Translations under genes and position numbers: made by a program
The notes under the pieces: model-generated
Databases searched by the model: none
What the model was told of the DNA's origin: nothing
The model's input: only the letters and a program-made list of their open reading frames with translations
Assembly: GCA_017539325.1 (NCBI GenBank)
Contig: JAFYHD010000067.1
Coordinates: 821 to 64,820 of the forward strand
From: a bacterium
Lineage (GTDB): Bacteria; Auribacterota; UBA3054
Reading direction: 5' to 3'
DNA length: 64,000 nt
Shown here: positions 1 to 64,000 of the stretch, piece by piece
Numbering within the stretch: the stretch's first letter is position 1
Layout of the letters: each line of letters begins with the position of its first letter

Positions 1-1
1 T

Positions 2-136
2 TTCGCCGCTGTCAACGCCGTCTACGGGGAATGCTTCCCCAGCGACACCGCGCCGGCCAGAAGCTGCGTGGAAGTGGCCAACCTTCCCAAAGGCGTGGCC
101 GTTGAGATCGAAGTTATCGCCGCTTTGAAAAAATAA
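2..136 (+). CDS. RidA/YjgF (reactive intermediate deaminase) family protein, C-terminal fragment; 5' end lies outside the window
   Basis: Frame ending at TAA 134-136 translates to ...[26 protein letters not shown], the typical C-terminus of RidA/L-PSP endoribonuclease-family proteins. Confidence 0.55.
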
Positions 137-147
137 CGAGTACCCCT

Positions 148-2391
148 ATGAAAGCTCCCCGATACGAATTCACGCCTTTCGGTTACCTCGACAATCCGGC
201 GCACACCGCGCATCTGCACATCTCCGGCGTCGTCAGGTCCGTTCCGCCGTTGGGCTTCGGATTCTGGAAGCGCTCGCTTCCCTGGACCTACGCCAGCGGC
301 GTCTGCCCCAGCTTCAACAACTACCTTTCCTTCCTCAGACTCTCCCTTATCACGGATAAGGTCAGGATCTCCAACATGCAGGAAGCGAAAGCCCAGAACG
401 TCTGTTCGAAGATCCACAGCAAAAACTTGATGAGCTACGACTGGGAAGGCCACGGCCTGAGCTTCAGCGTCACCTATCTCCTGGCCGACGAAGAGACGAT
501 CGCCTGCGACTTCGAGATCAGAAACGAGCTCTTCGAAGAACAGAAAGTGACGCTCAGAGTCTCAAACCTCTACGGCTTTGTCGAGAAGCACTGGTGGGGC
601 AGCTCGGGCGTTGTCAGCCGCTATGTCTCCGAAAAGAAAGCCTGGATAAACAAGATCTGGGAAGGCGGCGCCGTCTTTATCATGGGCGCCGACGACGCGC
701 CCTTGAGGACCGGACTGAAATTCTACAAGGAAGGAGATGACCCCTCGGAGTGGGTCGGCGACGAACTGAACGACCTTAGCTACGGCACCAAAGAGTTCAG
801 CGAGGTAGCAGGCGCGGAGTCCTTCTCCGACTACAGTTTCACCCTCGACGGGAAATCCTCCAGAACAGGACATTTTTACCTTGTCAGGGAAAGGAACGAA
901 GCCTACGCCTGGCGCAAGTTCTGCAAGATAAAACTCGACTACGACATTGTCAAGCACAAAAAGATGGCGGAGGACGAGAAATTCTATTCCCTAACTCCAA
1001 TCTTGGATGGCGACTGGAGCGACAGCTGGAAACAGGGCTGGGTCCAGGACTGGGAAACGCTGAGAATGACCGTCAGGCCGCCCGTGGGCATCTACACGAC
1101 TCCCTGGGACGCCATGCAGATCTTCTCTCCCCGCTGCGTCCTGGGCGAAACGCACCTCGACATGATGTGCTTCGCCTACGCCGATCCTGAGACCGCCAAG
1201 GAAGTCATCTACGGCTGTTTCAAGGACGCGCCCATGCCGAACGTCCCCTGCTCTAGGGAAGACGGATCCATGAACATGATCGGCGCCGGCGGTTCCGAAT
1301 GCGGTACAAGCCCGGTCTGGGGACTTCCCTTCTACGTCATCCGCTCGATCTATTTCCGCGAACACGACCTTTCCTGGCTGAGGAAACTTTATCCTTACCT
1401 CAGGGCCTTCATCAGCTGGTGGCTTGAGAACAGGACGGACGCCGAAGGCTGGTTTCACTGCAATAACTCCTGGGAATCCGGCCAGGACGGCAGCAAGCGT
1501 TTCACCTTCGACGGCTGCAACGAATCCGACGTGGTCGATTTCGTCCGCACCGTGGACGTTGAGGCCGTCATGGCGCACGCCATGGAATCAATGGCGATCT
1601 TCGCCAAGCAGCTTGGTCTCGAGAACGACATTCCCTATTGGCAGGACATGGCGAAAGAACGCATCAAACGCACCCGCGAGATGTTCTTCGAGGGCTGGTT
1701 CAGGGATTTCGACGCCCGCAGCAACAAGCCCATCGTGCTGAAGGACTACTACGACGTCATGATGCTGCTTCCCATTACGGTTGGCGTCGCGCTGCCGCAG
1801 CAGATTGAAGAGATGCGCTCAAGCTTCAAATATTTCATCGAGAATCCGAAGCTGATGCTTGAGTGGCCCTCCTTCCAGTTCCCCTTCACCGAGGCGGCCA
1901 GGCGCGCCAAACAGACGGAAATGGTCAGCGACCTTCTTCTGGCCACCGGCGACCGTGTCTACGCAAGGGAGACCAGCCGGGACGTCCGTCCTCTGGCCAG
2001 CAGGCACAAAACGACCTTCCCCAACTGCTTCCGCTACAAGATGCCAGGCCAGGCTTCGGAGTTCTGGCCGCTGACGCCTGATCCGGTCTGGGAATGCGGC
2101 GCCGAGCACTACGGCTGGGGCGCCACGCTTCCCACCATGGTGATCAGGAATATCTTCGGCATAAGGGAGCTTGAGACGGACTATCCATCTATCGAGATCA
2201 GCCCGACCGTCCCCACGAGCTGGAAGGCAGGATCGTGCTATGGACTCACCAATTTCCACATCGGGCCTTTCGCCTTCGATATTTTCCTTACTCCAATGGA
2301 AAACGGGGTGAAGGTAACTATTGATTTTGCGACTCCCGAGGCGCAGCACATAGAGAAAGTTCTCAAACCCGGTGAAAAGCTAACGTTCTGA
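148..2391 (+). CDS. putative (alpha/alpha)6-barrel glycoside hydrolase (GH63 / glycogen-debranching-like); family assignment tentative
   Basis: 747-aa ORF with coding-like codon bias; internal motifs such as HCNNSWESGQDGSKRF resemble six-hairpin glycosidases; no signal peptide seen. Confidence 0.5.
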   Translation: MKAPRYEFTPFGYLDNPAHTAHLHISGVVRSVPPLGFGFWKRSLPWTYASGVCPSFNNYLSFLRLSLITDKVRISNMQEAKAQNVCSKIHSKNLMSYDWEGHGLSFSVTYLLADEETIACDFEIRNELFEEQKVTLRVSNLYGFVEKHWWGSSGVVSRYVSEKKAWINKIWEGGAVFIMGADDAPLRTGLKFYKEGDDPSEWVGDELNDLSYGTKEFSEVAGAESFSDYSFTLDGKSSRTGHFYLVRERNEAYAWRKFCKIKLDYDIVKHKKMAEDEKFYSLTPILDGDWSDSWKQGWVQDWETLRMTVRPPVGIYTTPWDAMQIFSPRCVLGETHLDMMCFAYADPETAKEVIYGCFKDAPMPNVPCSREDGSMNMIGAGGSECGTSPVWGLPFYVIRSIYFREHDLSWLRKLYPYLRAFISWWLENRTDAEGWFHCNNSWESGQDGSKRFTFDGCNESDVVDFVRTVDVEAVMAHAMESMAIFAKQLGLENDIPYWQDMAKERIKRTREMFFEGWFRDFDARSNKPIVLKDYYDVMMLLPITVGVALPQQIEEMRSSFKYFIENPKLMLEWPSFQFPFTEAARRAKQTEMVSDLLLATGDRVYARETSRDVRPLASRHKTTFPNCFRYKMPGQASEFWPLTPDPVWECGAEHYGWGATLPTMVIRNIFGIRELETDYPSIEISPTVPTSWKAGSCYGLTNFHIGPFAFDIFLTPMENGVKVTIDFATPEAQHIEKVLKPGEKLTF

Positions 2392-2395
2392 AAAA

Positions 2396-4213
2396 ATGAC
2401 AAAAGCCATAAAATATCTCATCTTCCCGCTTCTTCTGGCCGCGATACTTCTGGCCTATTATCCCAGCATAGACTCGTCGTACCATCTGGATGATTTCGAG
2501 ACCATCGTCGAGAACGATCTTGTGGACGCCCATCTTGTGCCGCTCATCAAGAAGTATCCTACCAGATGGCTGGTTTTCTTATCCTACTGGGTCGGTCTCA
2601 GACCGTCTGTGACGAATTTTATCGGCAAGATCTTCACCCCCGAGAGCGCCCAGCTGGTCTCGCTGCATCTCTTCAATTTCTTCCTGCACGCCCTGAACGC
2701 CTGGCTGGTCTACCTAATAACGATCCCGCTTCTGCTTCCCTTGAGACTTAGGGACAAGCTTGACAAGGTCGACGCAAGCACGCATCTCGCGGCGGCGCTC
2801 GCCGCCTTCTTCTACGCTTTGATGCCGCTGCAGACCATGCCGGTCATATACATAGGTCAGCGCTTCACGCTGTTTTCCGCCTTCTTCTATTTCCTGGCGC
2901 TGTACTTCGTAACGAGGGCTTATTTCGCACACTGGCGCAAATCGATAGCCATTCCCTGCGCGATCATTTCCTTTGTCATCGGCCTCTTCTGCAAGGAGAC
3001 CATCGTCACGGCGCCGGTCGCCTGCATCGTTCTGCTGTGGCTCTTCGAAGCCAGCCCGGAATTGAAATACCTGAAATCGCACCAGAAAAAGTATCTCGCG
3101 CTGGAACTCCTAGGCGTCGTGTTCCTATTCCTCGTGCTTCCGGCCTTGGTCTTCTGCCATCTGAACAAGTGGGATCCCGCGCTCATCAGCGGCTCCTTGA
3201 AGAGCGTGGGCGGCATGAGGCACATCGACTACAACGTCGAAGGACTTTCTAGGCTCACGTACTTTTTGACGCAGCCCTTCGTGATCCTCTACTACGTCGC
3301 GCTTTTCTTCATGCCGGGGCTCCTTTGCATCGACCATGACATACCGCTCTGCTCCAGTTTCCTGAGCTGGCAGTGGATCGTTCCCGCCGCCATTTTGATC
3401 GCCTGCTGCGTGGTCTTCTACAAAGTGCGGCACAAATATCCCCTTTCGAGCTGGGGCTTCTTCTTCTTTGTCTTCCCGCTTCTGCCGCAGAGTTCTTTCG
3501 TGCCCACCCTCGACCTTTGCTTCGAGCATAGGATGTACCTGTCGGTGGCCGGTTTGGTCTGGCTTTGCACTGATCTAATCAGGATAATGTGCGGGAATCT
3601 CCCCAAGGCCTTCACCTACGCCGTGAGAGTGCTGCTCCCCGCGGCGCTTCTGGTCTACTCCGTGGCGACTTTCCAGCGGAGCAGGGACTGGAGAAGCGAA
3701 CTGACGCTCTGGGGCGACGCCATGACGAAAGCGGGAAACAAACAGAGAGTGATGATCAACTACGCCTCGGCCTACCTTGGCGAGACCGGCGACCACGAAT
3801 ACGTCATCAACCTTTTGTCGGAAAACATGCCCAAATGGCACATAGTCCATCCCAGGGCCTTCGCTCTCTTGGGCAGCGCCTACCAGCTGGCGGGCGAAAC
3901 AAAATACGCCATCAACAATTATCTTTCCGCCATCGACTGCGACAAGGACAATCCCGTTTTCCGCTACAACATCGCGATCCTCTACCTAAGTTCCGGAAAA
4001 CCCGATTCGGCCCTTAAGCAGTTGAACCGCGCCATACAGCTCAACCCTGATTACGCCGACGTCTACTATCTGCGCGGCGTGGTCAACCGCTATCTGAAGC
4101 GCAACAAATCCGCCGTGAAGGATTACGAAAAATATCTCTCGCTCGCCCCCCACGGAGAAAATTCCGAGGATGCCGCCGAGCAGCTCAAAGCATTAAACGA
4201 ACAATCAAAATAA
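2396..4213 (+). CDS. multi-pass membrane protein with C-terminal TPR repeats (TMTC/PMT-like GT-C O-mannosyltransferase-type architecture)
   Basis: 605 aa. N-terminal ~10 predicted TM helices with a YYPSxDSSYHLDDFETIVEN motif; C-terminal TPR-like repeats (AYQLAGETKYAINNYLSAI..., YYLRGVVNRYLKRNKSAVKDYEKYL). Paralog of 21209..22744. Confidence 0.6.
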   Translation: MTKAIKYLIFPLLLAAILLAYYPSIDSSYHLDDFETIVENDLVDAHLVPLIKKYPTRWLVFLSYWVGLRPSVTNFIGKIFTPESAQLVSLHLFNFFLHALNAWLVYLITIPLLLPLRLRDKLDKVDASTHLAAALAAFFYALMPLQTMPVIYIGQRFTLFSAFFYFLALYFVTRAYFAHWRKSIAIPCAIISFVIGLFCKETIVTAPVACIVLLWLFEASPELKYLKSHQKKYLALELLGVVFLFLVLPALVFCHLNKWDPALISGSLKSVGGMRHIDYNVEGLSRLTYFLTQPFVILYYVALFFMPGLLCIDHDIPLCSSFLSWQWIVPAAILIACCVVFYKVRHKYPLSSWGFFFFVFPLLPQSSFVPTLDLCFEHRMYLSVAGLVWLCTDLIRIMCGNLPKAFTYAVRVLLPAALLVYSVATFQRSRDWRSELTLWGDAMTKAGNKQRVMINYASAYLGETGDHEYVINLLSENMPKWHIVHPRAFALLGSAYQLAGETKYAINNYLSAIDCDKDNPVFRYNIAILYLSSGKPDSALKQLNRAIQLNPDYADVYYLRGVVNRYLKRNKSAVKDYEKYLSLAPHGENSEDAAEQLKALNEQSK

Positions 4214-4223
4214 GGAGTCCAAG

Positions 4224-4886
4224 ATGAAAAAACTTATCCCCTTCTTACTGCTTTTCCCGCTTTTAGTTTTCGGCGAAGAAACCGCTGAGAAGATCGAATT
4301 CAAAGAAGTCTCCGTCGCCCCTGAGTATCTGACTGAGAAAGCCGACACCGACGCCATAGAGGTTGGCGTGGTCGAGATCGTCGAGGCCGGAGAAGAAGCC
4401 GTTCCCGCTGAGGAAGACGAAGAAGAGGAGGAGGAAAATCCTTTCTCCAACACTTACCTGGCCGGCCCCGCTGAGATATTGGCTTCTCTGGGCGTTCCCC
4501 TGGCCTTCACCGGCGTGGGAGCCGGCTGCGGCATAATCCCTGCCACGCAAAGCTACGGCGGCATGGCCATAACCCCCCTGACCGTTGTGGCGGGCACTAC
4601 GGTCGGCGCTGTCTGCGGCGCTCTGTTTACTCCCTGCATCGCCCTGAAAGGCGTGTTTGACACCTTCACGCTGGGTGCTTTCATTGACGAGGAATATGAC
4701 ATCACCGATTCCACGGATATCGTGGAGAACCAAGTCGACTTCATGAACGACATTGCGACTCTCAACAATCCTTTCGATGATGATGAGGTGATAGAGATAG
4801 TTGTGGAAGACGAAGAAACGGAAGAGGAAGAGGAAGCCGAAGCCGAACCCGAGCCCGAAACTGAAACCGAAACCGAAGAAGAATAA
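4224..4886 (+). CDS. secreted highly acidic protein with a Gly/Ala/Cys-rich hydrophobic core; function unknown
   Basis: Signal peptide MKKLIPFLLLFPLLVFG; poly-Glu tracts (EEDEEEEEEN, EDEETEEEEEAEAEPEPETETETEEE) flank the core GVGAGCGIIPATQSYGGMAITPLTVVAGTTVGAVCGALFTPCIAL; SD-like AAGGAG upstream; stop overlaps the dnaX start (TAATG). Confidence 0.5.
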   Translation: MKKLIPFLLLFPLLVFGEETAEKIEFKEVSVAPEYLTEKADTDAIEVGVVEIVEAGEEAVPAEEDEEEEEENPFSNTYLAGPAEILASLGVPLAFTGVGAGCGIIPATQSYGGMAITPLTVVAGTTVGAVCGALFTPCIALKGVFDTFTLGAFIDEEYDITDSTDIVENQVDFMNDIATLNNPFDDDEVIEIVVEDEETEEEEEAEAEPEPETETETEEE

Positions 4887-6163
4887 TGTCAGAAAGCAAC
4901 AACTATCAGGTCTTGGCCAGACGCTGGAGGCCGCAGCGCTTCTCGGAAGTCGTGGGCCAGGATCACATCGTCACCACGCTGCAGAACGCCATCAGCCAGA
5001 AACGCGTCGGCCAGGGGTACCTCTTCATCGGCACTCGCGGCACGGGCAAAACGACCATTGCTCGAATCCTGGCTAAGGCTCTGAACTGCCAATCCAGTGA
5101 CGGGCCGGTGACCGAGCCTTGCTGCGAGTGCGCCAGCTGCCAGGCCATAAAGGAAGGCAGTTCTCTCGACGTCATCGAGATCGACGGCGCCAGCAACCGC
5201 ACGATAGACAACATCAGGCAGATCAGGGACACCGTTTCTATCGCGCCCGTGTCCAGCCGCTACAAGATCTACATCATCGACGAAGTCCACATGCTGACCA
5301 AGGAAGCCTTCAATGCGCTTCTGAAAACGCTTGAGGAACCGCCGGCGCATGTGAAGTTCTTCTTCGCCACGACCGATCCGCAGAAGATCCCGCCCACCAT
5401 CATGTCCCGCGTGCAGAAATTCGAGCTGCACCGCATGGATTGGAACACGCTGAACTCTTACCTTTCCATGATGGCGGAAAAGGAAGGCCTCAAGGCGACG
5501 CCTTCCGCGATAGCTGCGGTCGCCAGGGCCGGCAACGGCAGCATGCGCGACGCGCTCTCCGTCTTTGACCAGGTCTTGGCCTGGGGCGGCGAAAACGTAA
5601 CGGAAAAGGACGTGGCTGCGTTGCTGGGCCTGACCAACCGCGAGATCATAACAGAGCTTTCCGACGCCATCGTCAAAGCCGACTATGAAAGCGCCCTGAG
5701 ATGCGTCGGAAAGGTCATGGAAGGCGGACGTGACGCCGAGCAGTTCATACTGAGTTTGGTGCAGTTCTACCGCAACCTGGCCGTCCTTAAGGTGTCCAGG
5801 GAACCGGGCAGCCTCCTGGAGGAAAGCCCGGAATACATGGCAGAACTTGAGAAAGCCTCCGAAGGCTACACGGTAAGCCAGATCACTTCCGCAATCGATG
5901 AGCTTCTGCAGATCCTGCCGAAACTCTCGGCGACCGAAGCCAAACAGACCATACTGGAACTGGCCGTCCTCAAGCTTATACACGTAAGGTCGCGCATCAG
6001 CGCGGACCTTATCTTCGCGAAATTGGAGGAGCTCGAGAAAGGCTCCGTGACCTTGGAAAAAGAAAAAGAGACGAAAGAACCTAAGAAACAGGAAGCGCCG
6101 GAGGGCGACGTGGCTTTGGCCAGGCAGCTATTCCCCGGCAGCCGTTTGGATAAAAAACAATAA
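4886..6163 (+). CDS. dnaX: DNA polymerase III subunit gamma/tau (short form, 425 aa)
   Basis: N-terminus LARRWRPQRFSEVVGQDHIVTTLQNAISQKRVGQGYLFIGTRGTGKTTIARILAKALNC with Walker A GTRGTGKTT and a Zn-module CCECASC; sensor motifs downstream. Confidence 0.9.
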   Translation: MSESNNYQVLARRWRPQRFSEVVGQDHIVTTLQNAISQKRVGQGYLFIGTRGTGKTTIARILAKALNCQSSDGPVTEPCCECASCQAIKEGSSLDVIEIDGASNRTIDNIRQIRDTVSIAPVSSRYKIYIIDEVHMLTKEAFNALLKTLEEPPAHVKFFFATTDPQKIPPTIMSRVQKFELHRMDWNTLNSYLSMMAEKEGLKATPSAIAAVARAGNGSMRDALSVFDQVLAWGGENVTEKDVAALLGLTNREIITELSDAIVKADYESALRCVGKVMEGGRDAEQFILSLVQFYRNLAVLKVSREPGSLLEESPEYMAELEKASEGYTVSQITSAIDELLQILPKLSATEAKQTILELAVLKLIHVRSRISADLIFAKLEELEKGSVTLEKEKETKEPKKQEAPEGDVALARQLFPGSRLDKKQ

Positions 6164-6179
6164 GCATTAAGGAAGTCAA

Positions 6180-7949
6180 ATGAAAAGAACGCATTCCTGC
6201 AACGCCCTGAGGGGCGCGGATCAGGGAAAGGATGTTACGCTTTGCGGCTGGGTGAGACGCCGCAGAGCCTTGGGAAACCTCATATTCGTCGACCTCAGGG
6301 ACAGAGAGGGCATAACGCAGATCGTCTTCGATCCGGCCGCCGCTCCCGAAGCCTATGAAGTCGCCAAAGACATCAGGGGCGAATACGTAATCTGTGTCAA
6401 CGGAAAAGTCCGCTCGCGCGGCGACCAGATAAACAAGGACCTGCCGACCGGCGAAATAGAAGTCCTCGCCTCCTCCATCAAAGTATTCAACACCGCCGAG
6501 ACTCCGCCTTTTCATTTGGAAAACGAAGACCCCACCGACGATCTTAGACTGCGCTACCGCTACCTCGACCTTAGAAGAGCGCATCTTCAGAAGGCCTTGG
6601 GACTGCGTCACAAAGTCGCCCTGGCCGTTCGCAACTGTCTCGATTCTCTTGGATTCTGGGAAATAGAGACGCCTGTGCTTTCCAAATCGACTCCGGAAGG
6701 CGCCAGGGACTACCTTGTGCCAAGCAGAGTGCACCACGGCAAATTCTACGCCCTGCCGCAGAGCCCGCAGCTTCTAAAGCAGCTTCTGATGGTGGCCGGC
6801 ATGGACAAGTACTTCCAGATCACCCGCTGCTTCAGGGACGAGGACTTGAGAGCCGAGCGTCAGCCGGAGTTCACCCAGATCGACCTTGAGATGTCTTTCG
6901 CCGAGAAAGAGGACGTCTTCGAGGTCGGCGAAGCCGTTATGAAGACGGCTTTCGCCACCGCCGGCTACGAGATAGAAACTCCCTTCCCGCACATGACCTG
7001 GCAGGACGCCATGGACGGCTACGGTTCCGACAAACCGGATCTGCGCTTCGGGATGGTCATCCAGAACGTTACGAATATCTTCAAAGGCTGCGCCTTCCCA
7101 CCGTTCGCTTCCGCCCTGGAAGAAGCCGGCAGCGTCAGATGCATCAAGGTAGAAGGCGGTGCCTCTCTCCCCCGCCGCAGGCTCGACGAACTGAACGAAG
7201 TCGCCAAGAAAGAAAAAGCCAAAGGCATCTTCTACGTCAAATATGAAGCGGAAGGACGCAAGTCCCCCATGAAAGGCCTGACCGACGAAGAATGGGCCGC
7301 GCTTGAAAAACAGATGTCCCCCGCCGAGGGCGATCTCTTGATCCTTTCCGCCGGGCCGGCTCTCACCGCCTGCAAAGGCCTGGGCGCCGTGAGGCTGCAG
7401 CTTGGCCAGGAACTGAAGCTAATTCCGGAAAACACTTTCGCCTTCACCTGGATCACGGACTTCCCGCTCTTCCAGTACAGCGAGGAGGAAGGACGCTGGG
7501 TCAGTGAACACCATCCCTTCACCTCCCCCAACGCTCTTGATTTCGACATTCTGGAATCCGACCCCGGACATGTCAGGAGCAACAGCTACGACCTCGTCAT
7601 CAACGGCTACGAAGTCGGCTCCGGCTCCGTCCGTATCCACGACTCCAAGCTCCAGGACCGCATCTTCAGGCTTCTGAAGCTCGAGCCGCAGCAGATCGAG
7701 GACCGCTTCGGATTCTTCATCAACGCGCTCAAATACGGCGCCCCGCCGCACGCCGGCGTCGCCTTCGGCCTCGACAGGCTGACCATGCTTCTGACCGGCC
7801 GCAACAACATCAGGGACGTCATCGCCTTCCCGAAGACTCTGAAGGCGACCGACCTTATGTCCGACGCGCCCTCCACAGTCAGCCCTGAACAGCTTGATGA
7901 ACTGGCTATCGCCGTAACGAGAACCGAAGAGGAAGAACTTCAGGGATGA
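6180..7949 (+). CDS. aspS: aspartate--tRNA ligase
   Basis: Canonical AspRS N-terminus RTHSCNALRGADQGKDVTLCGWVRRRRALGNLIFVDLRDREGITQIVF; class II motifs FQITRCFRDEDLRAERQPEFTQID and GAPPHAGVAFGLDRL. Confidence 0.95.
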   Translation: MKRTHSCNALRGADQGKDVTLCGWVRRRRALGNLIFVDLRDREGITQIVFDPAAAPEAYEVAKDIRGEYVICVNGKVRSRGDQINKDLPTGEIEVLASSIKVFNTAETPPFHLENEDPTDDLRLRYRYLDLRRAHLQKALGLRHKVALAVRNCLDSLGFWEIETPVLSKSTPEGARDYLVPSRVHHGKFYALPQSPQLLKQLLMVAGMDKYFQITRCFRDEDLRAERQPEFTQIDLEMSFAEKEDVFEVGEAVMKTAFATAGYEIETPFPHMTWQDAMDGYGSDKPDLRFGMVIQNVTNIFKGCAFPPFASALEEAGSVRCIKVEGGASLPRRRLDELNEVAKKEKAKGIFYVKYEAEGRKSPMKGLTDEEWAALEKQMSPAEGDLLILSAGPALTACKGLGAVRLQLGQELKLIPENTFAFTWITDFPLFQYSEEEGRWVSEHHPFTSPNALDFDILESDPGHVRSNSYDLVINGYEVGSGSVRIHDSKLQDRIFRLLKLEPQQIEDRFGFFINALKYGAPPHAGVAFGLDRLTMLLTGRNNIRDVIAFPKTLKATDLMSDAPSTVSPEQLDELAIAVTRTEEEELQG

Positions 7950-9838
7950 GATTCTCCTGGCGATATCTTCTGGTGATACCCGGGCTGTATCTGGCTTTCG
8001 CCATACTTCCGCCGCTTTTTGCCAACAACTTCATCTTCCGCGACCACGTCGCCAGGAAGATCTCGAAGTCGTGCGGATGCCGGGCGGACGTTGTCGACCT
8101 TAAGCTCTCGTCCTGGACGGGCAGATTCAAGATCGACATCCCGGCGCTAGACCTTTACGAAGCGAAGAGCGGCAAAGCAGTAATGAGCCTCGACTACATC
8201 CATTTCGAGATGTGGCCGCACCAGATCTTTTCGCCCTTCTTCGGCATGGAGAAAGGAAGCGTTCGTACCATGGAATGGGTCAGGGCAAGAGAAAGAGTCA
8301 AAACTTTCCTTTCGGCCGTACCGTATCTCAACGTCAGCGAACTCCAGTTCTGGGAAGACGAGTCCCGCCCTGCCTATTTCCAAAGGATCCGCTTCGACGC
8401 CAAAAAGAAAAACGGCTGCCTTGAATTCAACATAAGCTGCGACGTGGACTGCCCTGCTCTCAGCGAGAGCGCGCTTTCCATGAGGGGCCGCTACGACCGT
8501 ACTCAGAGCTCTCTCTTTTTGGACCATCTTAGCTTTACGGGACACAAACGCTCCGCCGCCAAGACGATCCTGGACGGCAGGATCGTGGAGGACGTCTCCG
8601 ACGTGCCTTTCACCCTGGATTGCGACTGCATAGTAGACAAGGACAAACTTGAGCTTAACGGCATCTCGTTTATGGCGGACAGATTCCTTTCCACCGGAAG
8701 CATCCTGAAAACGAAAGAGGGCCTGACCTTCCTTTTGAACGGCAGCGGCAATTTCACCAAGGAGCTCGCCCAGCTCTGCGGGCTGCAGCACCGCGTCTCG
8801 CATTTCGATTCGCTCGACTGCCGCTTGGAAGGCAATCCCGATGAAAACGGGAAACTTCTCACCAAAGGGGATCTGACCTTCAAGAGCGGCCGCCTCTGGG
8901 GCATTGAGCTGGAAGGAGCGAAGCTTTATTTCAGCGCTCTGAACGACCACCTCTCCAGCCTTTCTTTGACTTCCGGTTTTTGGCAGGGCAAAGCGACGAT
9001 CAATTCCATGGAGCGCGTACTCGAAAAGGGAGCCAGCCTGCTCGAGACCAAGATCGATCTGAAGGACGTTTCCATGAGCGACATGCTGGAGCACTTCAAA
9101 TGCAGCGGCAAGATGCCGGGCGGCGTCTGCTCTCTTTCGGCCGAGCTCTCCCTTACGAACGGCAGTCTGGCCGCGCTTTTCGACGGCGGCGAGGAAACGC
9201 TTTCCAAACTTTACGGCAAGGGAGTGATCAGCGCCAAAAACGTCAACCTCAGTTACTTTACCGACCGCGACTGGCAGGAAGGCAAAGTCCCTGTCTTGCT
9301 GCAGCGCCTGTTGGGTGCCGGTGCGACTATAGCAAAAGCCAAAGAGGAGCTCCCCTTCCTTCAGCAGATCATGCAGTCTCTGGGGAAGGAGAAACTGAGG
9401 AACTATTCCGCCAGTTTTACCATAAAGGACGGTAGGATAATCTCCCCCGCCACGACTTTGAACGGGAACATGGGCGAGATCAAGGCCAGCGGAAGCTGTT
9501 CGCTTATGGGCGAAATGGATTACAGGCTCCAGATGAGGCTTAACAAAAAATTCTCCGATCAGTATGCCAAGCAGCCGCTGGCTTCCCTTTTCATCCAGGA
9601 CGGCGCCATCGAGATCCCGATCAAACTGACCGGCAGCATCCGCTCCCCCAAAGCCACGCTCGACCTGTCTCCCGAAAAGAAAGCCGTCTTCGAGGACCGC
9701 GTGCTGCAGCTGGTGACAGACTTTTATAACGACAAGCTAGGCTCCGCCGCCAAAAGGTTCCTTGGCGAAAACGAAAGCGGCGACCTTATGCAGAAAATTG
9801 AAAGCTCCGTGAAAGAACTTTTGAAGAAACTACTCTGA
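7946..9838 (+). CDS. hypothetical membrane-anchored envelope protein (AsmA-like architecture, tentative)
   Basis: 630 aa; N-terminal signal-anchor LLVIPGLYLAFAILPPLF; predicted periplasmic beta-rich remainder; start overlaps the aspS stop (ATGA). Confidence 0.45.
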   Translation: MRFSWRYLLVIPGLYLAFAILPPLFANNFIFRDHVARKISKSCGCRADVVDLKLSSWTGRFKIDIPALDLYEAKSGKAVMSLDYIHFEMWPHQIFSPFFGMEKGSVRTMEWVRARERVKTFLSAVPYLNVSELQFWEDESRPAYFQRIRFDAKKKNGCLEFNISCDVDCPALSESALSMRGRYDRTQSSLFLDHLSFTGHKRSAAKTILDGRIVEDVSDVPFTLDCDCIVDKDKLELNGISFMADRFLSTGSILKTKEGLTFLLNGSGNFTKELAQLCGLQHRVSHFDSLDCRLEGNPDENGKLLTKGDLTFKSGRLWGIELEGAKLYFSALNDHLSSLSLTSGFWQGKATINSMERVLEKGASLLETKIDLKDVSMSDMLEHFKCSGKMPGGVCSLSAELSLTNGSLAALFDGGEETLSKLYGKGVISAKNVNLSYFTDRDWQEGKVPVLLQRLLGAGATIAKAKEELPFLQQIMQSLGKEKLRNYSASFTIKDGRIISPATTLNGNMGEIKASGSCSLMGEMDYRLQMRLNKKFSDQYAKQPLASLFIQDGAIEIPIKLTGSIRSPKATLDLSPEKKAVFEDRVLQLVTDFYNDKLGSAAKRFLGENESGDLMQKIESSVKELLKKLL

Positions 9839-9843
9839 CGATC

Positions 9844-11640
9844 ATGCTCTCAAACATTCGCAACTTTTGCATCATAGCCCACATCGACCACGGCAAGACC
9901 ACTCTTTCCGACCGCTTTTTGGAACTGACAGGCGCGGTCGCCAAAAGGGAGATGGTCGACCAGGCCCTTGACGACATGGATCTCGAAAGGGAAAGAGGCA
10001 TCACGATAAAATCCCATCCGGTGAGGCTCAACTACACCGCCCCGGACGGCCAGACTTACATACTGAATCTCATCGACACTCCGGGGCACGTGGACTTTTC
10101 CTACGAAGTCTCGAGAAGCCTCGCCGCCTGCGAAGGCGCGATACTGCTCGTCGACGCTTCCCAGGGCGTGCAGGCCCAGACCGTCGCCAACGTCAGGATG
10201 GCTCTCGAGCACGATCTGAACATCATTCCGGTCCTAAACAAGATCGATCTCCCAAGCGCCGACATCAACTACTGCTCGCAGCAGATCATCGATCTGATCG
10301 GCGGGACGAAAGACGAGATACTGAAAGTCAGCAGCAAGACCGGCGAAGGTCTTGAAACGCTATTGGAGCACATCATAAAGGACGTTCCTCCGCCGAAGGA
10401 GCCGGTTGACGACAAGCTCAGATGGCTCATCTTCGACTCCGTTTACGACCCTTACAGGGGCGTCATCGTCTACGGCCGCGTCTTTTCCGGCGGGATCAAA
10501 AAAGGCACGAAAGTCCGCTTCATGTCGAACGGTCTGGAATACGAAGTGATCGAGGCCGGCACTTTCACGCCGCACATGAAGGCGGTCGACGAGATCAAGC
10601 CCGGCGAAGTGGGATACTTCACGGCGCTCATAAGGGACGCCTCGCACGTCAGGGTCGGCGACACCGTGACCATAGCCGACGATCCGGCTCCGGAACCTCT
10701 GCCCGGCTTCAAGGAATTCAAGCCCATGCTCTTCTCGGGCTTCTATCCCGTCGACACCAGCGATTACGAGGATTTCAAGAAAGCTCTGGAAAGGCTGAGG
10801 CTGAACGACGCCTCCTTCACCTATGAGCCGGAGACTTCCATCGCGCTGGGCTTCGGCTTCCGCTGCGGTTTCCTTGGTCTTCTGCACATGGACGTCATCC
10901 AGGAGAGGCTGGACAGAGAGTTCAACATGAACCTGATCGCCACCACGCCCAGCGTGATCTACCGCATTACGAAAAAGGACGGCACAGTGCTTGAGATCGA
11001 CAATCCTCTGCGCTTTCCGGATCCCAGCGAGATATTGAAGGCCGAGGAGCCTTTTGTGGCGGTCAACATCATCACGCCGACCGACCGCATCGGGACCATC
11101 ATGCAGCTGGCCCTCGACCGCCGCGGCGAAATGAAAGGGACGGAGTCATTGGACCCCATGCGTTGCGTCTTGCACTTCGACATGCCGCTTAACGAGATCA
11201 TCACCGACTTCTACGACAAGATCAAGAACATGACGAGCGGATACGGCAGCATGGATTATGAGCCCATAGGCTTCAGGGAGGGCGAACTGGTCAAGCTGGA
11301 CCTTCTTCTTAACGGCGAGCCGGTGGACGCCTTCTCGATGATCGTGCACAAGGACCGGGCTTATCCCAAGGGCCGTCTGCTGGCCGAGAGATTGAAAGAG
11401 GTGCTGCCCCGCCAGCAGTTTGCGGTCGCGATCCAGGCGGCGGTCGGCGGAAAAGTCATCGCCAGGGAGACCATCAACGCCCTGAGGAAAGACGTTCTGG
11501 CCAAGTGCTACGGCGGCGACATAACCAGGAAACGCAAACTGTTAGAAAAGCAGAAGGAAGGCAAGAAGAAGATGAAGCAGATCGGCAAAGTCTTCATTCC
11601 CCAGAAAGCCTTCATTGAAGTTTTGAAATCGGAAGACTAA
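9844..11640 (+). CDS. lepA: translation elongation factor 4 (LepA)
   Basis: IRNFCIIAHIDHGKTTLSDRFLE, DTPGHVDFSYEVSRSL and NKIDLPSA GTPase motifs; LepA-specific C-terminal region. Confidence 0.95.
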   Translation: MLSNIRNFCIIAHIDHGKTTLSDRFLELTGAVAKREMVDQALDDMDLERERGITIKSHPVRLNYTAPDGQTYILNLIDTPGHVDFSYEVSRSLAACEGAILLVDASQGVQAQTVANVRMALEHDLNIIPVLNKIDLPSADINYCSQQIIDLIGGTKDEILKVSSKTGEGLETLLEHIIKDVPPPKEPVDDKLRWLIFDSVYDPYRGVIVYGRVFSGGIKKGTKVRFMSNGLEYEVIEAGTFTPHMKAVDEIKPGEVGYFTALIRDASHVRVGDTVTIADDPAPEPLPGFKEFKPMLFSGFYPVDTSDYEDFKKALERLRLNDASFTYEPETSIALGFGFRCGFLGLLHMDVIQERLDREFNMNLIATTPSVIYRITKKDGTVLEIDNPLRFPDPSEILKAEEPFVAVNIITPTDRIGTIMQLALDRRGEMKGTESLDPMRCVLHFDMPLNEIITDFYDKIKNMTSGYGSMDYEPIGFREGELVKLDLLLNGEPVDAFSMIVHKDRAYPKGRLLAERLKEVLPRQQFAVAIQAAVGGKVIARETINALRKDVLAKCYGGDITRKRKLLEKQKEGKKKMKQIGKVFIPQKAFIEVLKSED

Positions 11641-13212
11641 ATGCAAAAATACGTCCAGGAAAAAAAGACCGTGGCTCTGGGAGCCGGATTCTCGATGTTC
11701 GGGTACTTTCTGTCCACTCTGATGGGGCTCCTTACGAACGTCATCCTTTACTGGCGCTTCGACCACTCCCAGGCCTCTTCCGAACTCAACATCTGGATCA
11801 TCGCCTTCTCTTTCTTCGCGATCCTCGAACCCTTCGCGAGGCTCGGCCTTTCCGATGGCGTCCAGCGCTTCATCGGCGTCCACTGGGTCGACAAGGACTG
11901 GGGCCGCATCAAGGGCGTCATCAAGGGTGCCTTCCAGCTTTCCCTTGCCGCGTCTGTCATCATGATAGCCTGCGTCTTCTTTTTGGCGCCGCACATTGCC
12001 AGCCACTATCTGAAGGGCCAGGAAGCCGCACGCGTTCTTTGCAGGGTCCTGCGTTCGCTTTCCCTATACCTCATACCGATTGCGCTGACGACCATCTCGC
12101 TCGCAGTCCTGAGGGCTCTGAACGACATCAGACATTCCGTCTGGATTGAGACGCTCTGCCAGAAATTCGGCTGGCTCATGGTCGTAATATTGGTCGGTTT
12201 CCTACCTCCTAGCGAGAACCGCATCATGGGGTTGGCCTGCGGCATGGTGCTCGTCAATCTCCTCTCCTTTTTGATCTCGGCGAAATGCTTTGTCAAAGCC
12301 GCTCCGAAACTTGAGGGCGTTTCGCCGAACTATGACCGCAAGGCGCTTTTCTTCTTCTCGGTGCCGCTGGTATTGCAGGCCGCCATCCTTGTCTTCATGA
12401 AGAAGTGCGATATTATGATGCTCGGTTATTTCCACAATGCCGAGAACTATGTCTCACAGTACAACGCCGCCGGCATCTCGACGCTCATAATCGCCAACAT
12501 ACTTCTGGCCTACTCCTCCCTTTTCGCGCCCATGATCGCCAAGATCAGCAAGGAAAAGGATTACCGCCGCATGAACGAGCTCTACAAAACGGTCACTCGC
12601 TGGATGCTCTATATAACGCTTCCCGCGGCCGGCATGATGCTTCTCTTCCCTTCTCAGATCCTCTCCGTTTTCCATCTGAACGCCGATCCGATGCTGACGA
12701 CTACCCTGAGGATACTGGTCTGCGCCCAGATAGTCAGCACACTGGCCGGGCATTCCGGGACGATGATGATAATGTCCGGCTATTCCAGGATGATCCTTTA
12801 TATCAATATTCTGGCGGTCTTCGCCAACGTTCTTTTGAACCTGTTTTTGATCCCGCCTTTCGCCATGGTCGGCGCGGCGCTCGCGACTCTGGCGGCCATC
12901 ACTATCAGGAACGCCCTGGCGGTCGTCTGTACGGCGATCCTCGTGAGATCCCAGCCTTTCTCCCTTTCGACCGTGACGATCTCGGTGACAGCCGCCGTCT
13001 GCGGGATTCTGGCTTATTTCGCTTTCAATTACGTCAATGCTCTCCTCCCTGACAACCGGTTCTTTGACCACTGGGCCTTCCAACTGGCCTTGTCAGGCGC
13101 GCTCTATGCTCTTATCTATTTGCCCGCGACCGCTTTAACGATGCACAAAGACGACCGCAGCTTCATAATAGACGAGTGCATTCCGCGTTTCAAACGGGCT
13201 TTACAGAGGTAG
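11641..13212 (+). CDS. oligosaccharide/polysaccharide flippase (MOP superfamily, Wzx/MurJ-like)
   Basis: 523 aa with ~14 predicted TM helices and a Wzx-like polysaccharide-biosynthesis-protein organisation; start abuts the lepA stop. Confidence 0.65.
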   Translation: MQKYVQEKKTVALGAGFSMFGYFLSTLMGLLTNVILYWRFDHSQASSELNIWIIAFSFFAILEPFARLGLSDGVQRFIGVHWVDKDWGRIKGVIKGAFQLSLAASVIMIACVFFLAPHIASHYLKGQEAARVLCRVLRSLSLYLIPIALTTISLAVLRALNDIRHSVWIETLCQKFGWLMVVILVGFLPPSENRIMGLACGMVLVNLLSFLISAKCFVKAAPKLEGVSPNYDRKALFFFSVPLVLQAAILVFMKKCDIMMLGYFHNAENYVSQYNAAGISTLIIANILLAYSSLFAPMIAKISKEKDYRRMNELYKTVTRWMLYITLPAAGMMLLFPSQILSVFHLNADPMLTTTLRILVCAQIVSTLAGHSGTMMIMSGYSRMILYINILAVFANVLLNLFLIPPFAMVGAALATLAAITIRNALAVVCTAILVRSQPFSLSTVTISVTAAVCGILAYFAFNYVNALLPDNRFFDHWAFQLALSGALYALIYLPATALTMHKDDRSFIIDECIPRFKRALQR

Positions 13213-13272
13213 GAGGCTTTTGATAAAATGAGTAAGATAAACTTTGTTAATAATTAATTAAGGGCTTACAAG

Positions 13273-14028
13273 ATGCGTAACATATTCCTTCTCATCGCTC
13301 TGGCTTTCTGCGTTTACTTCGGGTCCTCTCTCTGGACCTTCACCGATCCCGCTTCTTTCAGGGTCGTCGCCAATTATATTCCGCTAACGGTCATGTGCCT
13401 TACGCTGGTCATAGGACTCATACACCTGCGCCTTGCCCTCGCCCTGACGATAATCTTCATATTTTTCTTCGGGAACGCGGCGATCTTCGACCATATGCTC
13501 TACCTGGTCTGCTCGAAGCTTGGGTTCGAGACCTTCTTGTCCAGCGCCGTACCGGTCGGGCAGTCGATGAAGTTCTTTCAGCTGGCCAAGGTCCCTTACG
13601 AATGCGTTCTCTTGGGTCTCTTCGCCGCCTGGGCGCTGACGCGCTTCTTCGGCAACCCCGAGCTTGACTTCGAGGTCAACAGGGCGAGGACCGCCAGACA
13701 GATGAACTTCCCCATCTTCATTTTCGGCCTCACCGCGGTCATTTCCGGCATCTATGCCGCCATCGCTCTGGACAACATTTTCATGCCTGGCTTTTTGGGC
13801 AAGATCCAGCACACTTTCTGCTCCTTCCCCTATCCGTTCTTCAGGAAGGTGGAGGCGCAGCACATGCAGGCTTTGAGAAACGCCACGATGGTCATCGAAC
13901 TGATCGCCCTTTACACGGTCGTCATCAACGAGGTCTGGAGCGAAAAGCACATCAAGTTCTATCTCGGATTGCTGCTCTCCATCGGCGTGGCCTCCGTTCT
14001 GGTAGCGTCGTCCAGCGCCTCTCTCTGA
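13273..14028 (+). CDS. polytopic membrane protein (possibly the N-terminal part of a frameshifted O-antigen-ligase-like gene)
   Basis: 251 aa, ~7 hydrophobic helices; ends at TGA 14026-14028 inside a (CT)4 tract; the downstream frame continues membrane-protein-like sequence. Confidence 0.45.
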   Translation: MRNIFLLIALAFCVYFGSSLWTFTDPASFRVVANYIPLTVMCLTLVIGLIHLRLALALTIIFIFFFGNAAIFDHMLYLVCSKLGFETFLSSAVPVGQSMKFFQLAKVPYECVLLGLFAAWALTRFFGNPELDFEVNRARTARQMNFPIFIFGLTAVISGIYAAIALDNIFMPGFLGKIQHTFCSFPYPFFRKVEAQHMQALRNATMVIELIALYTVVINEVWSEKHIKFYLGLLLSIGVASVLVASSSASL

Positions 14029-14138
14029 CCGGTTTCTCCAATTACGTCTACCGCTACACCAGGGAGATCCACGCGACGTTTGTTGAGCCGAACTCCTGGG
14101 GCGTCTTTCTGTTCGCTCTGCTTCCCATAGGCCTGGGA

Positions 14139-15833
14139 TTGCTTTTCGCGGGCATCGTGCCGGCCTTCTGCGGCGTAATCGTCATATTGCTCTTTTTGCT
14201 CGGCATCTTCCTGGCCGGTTCCAAGGTCATACTGCTCTTTGCGGGTCTTGCCCTTCTGATTTTCTTCGTCGCCACTTTGATAAAGGCTTTCCGCGGCGGC
14301 AAGATCATTCCCCCGGCTTTCGTCGGCATTTTGCTCATCGGCTTCTCCGTTTTCGCAATCGGCTCTTACCTGAACGTCGACAAGGCGGAGCTTCTGTCCA
14401 CCAAAAACAATGCCAAGAACGGCAATTTCAGCGCCAATAAGGACGTCGACAACCCTAGCGGCAAGCCGCTGGGCCTCTTCCACAACAGCCTTTCCACTTC
14501 CATAGCCAACCAGATCGACAGCTTCAAGCAGTCGCTTTTTGAGGAGGACCCGGACGTGGCCGGCCCGAAAAAGGACAGCTTCGAAGCCAAGCTCTACGCC
14601 CGCACGAACCACAAGTCCGCCGACTGGATCACCGTCTTCAATTTCTACAGACCCAAAAACGGCAACTGGGATTATCTTGCCCTTGGCTGCGGCCCCAACA
14701 ACTTCAAGCGTTTCTATCGCCAATACCAGCCCAAGTACGTGAAGGAATCCAGATCCGGCGCCGGCAACATCTTCCTGCAGGCTCTGGTCGACCAGGGCAT
14801 CTTCGGTTTCGCCGCTCTGCTTATAATCACGGTCATTACGATCAGCGTAGCCTTCAGCAACGTGGACCACACCATCTCGCCGAGAACTTCCCGAGTCCTG
14901 GCCTGGATGTTCACTTTCCTGGTCTTCGGCTGTCTGTTTGAGAATTCCTTTGCCCAATACCAGATCGCCGCGCTCTACTGGTTCCTCTGCGGCCTTATCA
15001 TGGTGAACGCCGCTACGACCAACCGTGATTATCAGCCGACCTTCAAGGTCCTTTACGTTCTGCTTCTCATCCTGGTGCTTTGCGGCGCGGTCGCCGTCTT
15101 CTGGCCGAAGGTCGTGTCCCATCATAACGAGAAACGCTCTCTGGACGCCGCTGTCACGCGCCTTGAAAAGATAAGGGGAACAGACCTTTCTGAGGAAGAA
15201 TTCTCGCAGCTCTACGCCAAGCATGAGATCGGTTTCAATTACAACAATATCGGCCGCTGGAGCGACAAATCCTCCTTCATGATCGTAAAGCCCGAGAAGG
15301 GCAAACGCATCATCAGGATGGAAACTGCCTGCGCCCATCCGAAACTCTCCCCCGAATTCCCCGTGGAAGTCGAGGTCCTCGTTGAGAGCGAACCGGCCAT
15401 GAAGTTCACTTTCACCAACAGCTGTCTGAAGACCCTGGAATACGACCTTGGCCGCACAAGCCAGATCAGGGCGCTCTTCCAGGAACAGGACTATATCGTT
15501 CTGGAGATCAGGAACAGCCAGACCTTCGTGCCCGCTGAATTCTATCCCAATCTCACGAACCAGACCTACAACGTAGGCGCCTTCATAGGAAAAGTTACTT
15601 TCCATGAAAAGCAGACTCTGCCTTCGGAAGAAGACATGGAGATCGAGGAAAGCGAGCCCGAGGAGAACGAGGTGGAGGAAGAGGTCGTCGCTCCTGTCGA
15701 GGAAGTGAAAGAGGAAGTCAAAAAGGAGATCGAAGTCCCCAAGGAGACCATCTTCGGCGACAAAGTCGGCGAAGAGGAACTGGACGAGACTCTGAAAGAG
15801 ATGAGCAATTTCGAGCTTGAACTTCCGCAGTGA
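14139..15833 (+). CDS. O-antigen ligase / Wzy_C-like membrane protein with an acidic C-terminal tail
   Basis: Motif SRSGAGNIFLQALVDQGIFGFAALLIITVI resembles the Wzy_C/O-antigen-ligase signature; TTG start in the ORF track; the reading frame stays open and hydrophobic upstream to 14029 with no ATG/GTG, so the true start is uncertain. Confidence 0.5.
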   Translation: MLFAGIVPAFCGVIVILLFLLGIFLAGSKVILLFAGLALLIFFVATLIKAFRGGKIIPPAFVGILLIGFSVFAIGSYLNVDKAELLSTKNNAKNGNFSANKDVDNPSGKPLGLFHNSLSTSIANQIDSFKQSLFEEDPDVAGPKKDSFEAKLYARTNHKSADWITVFNFYRPKNGNWDYLALGCGPNNFKRFYRQYQPKYVKESRSGAGNIFLQALVDQGIFGFAALLIITVITISVAFSNVDHTISPRTSRVLAWMFTFLVFGCLFENSFAQYQIAALYWFLCGLIMVNAATTNRDYQPTFKVLYVLLLILVLCGAVAVFWPKVVSHHNEKRSLDAAVTRLEKIRGTDLSEEEFSQLYAKHEIGFNYNNIGRWSDKSSFMIVKPEKGKRIIRMETACAHPKLSPEFPVEVEVLVESEPAMKFTFTNSCLKTLEYDLGRTSQIRALFQEQDYIVLEIRNSQTFVPAEFYPNLTNQTYNVGAFIGKVTFHEKQTLPSEEDMEIEESEPEENEVEEEVVAPVEEVKEEVKKEIEVPKETIFGDKVGEEELDETLKEMSNFELELPQ

Positions 15834-15834
15834 T

Positions 15835-16956
15835 ATGCGCGTTCTCTTCGACGCATTCCCTCTTCTGGCCCCCAAATCGGGAGTCGGCTACTACACCCTG
15901 AATCTTCTGAAAGCGTTTGCCAGGGATTATCCTCTTGACGAGCACATCTATTTCTACGGTCGCCGCTTTTCAAAAGAGATACTGGAGGAAGCCCCGACCT
16001 TCGACGCCGAGCTTAGGAAAACGCTGAAGAAATGCTTCCCTAAGCCTTACCGCATTACCCAGCCGATCAAGGAAATGTTTTTCAAGCTCGGCGCGGGAAA
16101 GCAGAAAGCGGATATTTACCATGAGCTGAATTACGTTCCTCTCCCCTACAAAGGGCCACAGGTCGTGACCGTCTTTGACATGTCTCTTATCAGGTATCCC
16201 GAAACGCATCCCAAGGACCGCCGCTCTTACTTCGAGAGCTATTTTAAAAAGCGTCTCGCGAACGCCGACCATTTCATCACCATCAGCGATTTCTCAAAAA
16301 GAGAGCTGACTGAGCTCTACGACGTTCCGCCGGAAAAAGTGACGACAGTCTACCTTGGCGGGCTCGAGTTCACGAAAGAGAATCCCAATTTCACGGAGAG
16401 GTTGCCGGAGAAATATTTCCTCTACCTCGGCAATCTTGAGCCGAGGAAAAACATCCCTATGCTCCTGAGAGCCTACGCCGAGGCCAAAGCGAAGGAGAAA
16501 GATCTTCCGAAACTGGTCCTGGCCGGCTCCCCTACCTGGCTCTCCGACGAGATCTTCGCGACGATCAGGGAAAAAGGCCTTGCCGATTCCGTCATAATAA
16601 AAGGCTACGTTCCCTTGTCGAATCTTCCGCACTACTACAGGAACGCCCTGGCTTTCCTCTTCCCTTCGAAATACGAAGGCTTCGGACTCCCAGTCTTGGA
16701 GGCGATGGGCGAAGGAACTCCCGTCATCGTATCCGACTCCTCTTCGCTTCCCGAAGTGGTCGGAGAAGCCGGTCTGCTCCTCCCCTGCGACGAAGAGGAG
16801 CTCTGGGCGAAGGCTCTGCTCGAGGTTTTCCAAAACGAGGCGCTCAGGGAGGATCTTTCCAAAAGATCCGCGGAAAGGGCGAAGCTTTTCTCCTGGGGTA
16901 AGTGCGCCGCGAATACGCGCGCCGTCTACGAAAAGACCCTGAGTCTTTACTTTTGA
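15835..16956 (+). CDS. glycosyltransferase family 1 (GT4-type)
   Basis: C-terminal GT1 signature FPSKYEGFGLPVLEAMGEGTPVIVSDSSSLPEVVGEAGLL; ATG at 15835 preferred over the TTG at 15817 given in the ORF track. Confidence 0.85.
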   Translation: MRVLFDAFPLLAPKSGVGYYTLNLLKAFARDYPLDEHIYFYGRRFSKEILEEAPTFDAELRKTLKKCFPKPYRITQPIKEMFFKLGAGKQKADIYHELNYVPLPYKGPQVVTVFDMSLIRYPETHPKDRRSYFESYFKKRLANADHFITISDFSKRELTELYDVPPEKVTTVYLGGLEFTKENPNFTERLPEKYFLYLGNLEPRKNIPMLLRAYAEAKAKEKDLPKLVLAGSPTWLSDEIFATIREKGLADSVIIKGYVPLSNLPHYYRNALAFLFPSKYEGFGLPVLEAMGEGTPVIVSDSSSLPEVVGEAGLLLPCDEEELWAKALLEVFQNEALREDLSKRSAERAKLFSWGKCAANTRAVYEKTLSLYF

Positions 16957-17014
16957 GCGCTTTTCTGATACCATTTCCCTAACCTTACTTTTAACCCCAT
17001 ATGTAGGAGAAATT

Positions 17015-17185
17015 ATGGCTTACAAAATCAGCTCAGAATGTCTTTCCTGCGGCGCTTGCGCTTCCGAATGCCCTCAGGGCGCCATCGCGGAAGGCGAAGG
17101 CCAGTATCAGATCGACCCGGCTAAGTGCGTGTCCTGCGGCCTCTGCGCCAGCGTCTGCCCTGCCGGCGCTATCAGCGAGGAATAA
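17015..17185 (+). CDS. 4Fe-4S dicluster ferredoxin (57 aa; not in the ORF track)
   Basis: MAYKISSECLSCGACASECPQGAIAEGEGQYQIDPAKCVSCGLCASVCPAGAISEE: two CxxCxxCxxxCP motifs; GGAG RBS 8 nt upstream. Confidence 0.75.
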   Translation: MAYKISSECLSCGACASECPQGAIAEGEGQYQIDPAKCVSCGLCASVCPAGAISEE

Positions 17186-17195
17186 AAAAATATTT

Positions 17196-17271
17196 GCTCC
17201 TTTCGTCTAGTGGCCTAGGACATGTGGTTCTCATCCACAAAACAGGAGTTCGATTCTCCTATGGAGCGCCA
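17196..17271 (+). tRNA. tRNA-Glu (anticodon CUC), CCA encoded
   Basis: Cloverleaf folded by hand: acceptor GCTCCTT/ATGGAGC (one mismatch), D-stem GTCT/GGAC, anticodon stem TGTGG/CCACA with loop TTCTCAT, T-arm AGGAG-TTCGATT-CTCCT, discriminator G + CCA. Confidence 0.8.
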
Positions 17272-17278
17272 AATTTTA

Positions 17279-17305
17279 AGACACCCGAGAGGGTGTCTTT
17301 TTTTG
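17279..17305 (+). terminator. rho-independent terminator after tRNA-Glu
   Basis: AGACACCC-GAGA-GGGTGTCT hairpin followed by TTTTTTT. Confidence 0.6.
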
Positions 17306-17361
17306 TCTCCCACAAAAAAGGATAAAATGGTATAATCTACTATAAAACAAAATAGGAACAC

Positions 17362-17742
17362 ATGAACACGGAAAAAATAACTGACGCCCAGAGGATCGAG
17401 CTCAACTGCGTAGGCTGCGGTCACGCTGTGGAGTTCTCGCTTCTCGACCTCAATCCCGACACGCTGCTGACCTGCAAGGAATGCGGCAAAACTTATTCCT
17501 TCACCCCGGAACTGGCCGACCAGATCAAACGTTTCAGCAAACTTTTGGAAACGGTCTACGAGTCGAGGGACCTCCTCGGACAGGCCAGCATCGGGATCAA
17601 AGTCAAAGATGAGGAAGTCAAGATCCCCTACCAGCTCCTTTTGACCAGGCTCAATTCTCTACTCAGCCTCAAGATGGGAGACCAGGAGATGACTTTCCGT
17701 TTTCGTGTCAATCCCATAGCGGTTTTTGAAAAGAAAGAGTAA
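17362..17742 (+). CDS. hypothetical zinc-ribbon protein
   Basis: 126 aa; CxxC...CxxC pair (CVGCGH...CKECGKTY). Confidence 0.45.
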   Translation: MNTEKITDAQRIELNCVGCGHAVEFSLLDLNPDTLLTCKECGKTYSFTPELADQIKRFSKLLETVYESRDLLGQASIGIKVKDEEVKIPYQLLLTRLNSLLSLKMGDQEMTFRFRVNPIAVFEKKE

Positions 17743-18396
17743 ATGGGTTTTCTGCGCAAGATCTATGACTGGGTCATGAGATGCGCGCCTTCCCCGTACG
17801 CTCTCCTGATGCTCGTTTTGCTCTCTTTTTCAGAATCGTCGTTCTTTCCCATACCGCCCGATCCTCTTCTGATAGCCATGTCGCTGGCGAAGCCGAAGCG
17901 TTCCCTCTGGTACGCGCTTTGGTGTTCCGTTTCCTCAGTGCTCGGCGGGGTCCTGGGCTACGTTATCGGCGCTTTCCTTTGGAGCGTGACGAAGGATTTC
18001 TTCTTCACTTACGTTCCTGGCTTTACGCCCGAAGGTTTCGCGACAGTCGAACAACTGTATCTGAAGTACAGCTTCTGGTGCGTCTTCGCCGCCGGTTTCA
18101 CGCCCATTCCCTACAAGATCTTCACCATCGCCTCCGGCGTTTTCGGAATGGCCTTCTGGCCTTTCCTTATAGCCTCGGCTGTCAGCCGTTCGGCCCGCTT
18201 CTTCCTTGTCGCGGGGCTGATCAGGATCTTCGGCGAAAAAATCAAAGCGTTTATTGACAAATATTTCAACATATTAACCATAGCGTTCCTGATCCTTCTC
18301 ATCGGCTGCTTCGCGATCTTCGGATTCCTGAAGAAAAGCGATGAACCGAAGGATGACGGAGCGTCCACGTTAAAAACAAGCGAGGTCTCTGAATGA
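17743..18396 (+). CDS. DedA/YqaA-family membrane protein
   Basis: 217 aa; N-terminal LLMLVLLSFSESSFFPIPPDPLLIAMSL and the overall 4-6 TM pattern typical of YqaA/DedA (SNARE-associated) proteins. Confidence 0.65.
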   Translation: MGFLRKIYDWVMRCAPSPYALLMLVLLSFSESSFFPIPPDPLLIAMSLAKPKRSLWYALWCSVSSVLGGVLGYVIGAFLWSVTKDFFFTYVPGFTPEGFATVEQLYLKYSFWCVFAAGFTPIPYKIFTIASGVFGMAFWPFLIASAVSRSARFFLVAGLIRIFGEKIKAFIDKYFNILTIAFLILLIGCFAIFGFLKKSDEPKDDGASTLKTSEVSE

Positions 18397-19436
18397 AAAG
18401 ATCTTCCCTTACCACAATAGCTATCCTGGCACTTATGCTTAGCGCCTGTACCGCCATGCAGCGCGGCGGTCTAATAGGCGGTCTAATCGGAGGCGGCATG
18501 GGCGCCGGCATCGGCGCGGCCGGCGGAGGCGTCGGCGTCGCCATCGGCGCAGGCGCGGGCGCGGGCGCCGGTCTTTTGACCGGAGCGATCGCCGGCGAAG
18601 CCTACGAGATCCACCGTGCGCGCATGCTCGAAGACTACGCGGACGTAGACAAGTACAGCGGTGAAGCCAAGGTCTCCACCAAAGTGGTCGCCAAATACGA
18701 GAAACAGTTGGCGAAGATGGAAGCCAGGACAAAGATGATGGCCGCCAAATACGAAGAGATCGTAGCCAAGAGCTACGTTCTGGCCAACAACATCCAGGCT
18801 GACGGACGCTACGTTCAGGTCGAGACGACCAAAGAAGGCACCACCCAGATCACGATGCTCTCTGAAGTCCTCTTTGACGAAGGCAGAGCACAGCTCAGGG
18901 AAGCCGTCTATCCCGTCCTCGAGGAAGTCGGCCGCGTTGTCAATTCCGAATATCCCAACTTCCTAGTGGCCATAGAAGGGCATACCGACAGCAACGAACT
19001 GCCGGAAGGCTCCAATTTCATGTCCAACTGGGAACTCTCAGCGGCCCGAAGCTTGGCTGTCCTGCATTTCCTCGAGAAGCAGGGCGGCGTCGATCCTAAG
19101 CGCATGGCCATTTCCGGCTATTCCGCCAACAGGCCCGTCGCCAGCAACGCCACCGCTGACGGTCAGCGCTTGAACCGCCGCGTCGTCATTACCCTGATCC
19201 CCACCGATTTCACCTCTCCCCTCTCCCAGGACGAGCAGCTGAACGACAAGGTGAACAGCATTATGGAATCCACGATGCCGACCGCCCCCCAGAGCGGCAC
19301 AGTTCCCGTACCGGATTACGGACGCGGCGGATCCACCGGCCTTGACATCGCCCCGGACGGCACTCTGCCCGGCGCGGCTCCGCAAAGCGAAGCCGAAATG
19401 CTCAATAATCTTCCCGCTTTCCCAACCATCGATTAA
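18393..19436 (+). CDS. OmpA-family (peptidoglycan-associated) lipoprotein with an N-terminal glycine-zipper region
   Basis: Lipobox LSAC; Gly-zipper GGLIGGLIGGGMGAGIGAAGGGVGVAIGAGAGAGAG; OmpA_C motifs LFDEGRAQL...IEGHTDSNE...NWELSAARSLAV...NRRVVITL. Confidence 0.85.
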   Translation: MKRSSLTTIAILALMLSACTAMQRGGLIGGLIGGGMGAGIGAAGGGVGVAIGAGAGAGAGLLTGAIAGEAYEIHRARMLEDYADVDKYSGEAKVSTKVVAKYEKQLAKMEARTKMMAAKYEEIVAKSYVLANNIQADGRYVQVETTKEGTTQITMLSEVLFDEGRAQLREAVYPVLEEVGRVVNSEYPNFLVAIEGHTDSNELPEGSNFMSNWELSAARSLAVLHFLEKQGGVDPKRMAISGYSANRPVASNATADGQRLNRRVVITLIPTDFTSPLSQDEQLNDKVNSIMESTMPTAPQSGTVPVPDYGRGGSTGLDIAPDGTLPGAAPQSEAEMLNNLPAFPTID

Positions 19437-19448
19437 GGAGAAACAAGT

Positions 19449-20114
19449 ATGCGTAAAATAACTCTTTTATCTTTGCTTTCCGTTTCTGCTTTCCTCCTGT
19501 TTGGTTGCGCGACCAGCGAGGTGACTTACCCTCAGCCGCTGGCTCTGAACAACGGCGCCTTCGAAGGCAAGACCATGTGCATCATGGCCTACGGCGAACC
19601 GACCGACAACTATGATCAGCTTTACGAGACCTACCACCGCTGGTGGCTCCCGCGCTTCATCTACGGCAGCGGCGAAGTGACCGTGCTCGATCATCCTTAC
19701 GTCAACGACGACGGCCAGGTCTTCCAGGACAACACCAACGAGGCTTTCGCCGAAGCCATTTTCAACCGCCTGAGAGGATACTCCATCTTCAAGCGCGTTG
19801 TCGCTGTCAAAGACAGGGCTGAAGCCGACGAGTTCAACTACGACTACCTTCTGGTCTTCCATATCAACGAGTGCTACGCCAAAGGACTTGGCGCCAACGC
19901 GAACTTCGTGGAATGGTGCACCATCGAGGGCAACGTGAACGTCTCCGTCTTCGTCTACGACCTGAAGGCCAACCAGAGGATCAGCGAGCAGAACATCCAG
20001 TCCACCGCCACCTCGACCTACGCCTGGGCGACTCCCGACGTCAGTGAATATCTGAGAAGAAAGCTTCTGAAGGGCACGACCTTCCACAACGCGGTCTCAC
20101 AGATAACCTTCTAA
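19449..20114 (+). CDS. hypothetical lipoprotein
   Basis: Signal peptide with lipobox LFGC; 221 aa; no recognisable catalytic motifs. Confidence 0.5.
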   Translation: MRKITLLSLLSVSAFLLFGCATSEVTYPQPLALNNGAFEGKTMCIMAYGEPTDNYDQLYETYHRWWLPRFIYGSGEVTVLDHPYVNDDGQVFQDNTNEAFAEAIFNRLRGYSIFKRVVAVKDRAEADEFNYDYLLVFHINECYAKGLGANANFVEWCTIEGNVNVSVFVYDLKANQRISEQNIQSTATSTYAWATPDVSEYLRRKLLKGTTFHNAVSQITF

Positions 20115-20123
20115 AAATAAGAA

Positions 20124-20150
20124 AAGCCCCTGCAAAAGGGGCTTTTTTCT
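20124..20150 (+). terminator. rho-independent terminator
   Basis: GCCCCT-GCAAA-AGGGGC stem-loop followed by TTTTTT, directly downstream of the 19449..20114 stop. Confidence 0.6.
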
Positions 20151-21227
20151 ATGCGCGTCGTCCACGTCGGAAAATACTACTGGCCCTATGAGAGGGGCAT
20201 CGAAACTTATCTCAAAACTCTCGCGGAAGGGTTGTCCCCTCTTTGCGACCTTACCGTCCTGGTCAGCAACGACAAAAGCGAGACGGTTGAGGAAGAGATT
20301 TGCGGCGTGCACGTCATAAGGCTTGCCAGGAGCTTTCATCTCAACAGCACGGATTTCCTTTTCGGGCTTCCGAAAAAACTGAAAGAGCTGAAACCAGACA
20401 TAATCCACATTCATCTCCCCAACCCCTGGGCTGAAACAAGTTGGAAAATGGCCGGAAGGCCGGGGCGGCTCTTCATCTCCTACCATTCCGACATCATCAG
20501 GCAGAAATATCTTCTGAAACTTTACGCGCCTTTCCATCGCGCCACCCTTGAGAGCGCCGAAAAGATAATCGTCGCCACTCCCAACCATATCAAGTATTCC
20601 CCCTTCCTTTCCAAGCTACCGGAAGAAAAACTGGAGGTCATACACTATGGCCTTCCTCCCATTGATTTCCCAGCTTCTCAAAAGCAGGATCGGCCCTTCA
20701 TTCTCTCGGTCGGGCAGCTTGTTTATTACAAGGGCTTTGACGTCCTTATAAAGGCCGTTGCCGACGTCCCGGGGCTCGACCTTGTGATCGTAGGCTGCGG
20801 TCCGCTGGAAAAAAAGCTGAGGAAGCTTGCGGAAGATTTGGGTATAGGCGAACGTGTGAAATTTCCCGGCCACGTTTCCCAAAGCGAGCTTCTTCAATAT
20901 TACGCGGACTGCGAATTCTTCGTCCTGCCCTCAACTTTCCGAAGCGAGGCCTTCGGGATCGTGCAGTTGGAAGCCTTCCAGGCCGGCAAGGCCGTGATCA
21001 GCGCCGATCTGCCCTCCGGAGTCCCCTACGTCAATCAGAACGGCAAAACAGGGATAGTTGTACCCCCTGGAGACGTCAGGGCCTTAAATGAGGCTGTGAA
21101 GGCCCTCCACGGCGATCCTGAGGAGAGGCTGCGGCTCGGAAACGCGGCCAGGGAAAGGGCCATTTCCGACTTCTCCGCAAAAGAGATGGTTGATCGGACT
21201 TTCGCTCTCTATTTGCCCAAAGCCTGA
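20151..21227 (+). CDS. glycosyltransferase family 1 (GT4-type)
   Basis: C-terminal GT1 fold signature ...PSTFRSEAFGIVQLEAFQAGKAVISADLPSGVPYV... Confidence 0.85.
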   Translation: MRVVHVGKYYWPYERGIETYLKTLAEGLSPLCDLTVLVSNDKSETVEEEICGVHVIRLARSFHLNSTDFLFGLPKKLKELKPDIIHIHLPNPWAETSWKMAGRPGRLFISYHSDIIRQKYLLKLYAPFHRATLESAEKIIVATPNHIKYSPFLSKLPEEKLEVIHYGLPPIDFPASQKQDRPFILSVGQLVYYKGFDVLIKAVADVPGLDLVIVGCGPLEKKLRKLAEDLGIGERVKFPGHVSQSELLQYYADCEFFVLPSTFRSEAFGIVQLEAFQAGKAVISADLPSGVPYVNQNGKTGIVVPPGDVRALNEAVKALHGDPEERLRLGNAARERAISDFSAKEMVDRTFALYLPKA

Positions 21228-22744
21228 TCTATTTCTTTCAGGGCCTCGTCGACGAGGCGTTTCACTTCGGGCAGTTTGCTCTTCAGCTTTTTCGCGGCCA
21301 AAAGTTCTTCCTTCGCTCCTTTAAGGTCGCCCATCCCGGCCAGACAGCAGGCCAGATTGTAGTGGGCTTCAACGGTCTTCGGGCGAAGCTCGATGGCTTT
21401 CTTGAGATACGGCAGAGCCTCAAGGTAGCGCTCCTTCCCCATAAGAGCCTGGCCGACATTGGCGTTCACCCTGAAGTTTTCCGGCGAATAACGCAGATTG
21501 TCCCGCCAGATCAGCTCCGCGTCGCTCCAGTAGAAGTTGCGTCTGAAGGATGAGAAAACGAAGAGCAGAATGATGATTATCAGAACCGCCGCGTTGGAAA
21601 CGTTCTTTTTCGAAAATATCGTAAAGACGACGGCGATCAATATCCCTGGGAGCGCGCAGTAAAGGCGGTGCTCGTAGAGGCCGTTGGGAATGAGCGTAGC
21701 CGCCGGCGCCAATGAAAGCGCGAAAAAACCCAGCCCGAACGCGAGGTACGGCCACCTTTTCCGGTTGATCCAGGCGAAGACCGCCAAAACCAGCCAGAAC
21801 AATATCGCCGAGATCACCCATGGAGAGGCGAAGCCTTCCAAAGGCACGTCGTACTCCAGCCTCAGCCCGAAGGGCCAGAAGCACAGTCTCAGATACACGG
21901 CCCAGACTTTGAACTGCGTGGCGAAATAAGCCCAAATATCGGGCGTATCGGCGTAAAGTCTTCTCAGCGGTGAAAAGTCGAAGCTTAGCCCCTTCCAAAC
22001 TCCCGCAAAGCGCAGAACAATCAGGCAAAGAACGGCGAAGACAGCCGCCGCCAGCGCAAGGTATTTCTTGTTTTTAGCGAGGAACGTCTTCAGGTCGGCG
22101 GAAGCGAAGACGAAATATCCCAGGAGCGCGATAAGCGGAGCCACCGCCATGTTCTCCTTGCAGAAGAGGCCGGCTATGAGGACCAGGACCGCCGGTATAT
22201 AAAAGAGCTTGTTTTTCAATGCCAGCAGAAGGAAGATCAGATGCGCTATCATGAAGGTGAAGCACAGCAGTTCCAGCCGCTGGACGATATAGGTCACCGC
22301 CTGCGTCTGCACGGGATGGACTAAAAAGAGCGCGGCGCACATGAAGGCCGGAAACCGCTTCTCCTCATTTTCCCCAGCCGCTTCCTGCAAAATCAGAAGA
22401 AACCAGTAGAAGAGGAAACCGTTCAGGATATGGATAAAGAGATTGACAAGGTGGTACCAGAAAATATCGAGCGCGCAGAATTGATAATTGGCCCAAAAGG
22501 TCAGGAAAGCCAGGAAACGCCCGGGCGAAAAGCGCCAGAGCTTTAGAAGCGACCCGCTTCTCAAAGCCTCGTTTTCGACGATGCACCTGAAATCGTCGAA
22601 CTGCCAAGTCCCCTTGAAAGAGGAAACGTAAGCCGCGAGGGCCACAAGCGAAAGCAGGAGAAGATCAAAAAGCCAGCGTTTACTTTTCACCGTCAGGCTT
22701 CTCCCCCAGTTCGTAAACGGCAAGGCCGTCAATGTCGCTGACAA
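21209..22744 (-). CDS. multi-pass membrane protein with C-terminal TPR repeats (TMTC/PMT-like); paralog of 2396..4213
   Basis: N-terminal YVSSFKGTWQFDDFRCIVENEAL motif matches the YYPSxDSSYHLDDFETIVEN motif of the paralog; C-terminal TPR (AHYNLACCLAGMGDLKGAKEELLAAKKL). Confidence 0.6.
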   Translation of the reverse strand: MSATLTALPFTNWGRSLTVKSKRWLFDLLLLSLVALAAYVSSFKGTWQFDDFRCIVENEALRSGSLLKLWRFSPGRFLAFLTFWANYQFCALDIFWYHLVNLFIHILNGFLFYWFLLILQEAAGENEEKRFPAFMCAALFLVHPVQTQAVTYIVQRLELLCFTFMIAHLIFLLLALKNKLFYIPAVLVLIAGLFCKENMAVAPLIALLGYFVFASADLKTFLAKNKKYLALAAAVFAVLCLIVLRFAGVWKGLSFDFSPLRRLYADTPDIWAYFATQFKVWAVYLRLCFWPFGLRLEYDVPLEGFASPWVISAILFWLVLAVFAWINRKRWPYLAFGLGFFALSLAPAATLIPNGLYEHRLYCALPGILIAVVFTIFSKKNVSNAAVLIIIILLFVFSSFRRNFYWSDAELIWRDNLRYSPENFRVNANVGQALMGKERYLEALPYLKKAIELRPKTVEAHYNLACCLAGMGDLKGAKEELLAAKKLKSKLPEVKRLVDEALKEIDQALGK

Positions 22745-24125
22745 GATGGAAGGGCACGCCCTGTTCTTCGAGATAGTTTTTCACGACGGGAGAAACGAAG
22801 AAGTTCCTTTTGCCGGGAACGATCTCATCCCTGACCTCTACGTTTTTGGAGATGAGTTTCGGAAGCGCGGCCAGATGATAGCGGTAATACTCCCCGTCGG
22901 TGTAAACGTCACTGGTCACCAACACGCTGCCGTAAGGGATCGTTCCGATGACCTGGGCAAGCTTCGCCGCCTCAAAAGAGCTTCTCCTTGCTGGAACGCG
23001 GTCGAAACTGTGCAAGGCCATGACAAGGATTCCGATAAAAAGCAGAGGGCATAGCAGCATCCGCATTTCCTTCGCACTGGAGATGTAGATGAAAGAACAG
23101 GCCAAAAAGACCGCGAGATAAGCGTTGATCAGCCAGAACCACTGCGCGATATAAAAGTGAAAGCTCGGAACGCAAAAGAGCAAAGTCGCGAGAAAAGCGG
23201 CAACGGCCGTCGTGTTTTCGAGCGTGGCAAACGTTTTTGCTTTTCTGAAAAAAAGGCCCAGAAGAAGAATGGGAATGACGAAAAGGCTTAGCGCGGAGAA
23301 TTGGAAAAAAGAGCGGGAGCAATCAACAAAGGCTGCACCGTAACCGGAGAGCGGCCGCACGAAGTAATTGCTCCAGAACTGCCCGTTCAATACGGCGCAG
23401 AAAAGGCTTTTCCAAAGATCCTCACGTCTTAGATATTCGCAGCTCTCCCCTTTCCCGAAGACAAAAGCGGCGTAGAGATAAGGAAGCATCCCGACGATAA
23501 GCGCCAGAAGAACCCCGGCGGCGAAAGCCTTTCCCTTTCCGGTTTTGAAAAGCAAAATAGATGCGAACGGCAAAATGATCGCGAAAAACCAGAGCGCCAG
23601 AGGATCGTGAAAAGCCAAAAGGCCGCAGGGAATAAACTTCAAATAAAGCGGGATCGACTCATTGACCAAGACGGCGTAAGCGAAAAAGAAAAGGCAAATG
23701 GACAGGGAAACTGGCGTCACTTCCGTCGCGGCCGTAACGATGAAAGGCAGGAAGCTCACCGCCAAGACCGCGAAGAAAGTGAAGAACCGATCCTTGAAAC
23801 GGCGGCTCAGCGCGTCCCAAAGGAAAACGCAGCCAAAAGAGACAAGGATGGCGGAAAGCAGTGAGAGATTCGCCCCCGGTTCGTAGAGGAATTTCAGATG
23901 CGAAAAAACGCGCAGCATCAGCGTGTAGAGAGGGAAAAGCGGCGTGTGAGGCAAACCGCCCTCGATAGCTATGCGCACGAACTTCGCGGAATCCGCGGAG
24001 GCAAGCGCTCCGCCCGGTCCGTATTGCAGACGGAAGACGAACTGGCAGAGGATGAGGAAAAAAAGCGCTGCGCCCGCGCAGAGCGGGCGCAGAACTTGAA
24101 GACGATCTGAAAACTTAGTAGACAA
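22680..24125 (-). CDS. polytopic membrane protein, GT-C-like (ArnT/PMT-type glycosyltransferase-like), hypothetical
   Basis: 481 aa with ~11 TM helices and a C-terminal soluble domain; overlaps the next gene by 65 nt, so the downstream start is uncertain. Confidence 0.4.
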   Translation of the reverse strand: MSTKFSDRLQVLRPLCAGAALFFLILCQFVFRLQYGPGGALASADSAKFVRIAIEGGLPHTPLFPLYTLMLRVFSHLKFLYEPGANLSLLSAILVSFGCVFLWDALSRRFKDRFFTFFAVLAVSFLPFIVTAATEVTPVSLSICLFFFAYAVLVNESIPLYLKFIPCGLLAFHDPLALWFFAIILPFASILLFKTGKGKAFAAGVLLALIVGMLPYLYAAFVFGKGESCEYLRREDLWKSLFCAVLNGQFWSNYFVRPLSGYGAAFVDCSRSFFQFSALSLFVIPILLLGLFFRKAKTFATLENTTAVAAFLATLLFCVPSFHFYIAQWFWLINAYLAVFLACSFIYISSAKEMRMLLCPLLFIGILVMALHSFDRVPARRSSFEAAKLAQVIGTIPYGSVLVTSDVYTDGEYYRYHLAALPKLISKNVEVRDEIVPGKRNFFVSPVVKNYLEEQGVPFHLVSDIDGLAVYELGEKPDGEK

Positions 24126-24510
24126 ACTCGGTCTCTATTTCGATGGAGGGATTAAGGCTGTTCTTCACCGGGCAGGCTTTGGCCGCGCCCTCCAGCCTTT
24201 TCTTCATGGAGTCTTCCAGAGCGATCTTGGGGAAAATGACTTTCACCTTGAAAGTCTTGACGGAGGCCGGAGACTGCTGCATCTCTTTGTCCACTTCCAC
24301 CGAAAGTCCGGTCATGTCGATCTTCTGCTGGGCGGCCACGAAGCCGATCATGCTGGCCGTGCAGGTCGCCAGGGCGGCGGAAAGAACGTCGGTCGGAGAG
24401 AAGACGCCCGGGGTCCCCTTGGCGTCGGTCTCAATGGAAGTCTGGGCGCCCGCCAAAGTGGCGGTGCACTTAAGGTCGCCATTGTAAGCGGCAATTGCGG
24501 AAAGAGCCAT
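24115..24510 (-). CDS. OsmC/Ohr-family peroxiredoxin-like protein
   Basis: 131 aa; OsmC-like pattern with Cys pairs (LKCTATLAG...LATCTASM...AAKACPV). Confidence 0.8.
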   Translation of the reverse strand: MALSAIAAYNGDLKCTATLAGAQTSIETDAKGTPGVFSPTDVLSAALATCTASMIGFVAAQQKIDMTGLSVEVDKEMQQSPASVKTFKVKVIFPKIALEDSMKKRLEGAAKACPVKNSLNPSIEIETEFVY

Positions 24511-24526
24511 AAATGATCCTCAATAA

Positions 24527-27500
24527 TTAACGGTTACGGCGCATGAACGCTATGAGCGCCAGAATAATGAGCGACAGGGAAGCCGGTTCCGGCGTCAGGA
24601 CGAAATCCTTATAGAAGCTTCCTTCCGTCGTGACAGTATAGTTCTGATTGTCGTAATTGACCGGCCTGACCCTCAGGACGGCCGTCTGATCGAGACCCAA
24701 ATAGATGTCGAAGAAAGGCAGACCGCTCATATTGTGGCGCTGAACGATGTTCTGCGTCTTGGCGTTGACAACCTGGATCTGGGCGTTGGTGACTATTTCG
24801 CAGCCGGTGCCGTACAAGAAGCCGGAAACGTAGGGGCTGTAGCCCGTCGTTCTGACAGGAATGGTGGGCGTTCCGGTGGAGGAGGTCACGTTGGTCACAT
24901 ACTGCGCCCTGTCGCCGTACCTTACGGTCATGATGTAATCGCCGTAAGGCAGAGTGAAGGCCGTGGTGCGGCCGGTCGAAGTGACCAGCGACTTAAAGTT
25001 GGCGATCTGCGCCTCGGCGTCCACCAGGGGGAAATTGGAGTTGTCGTCCGTCACGCTGGCGTAGACGAAGCCGTGCTTTTCGGTGAATTCCGTATCGAAG
25101 ACCACGCACTTGGCGGAATTGGTCAGCGCCACTTCCGCTATCCTTCCCTCGTACTCGTCGTGGGAGAAGGAAAGATAGACTTTGCCCGCAGGCACGGCGT
25201 CGAAGACGAAAGTGCCGTCCGCTTTGTTGGAGACCGCGAAGGCGAATCCGTCGCCCACGGCTCTCACAAGCGCGCCGCCAAGGTATCCGCTGCCGAAATA
25301 TGTGTTGGTGCATGCCACGCCCGAAATAACATAGTTCTCGGGGGGGACCGGGTCGCTCTTCAGAACCGTCAGTTTCAGGATCTTGGGAGCGCTCACGCAT
25401 TCGTCGTTAGCGGCGTAGACCGCGATATAGTAAACGCCCGGCACCGTCGTGGAGCAGATGATTTCGCTGCCTTCCGAGGCGCTCATGATATTCCCGTCGG
25501 GATTGTAGGGATCCTGACGCCACAGGGCTCGCTTGCCCAGGAGGAAGCTGGTCTTGATGGTGACTGGCTTGCCGGAATAGCAGGTGTAATCCTGGGTGTT
25601 GTCGGGGAAGGCGGCGCTGACGGAGAGCGGCTGGTTGCCGTCGTAATACAAAGCCGTGCTGTTCATGTTACCGTTTCCATCCTTGACCTGGCACTGGACG
25701 TAATAGGACCTGTCTTTCTCAAAAGTGTGCTCGATCGGACCGAGATCCTGCCAGATCGTCCAGCCGGCGCCGTTGTCCCAGTTGTAGCGGACTTGCAGCC
25801 CTTCCCTGTCTTCCGGCACCACAATAGGTTCATACGTCACGGTAGTTCCGAGGGAGGCCGTCTCCACAAGATAAACGTTGGGATTGTTGTCGATTATAGT
25901 CAGCGTCGTGTTGGTGGTGGCCAGGATGGCGCCCGTGCCTTTTTCCAAACTGAGCGTCAGCGTATGCTCGCCGACGCCGTAATTGGCCGTGATAAGCTCC
26001 ATGAAGCTGGAGTTGGCCGCGCTCACGGGTTCGCCGTCGACGAGCCACTTGTAGCGGTAGCCGCCCATGGTGCCGGTGCCGTCCAACATCACTTTAGAGT
26101 CGCGGTACGCCACGTAGGGGCCGTTGGGATCAATGGCATAGTCGGTGATAGCCGGAGTGCTGACAACGACATCGTATTCCGTTTCGTTGATCACGACTTT
26201 GACGTTGAAGGTCTTGGCCATTCCCCCGGTCTTCAGAGGATCGATCCAGACGGCCACCGGGACTGACCCGGAAGCGGTGGGATATAACGTCCCTCTGCTA
26301 GGCGAGAATTTAAGGGAATCGAAAGAATTCCTGATGACGTAATCGCAGGGCACGGATCCTACGTTGCTGAGAAGCAAAACTCCGCTGCGGCCGTTTTCCA
26401 GACTCAGCGTGGCCGGCACCACGGGACGCGCTTCGGAATCGTCGATCACGTAAGGCATCGTGGTTTCCGTCCAGGCGCCGTAATTGTCTTTGACCTGACA
26501 CTTGACGGTATACGATCCGCTTGTCTCATAGGTGTGCCTGGCGAAGTAATAGTTCGTCCAGTCGGAATAGCCGCTGCCGTCGCCGAAGTCCCAGCGGATG
26601 TCTAAGGAGTCGTGGATGCCGGGGTCTTTGGGATCGGCGGTGAAGATCTGAGGCACGTCGACCATTCTCGTTTCCGCTTCGCTCCAGATGGCGACGTGCG
26701 GGTACGCGTTGGTCACGTGCAGCACCGTATAGTTGGTGCAGATGCAGGTCCTGAACTGGCGGTCCGTCACTCTCACCTCAACGTCATAATCGCCGGGCCA
26801 GTAGATCTGGTCTTCCTTGTAGTCGTAGTAATAGAAGTTTGTGCTGAAAAGCGTCATGTCGCTGCCCACGAGCCAGCGCACGGCCGGGAAATAGCCCTTA
26901 GAGCCTTCCGCGGACAGATGCGCCGCCTGGCCCTGGCCGATCGTGTATTCGCCGTTGCATTCCGCGCTGACGTCGGGGATGCCCCTGACGCCCTTGCGGG
27001 GTTCCGGAGTCGGGAAATCGCCGGTCAGCCAGTAGAAGTAAGTCTGGCCGGGAGTGGCGTCCGCGTCGTCGTAAGCCTGGAAGGTGTTGTCCCCTTCACG
27101 GACCTTCTCGGCTGTCGCAAAGTCTTCAACGGTATTGCGCCAAAGAGTGACGTCCCCTTTCGTGGTGTTGCGCCAGCGCAGCCTGATCTTGTCGTCTCCG
27201 TTCATGCAGATGAAGCTGTAAGGCACGGCCCTGTTCTTGATCGAGTCGAAGGTGTAGCCCAGGCAGAATTCGTCGAAGGTCATCTTGAAGCCGGAAGGCG
27301 CGTAGAGATACAAGCTGGAGAAACTGGAACCCCAGTAAGAGTAGCCGTATTTGTGGAAAGCGCAGTCGCTCGTTTTGGGTTCCTCGCTCATATCCGGGTT
27401 GATCCACAGATAAACGTCCGTATAGGCGTATCCCGCCTCGTTGGTCGTTATCGTGCAGCGGGCCAGATAATGGGCCGGCGTTCCGAAGTTATGCTTGATG

Positions 27501-29182
27501 CCCGTGCCGAAATCGAACACGTTGATCGTGCCGTCCTTGTAGAAAGTGAAGGCTTCGTACGAGCCGCCGAGCCTGAAACCGCCGTAGCCGTAAGAGCCGC
27601 CCTCTTCGTCCATGTCGGCCCAGACCGAGAGCCAGATGTCGTTTCCCGCGAGCGTGTCAAGGGAGGCGGGAGAATATTTCATCCAGTTGATGAAGCGCCT
27701 GGTGGTGGCCGTTTCGGAAGATTCGTTGCAGATCCTCAAGCTTCCGCCCTCATGCATGGCGGAATCGTCGCCGAGATCCATTTCCTGGATGAAGAAAATG
27801 TTGGAAAGGCAGGAATACCAAGGGCTCGCGAAACCGCAGCCGGCTTCCTTGAACATCAAGCCGCTGCCTATTGGGTAATTGAAGCTCTCATGCAGGATCA
27901 TGTCCCCCGCCGCGTGGTAAGGCACGGAGCGGTAGCGCGAAGCGTAGCGGCGCGTCTTCTCCCAGGTCAGGGCCACCTGGCACTTCAGGTTCGTGGAGAT
28001 GGGCACTCCGTCGTAGAAAATATTAGTGGAGCTGAAATAGTTGAAGATGCCGTTGGATCTGGCCAACACCGAGCCGTATTCCATAGGCGCGCCCGGAGGC
28101 GTGTTGTGGCAGCCGTGGCTGTGCTTGAAAAGTCCGCCGCTGCTCGTGCCGGTCTCATCGTAGTGCTGGCCGCCCATGTTGTGGCCGTCCTCGTGGATCC
28201 AGCCGGTGGTGTTGACGAAGTTCACGTCCATGCAGTTGTTGGCGGAGCTTTCGCTGCCGGCCACTCCGCCCGACACGTAGGCAAGACCTGTGTAGGTTGG
28301 CATCAGAACCGCGATCGAGCACATGTCGGCGCCGTAGCGGGCTCTCAGCTGCTCGATCTGCTCAAGCCCGTTCCTGGAGTTGCACAGGCTGCTGAGCGCG
28401 AGGCTGGAATTGCAGATCTCGCCCACCGGGTTGGGATAATCGACGAGCTGGGAATGCGCGAGGTTGAAGCAGGACCTGACGTGGCTGTTGCTAAGAATGA
28501 GCGTTCCCAAAACGATGCCCTGGGCCATGACGTTGTTGATGCCGCCCCTGTCCATCGCCTCGGCCACCGCTTCCTTGGTGTAGACGATCATGTAGTGCTG
28601 GGTGACGTACTCGTCGCACTGCCAGTCGTTGGTGTAATACTGCTCGGCCTCGATCTTGTCCATGACCTGCCTCACGCCGTCTCTTGCGATAACGTCGTCA
28701 ATGGGTCCGTCGCAGCCGCCGCACGTGAAGTTCTTGGTGTTCGGTTCGAGGGCCGTCAGCGTCTTGGTCTTGTCGTTGTACAGGATCGCATATTCATGGT
28801 TCAGGTAAGTGTAGTCCACCTGACCAAGCATCTGGTCCTGGTCGGTGGTGAAACGCCAGATCTCGTTGTAGCCGTTGTTGCGGGGCTGGAAATAGCCCGC
28901 TCTGACTTCCACCAAATTGATATCGCGGTAAGCCACCGTGCACTTTCCGGTGAAGACGCCGTCCGGGGAATTGAAGAAAATTGTGTCCCCTACTTCCAGC
29001 GCCCTGATCTGCTCCGGCAGATCGGAAGGCTGAAGCTTGGTGATGTCCCTTTCATAGCCGCCGGTTATGGTGGGCGGTTCCTGGCAGGTCAGGTCAACGG
29101 TAAGGATCTCCTTCGGCGGCGTGCCGAAGGCCAACGCTGTGAAAATTGCAGCAAGGCCGCAAAGCAAAAGTGCTTTTTTCAT
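24527..29182 (-). CDS. giant secreted metzincin-type zinc metalloprotease with PKD and CarbopepD-reg-like domains and a C-terminal PEP-CTERM sorting signal
   Basis: 1551 aa; signal peptide; zinc site IHEDGHNMGGQHY (HExxHxxGxxH); PKD-like IRWDFGDGSGY...YTVKCQVKDNYGAW; C-terminus TPEPASLSLIILALIAFMRRNR (PEP, TM helix, basic tail). Confidence 0.8.
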   Translation of the reverse strand: MKKALLLCGLAAIFTALAFGTPPKEILTVDLTCQEPPTITGGYERDITKLQPSDLPEQIRALEVGDTIFFNSPDGVFTGKCTVAYRDINLVEVRAGYFQPRNNGYNEIWRFTTDQDQMLGQVDYTYLNHEYAILYNDKTKTLTALEPNTKNFTCGGCDGPIDDVIARDGVRQVMDKIEAEQYYTNDWQCDEYVTQHYMIVYTKEAVAEAMDRGGINNVMAQGIVLGTLILSNSHVRSCFNLAHSQLVDYPNPVGEICNSSLALSSLCNSRNGLEQIEQLRARYGADMCSIAVLMPTYTGLAYVSGGVAGSESSANNCMDVNFVNTTGWIHEDGHNMGGQHYDETGTSSGGLFKHSHGCHNTPPGAPMEYGSVLARSNGIFNYFSSTNIFYDGVPISTNLKCQVALTWEKTRRYASRYRSVPYHAAGDMILHESFNYPIGSGLMFKEAGCGFASPWYSCLSNIFFIQEMDLGDDSAMHEGGSLRICNESSETATTRRFINWMKYSPASLDTLAGNDIWLSVWADMDEEGGSYGYGGFRLGGSYEAFTFYKDGTINVFDFGTGIKHNFGTPAHYLARCTITTNEAGYAYTDVYLWINPDMSEEPKTSDCAFHKYGYSYWGSSFSSLYLYAPSGFKMTFDEFCLGYTFDSIKNRAVPYSFICMNGDDKIRLRWRNTTKGDVTLWRNTVEDFATAEKVREGDNTFQAYDDADATPGQTYFYWLTGDFPTPEPRKGVRGIPDVSAECNGEYTIGQGQAAHLSAEGSKGYFPAVRWLVGSDMTLFSTNFYYYDYKEDQIYWPGDYDVEVRVTDRQFRTCICTNYTVLHVTNAYPHVAIWSEAETRMVDVPQIFTADPKDPGIHDSLDIRWDFGDGSGYSDWTNYYFARHTYETSGSYTVKCQVKDNYGAWTETTMPYVIDDSEARPVVPATLSLENGRSGVLLLSNVGSVPCDYVIRNSFDSLKFSPSRGTLYPTASGSVPVAVWIDPLKTGGMAKTFNVKVVINETEYDVVVSTPAITDYAIDPNGPYVAYRDSKVMLDGTGTMGGYRYKWLVDGEPVSAANSSFMELITANYGVGEHTLTLSLEKGTGAILATTNTTLTIIDNNPNVYLVETASLGTTVTYEPIVVPEDREGLQVRYNWDNGAGWTIWQDLGPIEHTFEKDRSYYVQCQVKDGNGNMNSTALYYDGNQPLSVSAAFPDNTQDYTCYSGKPVTIKTSFLLGKRALWRQDPYNPDGNIMSASEGSEIICSTTVPGVYYIAVYAANDECVSAPKILKLTVLKSDPVPPENYVISGVACTNTYFGSGYLGGALVRAVGDGFAFAVSNKADGTFVFDAVPAGKVYLSFSHDEYEGRIAEVALTNSAKCVVFDTEFTEKHGFVYASVTDDNSNFPLVDAEAQIANFKSLVTSTGRTTAFTLPYGDYIMTVRYGDRAQYVTNVTSSTGTPTIPVRTTGYSPYVSGFLYGTGCEIVTNAQIQVVNAKTQNIVQRHNMSGLPFFDIYLGLDQTAVLRVRPVNYDNQNYTVTTEGSFYKDFVLTPEPASLSLIILALIAFMRRNR

Positions 29183-29225
29183 ATTTCGTATCCTTTTATT
29201 GATTGTTCTCTATCTGTTTATTCTA

Positions 29226-38560: not shown

Positions 38561-41500
38561 TTACCTTTTTTCGTTTCTCAAATATATAAGGCCTATGGCA
38601 AAAAGGAGGAGCGGCGCCAATAAAGGTTCCGGCGTCAAAACCGTGTCTTTGTGCCAGTTGTTTTCAAGCTGTATGTCGATGTTCAAATTGTCGTATTCAT
38701 AGGGGCGGAAGCGCAGCGTCGTTAAGGTCTCGCCAAGGATCACGTCGTAGAACGGCGCGCCGTCGAGGTTGTAGCGCTTGGCTATGTTCATGGTCTCCTT
38801 GGAGAGGACCTGGAGCTGCGCGTTCGTCACGATCTCGTTTCCGGTCCCGTAAGCGATGCCGGAAAGCGCGTACTGACGCCCTTTCATGGCAACAGAGATC
38901 GTTGCCGGCTTGGAACCGACCGTCGCGTTGGTTATGACGCGGTCCATGCCGGGGTAATTCAATTCCGCGAGATAATCGCCCAAGGGCAGCGCCAGAGCCG
39001 CGGAGCGCCCCTTGCTGTTTGTGAACACTTTCTGACCGGCCACGGTTATCGCGACGCCTTCCAAAGGAAGGTTGGAACGCTCTCCCACGCAGTTGAAATA
39101 GAGATACCCGAAAGAGGAGCTCCTTTCCAACGCGAAAGCGCAGCCCGTGTTTGCGTTTATGTTGGTAAGGCAGGGAGAATGGTCCGGATGGGTGATGTTA
39201 AGCGTTAGAGCGTCTCCGCCGGAAAAGCTCGGGAAAGAAAAAGAACCGTAGGCGCTGTTGGTGATCCAGTATATCTCGTTCCCCGTGGAAACGGCAAGAA
39301 CGCAGCCTTCCAGGGGGCCGGAGCCGAACATGGTGTTGGTCGTGACCGTGCCGTTGAGGTCCCAGGAAACGAGTTCCCTTGAAGGAAGTCCGACTTCCAC
39401 CGTAAGGACTTTCGGAGCGGAGATCGCTTCGCCGTTCCCAGCATAGTAGGCGAAATAGTAAGTTCCGGCTTTCTCAAAGGGCCCGCAGGCGGTGACGGCG
39501 GCAAGTTTGTCGGCTATCAGTCCGACGTCCGGATTCATGGGATCCTCGCGCCAGTAATTCCCAAGGGTAGCGTACCCTTCAAGCTCTATGCTTTCGCCCG
39601 CCGAGAGCGTTATGAAAGCGTCTTCGCTTCCGTTGATCTTAGGCTTGGGATCAAACTTGAATTCCGGCCTGAACATGAAAGAGGAGCCGTTCACGCTCCC
39701 GCGCTGGTTTATCTCGCAGTGGATATGGCGGTCTCCCCCGCCGCTGAATTCATGTTCGAATTCCGAATCGGGGTTAACAGCCTGCCAGGTGGTCCAGCCC
39801 ATGTCTTCGTCCCAGTTGAACCTGATGGACGTCCCCTCTTTGTAAGGCGCCAGAACGGGTCTTAAGCGCACGCTTCTTTCCGTGCGGGAAACTTCCTCAA
39901 GGTAGACTCTCGAAACGAGCGGATTAACGAAGACGTTGGTCTCCAAACTGCCCGCGAGCCTGTTCTCGCCGTCATAGGCCGCGAGCGTCAAGACATGCGT
40001 TCCGCCGTCGGTTCCCGAAACGATCTCGGAAACGCCTCCTTCCGCCGCTTCCTCCCCGTCGAGGAGCCATTTGTAAGAATAGCCCGGCGTGGAGCCGAAG
40101 TTGTTGAGGCGGAGGACGTCGCCTTCGTTGAGCGTGAAATTGCCGCTCTGCGCCAGCAAAGGATAAGCGTCGGACGACAGGGTCTTGACATTAACGGTCT
40201 CTTCTTTGCCGTCGGCCGTAAGAGTGAACCGGTATTCCGCCGCCTTGCCAAGAGCGGCGGGATCGACCTTTACGAGCAACGTCCTGCCGTCAGGCCCGAC
40301 GCTGCCGGATATTGGCCCCACCGAAAGAGGCTGTTCTTCCGGAACGGCCACGGAATAATCGTAAGGAAGAGTCCCGAAATTTTTCATTTCAAGCCCGACC
40401 CTGTCCGAACCAACGGGTACGATAACGTTCGTAGGGAAACTGGGAATGGATCTGGCTTCGGCAAGAGCGAGATCCAAGTCCTTTTCCGTCACCGCTCCGT
40501 AATTGTCCCTGACCTGGCACTTCAGGACCTTTTCGCCGGAAGTCTGGTATTGATGCACAAAGTAAAGGCCGGAAGTCCATTCCGTCCATTCCCCGTCCTC
40601 TTCGGCGCGCCAGCGGACTAGGAACGTGTCGTTGGTGCCAGGGTCGCTTGGGAAAGCCTGGAAAGTGAGCGGCCTTCCCGCCATAAGGCTCCCGTTGATC
40701 AGGGCGACATTGAGTTTCGGGTAAGAGTTGGTGACGGTAAGCGTCGTGTAATTCGTCACAACCCCGTCGTAAGGGCGCCTTCTGTCGCGCATGATCAAAG
40801 TCACGTCGTAAGTTCCGGGGTCATAAGTGTCGGTGTAAGCGTAGACCATGTTGTTGGTCTTCATCTGAGACTGCACTCCCCTAAGCTGCCACCGGAAGGC
40901 CGGCATCCAGCCTTTGGATGCGGAGGCGTCAAAATAGTTGGTCTCGCCCTGCCCCACGACGTAAGGCCCGCCGGCGTCCGCGCTCTGATTCAGATTTCCG
41001 AGCAGCCCTGATATCGGCATGGTGAAAAGCCTTTCCTCCGCGGAGTCTGTAGGAGCGGCCATGTAGTAATAGACCTTGCCCGTTTCCGCCGTGTCGTCGT
41101 CAAGGACAACTCTTCCGCCTTCCGTTGAAACAGTATTTAAATATGTCCTGCCGGAAAAATCTTTCGTTTCGCTTCTGTAAACGTCGTATTCCCCGGCGGC
41201 GGCAAGGAAGGAGAAACAAAGGGAATTCTCCCGTTCCTCGAGCAAAGGATCCTGGGGATGCTGTTTTATAAGCACGTCCTCCCAGCTTTTGCCGAGCCTG
41301 ACTTCATCAACGATGAACTTCGCTCCCTTCCTGCCTTCGATGACCACCCGGTTGGAAGCGATGCCGGTCATGTTGTAAGCAACGTTGGCGTCAGCCGAAT
41401 CGGGCTGCGGTTCGGCATCAAGGGCGGGATCCATCCAGAAATATATCTTGTTGAGATACAGATCGACTTTCGCCACGAAAAGGTTGGTTGAAAAAGGCTC

Positions 41501-43108
41501 CAACGCGCGGCCGGTCGCGGCGTTGTTAAGGTAGATAAGATCGGTCCCGGCGTTCTTCGCGATCCTGATCCTTGAACCGAGGCCTACGCCGAAATAATTG
41601 TCGTCATCGTTCTGACGGCTCACAAGGCAGGAGAACCAGAAAGTGGATTCGGCGCCTTTGTTGAAAGGAAAGCGCCGCTCGTAGTCGCCGCCGCAGCGCC
41701 AGATGGCGTTGCTTGTCCAGGCGTCCATCATAACGGCGCTGCCGCTGGAATGCAGCCCGGGATAGCTTAAGCCGCCGCAGATCTGGTAGACCTTGTTGGA
41801 GCAGGTCCACCAGGGCTCGAACCAGCCTGTCCCGCCTTCCTGCCACATGAGCGAATCGTCAAGCTTGTACAGGAAGCTTTCCTCCGCCAGTATTCTGGAA
41901 GGCTTGGCCTTGGCGTGGTAATTGGCGGCGTATTTCCTGATCTTCTTCCAGGTGCGGGCCACGTTGCGCCTGCCGTCCACGCCCAAAGGAACGCCCTCTA
42001 TGAAGGCGTTGGTGTCCGAAAAATTGTCCGTCCTGTGCCCGGCGTAGGCCATGATGCTGCCATATGAGTCGTCGCCGCGCAAAGTGTAGAAGCTGCCGAC
42101 GGAATGCCCGAAAAGGCCGCCGTTGGAAGGCCCGGCGCTGTAGCTTTGCTCGATGGCGTGCTGGCCGCCCATGTTGTGGCCGATCTCGTGGATCCAGCTG
42201 TGCCAACTCATGTAGTCCACGTTGATCATGTGCGCGGGATCCCTGTCGCTGATGCCGGAAGCCGTGCTCGCCACATAGGCCAAACCGCCATAGTTGCTGT
42301 TTTCCGGAACGATGGACCTTACGTCGGCGCCGTAGTGGCACTGCAGATATTTCACGTTGCTAAAAGGCCCCCTGTTGCTGCCGAAAGCGCTGAGATCCGT
42401 GCCTCCGTTGCCGGTGCTGACGTAATCCACCGCTTCGCTGTGGGCAAGCACCAGCCTCGTCGGCACGCCGCTGTTTTCCAAACTGAGGTTTCCGAGCGCC
42501 AGGCCCTGGGCGATAAGGTTGTTGATGCCGCCGCGCTCCGCGTATTTCTTGCTGGCGTTCTTCGTGTAGATGACGAGAAAGGTCTGCGTCGTCATGACAT
42601 CGTCGTCCCAGATCTTGGGATCGTCCTTCTGGTCGACAGCGGAGGCGTGTATTTCGGCGTCCCCTTCGTTGACGCCGCACTTCAGGGGATATTTTTTCTC
42701 GAAAGCGGCGACGTCCATGCAGTCAATGTTGAGGGGATGTCTGCCGAATCTTTTCAAAAGATCGTAGCTTTCCGGCTTAAGGGCATCGTAAACTCTGCCC
42801 ATCAGGGCGTCGTCGTCCCAGGTCATGCGGAAATGGCCGAGCCTGTCGTCAAGAAAGCCCGCCCTCACTTCCACGAAGTTGACGTCCATGTAGCAATAGG
42901 AGACCGTGCCCGTGAGCGCGGTCGTCGAGGAAGTCTTGATGACGAGCTTGTCCCCCATTCGGAGCGCTTTCACATTGTCGACGAAATCGGCGTCCTGGTT
43001 TCCGCTGATGTCGCCTTTAAGCGTGACGCGCGGCGAAATGTCTATGACGCGCTCCCGGGCTGCCAGCGTCAGCGCGGCGAAAATTAAAAGCAGGAATGAT
43101 CTTTTCAT
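38561..43108 (-). CDS. giant secreted metzincin-type zinc metalloprotease with PEP-CTERM (third paralog)
   Basis: 1515 aa; signal peptide; zinc site IHEIGHNMGGQHAIE; PKD-like segment (FLVRWRAEEDGEWTEW...KVLKCQVRDNYGAV); C-terminus LTPEPLLAPLLLFAIGLIYLRNEKR. Confidence 0.8.
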   Translation of the reverse strand: MKRSFLLLIFAALTLAARERVIDISPRVTLKGDISGNQDADFVDNVKALRMGDKLVIKTSSTTALTGTVSYCYMDVNFVEVRAGFLDDRLGHFRMTWDDDALMGRVYDALKPESYDLLKRFGRHPLNIDCMDVAAFEKKYPLKCGVNEGDAEIHASAVDQKDDPKIWDDDVMTTQTFLVIYTKNASKKYAERGGINNLIAQGLALGNLSLENSGVPTRLVLAHSEAVDYVSTGNGGTDLSAFGSNRGPFSNVKYLQCHYGADVRSIVPENSNYGGLAYVASTASGISDRDPAHMINVDYMSWHSWIHEIGHNMGGQHAIEQSYSAGPSNGGLFGHSVGSFYTLRGDDSYGSIMAYAGHRTDNFSDTNAFIEGVPLGVDGRRNVARTWKKIRKYAANYHAKAKPSRILAEESFLYKLDDSLMWQEGGTGWFEPWWTCSNKVYQICGGLSYPGLHSSGSAVMMDAWTSNAIWRCGGDYERRFPFNKGAESTFWFSCLVSRQNDDDNYFGVGLGSRIRIAKNAGTDLIYLNNAATGRALEPFSTNLFVAKVDLYLNKIYFWMDPALDAEPQPDSADANVAYNMTGIASNRVVIEGRKGAKFIVDEVRLGKSWEDVLIKQHPQDPLLEERENSLCFSFLAAAGEYDVYRSETKDFSGRTYLNTVSTEGGRVVLDDDTAETGKVYYYMAAPTDSAEERLFTMPISGLLGNLNQSADAGGPYVVGQGETNYFDASASKGWMPAFRWQLRGVQSQMKTNNMVYAYTDTYDPGTYDVTLIMRDRRRPYDGVVTNYTTLTVTNSYPKLNVALINGSLMAGRPLTFQAFPSDPGTNDTFLVRWRAEEDGEWTEWTSGLYFVHQYQTSGEKVLKCQVRDNYGAVTEKDLDLALAEARSIPSFPTNVIVPVGSDRVGLEMKNFGTLPYDYSVAVPEEQPLSVGPISGSVGPDGRTLLVKVDPAALGKAAEYRFTLTADGKEETVNVKTLSSDAYPLLAQSGNFTLNEGDVLRLNNFGSTPGYSYKWLLDGEEAAEGGVSEIVSGTDGGTHVLTLAAYDGENRLAGSLETNVFVNPLVSRVYLEEVSRTERSVRLRPVLAPYKEGTSIRFNWDEDMGWTTWQAVNPDSEFEHEFSGGGDRHIHCEINQRGSVNGSSFMFRPEFKFDPKPKINGSEDAFITLSAGESIELEGYATLGNYWREDPMNPDVGLIADKLAAVTACGPFEKAGTYYFAYYAGNGEAISAPKVLTVEVGLPSRELVSWDLNGTVTTNTMFGSGPLEGCVLAVSTGNEIYWITNSAYGSFSFPSFSGGDALTLNITHPDHSPCLTNINANTGCAFALERSSSFGYLYFNCVGERSNLPLEGVAITVAGQKVFTNSKGRSAALALPLGDYLAELNYPGMDRVITNATVGSKPATISVAMKGRQYALSGIAYGTGNEIVTNAQLQVLSKETMNIAKRYNLDGAPFYDVILGETLTTLRFRPYEYDNLNIDIQLENNWHKDTVLTPEPLLAPLLLFAIGLIYLRNEKR

Positions 43109-43157
43109 GTCAGGCTTCCAGATTTTTATAAATAAAACACATATATTTATATTTTAG
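43109..43157 (-). promoter_or_regulatory. AT-rich putative promoter/RBS region of the PEP-CTERM protease operon
   Basis: AT-rich stretch in a GC-rich genome immediately 5' of the 43108 start; minus-strand TTGCTA...17 nt...TTTTAT and a GGAAG RBS 8 nt before the ATG. Confidence 0.25.
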
Positions 43158-43197
43158 CAAAAAAACGCCCCGCTCGAACATACGAACGGGGCGTCGG
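43158..43197 (-). terminator. rho-independent terminator downstream of lptB
   Basis: Minus-strand ACGCCCCG-TTCGTATGTTCGAG-CGGGGCGT hairpin followed by TTTTTTTGC. Confidence 0.5.
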
Positions 43198-43224
43198 AAA
43201 AATTTCCAAATTTTAAGGAAAAAA

Positions 43225-43974
43225 TCAGATCCTGAAATCTTCGCCGAGGTAGATCCTGCGGGCTTCCGGATCGTTGATAAGCTTGTCGGCGGAGCCTTCT
43301 ATAAGGATCTCGCCCTGATTGATAAGATAAGCCCTGTCGGTCACGGAGAGCGTCTCCCTAACGTTGTGGTCGGTGATCAGAATGGCCAGGTCGCGGTGCT
43401 TCAGCTCCCTGATGATCTGCTGGACGTCCGCCACGGCGATCGGGTCGACGCCGGAGAAAGGTTCGTCGAGCAGTATGAGCGAGGGGCTCGTGACCAGCGC
43501 GCGGGCGATCTCAAGGCGCCTGCGTTCGCCGCCGGAAAGCGTGTAGGCCTTGCTTTTGGCGAGTTTCGAGATGCCGAGCTCTTCCAGGAGCTCATAGGAT
43601 CTCTTCTTCATCTCGTCCCGTTTCATGGGCAGCGTTTCCATAATGGCCATGATGTTCTCGAAGCTCGTCATGCGCCTGAAAACGGAAGGCTCCTGCGCCA
43701 GATAAGCGATGCCGTGCTGGGCGCGGTCGCACATCGGGTCGTTGGTGATATCCCTGCCCTGGAAGACCACTCTTCCAGAATTGGGACGGATGATGCCCAC
43801 TATCATGTAGAAGGTCGTCGTCTTGCCTGCGCCGTTGGGGCCCAGAAGACCGACGATCTCGCCTTTGTTGACATGGATGCTGACGCCTTTGACTACATTG
43901 CGCTGGTTGTAAGTCTTGACCAGCTTTTCAGTGTAAAGGACGGCGTCATTCGGCGGCGTGAAGTCTCCGCTCAT
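43225..43974 (-). CDS. lptB: LPS export ABC transporter ATP-binding protein
   Basis: Walker A GPNGAGKTT, ABC signature LSGGERRRLEIARAL, Walker B ILLDEPF; position at the end of the kds-lpt operon. Confidence 0.9.
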   Translation of the reverse strand: MSGDFTPPNDAVLYTEKLVKTYNQRNVVKGVSIHVNKGEIVGLLGPNGAGKTTTFYMIVGIIRPNSGRVVFQGRDITNDPMCDRAQHGIAYLAQEPSVFRRMTSFENIMAIMETLPMKRDEMKKRSYELLEELGISKLAKSKAYTLSGGERRRLEIARALVTSPSLILLDEPFSGVDPIAVADVQQIIRELKHRDLAILITDHNVRETLSVTDRAYLINQGEILIEGSADKLINDPEARRIYLGEDFRI

Positions 43975-44486
43975 TTTTCCTCCTTGATGTTGGGAAGTCT
44001 GAGCTTCCCGTCCTGGATGTTCAGGGTAATACGGGCGCCGTCGTCCAGGCTGAGCTTCTTGTGGCGATTGTCCCAGGTGATGGCTGAGCCCGAGGCGGTG
44101 TTGCCCCTCAGGTCGCGCATGATGGGTTCCCCGGTCATCCTGAAAGTGTCTTTCACCGCGTCGTAGGTAAGCTTGTTGCCGGTGACAGTCCCCTGCGAAG
44201 TGCGGATGAGGACTCTGCCCAAAGCCTCGATCTTGCCGATGTCGTGCGTCGACTGATCCTGGTAGACGATGGCTTTGTCGGCCCTGACGGAAACGTTCGT
44301 GATGCGGTTGGCGGCCGTGCCGAAAGCGTCCACGGACGTAAGCTTGACGTTGCCGGTGAGGACGAAGGTCCCGTTAGTCTCCATGGTGGTGGAGTCGGCC
44401 GTGATCATCACGCGGCCGCTGCCTTCCTCGGCGAAAAGCGTTCCGCAGAGAAGAAGCACTAATATCAGACTGAGTTTTTTTAGCAT
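43971..44486 (-). CDS. lptA: LPS transport periplasmic protein LptA (OstA-like)
   Basis: Signal peptide; OstA_N-like beta-jellyroll repeats (ITADSTTMETNGTFVLTGNVKLT...); overlaps lptB by 4 nt. Confidence 0.65.
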   Translation of the reverse strand: MLKKLSLILVLLLCGTLFAEEGSGRVMITADSTTMETNGTFVLTGNVKLTSVDAFGTAANRITNVSVRADKAIVYQDQSTHDIGKIEALGRVLIRTSQGTVTGNKLTYDAVKDTFRMTGEPIMRDLRGNTASGSAITWDNRHKKLSLDDGARITLNIQDGKLRLPNIKEEK

Positions 44487-44499
44487 GAGCGTTTCCCTT

Positions 44500-45039
44500 T
44501 TAGAATAAGAATTTTTCCTTGTCCTCGCTTGAAGGCGTAAGAATGATCTCAGGAGACTCGAAATCGCACTTGGCCTTCAGAAGGTCGACCGTAAGGCGGC
44601 GGCAGCGGATATAGTTCGAGCCGTTGCGGACAATGGGCGGCCCTCCGGTCATGATGACCTTGTTCTGGGCTTTTTCCCAAATGCCGCGGTCGGCGATGAC
44701 CTCCGTCTTGGTGTTGGTCTGGTCGTTGAAAACGACGTGCACGTTGCCGACGGCCACGACGCGCGAAAAGCCGTCCACGCCCTTCAATCCGAGCTCCTCG
44801 ACAGCCTGGTCGCCGCCCTTCTTGTCATCCTCGAAATAGACGGTGGCGTTGTCGGTCGTGAGCTTGCGCTCGCCGTCTGTCACGACGACGTGACCCCTTA
44901 AGTAAGCCGTGTTCTCCTCGAAGGAGTATTTCAGTTCATCGGAATTGATGGTGACGTCGCTCTTCTCATCTTCTTTCGCGAAGAGGGAGAGCGCCGCGCA
45001 CAAAAGTATGAATACAGACGCTTTGAGCTTCATGATCAT
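44500..45039 (-). CDS. second LptA/OstA-like periplasmic protein
   Basis: Signal peptide plus an OstA-like repeat pattern (TINSDELKYSFEENTAYLRGHVVVTDGERKLTTDNATVYF). Confidence 0.5.
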   Translation of the reverse strand: MIMKLKASVFILLCAALSLFAKEDEKSDVTINSDELKYSFEENTAYLRGHVVVTDGERKLTTDNATVYFEDDKKGGDQAVEELGLKGVDGFSRVVAVGNVHVVFNDQTNTKTEVIADRGIWEKAQNKVIMTGGPPIVRNGSNYIRCRRLTVDLLKAKCDFESPEIILTPSSEDKEKFLF

Positions 45040-45542
45040 TTCCCCGCTTTGAAAACTTCTATGCTGTTTTTCTCCACTTTGGCCTTGATCTCAACATCAT
45101 GGAAAAGCTTGCATTCCTTCTTTTCCTTGGTGTAGATGACGTAGAGGCCGCGCCCTTTTATCACTCTGTCGCCGTCCAGCAGCTGAACGGTCTTGTCCGT
45201 TTCAATTTCTCCGGTCTCCCTGTTGACGTCGGCGTATTCCGTCAGGAGCTTGACGACCGTGCCGTCGCGCCTGAAGAGCGTCACGATCACGTCATAGACG
45301 CGGATCTTCGAGCCTTCCGACTGTTTGGCGCTGGAGCCCTCCAGGACCCAGCGGCGGTCGCCCGTCTCGTCAACTTCCATCACCGTCACGCCGTCAAGCA
45401 TCTCCATCTCGTCGAGCATCTCGTCGCGGCTGTTGCCGGACTTGACGTTCTGAGTGGCCGCGACCGCCGTTTTGGCGGGGGCCTTCTCCTCCGCCAAAAG
45501 CGGAGACGCGAGAAGCAAAACTATGATCAGCAGCTTAAGCAT
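45036..45542 (-). CDS. lptC: LptC-like protein
   Basis: 168 aa with an N-terminal anchor, positioned between kdsC and lptA as in canonical kdsD-kdsC-lptC-lptA-lptB operons. Confidence 0.45.
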   Translation of the reverse strand: MLKLLIIVLLLASPLLAEEKAPAKTAVAATQNVKSGNSRDEMLDEMEMLDGVTVMEVDETGDRRWVLEGSSAKQSEGSKIRVYDVIVTLFRRDGTVVKLLTEYADVNRETGEIETDKTVQLLDGDRVIKGRGLYVIYTKEKKECKLFHDVEIKAKVEKNSIEVFKAGK

Positions 45543-46086
45543 AATAATCGGCTATGACTTTTTCCCAAAGGGATTGACCTTTCAAAATATATTCTATCAC
45601 TTCTCTGACAGCGCCATGTCCTCCGGGTTTCAAAGTCACGAGCTGGGCCGCTTCCCTGCATTCGTTGGAAGCGTCGCCCACCGCCACGGGAAGCCCCGCC
45701 TCGCGCATCATGGGGATGTCTATGATGTCGTCGCCGATGACGCAGATCTCGTTCAAGGGAACGCCGCATTCACGCGAAAAACGCTTCAGGACTTCCGCTT
45801 TGTCGCCGCATTTCTGGTAGACGTATTTCAGGCCGAAATCCTGCGCGCGTTCGCTGACGGCGACGGATTCGCGCCCCGTGATGACCGCGAAGTCATACCC
45901 CGCTTTCAGCCAGAGCCTGACGCCGAGGCCGTCCTTGCAGTCGAAGCGCTTCAATTCCATGCCGGCTGTCCCGTAGATGATGCCGCCGTCCGTCATGACG
46001 CCGTCGATGTCGACCGCGATGGCTTTTATGGAGCGCAGAGCCGCGAGCTGTTCCGGAGTGGGATTTTTGTCTTGCCAGTGAGGCAT
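45535..46086 (-). CDS. kdsC: 3-deoxy-D-manno-octulosonate 8-phosphate phosphatase (HAD family)
   Basis: IKAIAVDIDGVMTDGGIIYG...FDCKDGLGVRLWLKAGYDFAVITGRES, characteristic of KdsC. Confidence 0.85.
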   Translation of the reverse strand: MPHWQDKNPTPEQLAALRSIKAIAVDIDGVMTDGGIIYGTAGMELKRFDCKDGLGVRLWLKAGYDFAVITGRESVAVSERAQDFGLKYVYQKCGDKAEVLKRFSRECGVPLNEICVIGDDIIDIPMMREAGLPVAVGDASNECREAAQLVTLKPGGHGAVREVIEYILKGQSLWEKVIADYYA

Positions 46087-46088
46087 TT

Positions 46089-47066
46089 TTACATTCCTAT
46101 TAGTTCGTCGTCGTCCAGGAGGCCGAGCAGTTTCCCGTTTTCGTCGACCACCGGCAGCTGGGAGAATTTCTTGACCGTCCCGCCCATGATCTCGGCGGCT
46201 TCAGACGCGAGGTAACCGGGAGTGATGGTGTGCGGTTCTTTTATCATGACCGCGGAGACTGGCTGCATGATAGCCTCGGGATCGTTCAGCATCGCGCGGC
46301 GGAAATCGCCGTCCGTGAAGAAGCCGCAGAGCTTGTCGTCAGAATCGACCACGCAGGCCGCGCCGTTCTTGGTCTTCGTCATAAGCACGACCACGTCGCG
46401 CACGATGGTGTCGGGGCTGACCTTGCAAAGGCGGTCGTCCTTGCGCATCAGCTGCTCGACCTTCATCATCTTGCGGCCCAAGGCGCCGCCCGGATGCAGC
46501 AGGGCGAAATCTTTTTCCGTAAAGTTTCTCTTCTCTACCAAAGCCATGGCGAGCGCGTCGCCCAAAGCCAGCTGCACCGTGGAAGAGCAGGTCGGCACCA
46601 TGCCGAAGGAACAGGCTTCCTTGGGAACGTAGCTGGATATGAATTCGTCGGCCGCTTTCGCGAGCGTGGAATCCTTGCGGCCTGTCATGGCGATAAGCTT
46701 GGCGCCCCTCTGCCTGAGGCAGGGAAGGATGGCCGTGACCTCGCTGGTCTCGCCGCTGTTGCTTAGCGCCAGTACGACGTCCCCTTTCATGACCATACCG
46801 AGGTCGCCGTGAAAGGCTTCGCCCGGATGGATGGCGAAGGCGGGAGTGCCTGTGGAGGCCAGCGTCGCCGCGATCTTCCTCGCGATGTGGAAGCATTTGC
46901 CCATGCCGAGGACGATCACGCGCCCCTTGCAAGCGTACATCAGTTCGACGGCCTTGGAAAAGGATTCGTCGAGCCTGCTGGAGACGTCGTCTATGGCGCG
47001 GGCTTCCAGTTTCAGGACATTTCTGGCTACGGTAAGATGATCCATATCTATTCTCCGTTGACGCAC
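46089..47066 (-). CDS. kdsD: arabinose-5-phosphate isomerase (SIS + tandem CBS)
   Basis: SIS motif GRVIVLGMGKCFHIARKIAATL...; C-terminal CBS pair. Confidence 0.9.
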   Translation of the reverse strand: MRQRRIDMDHLTVARNVLKLEARAIDDVSSRLDESFSKAVELMYACKGRVIVLGMGKCFHIARKIAATLASTGTPAFAIHPGEAFHGDLGMVMKGDVVLALSNSGETSEVTAILPCLRQRGAKLIAMTGRKDSTLAKAADEFISSYVPKEACSFGMVPTCSSTVQLALGDALAMALVEKRNFTEKDFALLHPGGALGRKMMKVEQLMRKDDRLCKVSPDTIVRDVVVLMTKTKNGAACVVDSDDKLCGFFTDGDFRRAMLNDPEAIMQPVSAVMIKEPHTITPGYLASEAAEIMGGTVKKFSQLPVVDENGKLLGLLDDDELIGM

Positions 47067-47926
47067 TCGTCAACTTTCATAAGCATTTCAGTGAGCGCTC
47101 CGAACTTTTCGAGCGGCCAGCTGTTCGGGCCGTCGCAGAGCGCCTTGTCGGGGTCGGGGTGAACTTCCATGAAGACGCCGTCAACTCCGGCCGCCACGGC
47201 GGCTCTGGCCAGAAGCGGCACGAAGGTCCTGTCGCCGCCGGAGCAGGTCCCCTGCCCGCTGGGCAGCTGGACGGAGTGCGTGGCGTCGAAGATGACAGGC
47301 ACACCAATCTGGCGCATGACCATAAGACCGCGCATGTCGACCACGAGATTGCCGTAGCCGAAAGCAGCGCCCCTTTCCGTCAGCATGATCTTTTCGTTGC
47401 CGGTGGAAGCGACTTTCGCCACGGCCTGGGCCATCGTCTGTGGAGCCACGAATTGGCCCTTCTTAATATTTATCACACGTCCGCTGCGGCCGGCTTCGAC
47501 CAAAAGGTCAGTCTGGCGGCAGAGGAAGGCTGGGATCTGGATGACGTCCGCGACGGCGGCCACTTTCTCGACCTGCCAGCTCTCATGGACGTCGGTCACT
47601 ATCGGCAAACCTGTCTCTTTCTTCACTTCGGCAAGTATCTCAAGGCCCTTTTCCAATCCAGGGCCGCGGAAATTGTTGACCGAAGTGCGGTTCGCCTTGT
47701 CAAAACTCGCTTTGAATACAAGAGAGAAGCCTTTTTCCTGCGCGATCTTTTTTAGCGCGAAAGCTTCTTCCATAACTTTGTCGGGGCTTTCTATAACGCA
47801 GGGGCCGGCCATGAAGAAAAGCGGCTCTCCGCCGCCCGCGAAAAACGACGCTATCCCGACTTTGCGCGTGGCAACTTTTTCCGGCTTGGCGCTGACGCTG
47901 ATATCGTATTTGTCGTCAGTCATCAA
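47048..47926 (-). CDS. kdsA: 3-deoxy-8-phosphooctulonate synthase
   Basis: FFMAGPCVIES...FKASFDKANRTS...GLPIVTDVHE KdsA motifs. Confidence 0.9.
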   Translation of the reverse strand: MMTDDKYDISVSAKPEKVATRKVGIASFFAGGGEPLFFMAGPCVIESPDKVMEEAFALKKIAQEKGFSLVFKASFDKANRTSVNNFRGPGLEKGLEILAEVKKETGLPIVTDVHESWQVEKVAAVADVIQIPAFLCRQTDLLVEAGRSGRVINIKKGQFVAPQTMAQAVAKVASTGNEKIMLTERGAAFGYGNLVVDMRGLMVMRQIGVPVIFDATHSVQLPSGQGTCSGGDRTFVPLLARAAVAAGVDGVFMEVHPDPDKALCDGPNSWPLEKFGALTEMLMKVDECVNGE

Positions 47927-48660
47927 CTTCTCTCCCTCGCTTTTAAAATTTCTTCCGTGGCGGCCAGGTCTTCCGGGGTGTCTATGCCGGGAGCCGCGCC
48001 GTCCACTTTCACGCAGACTATCCTCATGCCGTTCTCGAGCGCTCTCAGCTGCTCGAGTTTCTCGCTCTGCTCCAAAGGAGAGGCGGGCATTTTCGCGAAA
48101 CTCAAAAGGGCCTCCCTCTTATAACAGTAGAGCCCGATGTGGGCGAAGTACGAGGCCTTGAAATCGTCCCTAGGATAAGGAATGGGCGCTCTGGAAAAAT
48201 ACAGCGCTCTCTCCTTTTGGTCGAGGACGACCTTCACTTTGTTGGGATTCTGGGCTTCTTCCCTGCTCACCGGGTAAACGAGCGTTGACCAGTCGGCGTC
48301 GGACTTTTCCAAAGCATCTATGGCCTTTTCGACGGCCACGGGGTCGATCAGCGGTTCATCGCCCTGAATGTTGACGACGATGTCGGGCGTAACGTCAAGT
48401 TTTCCCAGAGCCTCGACGATCCTGTCCGTTCCGCAGCAGTGGTCGCTTCTGGTCATGATGGCCGTATGCCCTGAGTGCGCGACCGCCTCCGCGATCCTTT
48501 CGTCGTCGGTGGCGACGTAAACGCGGGAAAGATTCCTGACTTTAGACGCAGCGGCGCAGACGTGGGCTATTACCGGCAAGCCCCTTAATAATTTCAGGGG
48601 TTTGCCGGGAAAGCGCGTCGACGCGTAGCGCGCCGGAATTATCCCAACGTTCAGGGACAT
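47923..48660 (-). CDS. kdsB: 3-deoxy-manno-octulosonate cytidylyltransferase
   Basis: IIPARYASTRFPGKPL N-terminal motif; ATGA overlap with kdsA. Confidence 0.9.
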   Translation of the reverse strand: MSLNVGIIPARYASTRFPGKPLKLLRGLPVIAHVCAAASKVRNLSRVYVATDDERIAEAVAHSGHTAIMTRSDHCCGTDRIVEALGKLDVTPDIVVNIQGDEPLIDPVAVEKAIDALEKSDADWSTLVYPVSREEAQNPNKVKVVLDQKERALYFSRAPIPYPRDDFKASYFAHIGLYCYKREALLSFAKMPASPLEQSEKLEQLRALENGMRIVCVKVDGAAPGIDTPEDLAATEEILKARERS

Positions 48661-48671
48661 AAACAGGTTCT

Positions 48672-48902
48672 TTAGGCCTTCGTTACTTTGCCGGAGCGGA
48701 TGCAGCGGGCACAGACGGTGGCGGTAAGAACGGTGCCGTCTTCAGTTCTGACGCGGACCTTCTGAAGATTCGGCATGAAACGACGGACGGAGATGCCGGT
48801 GGTGTGCAAGCCGATGCCGCCTTTCTTTTTCGGAATACCGTGACGGATGATCTTTTTGCCGACAGAGGGCTTCTTGCCGCAGATATCGCATTCTTTAGAC
48901 AT
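48672..48902 (-). CDS. rpmB: 50S ribosomal protein L28
   Basis: MSKECDICGKKPSVGKKIIRHG...GKVTKA, an L28 signature of 76 aa. Confidence 0.85.
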   Translation of the reverse strand: MSKECDICGKKPSVGKKIIRHGIPKKKGGIGLHTTGISVRRFMPNLQKVRVRTEDGTVLTATVCARCIRSGKVTKA

Positions 48903-48952
48903 ATTTGTCTCCTTGTTTTTTTGTTTATTTTAATTTGTTATTTGTTTTCAAA

Positions 48953-49573
48953 TTACCAGCGCTCGACAGCCTGCTCGCAGATGTGCTGGGCAAGGTCCGA
49001 GCAAGCGAGCAGAATGGCCTGATGGCGCGTCTGTGAAATGTCGTCGGTCGTCAGGAGGTCGTATTTCCCCCTCACCCTGCTTCTGCTCCAGATGGCGACG
49101 GGCTCGCCGTCCTGGTATTCGTACATGGTGATGTTGGCGTAGACGATCGCCCTGAAAGCCGTGGCCACGCCGGCGGCGTTGGCGTTGTCGTTCTTGTCGA
49201 CGAACTGCGTGGGCCTGAAGACCAGATCGACCAGCTGGACTCTCAGTTCGCCGTCAGCCTCTTCGGCCGTGGGAACCACTTCGTAAGTCTGCTCTTTCGT
49301 GAACTCGCTGATGATCTGGTTCGTGACTTCCATCAGAAGATGCGGCTCGTTGACCTTTTCCGGAATGTAAGAAATGCGCGGAATGTGCAGCTTCTTGATG
49401 TTGTCTTCGCGCTGAGGAGAGCCCAGTGTGTAGCCCATTATGCTGATCGGCGTGTCGGCGGAATGATCCCTCTCGCACCCCGCGATAAGGGTGAGAAGGA
49501 ACGCTCCGGCTATAAGGGGGAATAATTTCATGTTGATCACCTTTAGTCGATGCGGTGAAGTTCCTCGCGGCAC
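48953..49573 (-). CDS. hypothetical lipoprotein
   Basis: Lipobox LIAGC; 206 aa; no catalytic motifs. Confidence 0.5.
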   Translation of the reverse strand: MPRGTSPHRLKVINMKLFPLIAGAFLLTLIAGCERDHSADTPISIMGYTLGSPQREDNIKKLHIPRISYIPEKVNEPHLLMEVTNQIISEFTKEQTYEVVPTAEEADGELRVQLVDLVFRPTQFVDKNDNANAAGVATAFRAIVYANITMYEYQDGEPVAIWSRSRVRGKYDLLTTDDISQTRHQAILLACSDLAQHICEQAVERW

Positions 49574-52263
49574 TTCTGGATGCGGGTGTCGAGGACGTCC
49601 ATGTGACGCCAGTTGGGAGGAGCCTGCGCCTTCAGGGCGTTGAAGGAATCCAGAGCCTGGCCGTAATAGAAGCGGGCGTTGACCGAATCGTTCTGATTCT
49701 GATAAGCCTCGGCTCTCTGCACCAGATTGTAAGCTTTCTTATAGGCGTTGATCAGCGTCGTCTCGCTGGAATAGTCCTTCACGTTCTTCTCTTCGACCGT
49801 TCTCTGATACTGTTCCTGGCTGATGGCGGTGGAGACGCGGCCGGCATCCGGCATGGTGCGGATCTTCGTGCCTTCGGGAGCTTTCACGATGGCGTCCTTG
49901 TTCAGGTCGCTGTTTTCCTCCGTAAGTCCCTTGGGCAGGACGGAAACGAGCTCTTCGTCGGTTATGGTCACGCCAGTCGTGGTCTTGACAGGCTGCTCTT
50001 CAGCCTTCGGCTTTTCGTCTTCAAAAGCGGGCTTCGTCACTTCCCTGGTCACTCTGAGACCGGTGTTGGTCGTGACGTTGATCTTTATAGCCTGTTCTTT
50101 GGGCTCGGTCTGGACAGGGATTATGCTGCTGACCAGCTCGTCCGCGGGATTCTCTTTGACTTCGGCCGTAACATTGGCGGTCGAAAGCTGCGGCTTCGGC
50201 TGTTCCGGAGTCACGACTTCAAAGCTCGGCTTGCTGACGTTGGCGGTCACTTTCACAGTGGGCTCGCTAACGGGAACGCTCGTCTCGACCTGGAAGGAAG
50301 GCGCGTAATTGGAAACGACGGGTTTCGTCTCGACGGGCTTGGTCTCGATGACCGTTGTCGTGCCGGAAACATTGCCGGAAACATCCCTGAAGACCGGGGC
50401 GGATCCGGTGCCGGTATAGCTGGCTTTCGGAGGAGCGGAGACGACGACGGAACTGCTGGAATTGTAACCGGCCAGTTCCGAAGAGGAGACCGTGCTGTAT
50501 TTGGGGGGATCGCTGGTCACGACTTCGTCGAAATTCTCGGCCTGGGAGATGGTCTGCCAGCTGGAGGACTGGATGCGGCTCGTCGGCTGGGAAACGGAGG
50601 GTTTCGGCGCTTCGTTGACAGGAGCGGTGAAGGTCGGCTCCGTCACGCGCGGCGGTTCCGTCACGGCAACGGTCTGCACCGGCTGAGTGACAGGCTGCGT
50701 CTTGACTTCCGTGCCGGGCACGGGCGCCCAGACGTTCTCGATTTTCTGGACCGGCTTGGTCTCAAATTCTTCTTTTCTGATCTCCGTGACCACGATCTCG
50801 TTCAGCGGTTTTTCCTCTTTTATGACCTGCTCCTTCACGTAAGTGGAGGCCGAAACTTTGCTGACGGGAGGAGGAACGGCGTCGGGATTGCTCTGCTGAT
50901 AAAGCTTGAGCAACGCGTCGCTGGCCTGCTGGGCTTCGGCTTCCTTCTCATACTCGTCCTTCATGAAGGTGGTCAGTTCCTGCTTTTTGCCGGGATCCTG
51001 GAGATATTCGTTCATGACCTGACGGGACTGTTTCTGACGCCAGTCGTCGCCGGTGGCGGCCATCGAGGAGCTTGAGGAACTGAGAGCGGCCGTTCTTTCG
51101 ACACGCTGGTCTTCCGTCTTGGCCGGGTCCTTCTTCAAAGGATAGTTGGAGCTGCTTTCGGAGTCGAAGGCGCTGCCGTTGTTGGTGATCTCAGGAGTCT
51201 TGACGGGAGCGGAGACGGGGCGCGTCTCGTCGAAGGGAGCGCTGGAGGCCTTGGGGGTGCCGAAAGCGTCGGTATCATTGCTCTTGAAAGACCTGACGGC
51301 TTCGTCCTGTTCTTTCTGGGAGCTGACGGCGCCGGCGTCCGGGGTCGGGTCGACATAGGTCACCTTGTCTTTCGGCATGCCCTGGACCGGTTCGCCCTTG
51401 AGGGCGGCCAGGCGCATCTTCGCCTTGTCGGCGCAATCGGTGTCGGGATACTCGGAGACGAGCAGCTCGTAGTGCATGATGGCGGACTTGGCGTGGCCTG
51501 AGTAGTCGTAGTAATAAGCCTGGTCGTAGAGGGACTGGGCCTTGCGGTCCCTGAGGGCGCGGATGTGAGCCTGGGCGTCGCCCACGTGCTCAGCGGTCGG
51601 GAATTCCCTGATATAGTTGCGGAAGCTCGCGATGGCGCGGTCGGTGCTGGTCTGGTCGTAGTCGGCCGCCACAGCCGCAGCGGAGTCGACTATGCCGAGC
51701 ATGAAGGCCGAGTCGTCGACGAGCTGCGAAGTCGGGAAATTCTGGCAGACAGCCTCGAAAGATTCCCTTGCCGGGCCGTACTTCTTCAGATTGTACTGGG
51801 CCATGCCGAGGGAATACTGGGCGGCCGGAGAAGCCTCGCCGTAAGGAGAATTCTCAAGTATCTTGCTGAAGATCTTCTCAGCCACGGAGTAGCGCTTGTA
51901 TTCCATGTAATGGTTGCCGATCCTCATCTGGTTGCGTGTGATGACCGACATCTTCGTGAACTCTTTGTGATTGTCCCAGATCTCCTGGTAGGCCTCGAAG
52001 GCCGCGTACGGATCGCCGAGCTTGTTCTCGCAAAGCGCTATGTATTCCCAGCCTCTCACGGCCCTGGCGGAACGGGGGAAATCTTCCTGCATCTTGCGGA
52101 AAAGTTTGAGCGCGCCGGAATAGTCTCCGGTCTCGTAAGCCGTGACGCCCTGCTGGAAAAGCGAAGAAGCGGTCTGGGCTGAAGTTTCAGCGGCAGCCGA
52201 GGACAGACAGACGGCAGTCATAAGGCCCGTAAGAAAAATGGTGCGCAATAATTGAGATTTCAT
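49543..52263 (-). CDS. TPR-repeat protein with a BamD-like N-terminal region, a long Pro/Thr/Ser/Val-rich low-complexity middle and a C-terminal domain
   Basis: Signal peptide; BamD/YfiO-like TPR segment (QQGVTAYETGDYSGALKLFRKMQEDFPRS...); ~450 aa low-complexity PT/ST-rich region; 906 aa. Confidence 0.6.
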   Translation of the reverse strand: MKSQLLRTIFLTGLMTAVCLSSAAAETSAQTASSLFQQGVTAYETGDYSGALKLFRKMQEDFPRSARAVRGWEYIALCENKLGDPYAAFEAYQEIWDNHKEFTKMSVITRNQMRIGNHYMEYKRYSVAEKIFSKILENSPYGEASPAAQYSLGMAQYNLKKYGPARESFEAVCQNFPTSQLVDDSAFMLGIVDSAAAVAADYDQTSTDRAIASFRNYIREFPTAEHVGDAQAHIRALRDRKAQSLYDQAYYYDYSGHAKSAIMHYELLVSEYPDTDCADKAKMRLAALKGEPVQGMPKDKVTYVDPTPDAGAVSSQKEQDEAVRSFKSNDTDAFGTPKASSAPFDETRPVSAPVKTPEITNNGSAFDSESSSNYPLKKDPAKTEDQRVERTAALSSSSSSMAATGDDWRQKQSRQVMNEYLQDPGKKQELTTFMKDEYEKEAEAQQASDALLKLYQQSNPDAVPPPVSKVSASTYVKEQVIKEEKPLNEIVVTEIRKEEFETKPVQKIENVWAPVPGTEVKTQPVTQPVQTVAVTEPPRVTEPTFTAPVNEAPKPSVSQPTSRIQSSSWQTISQAENFDEVVTSDPPKYSTVSSSELAGYNSSSSVVVSAPPKASYTGTGSAPVFRDVSGNVSGTTTVIETKPVETKPVVSNYAPSFQVETSVPVSEPTVKVTANVSKPSFEVVTPEQPKPQLSTANVTAEVKENPADELVSSIIPVQTEPKEQAIKINVTTNTGLRVTREVTKPAFEDEKPKAEEQPVKTTTGVTITDEELVSVLPKGLTEENSDLNKDAIVKAPEGTKIRTMPDAGRVSTAISQEQYQRTVEEKNVKDYSSETTLINAYKKAYNLVQRAEAYQNQNDSVNARFYYGQALDSFNALKAQAPPNWRHMDVLDTRIQKCREELHRID

Positions 52264-52302
52264 ATGCGTCTCCTTGCGGAAAAATTAACGGTCTTTCGAA
52301 AT

Positions 52303-52974
52303 TTATTTGGAGCTTTCAGCTTCGGTTTCGGCTTCGGCGGTCTCTTCGGGATAGTTCCCGTTCTTGCGCCAGATGGAGTCGGTTATGTCTTCGATAAGCG
52401 GGGAATCCTTGAGATCCTCGAGCTCTTTGGCGGCCGCAAGGGCCTCCTCGTCCTTGCCCTGCAGGGCGTAGATCTTGAAGAGCAGATATTTGGCGTTCTG
52501 GGCGTGCTCGCCCTTCATAAGCTTCTCATTGAGAATGTTGACGGCTTGGTCGTAATCGCCCTCGCCGACGTAGCAGCGCGCCACGGACAGCCAGGCGGCG
52601 TCAGCGTATTCGTCATTGGGATATTCCTTGGCGACTCTCGTGTAGTATTCCCTGGCGAGCGCGTAGTTCGTCGAGGAGGCCGCCTCGGAGGCCAGCCTCA
52701 GGAGGGCGCTCTTGGCGCCGTGGGTCCCGGGGTACTTGTTGGGGATCTCGGAAAGAGCGACGGTATTCGTTCCGGCGTTGGCCAAGTTGTTCTCGGCGTT
52801 GGCCTTTTTCGCATTCTTATTGTTGATGATCTGATAAACCGCCACGCAGAGGACGAGCAGTATCAAAATACCCAGAAGGATGGAATTGCGTTTTTTGACC
52901 ACCGTGACAGTGATCTTCTCGAGTTCTTCATGCACCGCGTCGTGACGCAGTTCCTTTTTTGTTAAGCCAGCCAT
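52303..52974 (-). CDS. membrane-anchored TPR-repeat protein
   Basis: One TM helix (ILLGILILLVLCVAVYQII) followed by TPR repeats (YALAREYYTRVAKEYPNDEYADAAWLSVARCYVGEGDYDQAVN...). Confidence 0.6.
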   Translation of the reverse strand: MAGLTKKELRHDAVHEELEKITVTVVKKRNSILLGILILLVLCVAVYQIINNKNAKKANAENNLANAGTNTVALSEIPNKYPGTHGAKSALLRLASEAASSTNYALAREYYTRVAKEYPNDEYADAAWLSVARCYVGEGDYDQAVNILNEKLMKGEHAQNAKYLLFKIYALQGKDEEALAAAKELEDLKDSPLIEDITDSIWRKNGNYPEETAEAETEAESSK

Positions 52975-53037
52975 ATTGCTCCTAAATGCGGAGGTTGAGT
53001 TAATTGATCTTTTGAGCCCGGATCTTTCGGAGCGGAC

Positions 53038-53111
53038 TATCCTCGGCCGGATTCGAACCGGCGACCTACGGTTTAGGAAACCGTCGCTCTATCCTGCTGA
53101 GCTACGAGGAC
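53038..53111 (-). tRNA. tRNA-Arg (anticodon CCU), CCA not encoded
   Basis: Minus-strand cloverleaf: acceptor GTCCTCG/CGAGGAT (G1-U72), D-arm GCTC-AGCAGGATA-GAGC, anticodon stem ACGGT/ACCGT with loop TTCCTAA, T-arm GCCGG-TTCGAAT-CCGGC, discriminator A. Confidence 0.75.
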
Positions 53112-53279
53112 AGTCTGTGCCCGAAACATTAAGGCAAATTAAATTCTATTCGTTTATGATACCAAAAGACCTTTTCAGGTTCAAGACGTCTGCCGACAAG
53201 CCCGGATCCGGGAGAGTTGAAGTCCTTGCGCCGCAAGGCGCGTTTGCATTCCACGACCCCTTTTGATACAATCCTAACA

Positions 53280-53394
53280 ATTCAAAAAATTAAGAAAGAA
53301 TATTTTTGCCCTATCCTCGGTTAACATCTGGTTGTTGGCTTAGAGTGGGGTGTATTGCGTCCCAAATGGGGCGCCAACATAAAAGGAGGCAATT
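53280..53394 (+). promoter_or_regulatory. putative rpsO promoter and 5' leader (possible S15 autoregulatory element)
   Basis: AT-rich TTGATA...AAAATTAAG promoter-like stretch and a ~90-nt leader ending in AAAGGAGG 6 nt before the rpsO ATG. Confidence 0.3.
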
Positions 53395-53664
53395 ATGCCT
53401 ATCACAGTTGAACGCAAGCAGGAAGTCATGCAGAAATTCGCTCTGCACGACAAGGACACGGGTTCCTCCGACGTCCAGATCGCTCTCATGACGGAGCGTA
53501 TCTCCCACATCCAGGAGCACCTCAAACAGTTCCCGAAGGACAACAACTCCAGAAGGGGCCTTTTGAAGCTGGTCGCCAAGCGCAGGAAACTACTCGATTA
53601 TCTGCGCGCCACGGCGGAAGACCGCTACAAAGCGCTGCTTGAACAGCTCAACATCCGTAAGTAA
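53395..53664 (+). CDS. rpsO: 30S ribosomal protein S15
   Basis: 89 aa; ...[52 protein letters not shown]... Confidence 0.95.
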
Positions 53665-53670
53665 TTACGG

Positions 53671-53710
53671 GCAACGCGCGGTCCAGACGATATCCGGGCC
53701 GCGCGTTTAA
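53671..53710 (+). terminator. rpsO-pnp intergenic hairpin (attenuator / RNase III-type processing stem-loop)
   Basis: GC-rich imperfect hairpin AACGCGCGGTCC...GGGCCGCGCGTT followed by T-rich sequence, upstream of pnp. Confidence 0.4.
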
Positions 53711-53740
53711 ACTTTAATTAATGTTTGGAGTCTTTTTTTT

Positions 53741-55954
53741 ATGGTTTCCCAAGTAGAAACGCAATTTCTGGGCAAAACGCTCAAGATCGAGACCGGCCGC
53801 ATCGCCCGCCAGGCCCACGGCGCCGTTATTTTAAGCTACGATGATCTAGTGCTGCTGGCGACCGCCGTCTCACCATACGAAGTTAAAGAGGATACCGATT
53901 TCTTTCCTTTGACAGTCGATTACCGTGAACGCTTCCCGGCCGTCGGCAAGTTCCCCGGCGGATACATGAAACGCGAGAACCGTCCCACGGACAAAGAGAT
54001 ACTTACCATGCGCTGCATCGACAGGCCCATGCGTCCCCTTTTCCCGGCCGACTATTACAACGAGGTGCAGATCATGCTCCAGGTCCTCAGTGCCAAGCGC
54101 GACGTTGACCCGGACACCATGGCCGTGACCGCCGCTTCCGCGGCCGTCGCCGTCTCCGACATCCCCTTCGCCTGCACGCTGGCGGCCGTCAGAGTCGTCA
54201 AAGTCGACGGCGAACTTATCATAAACCCGAACGACGAGCAGCGCGCCAAGGCTTCCCTCGACTTCGTGGTCGCCGGCTCCGCCACCAAGGTCGTCATGAT
54301 CGAAGGCGAAGCCAAGCAGGCCCCCGAAGCCGACGTGACCGAAGCGATCGCCTACGCCTTCAAGGAGCTCCAGCCCCTCATCAAGGCCCAGGACGAACTG
54401 GCCGCCAAGATCGGCGTCGTTAAGCGCGAATACACTCACATCAAGGCCGGCGAAAAGGCCATGTCCGTCTGTGAGAGCTACCGCGACCGCATCACGGAAG
54501 CCCTCAAGATCACCGGCAAAGCCGAACGCAACGACAAGCTCACCGAGCTCAGGAAAGCCTACGTCGAGGAAGTCCAGGCTATAGAGGAATGCGCCGAGGA
54601 GAACGTCATCGCCCTGAACGTGGCTTTCGAGGACCTGACCGGCGTCTGCTTAAGGAAGCTCATCCGGAACGAAGGTCACAGAGTCGACGGCCGCGGCCTC
54701 GACGAGATCCGCCCCATCACCTGCGAAACGGGCTTTTTGCCCCGCTGCCACGGCTCCGCCCTCTTTACCAGAGGCGAGACCCAGGCGCTCGTTACCCTGA
54801 CGCTCGGCACGGCCGACGACGCCCAGGGCGTCGAAGGATTGGCCGGCGAATCTCAGAAGAAATTCATGCTGCACTACACCTTCCCTCCGTACTCCGTCGG
54901 CGAGGCCAGGCCGCTTAGAGGCCCCGGCCGCCGCGAGATCGGCCACGGCAATCTTGCTGAGCGCAGCCTGAAGTTCCTCGTTCCCGAGAATTTCGACTAC
55001 ACCATCCGCATCACCAGCGACATCACGGAATCCAACGGCTCTTCGTCTATGGCTTCCGTTTGCGGCGGCTGCCTGTCCCTCATGGACGCCGGCGTCCCCA
55101 TCGACGCTCCGGTGGCCGGCATCTCCGTCGGTCTGGTGGCCGATGACGACGAATACACCCTCATCACCGACATCGTCGGCGACGAGGACCACTACGGACA
55201 CATGGACTTCAAGGTGGCCGGCTCCAAGAAAGGCGTGACCGGCGTCCAGGTCGACCTCAAAGTGGAAGGCCTCCCCGTCGATCTGCTGCCCGCGATCTTC
55301 GAAAGAGCCCGCAGCGCCAGACTCCGCATCCTTGACATTATGGCCAAGGAACTGCCCGCGCCGAGGCCGGAACTCTCGCCCTTGGCTCCCAAGATCCTGA
55401 CGATCAAGATCCCGGTCGACAAGATCGGCGCCCTGATCGGCCCCGGCGGCAAAAACGTCCGCGCCATCCAGGAACAGACCGGCACGACCATCTCCATTGA
55501 AGACGACGGCACCGTCCAGATCGCCGGCGACTCCCTCGAGATCGCCCAGAAGGGCAAAGAGATCGTCGAGGCCATGATGGCGACCGCTGAGATCGGCAAG
55601 ACCTATCACGGCACCGTCACGAGGCTCATGAGCTTCGGCGCCTTCGTCAAGATCCTTCCCGACGTGGAAGGCATGGTGCACATCAGCGAGATCAGGGACG
55701 AGCGCGTCGAAAAGATCGAAGACGTCCTGAAAGAAGGCGACGAGGTAGACGTGCGCGTCATCGAGATCGACGACAAGGGCCGCGTCAACCTTACCATGAA
55801 GCACCTTGACGAGCCTTTCGACCCCACGAAGGTCAAGAGCCGCAGCCAAAAGGACAGCGAGCGCCGAGGCCGCTCCGAGGGCGGAAGACCCCGCCGCGAG
55901 GAAAGACGCCCGCGCCGCCAGCAGAGGGACGACAGCCAGGACGACAATGCCTGA
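53741..55954 (+). CDS. pnp: polyribonucleotide nucleotidyltransferase (PNPase)
   Basis: Two RNase PH domains, KH (GPGGKNVRAIQEQTG) and S1 domains, and a basic C-terminal tail. Confidence 0.95.
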   Translation: MVSQVETQFLGKTLKIETGRIARQAHGAVILSYDDLVLLATAVSPYEVKEDTDFFPLTVDYRERFPAVGKFPGGYMKRENRPTDKEILTMRCIDRPMRPLFPADYYNEVQIMLQVLSAKRDVDPDTMAVTAASAAVAVSDIPFACTLAAVRVVKVDGELIINPNDEQRAKASLDFVVAGSATKVVMIEGEAKQAPEADVTEAIAYAFKELQPLIKAQDELAAKIGVVKREYTHIKAGEKAMSVCESYRDRITEALKITGKAERNDKLTELRKAYVEEVQAIEECAEENVIALNVAFEDLTGVCLRKLIRNEGHRVDGRGLDEIRPITCETGFLPRCHGSALFTRGETQALVTLTLGTADDAQGVEGLAGESQKKFMLHYTFPPYSVGEARPLRGPGRREIGHGNLAERSLKFLVPENFDYTIRITSDITESNGSSSMASVCGGCLSLMDAGVPIDAPVAGISVGLVADDDEYTLITDIVGDEDHYGHMDFKVAGSKKGVTGVQVDLKVEGLPVDLLPAIFERARSARLRILDIMAKELPAPRPELSPLAPKILTIKIPVDKIGALIGPGGKNVRAIQEQTGTTISIEDDGTVQIAGDSLEIAQKGKEIVEAMMATAEIGKTYHGTVTRLMSFGAFVKILPDVEGMVHISEIRDERVEKIEDVLKEGDEVDVRVIEIDDKGRVNLTMKHLDEPFDPTKVKSRSQKDSERRGRSEGGRPRREERRPRRQQRDDSQDDNA

Positions 55955-56414
55955 TAATTCCGTCAGCATCCGCTTCCTCAGGCTTCCGGGAACGGAAGAC
56001 CTGCCCCTGCCCTGCTACCAGACCGAAGGTTCCAGCGGACTGGACGTCTGCGCGGCCAACAGGGAGGACATCGTTCTTGAGCCCGGAGGATTTTCCATGA
56101 TCCCGACCGGGCTCAAGGCCGCCCTTCCCCAAGGCTTTGAGATACAGGTGAGGCCGAGAAGCGGCCTGGCGGCCAAGCACGGCATTGGCGTCGTCAACGG
56201 TCCCGGGACCGTGGATTCCGACTACCGAGGAGAGATCCGCGTCATCCTGATCAATTTTGGAAAAGAAAGCTTCACCGTGACCCGCGGCATGCGCATAGCC
56301 CAGTTCGTCGTCCAGAGGGTGGAAAGGGCCGCGGTCGTTTCCTGCTCCGACGAAGCGGAGCTGGGAGAGACCGTCCGCGGCGAAGGCGGCTTCGGACACA
56401 CAGGAATATTGTAA
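55947..56414 (+). CDS. dut: dUTP diphosphatase
   Basis: ATG at 55947 overlaps the pnp stop by 8 nt; dUTPase motifs SSGLDVCA, RPRSGLAAKHGI, GPGTVDSDYRGEIRVILIN, RIAQFV. Confidence 0.9.
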   Translation: MPDNSVSIRFLRLPGTEDLPLPCYQTEGSSGLDVCAANREDIVLEPGGFSMIPTGLKAALPQGFEIQVRPRSGLAAKHGIGVVNGPGTVDSDYRGEIRVILINFGKESFTVTRGMRIAQFVVQRVERAAVVSCSDEAELGETVRGEGGFGHTGIL

Positions 56415-56470
56415 AATAGAATTGAAGACTCCGTTAGGGAAATCATAAATAATCTCTCAGCGAGGAAATT

Positions 56471-57973
56471 ATGAAAAAAGTCATTGCTCTTACCCTAGTC
56501 CTTATCTTCTCCGGCGCGCTTTTCGCCTCTCATGACGAGCCGCCGAAAGTCCTGCAGGTCAAAAAGACCGTAGGCCAGGTCGAATCCAGCGGAACAGCCA
56601 TAACGCTCTATACCCGCCTTTTCGGCCTTGACACTCCCGAAGGCGTGAACGAGCATTACAACCGTTTCCGTCTCTACGACTCCGACACCGTCGCCAACGC
56701 CGACAAGAGCCCCATCCCCAAACGCGCCCTGGAGTTCACAAAGACTAAGAAATACCGCCAGATGTACGGTCCCGACCTGATCCTGACCGGCGAGTACTTC
56801 ATCATAACCGGCCCGAGCTACGCGTTCACCGTCGTTGAGGAGAAGACCAAGCGCATATCCAACGCCGAAAGACTGCAGTCGCTTCTCGACGCAGCCGAGT
56901 CGAATTACGTGGCCGTGACCGAAAAGCTCATAGTCAGCGAGTTCATGGACTGGTCCGACAATCCCGCCCGCATTTTCGTGATCCCCAACCAGGCCATGTG
57001 GCTGAGACTGAGGGACCCGCAGTCGGCCGAACAGATGTGCGCCAACTACTGCACGAGCGACGTCTCCCGCGAGATCGCGATCCTTGACGACGCCAGCTGC
57101 TCCGAGTACGTGCCCCAGACTCTCTGCTACGCCGTGACGGAGCAGATCCTGAAAGAATACGGCCGCGTGCTTTCCGGCCGCCCGGATTCCAAGATCCCGC
57201 TCTTTTTGATGACCGGCATCGCCGGCTATCTCTCCGGCCTGGAAGTCTGCGTCGCTCCCCCGGCTTTCCTTCCCATACAGGTCAGGGAGGTCGTCATAAA
57301 CAGCAAGGCCAAAAAGATCAAAAGGCCGAAAGTCGGCATCATGCTCCCCCTGCAGGCCAAACGCCTGCTGCCCTTCTCCGAACTGAAGGACGCGCAGACT
57401 CTGCCTCAGCTTCCCGAACAGAAGTACTACTTCCTCCGCGAGACTAAGGGCGTCGTCGAGAAACTCTGGAAGGAATCCCCCTTGGGCATGCTGAGCCTGA
57501 TCCGCTCCCTCAGCTCCGGCCGCAACTTTGACAAAGAGTTCAGCCTCTCCTACTGCGAGATGCAGCGCGGCATCATCGGCACGGAAGTCAAAGAACAGAA
57601 GCCCACGACCAACGTGGTGGTCGTCGGCGAAGCCGATCTGAAATATCTGGAAAAAGCTTCCAACCGTCTCTTCTACGAAATGACGCAGGAAAAGATGACG
57701 GAAGACATCATAAAGGCCAAGAAGGCCAAAGAAGAGGCTAAGAAGGCTGCTGAGGCCGCCGGCGAAGCCGCGCCTACTGAAGGCGAAGGCGAAGGCGAAG
57801 CGAAACCGGAAGACGGCGCTGATGAGACCGCTCCGGCCGCCGAAGCCGAAAAGGAACCTGAGGCGGAAGCCAAAGCTCCTGAAAAAGCCGACGAGGCCCC
57901 CAAGGAACCGGAACCGGAAGCCGCCGCTCCGGAAAAGGAAGCCAAACCCGAAACTGAAAGCTCTAACTCTTAA
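56471..57973 (+). CDS. hypothetical secreted protein with an E/A/K/P-rich low-complexity C-terminal tail
   Basis: Signal peptide; conserved SGRNFDKEF segment shared with the downstream paralog; C-terminal ~100 aa AEAAGEAAPTEGEGEGEAKPE... repeats. Confidence 0.55.
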   Translation: MKKVIALTLVLIFSGALFASHDEPPKVLQVKKTVGQVESSGTAITLYTRLFGLDTPEGVNEHYNRFRLYDSDTVANADKSPIPKRALEFTKTKKYRQMYGPDLILTGEYFIITGPSYAFTVVEEKTKRISNAERLQSLLDAAESNYVAVTEKLIVSEFMDWSDNPARIFVIPNQAMWLRLRDPQSAEQMCANYCTSDVSREIAILDDASCSEYVPQTLCYAVTEQILKEYGRVLSGRPDSKIPLFLMTGIAGYLSGLEVCVAPPAFLPIQVREVVINSKAKKIKRPKVGIMLPLQAKRLLPFSELKDAQTLPQLPEQKYYFLRETKGVVEKLWKESPLGMLSLIRSLSSGRNFDKEFSLSYCEMQRGIIGTEVKEQKPTTNVVVVGEADLKYLEKASNRLFYEMTQEKMTEDIIKAKKAKEEAKKAAEAAGEAAPTEGEGEGEAKPEDGADETAPAAEAEKEPEAEAKAPEKADEAPKEPEPEAAAPEKEAKPETESSNS

Positions 57974-57987
57974 GTGAGGTCACGATC

Positions 57988-59613
57988 ATGAAGAAAAATC
58001 TCCTTTATCTCTTTCTTGTTTCCCTCGCCCTGACCACCGCCGTCGCTTTCGCAGACGAGGAATTCGACGATGAAGACGTCCAGTTCGACGAAGACGGCAA
58101 CGCCATAGAGGAAGTCGTGGAAGACGGATCCGATTCCGAAGAGACCGCCCAGGCTGTCCAGTCCAACGCCTCGGAAGCCGCTTCCGAAGCTCTCGACGAA
58201 GAAGCCAAGAAAGAACTCGTGGAAAACACCAAGGAAGGCGCCGGCGCCCTCACCCAGGACGACGCCGACAAGGCCGCGAAAGGCCCCCAGTTCACCTGCC
58301 CGAAATGGAAAGTGTACCTTGACAGGCTGAACGCGAAAGCCGGCAGCGACCGCGGCGCCCGCAACTATTGCAGCAAGATCAGCATAACGGACGACAAAGG
58401 CATCCAGAAGACCTACGACGCCTTCCGCCAGAACGACGTCAAGATGCTCAAACTCGGCGACAGCAACCACGCTTCGCGTTTGAAAAGCGCCCTGAAGGGC
58501 CAGAAGCTGGCCGTGGCTGAAAGCACGTGCTTCGTGGCCGTCTATCCCAAGACCTGCAAAGTCCCCAAGAACGGCAAGGCCACTGAAGTCGAGACCGCGG
58601 AATTCTACGGCATCGACCAGATCCTCTCCGCCGGCGACGCCGCTTTCGACAAGGCTACGGAAACGCTCGTTATGACCGACTTCATCAACTGGCTGAACAA
58701 ACTGAGAGGCAAAGTTTACTTTGTCACGAGAAGCGAAGACTGGACCATGCTGAAAGGCACCGGCCTCAGGAACTCCCCCGTGCAGACGGTCTACACCGCC
58801 AAGGGCTACAGGGAATTCTACGTCTATCTCACGGCGATCAACAAAGAATGGAACGCGGAAGCCTTCGCTTACGCCGTGGCCGCCGCCGTGCTTGACGAGT
58901 TCCTCTCCGTCACCAACCCCAGGGGCCCGGTCAACGAATTCTTGACCGTCGGCTTCGCCGCCTACTGCAGCGACATCTCTTCCGTTATTACGGAAGGCGG
59001 CCCTGTGCAGCTCCAGCGCTTCCAGAACAAGCCCGTCACCTACGACATGCTCCAGAAGATGAAGTCCGGCTCCCTCCCCTTCAGGTACCTGCCGCTTGAG
59101 AAATCCGCCATCATCAACATCGACCAGTTCGTCAAGAACGGCGCGCCGACCGACAACTACAAGCTCTACTACTATCTGCGCCAGTCCGCCGCCATCTACG
59201 AATACCTCTCCATCAGGGACGCGCTGCCTTTGATCTACCTTATGCGCAAGAGCAAAGAGTCGAACCGCAACTTTGACAAAGACTACGACAACTACTTCGC
59301 CAGTCTGCACCGCGACTCCTTCATGGGCAAGAAGAGCGAGCCCAAAAAGGACGACAAAGATAAGAAGGACAAGAAGGATAAGAAAGACAAGAAGGAAGGC
59401 GATGGCGAGGAAGGCGGAGATTCCGCCGAGGCCGAGGACATCGGCAGCAATTACAAGACCTTCCGCAACCGCATCCCGTATCTTGTCTTCAACGCGCTGA
59501 CCGCCGACTCCGTCGCCAGCGACATTGAGGAACAGCAGAAGAAGGCCAAGGCTCAGAAAGGCAAAGACCCCTCAAAGGATCAGAAGAACCAGAAGAAATC
59601 CAAAAAGGACTAA
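57988..59613 (+). CDS. hypothetical secreted protein, paralog of 56471..57973, with a KD-rich tail
   Basis: Signal peptide; segments ETLVMTDFINWLNKLRGKVYFV and ESNRNFDKDY match the upstream paralog; C-terminus KKDDKDKKDKKDKKDKKEGDGEEGG... Confidence 0.55.
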   Translation: MKKNLLYLFLVSLALTTAVAFADEEFDDEDVQFDEDGNAIEEVVEDGSDSEETAQAVQSNASEAASEALDEEAKKELVENTKEGAGALTQDDADKAAKGPQFTCPKWKVYLDRLNAKAGSDRGARNYCSKISITDDKGIQKTYDAFRQNDVKMLKLGDSNHASRLKSALKGQKLAVAESTCFVAVYPKTCKVPKNGKATEVETAEFYGIDQILSAGDAAFDKATETLVMTDFINWLNKLRGKVYFVTRSEDWTMLKGTGLRNSPVQTVYTAKGYREFYVYLTAINKEWNAEAFAYAVAAAVLDEFLSVTNPRGPVNEFLTVGFAAYCSDISSVITEGGPVQLQRFQNKPVTYDMLQKMKSGSLPFRYLPLEKSAIINIDQFVKNGAPTDNYKLYYYLRQSAAIYEYLSIRDALPLIYLMRKSKESNRNFDKDYDNYFASLHRDSFMGKKSEPKKDDKDKKDKKDKKDKKEGDGEEGGDSAEAEDIGSNYKTFRNRIPYLVFNALTADSVASDIEEQQKKAKAQKGKDPSKDQKNQKKSKKD

Positions 59614-59621
59614 GAATCAGC

Positions 59622-60719
59622 ATGAAAAAAGTTTTTCTGATAATCGTGCTTCTCGGCATAGCCGGTACGGTCGCCATTCTTTTGGCCACCGGCAGGCCTA
59701 TAGAGGAAAAATTGGCCGAGGCTGAGAAAGCCCTGCAGGAAAAGCGTTACAGCGACGCCCTGCCGGTCTTCAAGAAAGCCGTCCGCAAATACGAAAACAA
59801 CCAAACCTCGAAGGCCGATGCCCTCTACAAGCAGGCCCTCTGCGAGACCGCGCTCGGCAAGAGCAGCGAGGACACCTGGAGAAAGGTACTCGAGAACCAC
59901 TCCAATCCCGAGATACAGGCCCGCGCGGAATATGAGCTCATATCTTTCGCGAGCGACAAGGAAGCGGCCAAGGCCGCCTTCAGGGAAAAATACCCCAAGA
60001 ACGAAGCCTCCAGGTCCTTCCTCGTTGAGGAGCTGAAAGGAGCGAACGCCAAGGGCGACCAGAAGAAGGCCGACGAAGTCCGCCAGGCCCTGATCGACGC
60101 CTTCCCGGAAAGCGCCGAGGCCAAGCAAGCGGAAGCCTACATCGGCGACCGCAACCTGGCGGAGCTCTTCGAGGCGAGGCTTGATTTCATTACGAACCAC
60201 GTGGTCCATTCCGGTGAGGTTTTGAACGTCATCGCCAGAAAATACAAAACGACTTCCGACTCCATCCTCTTCGTCAACAGGATGAATTCCGACCGCATCA
60301 GGATCAACCAGCGCCTCAGGATCGACCTCTCAAGCTATCTGATCGACGTCTCGATCCCGGAATTCAAGCTGCGCCTTTACAGGATCTGGAACGGTCAGAC
60401 CAATTTCTTCAAGAGCTATCCTGTCGGCACCGGCAAGAACGACAACACGCCGAGGGGCGACTTCATCGTCAACTTGAAGCAGAAGGAGCCCATCTGGTAC
60501 AAGGACAATAGTAAGCCCATTCCCTACGGCGATCCCGAGAACGCCTTGGGCACCCGCTGGATGGCCATCAGCTCCCCCGGCTTCGGCATCCACGGCACCT
60601 GGGAGCCCGACACCGTCGGCAAAGCCTCGAGCGCCGGCTGCGTGAGAATGAAAAACGAGGACGTCGAGGAACTCTACTCCCTGGTCAAGGAAGGCACCGT
60701 CGTCCACATTCACGACTGA
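59622..60719 (+). CDS. L,D-transpeptidase (YkuD domain) with LysM and N-terminal TPR-like region
   Basis: LysM (HSGEVLNVIARKYKTTSDSILFVNRMNSDRIRINQRLRI); YkuD catalytic motif GIHGT...SAGCVRM. Confidence 0.8.
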   Translation: MKKVFLIIVLLGIAGTVAILLATGRPIEEKLAEAEKALQEKRYSDALPVFKKAVRKYENNQTSKADALYKQALCETALGKSSEDTWRKVLENHSNPEIQARAEYELISFASDKEAAKAAFREKYPKNEASRSFLVEELKGANAKGDQKKADEVRQALIDAFPESAEAKQAEAYIGDRNLAELFEARLDFITNHVVHSGEVLNVIARKYKTTSDSILFVNRMNSDRIRINQRLRIDLSSYLIDVSIPEFKLRLYRIWNGQTNFFKSYPVGTGKNDNTPRGDFIVNLKQKEPIWYKDNSKPIPYGDPENALGTRWMAISSPGFGIHGTWEPDTVGKASSAGCVRMKNEDVEELYSLVKEGTVVHIHD

Positions 60720-60721
60720 TC

Positions 60722-61675
60722 ATGCTCTATTACGATTTTGAAAAACCGATAATCGAGCTTGAAAAGAACATCGAGGAGCTTAAGCGCTACTCCGAGGAAG
60801 TCAAGGTCGACGCTTCCGCCGAGATCGAAGGCTTGATCAAAAAGCGGGACGCCCTCTGCTCCGAAGTCTATTCCAAGCTGACGCCCTATGAGATCGTCCA
60901 GATCGCGAGGCATCCCCAGCGTCCCTACACGCTGGACTACGTCGCGCTAGCCTGCGAGGATTTCCAGGAACTGCACGGCGACAGACGCTTCAAGGACGAC
61001 GAGGCGATGGTCGGCGGATTCGCGACCATGGGCGGCGAAAAGATCATGCTTATAGGCCAGCAGAAAGGCCGCTCCGCCAAGGAAAACATCCAGCGCAATT
61101 TCGGCATGGCGCATCCCGAGGGCTACCGCAAGGCCATGAGGCTGATGGAAATGGCGGACCGCTTCGGTCTGCCGATCGTCACGCTCATTGACACGGCCGG
61201 CGCGTATCCCGGCATCGGCGCCGAGGAACGCGGCCAGGCCGAGGCCATCGCGGAAAATCTCCGCGACATGATGGATCTTGCCGTCCCCATCGTCTCAGTA
61301 GTCATAGGCGAAGGCGGCAGCGGCGGCGCCATCGGCATCGGCGTCTGCAACCGTCTTCTCGCGCTCTCCTACTCCTATTACTCCGTCATCTCGCCTGAAG
61401 GCTGCGCGGCCATTCTTTTCCACGACGCCAAACGCGCCGCCGACGCGGCCAGCGCTCTGCGCCTGACAGCCGCCGATCTCAAGAAGCTCGGCATAGCCGA
61501 CGAAGTGATAGAGGAGCCAATTGGCGGCGCGCACAGGGACCACAAAGCCATGGCGGCTTCCTTGAAAGAAGCCGTGCTCAGACATATCGGCGAACTCAAA
61601 AAACTTTCCCCTCAGGAATTAAAAGAACAGCGCTATCAGAAATTCCGTCAGGTCGGATGTCTCCGGGAGATTTAA
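60722..61675 (+). CDS. accA: acetyl-CoA carboxylase carboxyltransferase subunit alpha
   Basis: MLYYDFEKPIIELEKNIEELK...LDYVALACEDFQELHGDRRFKDDEAMVGGFA...TAGAYPGIGAEERGQAEAIA. Confidence 0.95.
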   Translation: MLYYDFEKPIIELEKNIEELKRYSEEVKVDASAEIEGLIKKRDALCSEVYSKLTPYEIVQIARHPQRPYTLDYVALACEDFQELHGDRRFKDDEAMVGGFATMGGEKIMLIGQQKGRSAKENIQRNFGMAHPEGYRKAMRLMEMADRFGLPIVTLIDTAGAYPGIGAEERGQAEAIAENLRDMMDLAVPIVSVVIGEGGSGGAIGIGVCNRLLALSYSYYSVISPEGCAAILFHDAKRAADAASALRLTAADLKKLGIADEVIEEPIGGAHRDHKAMAASLKEAVLRHIGELKKLSPQELKEQRYQKFRQVGCLREI

Positions 61676-61678
61676 AGC

Positions 61679-64000
61679 ATGATCTCAGTGCGAGGGGCCC
61701 GCGAACATAACCTGAGGAATATCAGCGTCGATATTCCGCACAATTCCCTTACCGTGATAACGGGGCTTTCCGGTTCCGGAAAATCCAGTCTCGCGCTCGA
61801 CACTCTTTTCGCGGAAGGGCAGAGGCGCTTCATGGAGAGCCTCTCCAGCTACGCCAGGCAGTTCCTCGGCATTTTGCAGAAGCCGAAAGTCGACCGCATC
61901 ATTGGCCTCTCCCCCGCCATCGCCATCCAGCAGAGGATGGGCAACACGAGCCTTAGGTCAACGGTTGGCACAGCGACCGAGATCCACGACTACTTAAGGG
62001 TGCTCTTTTCGCAGCTGGGCGTCCCCCACTGCCCGAAGTGCGGCGCCGCCATTACCCCACAGACTCCCGAAGAGATCATAGAGGCGATCCTCGCCCTCCC
62101 GGAAGGCGAGAAGATCGAGATCCTCTCCCCTCTCGTAAGAGGCAAAAAAGGCGAACACAAGGAACTCTTGGCTAAGGCCAGACGCGAAGGCTTCCAGCGA
62201 GTCAGGATCGACGACGTTGAATATCTCCTGGATGAAGCGCCCTCGCTCGCGCGCTACAATCTTCACACGATCGAAGTGGTCGTCGACCGCATAATCGTGA
62301 GGCCGGACATCCGGCGCCGCCTCGCGGACTCCGTCGAGACCGCCCTCAAGCTCGGCGAGAACTCCCTCGTCGTGCACAAACTTAATGGCGGCGACCTGTT
62401 CTTCTCCGGAAACTACGCCTGCCCCAACTGCCGCGACGGCGAAGAGCTTCCCAAAATGGAGCCGAGGCTTTTCTCCTTCAACAGCCCCTACGGTTTCTGC
62501 CCGACCTGCTACGGGCTCGGCGTAATGTATTTCGACGTGAACCAGGTGTGCCCGGAGTGTCACGGGGAAAGATTGAACGCTTACAGCCGCGCCGTGACTT
62601 TGAACGGCAAAACGATAGTTGACATAGGAAAGATGCCGCTCACGAAAGCGGCGGAATTTTTTGAGGACCTTGCGAAAAGCCTGAAAGGCGAAAAGAAAGA
62701 GATCACCCGCGACATCCTGAGGGAAGTCAACAACCGGCTCGGCTTTCTGAACACCGTGGGATTGGGATACCTCAATCTCTCGAGAAACTCGATATCGCTC
62801 TCAGGCGGCGAGGCCCAGAGGATCAGGCTCTCCTCGCAGATAGGCACGGGTCTCACGGGCGTCCTGTATGTTTTGGACGAACCGACCATCGGATTACATC
62901 CCAGGGACAACCAGAAGCTCCTGGACGCCCTCAAACAGTTAAGAGACCTTAACAACACCGTGGTGGTGGTGGAGCACGACGCGGAAGTGATAAGCAGCGC
63001 CGATTATGTTGTCGACATGGGGCCGGGCGCCGGAAAGCTCGGAGGGAACGTCATCTTCCAGGGGCCCTACAAGCAGCTTCTTAAGTGCAAGGAGTCCCTC
63101 ACCGCCGACTATATGAGCGGAAAAAGGGTGATCGCGACCCCGCATTACCGCCCGGTCGGTCCTAAAACGCCCTCTCTTACGCTAAAAGGGGCCTCTCACA
63201 ACAACCTTAAGAACTTGACCGTCCGTTTCCCCTTAGGCCGCTTAATTTGCGTCACAGGCGTTTCCGGCTCGGGCAAATCCTCGCTCGTGACCGACACCTT
63301 GCTCCCGGCTCTTAGGAAGCACTACCACAAGGCGAACGTCACACCGGGCGCCTTCAAGGAAATAGAAGGGCTGAAAAACCTCGACAAGGTCATCTTGGTC
63401 GACCAGTCCCCTCTCGGCCGCACGCCGCGCTCCAACCCCGCGACCTACACGGAAGCCTTCACGCACATCAGGAATCTCTTCGCCCAGGTCCCGGAAGCGA
63501 AAGTCAGGGGCTACAAACCCGGACGCTTCTCCTTCAACGTCAAAGGCGGCCGCTGCGAGGAGTGCGAAGGCTCGGGCGTAAAGCGAGTCGAGATGCATTT
63601 CCTGCCCGACGTCTTCGTCACGTGTGACAAATGCGAGGGGAAACGCTATAATAAAGAAACGCTGGAAATTAAATATCGCGGCAAGAGCATCGCGGACGTC
63701 TTGGACATGCCCCTTTCCGAAGCGAAGGAGTTCTTCAAGCACCACAAGGTGCTTTACCGCATATTGGACACGATTTCCGAAGTGGGACTGGACTACATCA
63801 CTCTTGGCCAGCACGCCACCACGCTTTCGGGCGGCGAAGCCCAGAGGGTGAAGCTTTCCTACGAGCTCGCGAAGATGGACACCGGCAGGACGCTCTACGT
63901 CCTGGACGAACCGACGACCGGCCTTCATTTCGCGGACGTCGAGCGTCTTTTGCAAGTTTTGCAGAAACTTGTCGATGCCGGCAACACCGTCATCGTGATA
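61679..64000 (+). CDS. uvrA: excinuclease ABC subunit A (5' part; runs off the window end)
   Basis: ISVRGAREHNLRNISVDIPHNSLTVITGLSGSGKSSLALDTLFAEGQRRF; zinc-finger CxxC pairs; second ABC module begins near 63240. Confidence 0.95.
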   Translation, partial: MISVRGAREHNLRNISVDIPHNSLTVITGLSGSGKSSLALDTLFAEGQRRFMESLSSYARQFLGILQKPKVDRIIGLSPAIAIQQRMGNTSLRSTVGTATEIHDYLRVLFSQLGVPHCPKCGAAITPQTPEEIIEAILALPEGEKIEILSPLVRGKKGEHKELLAKARREGFQRVRIDDVEYLLDEAPSLARYNLHTIEVVVDRIIVRPDIRRRLADSVETALKLGENSLVVHKLNGGDLFFSGNYACPNCRDGEELPKMEPRLFSFNSPYGFCPTCYGLGVMYFDVNQVCPECHGERLNAYSRAVTLNGKTIVDIGKMPLTKAAEFFEDLAKSLKGEKKEITRDILREVNNRLGFLNTVGLGYLNLSRNSISLSGGEAQRIRLSSQIGTGLTGVLYVLDEPTIGLHPRDNQKLLDALKQLRDLNNTVVVVEHDAEVISSADYVVDMGPGAGKLGGNVIFQGPYKQLLKCKESLTADYMSGKRVIATPHYRPVGPKTPSLTLKGASHNNLKNLTVRFPLGRLICVTGVSGSGKSSLVTDTLLPALRKHYHKANVTPGAFKEIEGLKNLDKVILVDQSPLGRTPRSNPATYTEAFTHIRNLFAQVPEAKVRGYKPGRFSFNVKGGRCEECEGSGVKRVEMHFLPDVFVTCDKCEGKRYNKETLEIKYRGKSIADVLDMPLSEAKEFFKHHKVLYRILDTISEVGLDYITLGQHATTLSGGEAQRVKLSYELAKMDTGRTLYVLDEPTTGLHFADVERLLQVLQKLVDAGNTVIVI

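Follow-up and report, generated by a model that had tools for sequence, protein, structure and literature searches.

Two genes in a bacterial DNA stretch of 64,000 nucleotides (hereafter, the window) encode polytopic membrane proteins, ORF A and ORF B, that end in tetratricopeptide repeats (TPRs). The window comes from a rumen bacterium. Animal TMTC1-4 (CAZy GT105), which O-mannosylate cadherins and protocadherins in the endoplasmic reticulum (ER), combine the same kinds of domain, and an original prediction made from the sequence took both proteins for enzymes of that type that could glycosylate exoproteins encoded nearby. We therefore asked whether ORFs A and B are indeed TMTC-type enzymes and, if so, which acceptors they might modify.

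Two paralogous TMTC-like proteins

Both genes proved to be real open reading frames whose products have in common a membrane domain followed by C-terminal TPRs. ORF A (2396..4213, plus strand) encodes 605 aa, with a membrane domain of 11 transmembrane (TM) helices spanning residues 1 to about 435 and TPRs from about 435 to 604 (Pfam matches at ~448-600), which form ~5 hairpins in the AlphaFold2 (AF2) model. ORF B (21209..22690, minus strand) likewise has an 11-helix membrane domain, followed by about two Pfam-detected TPRs at residues ~408-493. Its coordinates had been given as 21209..22744, but the TTG at 22744 probably lies too far upstream. The most likely start is the GTG at 22690, because the same 11-nt overlap with the preceding gene and the same 'VK.K' beginning recur in three orthologous loci, and ORF B is therefore 493 aa long. 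The ORF B orthologues share this GTG start and are 80-83% identical. The proposed paralogy held: BLASTP aligned A with B at 27% identity over ~450 aa of the membrane domain (E=4e-31), and the N-terminal loop motifs quoted for the two proteins are present (...YYPSIDSSYHLDDFETIVEN... in A, ...YVSSFKGTWQFDDFRCIVENEAL... in B). When the 203 ORFs of 100 aa or more in the window were all scanned with profiles, exactly these two family copies were found.

The membrane domain of both proteins adopts a GT-C fold, as the original prediction had expected, a fold common to ArnT, AftB and AftD. Full-length queries matched only TPR proteins, so the TPRs were trimmed before searching. With the membrane domain, single-sequence and profile searches of PDB sequences gave nothing, and two k-mer-prefiltered homology searches returned bacterial 'TPR' proteins only and no eukaryotic TMTCs; the link to TMTCs was instead established with the animal sequences in the supplement of PMC7801869. 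A bacterial A/B profile scored 141-177 bits against 12 animal TMTCs and 5.4 bits against ArnT, and found no match in Pmt1, PglB or STT3B. The reverse search with an animal TMTC profile agreed, scoring 60.9 bits for B and 34.6 bits for A, and phmmer comparisons of B with TMTCs reached values down to E=2e-8. B is thus nearer to the animal proteins, and A stands furthest from them in the family. On these alignments, A and B are relatives of the animal TMTC protein O-mannosyltransferases, with significant homology along the full membrane domain, and the earlier choice of a TMTC over a PMT assignment was sound.

Curated models would not have led to this conclusion, since neither Pfam nor NCBIfam recognises the catalytic domain of A or B. 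Neither of the two Pfam models originally put forward for checking was significant. TMTC_DUF1736 (PF08409), which is built on metazoan sequences, falls at the expected position in A (aa 285-336) with E=3.8 and 8 bits against a 27-bit cut-off, and reaches E<=0.1 in 2 of 19 homologues. PMT_2 gave no match in A or B at E<=10 and is reached by only three of the 19 family members; the MIR domain is absent, and comparison with Pmt1, Pmt2 and Pmt4 gave no sequence match. An O-antigen polymerase or ligase (Wzy/WaaL/PglL), which had been named as the identity that would speak against a TMTC reading, was excluded: the fold differs and no Wzy_C domain occurs in A, B or the neighbouring ORF C. Such a domain is found in the product of a separate gene (14139..15833), which could be an alternative O-oligosaccharyltransferase.

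The profile matched ~125,000 cluster representatives in very varied gene contexts. Because no curated model covers the catalytic domain, these relatives are labelled almost everywhere simply as 'tetratricopeptide repeat protein'. The family was already noted in 2021, and PMC7801869 merely mentions prokaryotic TMTC homologues, in keeping with the earlier remark that the architecture is poorly characterised in bacteria; no bacterial member appears to have been characterised.

Conservation of the catalytic motifs

We compared A and B with the seven reference motifs of Eisenhaber et al. 2021 (M1, DD; M2, SHKSYRP; M3, RxD; M4, KE(T/Q)xxT; M5, DW; M6, PxxP; M7, ERxxY). The acidic motif sought in the first loop is present in both proteins as D32-D33 (numbered in B from the GTG), aligned with the TMTC catalytic DD of M1; D32 is invariant and D33 is found in at least 90% of homologues. 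From M2 both copies keep only the Arg (R57 in A). At M3, B has the Arg and a Glu, and A has an Arg followed by Thr (QRFT), without an acidic residue. M4 is exact in A (KETIVT) and limited to K and E in B; M5 reads D-H in A and E-Y in B, that is, an acidic residue followed by an aromatic residue or His; M6 is exact in A (PLLP) and SLAP in B. M7 takes the form E-H-R-x-Y, with E and Y in register and the Arg shifted by one position. Five to six of the seven motifs are thus recognisable and none is absent outright. The key residues of A are D32-D33, R57, R156, K200-E201-T202..T205, D313, P360..P363 and E377/R379/Y381. What A and B conserve, then, is the first-loop DD, the lysine and glutamate of KExxT, the acidic residue of EL4 and the Glu/Arg/Tyr cluster of EL5. 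Because A lacks the M3 acid, M2 is reduced to Arg and the M7 Arg is shifted, the donor chemistry of A/B may differ from that of TMTCs. Periplasmic exposure of all these motifs and of the TPR domain is predicted from the positive-inside rule, as read from the AF2 helices, and from the topology models for TMTCs and for the Pseudomonas aeruginosa enzyme TfpW.

A TMEM260-like gene is coupled to ORF B

ORF C (22680..24125, minus strand) encodes about 481 aa and had been described as GT-C-like, a label borne out by a predicted model that, though poor (pLDDT 62), shows the GT-C fold. A small C-terminal alpha/beta domain of ~100 residues ends at residue 481, and no TPR was detected. When a C-family profile was run against 177,635 PDB sequences, the sole meaningful match, albeit weak (E=0.0072), was human TMEM260 (9rql); it covers C residues 18-416 and the entire TM domain. 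Against the Pfam model PF11028, C scored 20.6 bits (E=4e-4), below the 24.2-bit cut-off. In human TMEM260, D441 is the catalytic base, and D52 and H67 together with R264, Y267 and R355 are catalytic or donor-binding residues. C keeps three of these essential residues: D52, H67 and D441 correspond to its D44, H59 and D405, which do not vary within the C family, whereas R264, Y267 and R355 fall on N246, F249 and W328 and are not conserved. We regard C as a divergent TMEM260-like (DUF2723/GT117-like) protein. The idea that C is related to A and B was also considered and rejected (hhalign probability of 0.8% only).

The GTG start of B overlaps the stop codon of C by 11 nt; the two genes are translationally coupled, and B and C are always adjacent in the orthologous loci compared. 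The original prediction missed both this coupling and the TMEM260-like character of C, which are more telling.

The genes around ORFs A and B

Directly upstream of C lies a gene for an OsmC-like protein (24115..24510, minus strand), which is kept in the orthologous loci. It is preceded on the same strand by an operon-like array of giant secreted proteins and an esterase (24527..43108; esterase at 32786..33937), whose members are candidate acceptors by gene order. The array proteins contain metzincin/reprolysin-like, PKD, LTD, CotH and CarboxypepD_reg domains and carry PEP-CTERM-like tails. TIGR02595 is the best match for all four exoproteins, one scoring above the cut-off and the other three slightly under it, in line with the name PEP-CTERM cluster used earlier. 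At 14-16% Ser+Thr, however, these proteins are not notably rich in the two residues, contrary to what had been claimed. Neither an exosortase nor a polyprenyl-phosphate-sugar synthase (a GT2 donor-synthesis gene) was found within the window, and promoter and terminator scans gave counts at chance level.

On the other side of B, the gene at 20151..21227 (plus strand), previously listed as GT1, does encode a glycosyltransferase, but one of CAZy family GT4, a GT-B enzyme (Pfam Glycos_transf_1). It meets B tail to tail with a 19-nt overlap of 3' ends, and the two convergent genes cannot therefore be co-transcribed. As it is also absent from this position in the orthologous loci, the GT4 gene probably stands outside the B unit.

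The exoprotein-OsmC-C-B genes share one strand with overlaps or gaps of at most 43 nt. A PKD exoprotein lies directly upstream of OsmC-C-B also in the orthologous loci L009 and L011, and the block is retained where C is only ~46% identical, while the downstream genes change; at these loci B is still 80-83% conserved. The C-B-exoprotein block has been seen in one lineage only, and a single-protein scan for related loci recovered close rumen relatives only. No gene context shared across phyla or across the wider A/B family was found, and because the context is not conserved in that family, the exoprotein link is limited to the present lineage.

The surroundings of A are different from those described in the original prediction, which had both paralogues flanking glycosyltransferase genes. 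A has no glyco-gene context of that kind: on one side is a GH63-like (MGH1-like) glycoside hydrolase (148..2391, plus strand), whose 3' end lies 4 nt before ORF A, on the other an acidic secreted protein, and then come dnaX and aspS. The pairing of the hydrolase with A is kept at 65% identity and lost at 35%.

Which molecules might be glycosylated?

With moderate confidence, we propose that A and B are TMTC-type inner-membrane GT-C glycosyltransferases that use a polyprenyl-phosphate-sugar donor and Ser/Thr acceptors in exported proteins, B acting together with C on the exoproteins. From what is known of the family, the enzyme would take a single sugar from the polyprenyl-phosphate-sugar at the outer face of the inner membrane, its TPR domain would hold an unfolded or extended stretch of the exported protein, and the sugar would then pass to a Ser/Thr hydroxyl. 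Mannose as the sugar would be an analogy only. B would work as one unit with C, in which the Rossmann-like-domain aspartate is present and a TPR of its own is lacking. As clients of the two, the likeliest would be the PEP-CTERM exoproteins that contain PKD/Ig-like domains and whose genes lie immediately upstream in the same orientation, whereas A would be a diverged copy in a housekeeping context, serving separate clients of its own. O-glycosylation of the nearby exoproteins is thus suggested by homology and gene order. Counting against the proposal are the missing polyprenyl-phosphate-sugar synthase gene in the window, the varied gene context of the wider family, the departures of A and B from motifs M2, M3 (in A) and M7, the weak PDB match, poor model and three unconserved residues of C, and the Wzy_C protein as another possible O-glycosylation enzyme.

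An unlikely alternative is that what A and B glycosylate is no protein but another envelope component (lipid A/LPS core, O-antigen, exopolysaccharide or peptidoglycan), the TPRs merely docking them to envelope machinery, after the model of ArnT, GtrC-type enzymes or the Emb/Aft arabinosyltransferases. The fold shared with ArnT, AftB and AftD would fit, as would the plentiful LPS and polysaccharide genes of the window (a Wzx-like flippase, Wzy_C, two GT4s and kdsD/A/B) and the ABC2/Wzt O-antigen exporter that follows the B orthologue in L009; TfpW itself may also polymerise D-Araf. Yet these polysaccharide genes are neither co-oriented nor conserved with A or B, A and B show sequence similarity to TMTCs specifically, whereas none was detected to ArnT or PglB, and the acceptor of the characterised TPR-bearing GT-C and GT-B enzymes (TMTC, TMEM260, OGT, TfpW) is a protein.

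Less probable again is that A and B glycosylate other proteins, such as pilins, OmpA-like proteins or lipoproteins, the gene order at B reflecting lineage-specific synteny only. The very varied contexts of the ~125,000 representatives, the housekeeping neighbours of A, the pilin target of the characterised analogue TfpW and the restriction of the C-B-exoprotein block to one lineage all point that way; the persistence of exoprotein-OsmC-C-B down to ~46% identity in C while downstream genes change, and the tight packing on one strand, speak for the exoproteins as clients. Finally, it is very improbable that A, B or both have lost catalysis and act as TPR scaffolds or chaperones of glycosyltransferase descent, since, despite the divergence of A (34.6 bits), its loss of the M3 acid and the non-enzymatic roles in ER homeostasis proposed for TMTCs, residues D32, D33, R57, K200, R379 and Y381 of A are invariant or nearly so in homologues down to 23% identity and B stays 80-83% conserved where C falls to ~46%.

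Comparison with known enzymes and implications

Like TMTC1-4, A and B have the N-terminus inside, 11 TM helices and a GT-C domain followed by TPRs (luminal in TMTCs, and presumably periplasmic here), with significant full-length homology in both directions of search and with M1, M4, M5, M6 (PxxP in A) and the E..Y of M7 in register. TMTCs carry 8-10 TPRs, against ~5 in A and ~2 in B. A and B also differ in lacking the ~17-residue 'NDFWG' insert, in the reduced M2 and shifted M7 Arg described above, and in their bacterial origin, which requires a bacterial polyprenyl-phosphate sugar as donor.

A bacterial analogue is TfpW, a 646-aa GT-C pilin O-glycosyltransferase (D-Araf) required for Ser/Thr glycosylation of a protein whose gene adjoins its own. 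It spans the inner membrane with 11 TM helices, its N-terminus lying in the cytoplasm, and exposes to the periplasm both an essential DDx motif and a C-terminal TPR domain. A and B resemble it in size and predicted layout, and A has a YX6P element (Y300..P307), but neither adjoins a pilin gene. With PMT/POMT (GT39), actinobacterial Pmt and ArnT (GT83) they share the GT-C fold, an acidic first-loop motif and, as we infer for A/B, a polyprenyl-phosphate-monosaccharide donor. In none of these enzymes, however, was sequence similarity to the A/B profile detectable; in place of C-terminal TPRs, PMTs carry a MIR domain within a loop, and the target of ArnT is lipid A. C, for its part, shares with human TMEM260 (CAZy GT117), the O-mannosyltransferase for IPT domains, the GT-C fold, the D52/H67/D441 equivalents and a weak match to the Pfam TMEM260-like model. 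It departs from that 707-aa protein, which has a luminal Rossmann-like domain and TPRs, in its 481-aa length, its short alpha/beta end without TPR and its unconserved R264, Y267 and R355 equivalents as aligned, and all its scores lie below curated thresholds.

More speculatively, and we consider it doubtful, OsmC-C-B could correspond in bacteria to metazoan domain-specific O-mannosylation, perhaps as its forerunner, the TMTC- and TMEM260-type enzymes jointly placing single sugars on the Ig-like (PKD) domains of giant PEP-CTERM proteins as they cross the periplasm. B and C would then perhaps form a heteromer in which the TPRs of B recruit the acceptor for the TPR-less C, paralleling the action in animals of TMTCs on cadherin EC domains and of TMEM260 on IPT domains.

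Of the three enzyme families that initiate protein O-mannosylation in animals, two are TMTC and TMEM260, and their defects lead to brain, hearing and heart disorders. The present locus is a compact case in which an array of genes for secreted proteins with Ig-like domains ends in a TMTC-like gene translationally coupled to a TMEM260-like one. Should the module not glycosylate the exoproteins, the correction of the annotation would remain useful; if it does, it would offer a bacterial model in which the donor and acceptor rules of TMTC and TMEM260 enzymes could be worked out experimentally, evidence on their evolutionary origin and a role for a very large, mis-annotated family.

Two TMTC-like membrane proteins

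The two genes claimed in the original prediction were both present, each carrying the motif quoted for it. The source is a rumen bacterium that has not been cultured. Gene A (2396..4213, + strand) encodes 605 aa, and its protein shares 84-94% identity with gene products from 'bacterium UBP3_UBA3054' and from several rumen MAGs of yak, goat and buffalo. The start of gene B had been placed at 22744, where ORF calling gives a TTG and a 65-nt overlap with the upstream gene. A GTG at 22690 leaves an 11-nt overlap that takes in the stop codon (22682..22680) of the upstream gene, C. Because B orthologues in three other loci begin at the corresponding GTG ('VKNKG...') and overlap the gene before them by the same 11 nt, we took B as 21209..22690 (- strand, 493 aa from GTG). 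Counted from this start, the DD motif of B falls at residues 32-33, as in A. BLASTP aligned A and B at 27% identity over ~450 residues (E = 4e-31) and, therefore, their paralogy is real. Among the 203 window ORFs of 100 aa or more, a family profile found exactly these two copies, in which Pfam and NCBIfam detect only TPR repeats (last ~150 residues of A, ~85 of B).

The membrane domain alone matched zero PDB chains, either as a single sequence or as A2, a profile of 19 bacterial sequences. Pfam PMT_2 was reached by only 3 of 19 homologues and TMTC_DUF1736, weakly, by 2. As the TMTC set we used catalytic domains from the N-terminal part of TMTC1-4 (human, fly and zebrafish), given in Additional file 1 of Eisenhaber et al. 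2021 (PMC7801869), the same file providing ArnT, Pmt1, PglB and STT3B fragments as controls. Single-sequence searches against individual TMTCs reached E = 2e-8 for B and 6e-4 for A. In the reverse search, a profile from 12 animal TMTCs only was run against all 203 window ORFs. The top scores were 60.9 bits for B, covering profile positions 6-422 of 432, and 34.6 bits for A (positions 14-431), with the next-best ORF at 4.6 bits; scaled to a database of 1.84 billion, B and A would still have E = 1e-11 and 1e-3. This result upholds the earlier proposal of a TMTC type rather than PMT. Judged by sequence, A and B are members of the TMTC branch of GT-C, not of the PMT/GT39 or ArnT/GT83 branches, B being the less diverged copy relative to TMTCs.

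Conserved motifs and predicted topology

Seven TMTC motifs (M1-M7) have been defined around a modelled Dol-P-Man and metal site (PMC7801869), and we compared them with A and B in a profile-guided alignment. The DD of M1 is D32-D33 in both proteins. From SHKSYRP (M2) only the Arg is present in each (R57 in A), invariant across the A/B family, and A lacks the TMTC-specific insert preceding it. M3 (RxD) reads R-F-T in A, with the acidic residue lost, and R-L-E in B. M4 (KE(T/Q)xxT) is exact in A (KETIVT) and retains K and E only in B (KENMAV), M5 (DW) is D313-H in A and E-Y in B, and M6 (PxxP) is exact in A (PLLP) and SLAP in B. M7 (ERxxY) appears as E377-H-R379-M-Y381 in A and in the same pattern, EHRLY, in B: Glu and Tyr are in register with the TMTCs and the Arg is shifted one residue towards the C-terminus; AERRLY occurs in some members of the family. 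Since D32, R57, K200, R379 and Y381, together with H98, P144, Y152, R156, P207, P307 and R428, are invariant in homologues down to 23% identity, conservation favours an active enzyme over a scaffold.

Positively charged loops of the membrane domain lie at aa 114-126, 177-183, 218-230 and 344-348. From this Lys/Arg-rich loop distribution and the AF2 helices, we infer 11 TM helices and a cytoplasmic N-terminus, which would put all the conserved polar motifs, along with the TPR domain, on the periplasmic side. The published TMTC topology model shows the same arrangement, as does TfpW, a Pseudomonas aeruginosa pilin O-glycosyltransferase whose topology has been probed experimentally.

The neighbour of B resembles TMEM260

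Gene C (22680..24125, - strand) had been proposed to encode a GT-C protein, and this identity held. Its relatives are only lineage-restricted 'hypothetical proteins' (45-98% identity), and its Pfam TMEM260-like match is below threshold (20.6 bits versus a 24.2-bit cut-off). A C-family profile searched against 177,635 PDB sequences gave one meaningful match, human TMEM260 (9rql, E = 0.007), aligning C 18-416 with TMEM260 29-452. The invariant D44, H59 and D405 of C align with TMEM260 D52, H67 and D441, which are essential according to a 2026 cryo-EM preprint, D441 being the catalytic base. In contrast, TMEM260 R264, Y267 and R355 are not conserved in C, which also lacks the TPR domain of TMEM260. 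C is thus a GT-C protein and probably a divergent TMEM260/DUF2723-type enzyme. Profile-profile comparison ruled out C as a relative of the A/B family. A strong terminator-like hairpin (24092..24068, - strand; 10-bp stem, 9 G-C pairs, then a T run) sits within the 5′ end of C (codons ~12-19), just downstream of the OsmC-like gene (24115..24510, - strand). It could be an attenuator or a chance occurrence, the overall count of such sites equalling the shuffled expectation.

Gene context of B and A

A ~22-kb same-strand array, running from 43108 to 21209, ends with B; overlaps and gaps between its genes never exceed 43 nt. Its products include secreted proteins (~1,200-1,550 aa) that carry metzincin/reprolysin-like, PKD, LTD, CotH and CarboxypepD_reg domains, whose C-terminal tails best match PEP-CTERM (TIGR02595, 16-bit cut-off; one at 19.2 bits, three at 14.6-15.6). 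The array also carries an esterase gene (32786..33937) and finishes with OsmC, C and B. The OsmC-C-B order is kept in all three orthologous loci (L009, L010 and L011), with a PKD exoprotein gene in front of it in L009 and L011, and the genes downstream differ. Identity to the window copies in these loci is 80-83% for B but only ~46% for C, a large difference in evolutionary rate between translationally coupled genes (21209..24125). A GT4 gene earlier linked to B runs convergently to it and is missing from these loci. Neither a polyprenyl-phosphate-sugar synthase nor an exosortase was found in the window. Within the array, ORFs 35242..38556 and 33910..35205 (- strand) share a frame and are parted by a single TGA (35244..35242); the upstream part has a signal peptide without a PEP-CTERM tail, and the opposite is true of the downstream part. 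Together (33910..38556) they would form one exoprotein of ~1,536 aa, and the TGA may reflect a nonsense mutation, a sequencing error or recoding.

A starts 4 nt after a GH63-like (MGH1-like/trehalase-like) glycoside hydrolase gene (148..2391, + strand; 747 aa, no obvious signal peptide) and is followed by genes for an acidic secreted protein, dnaX and aspS. Gene order is kept in relatives at 65% identity, and so is the hydrolase-A pairing (L006, L007), which is lost at 35% (L008); an A homologue at 35% identity adjoins mreC and PBP2 instead, and three more distant family members have unrelated contexts. The secreted protein (4224..4886, + strand; 220 aa) has very acidic, Glu-rich ends, a Gly/Ala/Thr-rich hydrophobic core and no family match; it is conserved beside A in L006 and L007 (231 aa) and is a possible client or partner of A. 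One of these three, a TMTC-like member in a Phycisphaerae MAG (GCA_035275405.1, locus L014), divergently adjoins a 240-aa GT2 and a DUF2304 small membrane protein (L014 5122..5844 and 4784..5125), with another GT2 after it. A GT2 with a DUF2304 protein is a typical module for supplying polyprenyl-phosphate-sugar, and the arrangement looks like a three-component system of this kind.

Other envelope and glycan genes

A 564-aa Wzy_C-domain membrane protein (14139..15833, + strand) is encoded between a Wzx/MurJ-like flippase gene (11641..13212) and a GT4 gene (15817..16956), NCBIfam giving it a weak IctB-like match only. Possible identities are an O-antigen ligase and a PglL-type protein O-oligosaccharyltransferase, the latter representing a second, independent protein-glycosylation route in the window. 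Between two groups of glyco-genes lies a DedA/VTT-domain membrane protein gene (17743..18396, + strand); some members of this superfamily are implicated in undecaprenyl-phosphate recycling. A run of kdsD (SIS+CBS), kdsA and kdsB (46089..48660, - strand), with a 906-aa BamD/YfiO-like TPR lipoprotein nearby (49543..52263), indicates that this candidate-phylum organism has a diderm envelope with LPS.

Proposed function

By homology, A and B would use a polyprenyl-phosphate-linked monosaccharide as donor on the periplasmic side and pass the sugar to an acceptor that the TPR domain holds, mannose being suggested by analogy only. Protein O-glycosylation is favoured, at somewhat better than an even chance, because in the characterised enzymes joining a glycosyltransferase domain to TPRs (TMTC, TMEM260, OGT and bacterial TfpW) the acceptor is always protein, and the TMEM260 TPR domain is sufficient for peptide binding. 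Decoration of a non-protein envelope glycan, the main rival, appears unlikely. As clients of B and C, the upstream exoproteins are a tentative best guess.

Full-length prokaryotic homologues, transferase domain and TPRs included, were already noted in 2021 (PMC7801869), and distant bacterial homologues of TMEM260 in 2023. An exhaustive profile search returned 125,094 cluster representatives at E ≤ 1e-3 (54,971 at E ≤ 1e-30), and family homologues are almost always annotated 'tetratricopeptide repeat protein'. A and B are thus further members of a known, uncharacterised kind of protein. As far as the literature searched shows, what is new is a conserved, translationally coupled TMTC-like and TMEM260-like pair behind an array of Ig-like-domain exoproteins, a lineage-restricted pairing whose meaning we infer.

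Follow-up and report, generated by a model that had tools for sequence, protein, structure and literature searches.

A block of co-oriented genes for giant, apparently exported proteins in a UBP3-type bacterium raises the question of what these proteins do, and of whether the block belongs to the lineage or was added to it; to our knowledge, almost nothing is known about the cell surface and feeding mode of UBP3. This uncultured candidate phylum has been reported to be ruminant-forestomach-specific (PMC8831627). On the minus strand of the window (the whole 64,000-nt stretch of DNA analysed here), positions 24527..43108 code for three paralogs of ~1,515–1,551 aa (termed M1, M2 and M3), an HSL-type esterase and an LTD-CotH-LTD protein (Table 1). 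The open reading frames were found exactly where a preliminary description of this DNA had placed them, spaced by +4, +36, −28, −4 and +43 nt (negative values are overlaps).

Table 1 Features of the locus, in the direction of transcription
Feature	Coordinates	Strand	Evidence or remark
Intrinsic terminator closing the kdsB-kdsA-kdsD-kdsC-lptC-lptA-lptA-lptB operon	43164..43195	minus	13-bp stem, 9 GC pairs, T7 tail
AT-rich promoter-like element 5′ of M1 (TTGCTAAAATATAAATATATGTGTTTTATTTATAAA), then GGAAG ahead of ATG	43109..43163	minus	conservation
M1, 1515 aa	38561..43108	minus	
Cys144 in K-C-G motif, candidate cysteine-switch residue of prodomain	42677..42679	minus	invariant in UBP3 family
M1 zinc site HEIGHNMGGQH (H307, E308, H311, G314, H317)	42158..42190	minus	five residues invariant, 116–132 relatives
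M1 PEP-CTERM tail TPEPLLAPLLLFAIGLIYLRNEKR	38564..38635	minus	TIGR02595 15.8 bits vs cut-off 16
M2, 1548-codon paralog, M1 architecture, one in-frame stop	33910..38556	minus	
In-frame TGA inside M2	35242..35244	minus	reads AGA (Arg) in L016
M2 PEP-CTERM tail TPEPALIALLMLLLALKWRRYVFSY	33913..33987	minus	TIGR02595 15.8 bits vs cut-off 16
Predicted secreted HSL-family esterase, 383 aa	32786..33937	minus	Abhydrolase_3 (PF07859) 65.5 bits vs cut-off 25
LTD - CHB_HEX_C/Fn3_assoc - CotH - LTD protein with PEP-CTERM tail, 1187 aa	29226..32789	minus	Pfam
CotH protein PEP-CTERM tail IPEPTAFLALLLLLSALFKKPAAF	29229..29300	minus	TIGR02595 16.4 bits vs cut-off 16
M3, 1551-aa paralog, M1 architecture	24527..29182	minus	
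M3 PEP-CTERM tail TPEPASLSLIILALIAFMRRNR	24530..24595	minus	TIGR02595 20.5, PF07589 21.5 bits; both above cut-offs
OsmC-like protein, 131 aa, last gene of the unit	24115..24510	minus	PF02566, 66.5 bits
Terminator-like hairpin 3′ of OsmC	24068..24092	minus	10-bp stem, 9 GC pairs, T-rich tail
Open reading frames as first called	38561..43108 (1515 aa), 35242..38556 (1104), 33910..35205 (431), 32786..33937 (383), 29226..32789 (1187), 24527..29182 (1551)	minus	

A single long operon behind an AT-rich region had been proposed, and that region indeed contains the terminator of the upstream lpt operon followed by a conserved promoter-like element. The terminator is kept in five related loci (L002, L005, L006, L010 and L011), its stem having changed on both sides in L011 (TTCG/CGAG to TTTG/CAAA). 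The AT-rich element, a putative promoter judging by its sequence, is near-identical in five related loci and can also be recognised in L004 and L007, in which a further gene of 1.8 kb lies between it and lptB. At the other end of the unit, OsmC starts 16 nt past M3 and comes after M3 wherever a related locus extends that far; the hairpin beyond it keeps its stem and varies its loop in L001, L002, L012, L013 and L014, and its role is uncertain because the next ORF, in its longest reading, runs across it. M1-M2-esterase-(CotH insert)-M3-OsmC is thus predicted to form a self-contained transcription unit with its own boundaries, a call based on co-orientation, gaps of −28 to +43 nt, the promoter-like element and the flanking hairpins, all of which are consensus predictions. 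The core coding sequence amounts to 14 kb, rising to about 18 kb in the window strain through its CotH insert, and the operon as a whole measures 19 kb. Genes for polysaccharide synthesis and glycosyltransferases are found near the block. Downstream, a 10-TM protein with a weak TMEM260-like match (20.6 bits vs cut-off 24.2) sits adjacent to a TPR protein; glycosylation of the Ig-like stalks by this pair is a lead only, because the match falls below its cut-off and nothing else supports it.

A lone in-frame TGA divides what is really a single 1,548-codon gene into the 1104-aa and 431-aa ORFs; the 1104-aa product, previously taken for a shorter paralog, is instead the front part of a full-length gene. 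In an independent assembly (L016), M2 is intact, 96% identical at the nucleotide level and carries AGA at the stop position; the Arg is kept in all M2 orthologs, which are intact at 1539–1546 aa. The TGA is due to a nonsense mutation or to an error in base calling. Recoding of TGA was ruled out, since the near-identical assembly reads AGA and the other window ORFs end at standard stops. Elsewhere in the window, at 13950..14140, Wzy_C shows an apparent frameshift.

We compared all 8 related GTDB species representatives and metagenome contigs at the same chromosomal site downstream of lptB. Every related genome or contig spanning the block shares the order lptB-M1-M2-esterase-M3-OsmC; all are ruminant-gut MAGs, and one is labelled UBP3. 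Furthermore, the GC and GC3 of M1, M2, M3 and the esterase match those of lptB and OsmC. The block is conserved in, and specific to, the lineage of UBP3-type bacteria found in the ruminant forestomach. The preliminary description would have given way to a core locus of known annotated function: the locus is core, yet the public copies seen all bear either the name “hypothetical protein” or a domain label only. The protein family is unstudied and confined to the UBP3-type lineage, and its component families are all known.

The CotH gene is the sole accessory member of the block, a strain-specific low-GC insertion. Its GC is 47.8% and its GC3 55%, compared to 54–58% and 73–79% in neighbouring operon genes; it is 100% identical in L016 and absent from every other related locus or species. 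The “atypical kinase” that had been counted as an integral part of the system is restricted to two assemblies, that of the window strain and one near-identical to it. The 1187-aa product matches LTD (PF00932) twice (95.2 bits), CHB_HEX_C_1 (67 bits) and CotH (PF08757; 63.5 bits) in the order LTD-CotH-LTD, an architecture that recurs in 437 matches at E<=1e-10, with nearest relatives 43% identical. Extracellular LTD-CotH-LTD proteins of Planctomycetota and Verrucomicrobiota have in common with the insert the LTD, CHB_HEX_C_1/Fn3_assoc and CotH modules; unlike them, the insert has a PEP-CTERM tail and sits inside a protease operon. The esterase, in turn, occupies the same position in all related loci spanning the block. 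Its sequence contains an HGGG oxyanion motif, GDSAG (the GxSxG nucleophile) and a C-terminal His, and it falls below the NCBIfam HSL subfamily cut-offs (69 vs 430).

M1, M2 and M3 are mutually 30–42% identical, old paralogs that belong to a single family of apparently exported proteins of ~1,500 aa. In M1, a putative signal peptide is followed by a β prodomain (~aa 40–140), the catalytic metzincin domain (~171–400), a ConA-like lectin domain (~440–650), an Fn3-like domain, a PKD/Ig stalk, CarboxypepD_reg-like domains and the PEP-CTERM. By inspection, the N-termini consist of MKK or MKR and then 15–20 hydrophobic residues, as would be expected of secreted proteins. Pfam and NCBIfam HMM searches upheld the metzincin, PKD, CotH, LTD, HSL-esterase and PEP-CTERM assignments already made; PKD or PKD_4 was matched in all three paralogs, and CarboxypepD_reg matches were below cut-off. 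The N-terminal module and M1 residues 400–720 had no Pfam match even at E<=5, so their identities come from the fold search alone, which placed a lectin-like jelly-roll directly C-terminal to the catalytic domain. The AF2 model has a pLDDT of 77 and a pTM of 0.70 (an earlier run from a 13-sequence alignment, with a pLDDT of 41.7, was discarded).

The three zinc motifs reported earlier were read again in the paralogs (HEIGHNMGGQH in M1, HEDGHTMGGRH and HEDGHNMGGQH in the others) and fit the metzincin HEXXHXXGXXH, with zinc ligands and catalytic Glu invariant across all paralogs and orthologs. The Met-turn residue of M1 (M353) is Met in at least 90% of 116–132 aligned relatives; the turn reads YGSIMAY in M1, YGSVMAR in M2 and YGSVLAR in the window M3, and M3 orthologs have Leu in some cases and Met in others. 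M1 scored above Pfam gathering cut-offs (Reprolysin_5 35.1 vs 27; Reprolysin_3 30.8 vs 22.4), M3 came just under (Reprolysin_5 25.0 vs 27), and M2 had no Pfam protease match of its own. A profile of the three paralogs run against 1.84 billion representatives returned 2,391 matches at E<=1e-10, with the catalytic domain in common, and 13 proteins at E<=1e-30; all of eight sampled from the 2,391 passed Reprolysin cut-offs. This exhaustive search superseded a word-indexed one that started from the N-terminus of M1, found two distant matches only and missed known orthologs; an exact look-up of M1 in an assembly index gave no match, and a profile search of PDB sequences reached at best E~1, to ADAMTS-5. 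The catalytic domain has the metzincin catalytic fold, and the Mep72 (M72) model matched M1 at E 1e-14 and M3 at 2e-10. M1 and M3 are not Mep72 orthologs, since they score far under the equivalog cut-off (NF052434; 54.0 and 39.9 bits vs 645) and cover profile positions 5–194 of 573 only. On this sequence evidence, the proteins would be adamalysin/M72-like zinc endopeptidases, in the neighbourhood of MEROPS families M12 and M72.

Ahead of the catalytic domain, the prodomain offers a candidate for latency. By analogy with ADAM/MMP prodomains and from its sequence context, Cys144 may act as a cysteine switch. Among 116 broader relatives, 42 have Cys in this column, for the most part followed by Gly (C-G) and most often preceded by Glu, and the surrounding linker was modelled at a pLDDT of 45–60 (AF2). 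Profragilysin, a close structural match, has an aspartate switch in contrast to this candidate Cys.

At the opposite end of the proteins, a pattern scan found a PEP motif, a hydrophobic helix and a basic cluster in exactly four window proteins and in no other window ORF. Searched alone, all four tails had TIGR02595 as top match, those of M1 and M2 falling 0.2 bits short of the cut-off; PF07589 (cut-off 20.7) is passed by M3 alone. All orthologs have such tails, as does unrelated cargo of the same lineage, including other large LTD/CotH proteins, with several cargo proteins per genome. As described previously, there is no exosortase-like gene among the window ORFs scanned, and none is listed in the fetched loci. 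The form of the tails suggests that they would be processed by an exosortase.

Comparison between related loci shows that alleles move between species and that recombination exchanges these genes among strains. M1 is 98% identical to L002/L006 and is a recently imported allele; slow evolution, considered as the cause of this identity, was replaced by recent import. M2 and M3 are mosaics, the first 1.5 kb of M3 being 97–98% identical to L013 and the remainder 79–86%. Overall dN/dS is 0.10–0.28, which shows purifying selection. The catalytic domain is under the strongest constraint of any part (dN 0.01–0.05 at dS 0.3–0.7), and the stalk and C-terminal parts evolve 3–10 times faster than the head. 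With dN/dS below 0.3 everywhere, no positive selection was detected at this resolution.

We regard exosortase-sorted, zymogen-activated surface metalloproteases, encoded on the M1-M2-esterase-(CotH)-M3-OsmC unit, as the most likely function of the locus, and hold this with moderate confidence. Each of M1, M2 and M3 would be made as a latent precursor with a Sec signal peptide, whose β-sandwich prodomain probably blocks the active site, possibly via the invariant Cys of K-C-G. The adamalysin/M72-like domain would serve as a zinc endopeptidase and the ConA-like lectin domain would bind carbohydrate or substrate; the Fn3/PKD/Ig stalk and two CarboxypepD_reg-like β-sandwiches would then lead to the PEP-CTERM anchor. 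Cleavage of the PEP-CTERM helix would fall to an exosortase whose gene would lie elsewhere in the genome; this enzyme would hand the protein on to the exopolysaccharide layer or the cell surface, where the protease and lectin head would be shown on a long stalk. The co-transcribed, putatively secreted esterase may act on the same extracellular material as the proteases.

Three other explanations were weighed against this one. The proteins could be glycan-guided O-glycoproteases like CpaA, an M72 metzincin whose cleavage sites are O-glycosylated Ser/Thr (PMC7542363), and would cut heavily glycosylated substrates (for instance hydroxyproline-rich glycoproteins of plants, or mucin-like proteins of the host or of protozoa) with the ConA-like domain reading the glycan. 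The weak NCBIfam matches to the M72 members Mep72 and CpaA, the lectin-like jelly-roll right after the catalytic domain and the reported richness of UBP3 genomes in carbohydrate-active enzymes (PMC9765126) all point this way. Identity to CpaA is only ~15%, however, and the four Ig-like repeats that help to form the CpaA substrate cleft (PMC7542363) are replaced here by another fold on the opposite side of the catalytic domain. Glycoprotease specificity is not assignable from homology (PMC7542363) and ConA-like domains also exist without sugar binding, and we consider this specificity unlikely. Quite unlikely, too, is a mainly structural or adhesive coat whose protease-like head serves binding or self-maturation only and whose variability stems from phage, protozoa or host-antibody pressure. 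The great length of the proteins with their Ig/PKD stalks, whole-gene allele replacement at M1 with mosaic M2 and M3, the faster-evolving stalk and C-terminal parts, and an M2 that is evidently losable in one strain would suit such a coat; the invariant zinc ligands and catalytic Glu, the constraint on the catalytic domain and the uniformly low dN/dS argue against it.

The accessory system of the preliminary description, which would make the block a horizontally acquired island, is very improbable. Relatives are few (the 13 proteins at E<=1e-30), the CotH gene is clearly foreign in composition and alleles do move between species, yet the gene order and chromosomal site are one and the same in all 8 species representatives and the metagenome contigs, the composition of M1, M2, M3 and the esterase is that of their neighbours, and the paralogs diverged long ago. 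A bolder extension of the surface-protease reading is unlikely: UBP3 cells might wear a coat of recombining, lectin-guided zymogen proteases, exosortase-anchored (possibly to LPS or exopolysaccharide), that strips glycoproteins from feed particles (e.g., plant extensins and arabinogalactan proteins), with the operon as a landing pad for PEP-CTERM cargo. Such cargo would be CotH in the window strain and, in L004, a GLUG-repeat protein. LPS or exopolysaccharide genes flank the operon.

Among known systems, CpaA of Acinetobacter (M72; PDB 6O38) and Mep72 of Pseudomonas aeruginosa (M72) are ~15% identical to the proteins described here, and equivalog scores fall far short for both (54 vs 645 for Mep72; 14 vs 750 for CpaA). 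CpaA is a T2SS substrate that needs the CpaB chaperone and has Ig-like repeats ahead of its catalytic domain; unlike CpaA and Mep72, the UBP3 proteins combine an N-terminal prodomain, a C-terminal lectin-like domain, an ~800-aa stalk and a PEP-CTERM anchor. Profragilysin-3/BFT and metalloproteinase II of Bacteroides fragilis and the ADAM17 zymogen are ~330–400 aa or type I membrane proteins, without the lectin/PKD/CarboxypepD_reg/PEP-CTERM extension, and fragilysin uses the aspartate switch. The locus resembles PEP-CTERM/exosortase sorting systems (PMC1569441) in its extreme C-terminal PEP-helix-basic tails, signal-peptide-like N-termini, several cargos per genome, and nearby polysaccharide and glycosyltransferase genes. 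According to Haft et al. 2006 (PMC1569441), PEP-CTERM genes mostly form operons of a single gene, preceded by large intergenic regions, whereas here four cargo genes are packed tightly into one operon.

Because each component family was already known, the advance is an increment and not a new concept. The operon is a conserved signature of the UBP3 lineage, and it provides candidate surface proteases for the breakdown of protein and glycoprotein in the rumen, a naturally occurring series of very large PEP-CTERM cargo proteins for the study of exosortase sorting, and a clear example of alleles exchanged as whole genes at a locus for surface proteins.

An ORF map of the block recovered the six co-oriented minus-strand ORFs at 24527-43108 with coordinates identical to those of the preliminary description, spaced by -28 to +43 nt. 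The 1104-aa ORF, previously counted as a separate copy, continues in the same frame into a 431-aa ORF beyond a TGA codon and twelve sense codons, and the two are one interrupted gene. Joined, they form the 1,548-codon paralog M2, whose architecture and tail are as in M1 and M3. All M2 orthologs run intact (1,539-1,546 aa) with Arg at the TGA position, and L016, an independently assembled related locus (96% nucleotide identity over 19.7 kb), carries AGA there; the TGA thus reflects either a nonsense mutation peculiar to this strain or an error in base calling.

Table. Coordinates of the features discussed, in the window or in the related locus named
Feature	Location	Positions	Content
M1	Window, minus strand	38561..43108	Reprolysin_5 and Reprolysin_3 exceed Pfam cut-off
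M2	Window, minus strand	33910..38556	
TGA codon in M2	Window	35242..35244	
M3	Window, minus strand	24527..29182	Reprolysin_5 marginally under Pfam cut-off
HSL-type esterase	Window	32786..33937	383 aa; Abhydrolase_3 (HSL family)
LTD-CotH-LTD protein	Window	29226..32789	1187 aa; LTD x2, CHB_HEX_C_1, CotH
OsmC-like gene	Window	24115..24510	Begins 16 nt past M3
Likely transcription unit	Window	~43160 to ~24070	
Region compared for M1 allele (versus L016, L006 and L020)	Window	38400..43224	
M3 segment with internal mosaicism	Window, versus L013	27238..28738	First ~1.5 kb 97-98% identical, then 79-86%
KDO/LPS-transport operon	Window	43225..48660	Complete, directly upstream; two lptA-like genes
10-TM and adjoining TPR proteins	Window	21209..24125	481 aa and 511 aa; always after OsmC
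Wzy_C-related ORFs	Window	13273..15833	251 aa and 564 aa, different frames
Acidic-tailed proteins	Window	4224..4886, 56471..57973, 57988..59613	Signal peptide; Glu/Ala/Pro-rich low-complexity tail
β-helix protein	L004; L007	8213..9814; ~3430..5000	533 aa, right-handed; Beta_helix, weak GH28; between lptB and promoter-like element
GLUG-repeat PEP-CTERM protein	L004	19198..20484	428 aa; between M2 and esterase
Tandem CotH pair	L017 (RGIG9765)	1..5510	Adjoins mreC/PBP2; one with PEP-CTERM tail
P0014	L019	10001..14842	1,613 aa; PEP-CTERM tail; 25% identical to M3

The three zinc motifs reported earlier are all present in the paralogs, and Pfam and NCBIfam searches backed each of the proposed domains, with PKD or PKD_4 matches in M1, M2 and M3 and sub-threshold CarboxypepD_reg matches. 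TIGR02595, the PEP-CTERM model, was the best match for each of the four C-terminal tails scanned alone; M3 (20.5 bits) and the CotH protein (16.4 bits) exceed its cut-off of 16, and M1 and M2 (15.8 bits each) lie marginally under it. A pattern scan of the 64-kb window found no such tail beyond these four proteins. Three further signal-peptide proteins with very acidic tails (Table) had no Pfam match.

A profile built from residues 1-440 of M1, M2 and M3 and searched exhaustively gave 6,296 matches at E<=1e-3, 2,391 at E<=1e-10 and only 13 at E<=1e-30. Full-length relatives occurred only in UBP3-type MAGs; the remaining matches have the catalytic domain in common, about 36 of 158 proteins examined also having part of the N-terminal module, and among these 158 PEP-CTERM-like tails were confined to UBP3-type members. 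Pfam Reprolysin cut-offs were passed by 8/8 sampled matches, and H307, E308, H311, G314 and H317 are invariant, M353 nearly so, across 116-132 aligned sequences. AlphaFold2 modeling of M1 residues 1-700 with a deeper alignment gave a mean pLDDT of 77.1 and a pTM of 0.70, with pLDDT ~90 in the N-module and catalytic domain. From the fold matches, with Foldseek in agreement, we read residues ~171-400 as an adamalysin/M72-like catalytic domain, ~40-140 as a putative prodomain and ~440-650 as a predicted lectin-like β-jelly-roll; because Pfam gave no match in either of the last two regions, these two assignments come from the model. ADAM and MMP prodomains carry cysteine-switch motifs, which an invariant K-C-G motif of the UBP3-type family (C144 in M1), ~30 residues ahead of the catalytic domain, appears to resemble. 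Among 116 broader relatives, 42 have Cys in this column, mostly followed by Gly, and Glu is the commonest preceding residue.

Pairwise dN/dS between orthologs was 0.10-0.28, with the tightest constraint on the catalytic domain (dN 0.01-0.05 at dS 0.3-0.7) and several-fold faster evolution of the stalk and C-terminal domains. These low ratios, together with the constraint on the catalytic domain, argue that the protease head is functional. Nucleotide identity to L016 is 95-100% from M2 onward and just 55-82% over M1; in contig L020, kds/lpt proteins are 94-99.7% and M2 97% identical to those of the window, M1 merely 61%. To L006, M1 is 96-99% identical in nucleotides, the kds/lpt genes 85-95% and much of M2 76-93%. 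Since M1 matches L006 while L016 and L020, with near-identical flanks, carry a divergent M1, the entire M1 gene of the window strain has been swapped for another species' allele, with a downstream breakpoint at the M1/M2 junction and an upstream one at or near the lptB-M1 spacer. M3 has an internal breakpoint (Table).

The region upstream of M1 is AT-rich, as first described, but not merely that: its 116 nt open with a strong predicted intrinsic terminator (13-bp stem, T7 tail) that would serve the preceding kdsB-kdsA-kdsD-kdsC-lptC-lptA-lptA-lptB operon, and then come an AT-rich block, itself conserved, and the start of M1. Both elements are kept in related loci (in L011 the stem is altered on both sides), and the AT-rich block remains joined to M1 in two species despite an extra β-helix gene between it and lptB. 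At the downstream end, past the OsmC-like gene, comes a GC-rich hairpin that is likewise conserved and carries a T-rich tail. These boundaries, drawn from consensus scans and conservation, make it likely that the transcription unit reaches slightly beyond the reported block. In many Proteobacteria rpoN occupies the place after the KDO/lpt operon; here the protease operon does instead. The 10-TM protein beyond OsmC has a sub-threshold match to TMEM260-like (GT-C O-mannosyltransferase) proteins; eukaryotic TMEM260 mannosylates Ig-like IPT domains, and glycosylation of Ig-like stalks by the 10-TM/TPR proteins is conceivable but unsupported. Elsewhere in the window, two ORFs between them cover the extent of one 853-aa Wzy_C (O-antigen-ligase-like) gene called in the related locus L001, which suggests a frameshift or assembly error in the window.

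The CotH gene was absent at this site from all other related loci compared except L016, where it is 100% identical. It is inserted between esterase and M3: its start codon shares the sequence ATGA with the stop of the esterase gene, and a 43-nt gap separates it from M3. It has 47.8% GC and 55% GC3 versus 54-58% and 73-79% in neighboring operon genes. Its closest relatives are 43% identical, some in the same lineage, the nearest named ones being the L017 tandem pair; LTD-CotH-LTD architecture is common (437 matches at E<=1e-10). The CotH protein is a passenger, not a defining part. In another species (L004) the passenger is a different one, the GLUG-repeat protein, and its gene sits elsewhere in the operon. 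The operon therefore accommodates additional PEP-CTERM cargo genes and may even attract them.

Of 185,579 species-representative genomes scanned, only 8 carry the family, each of them a MAG from the gastrointestinal tract of a ruminant (water buffalo, yak, goat) or the one labelled "bacterium UBP3_UBA3054"; nine further loci came from 241 million JGI metagenome records. Judging by that one label and by proteins 60-98% identical to those of the other MAGs, the window probably belongs to UBP3, which has been reported as a forestomach-specific candidate phylum (PMC8831627) and as rich in carbohydrate-active enzymes (PMC9765126). The preliminary description had taken the block for an accessory system, but both synteny and base composition run counter to such an island: every locus long enough has the order lptB - M1 - M2 - esterase - M3 - OsmC - 10-TM protein - TPR protein, and GC and GC3 of M1, M2, M3 and esterase are in line with lptB and OsmC. 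The three paralog lines are also old (30-42% identity between lines versus 74-98% inside each orthologous group), and the block is thus a core feature of the lineage. In public records its copies bear the name "hypothetical protein" or a domain label only. Fourth and fifth lines lie elsewhere in these genomes, P0014 and P0015 (1,693 aa); NCBI lists the latter as "PEP-CTERM sorting domain-containing protein". In L019, from a related genome, P0014 adjoins exbB/exbD, and ~9 kb separate it from the M3-OsmC block on its upstream side.

The size, stalks and allele exchange of these proteins would suit a chiefly structural or adhesive function; the strict conservation of their catalytic residues does not. 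Specialization as CpaA-like glycoproteases is attractive given the top structural match and the lectin-like domain; it is otherwise unsupported, the CpaA paper itself warning that such specificity is not readable from homology (PMC7542363).

The observations cover the sequences, domains and fold of these proteins and the conservation, synteny, selection and recombination of the block. Localization, processing, latency, activity and substrate are inferred, and the route proposed is one in which M1, M2 and M3 precursors would be exported by Sec, an exosortase would recognize the PEP-CTERM helix and the proteins would pass to the cell surface or into the exopolysaccharide layer. Prodomain removal would then relieve latency and yield an active zinc endopeptidase beside a lectin-like domain, displayed on a PKD/Ig stalk, with the secreted esterase presumably co-expressed. 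As previously stated for the window, no exosortase was found there, nor in the related loci compared. A dedicated sorting enzyme is likely, given that every ortholog ends in a PEP-CTERM tail, as do LTD, CotH and GLUG proteins of this lineage that are unrelated to M1, M2 and M3.

The preliminary observation thus holds, and its interpretation does so in part. All components come from families already known, so the system is not new in kind. Neither the full-length family nor its architecture has been described before, and both are confined to one lineage; new details are the conservation of the operon, its insertions of passenger genes and the whole-gene replacement of the M1 allele.
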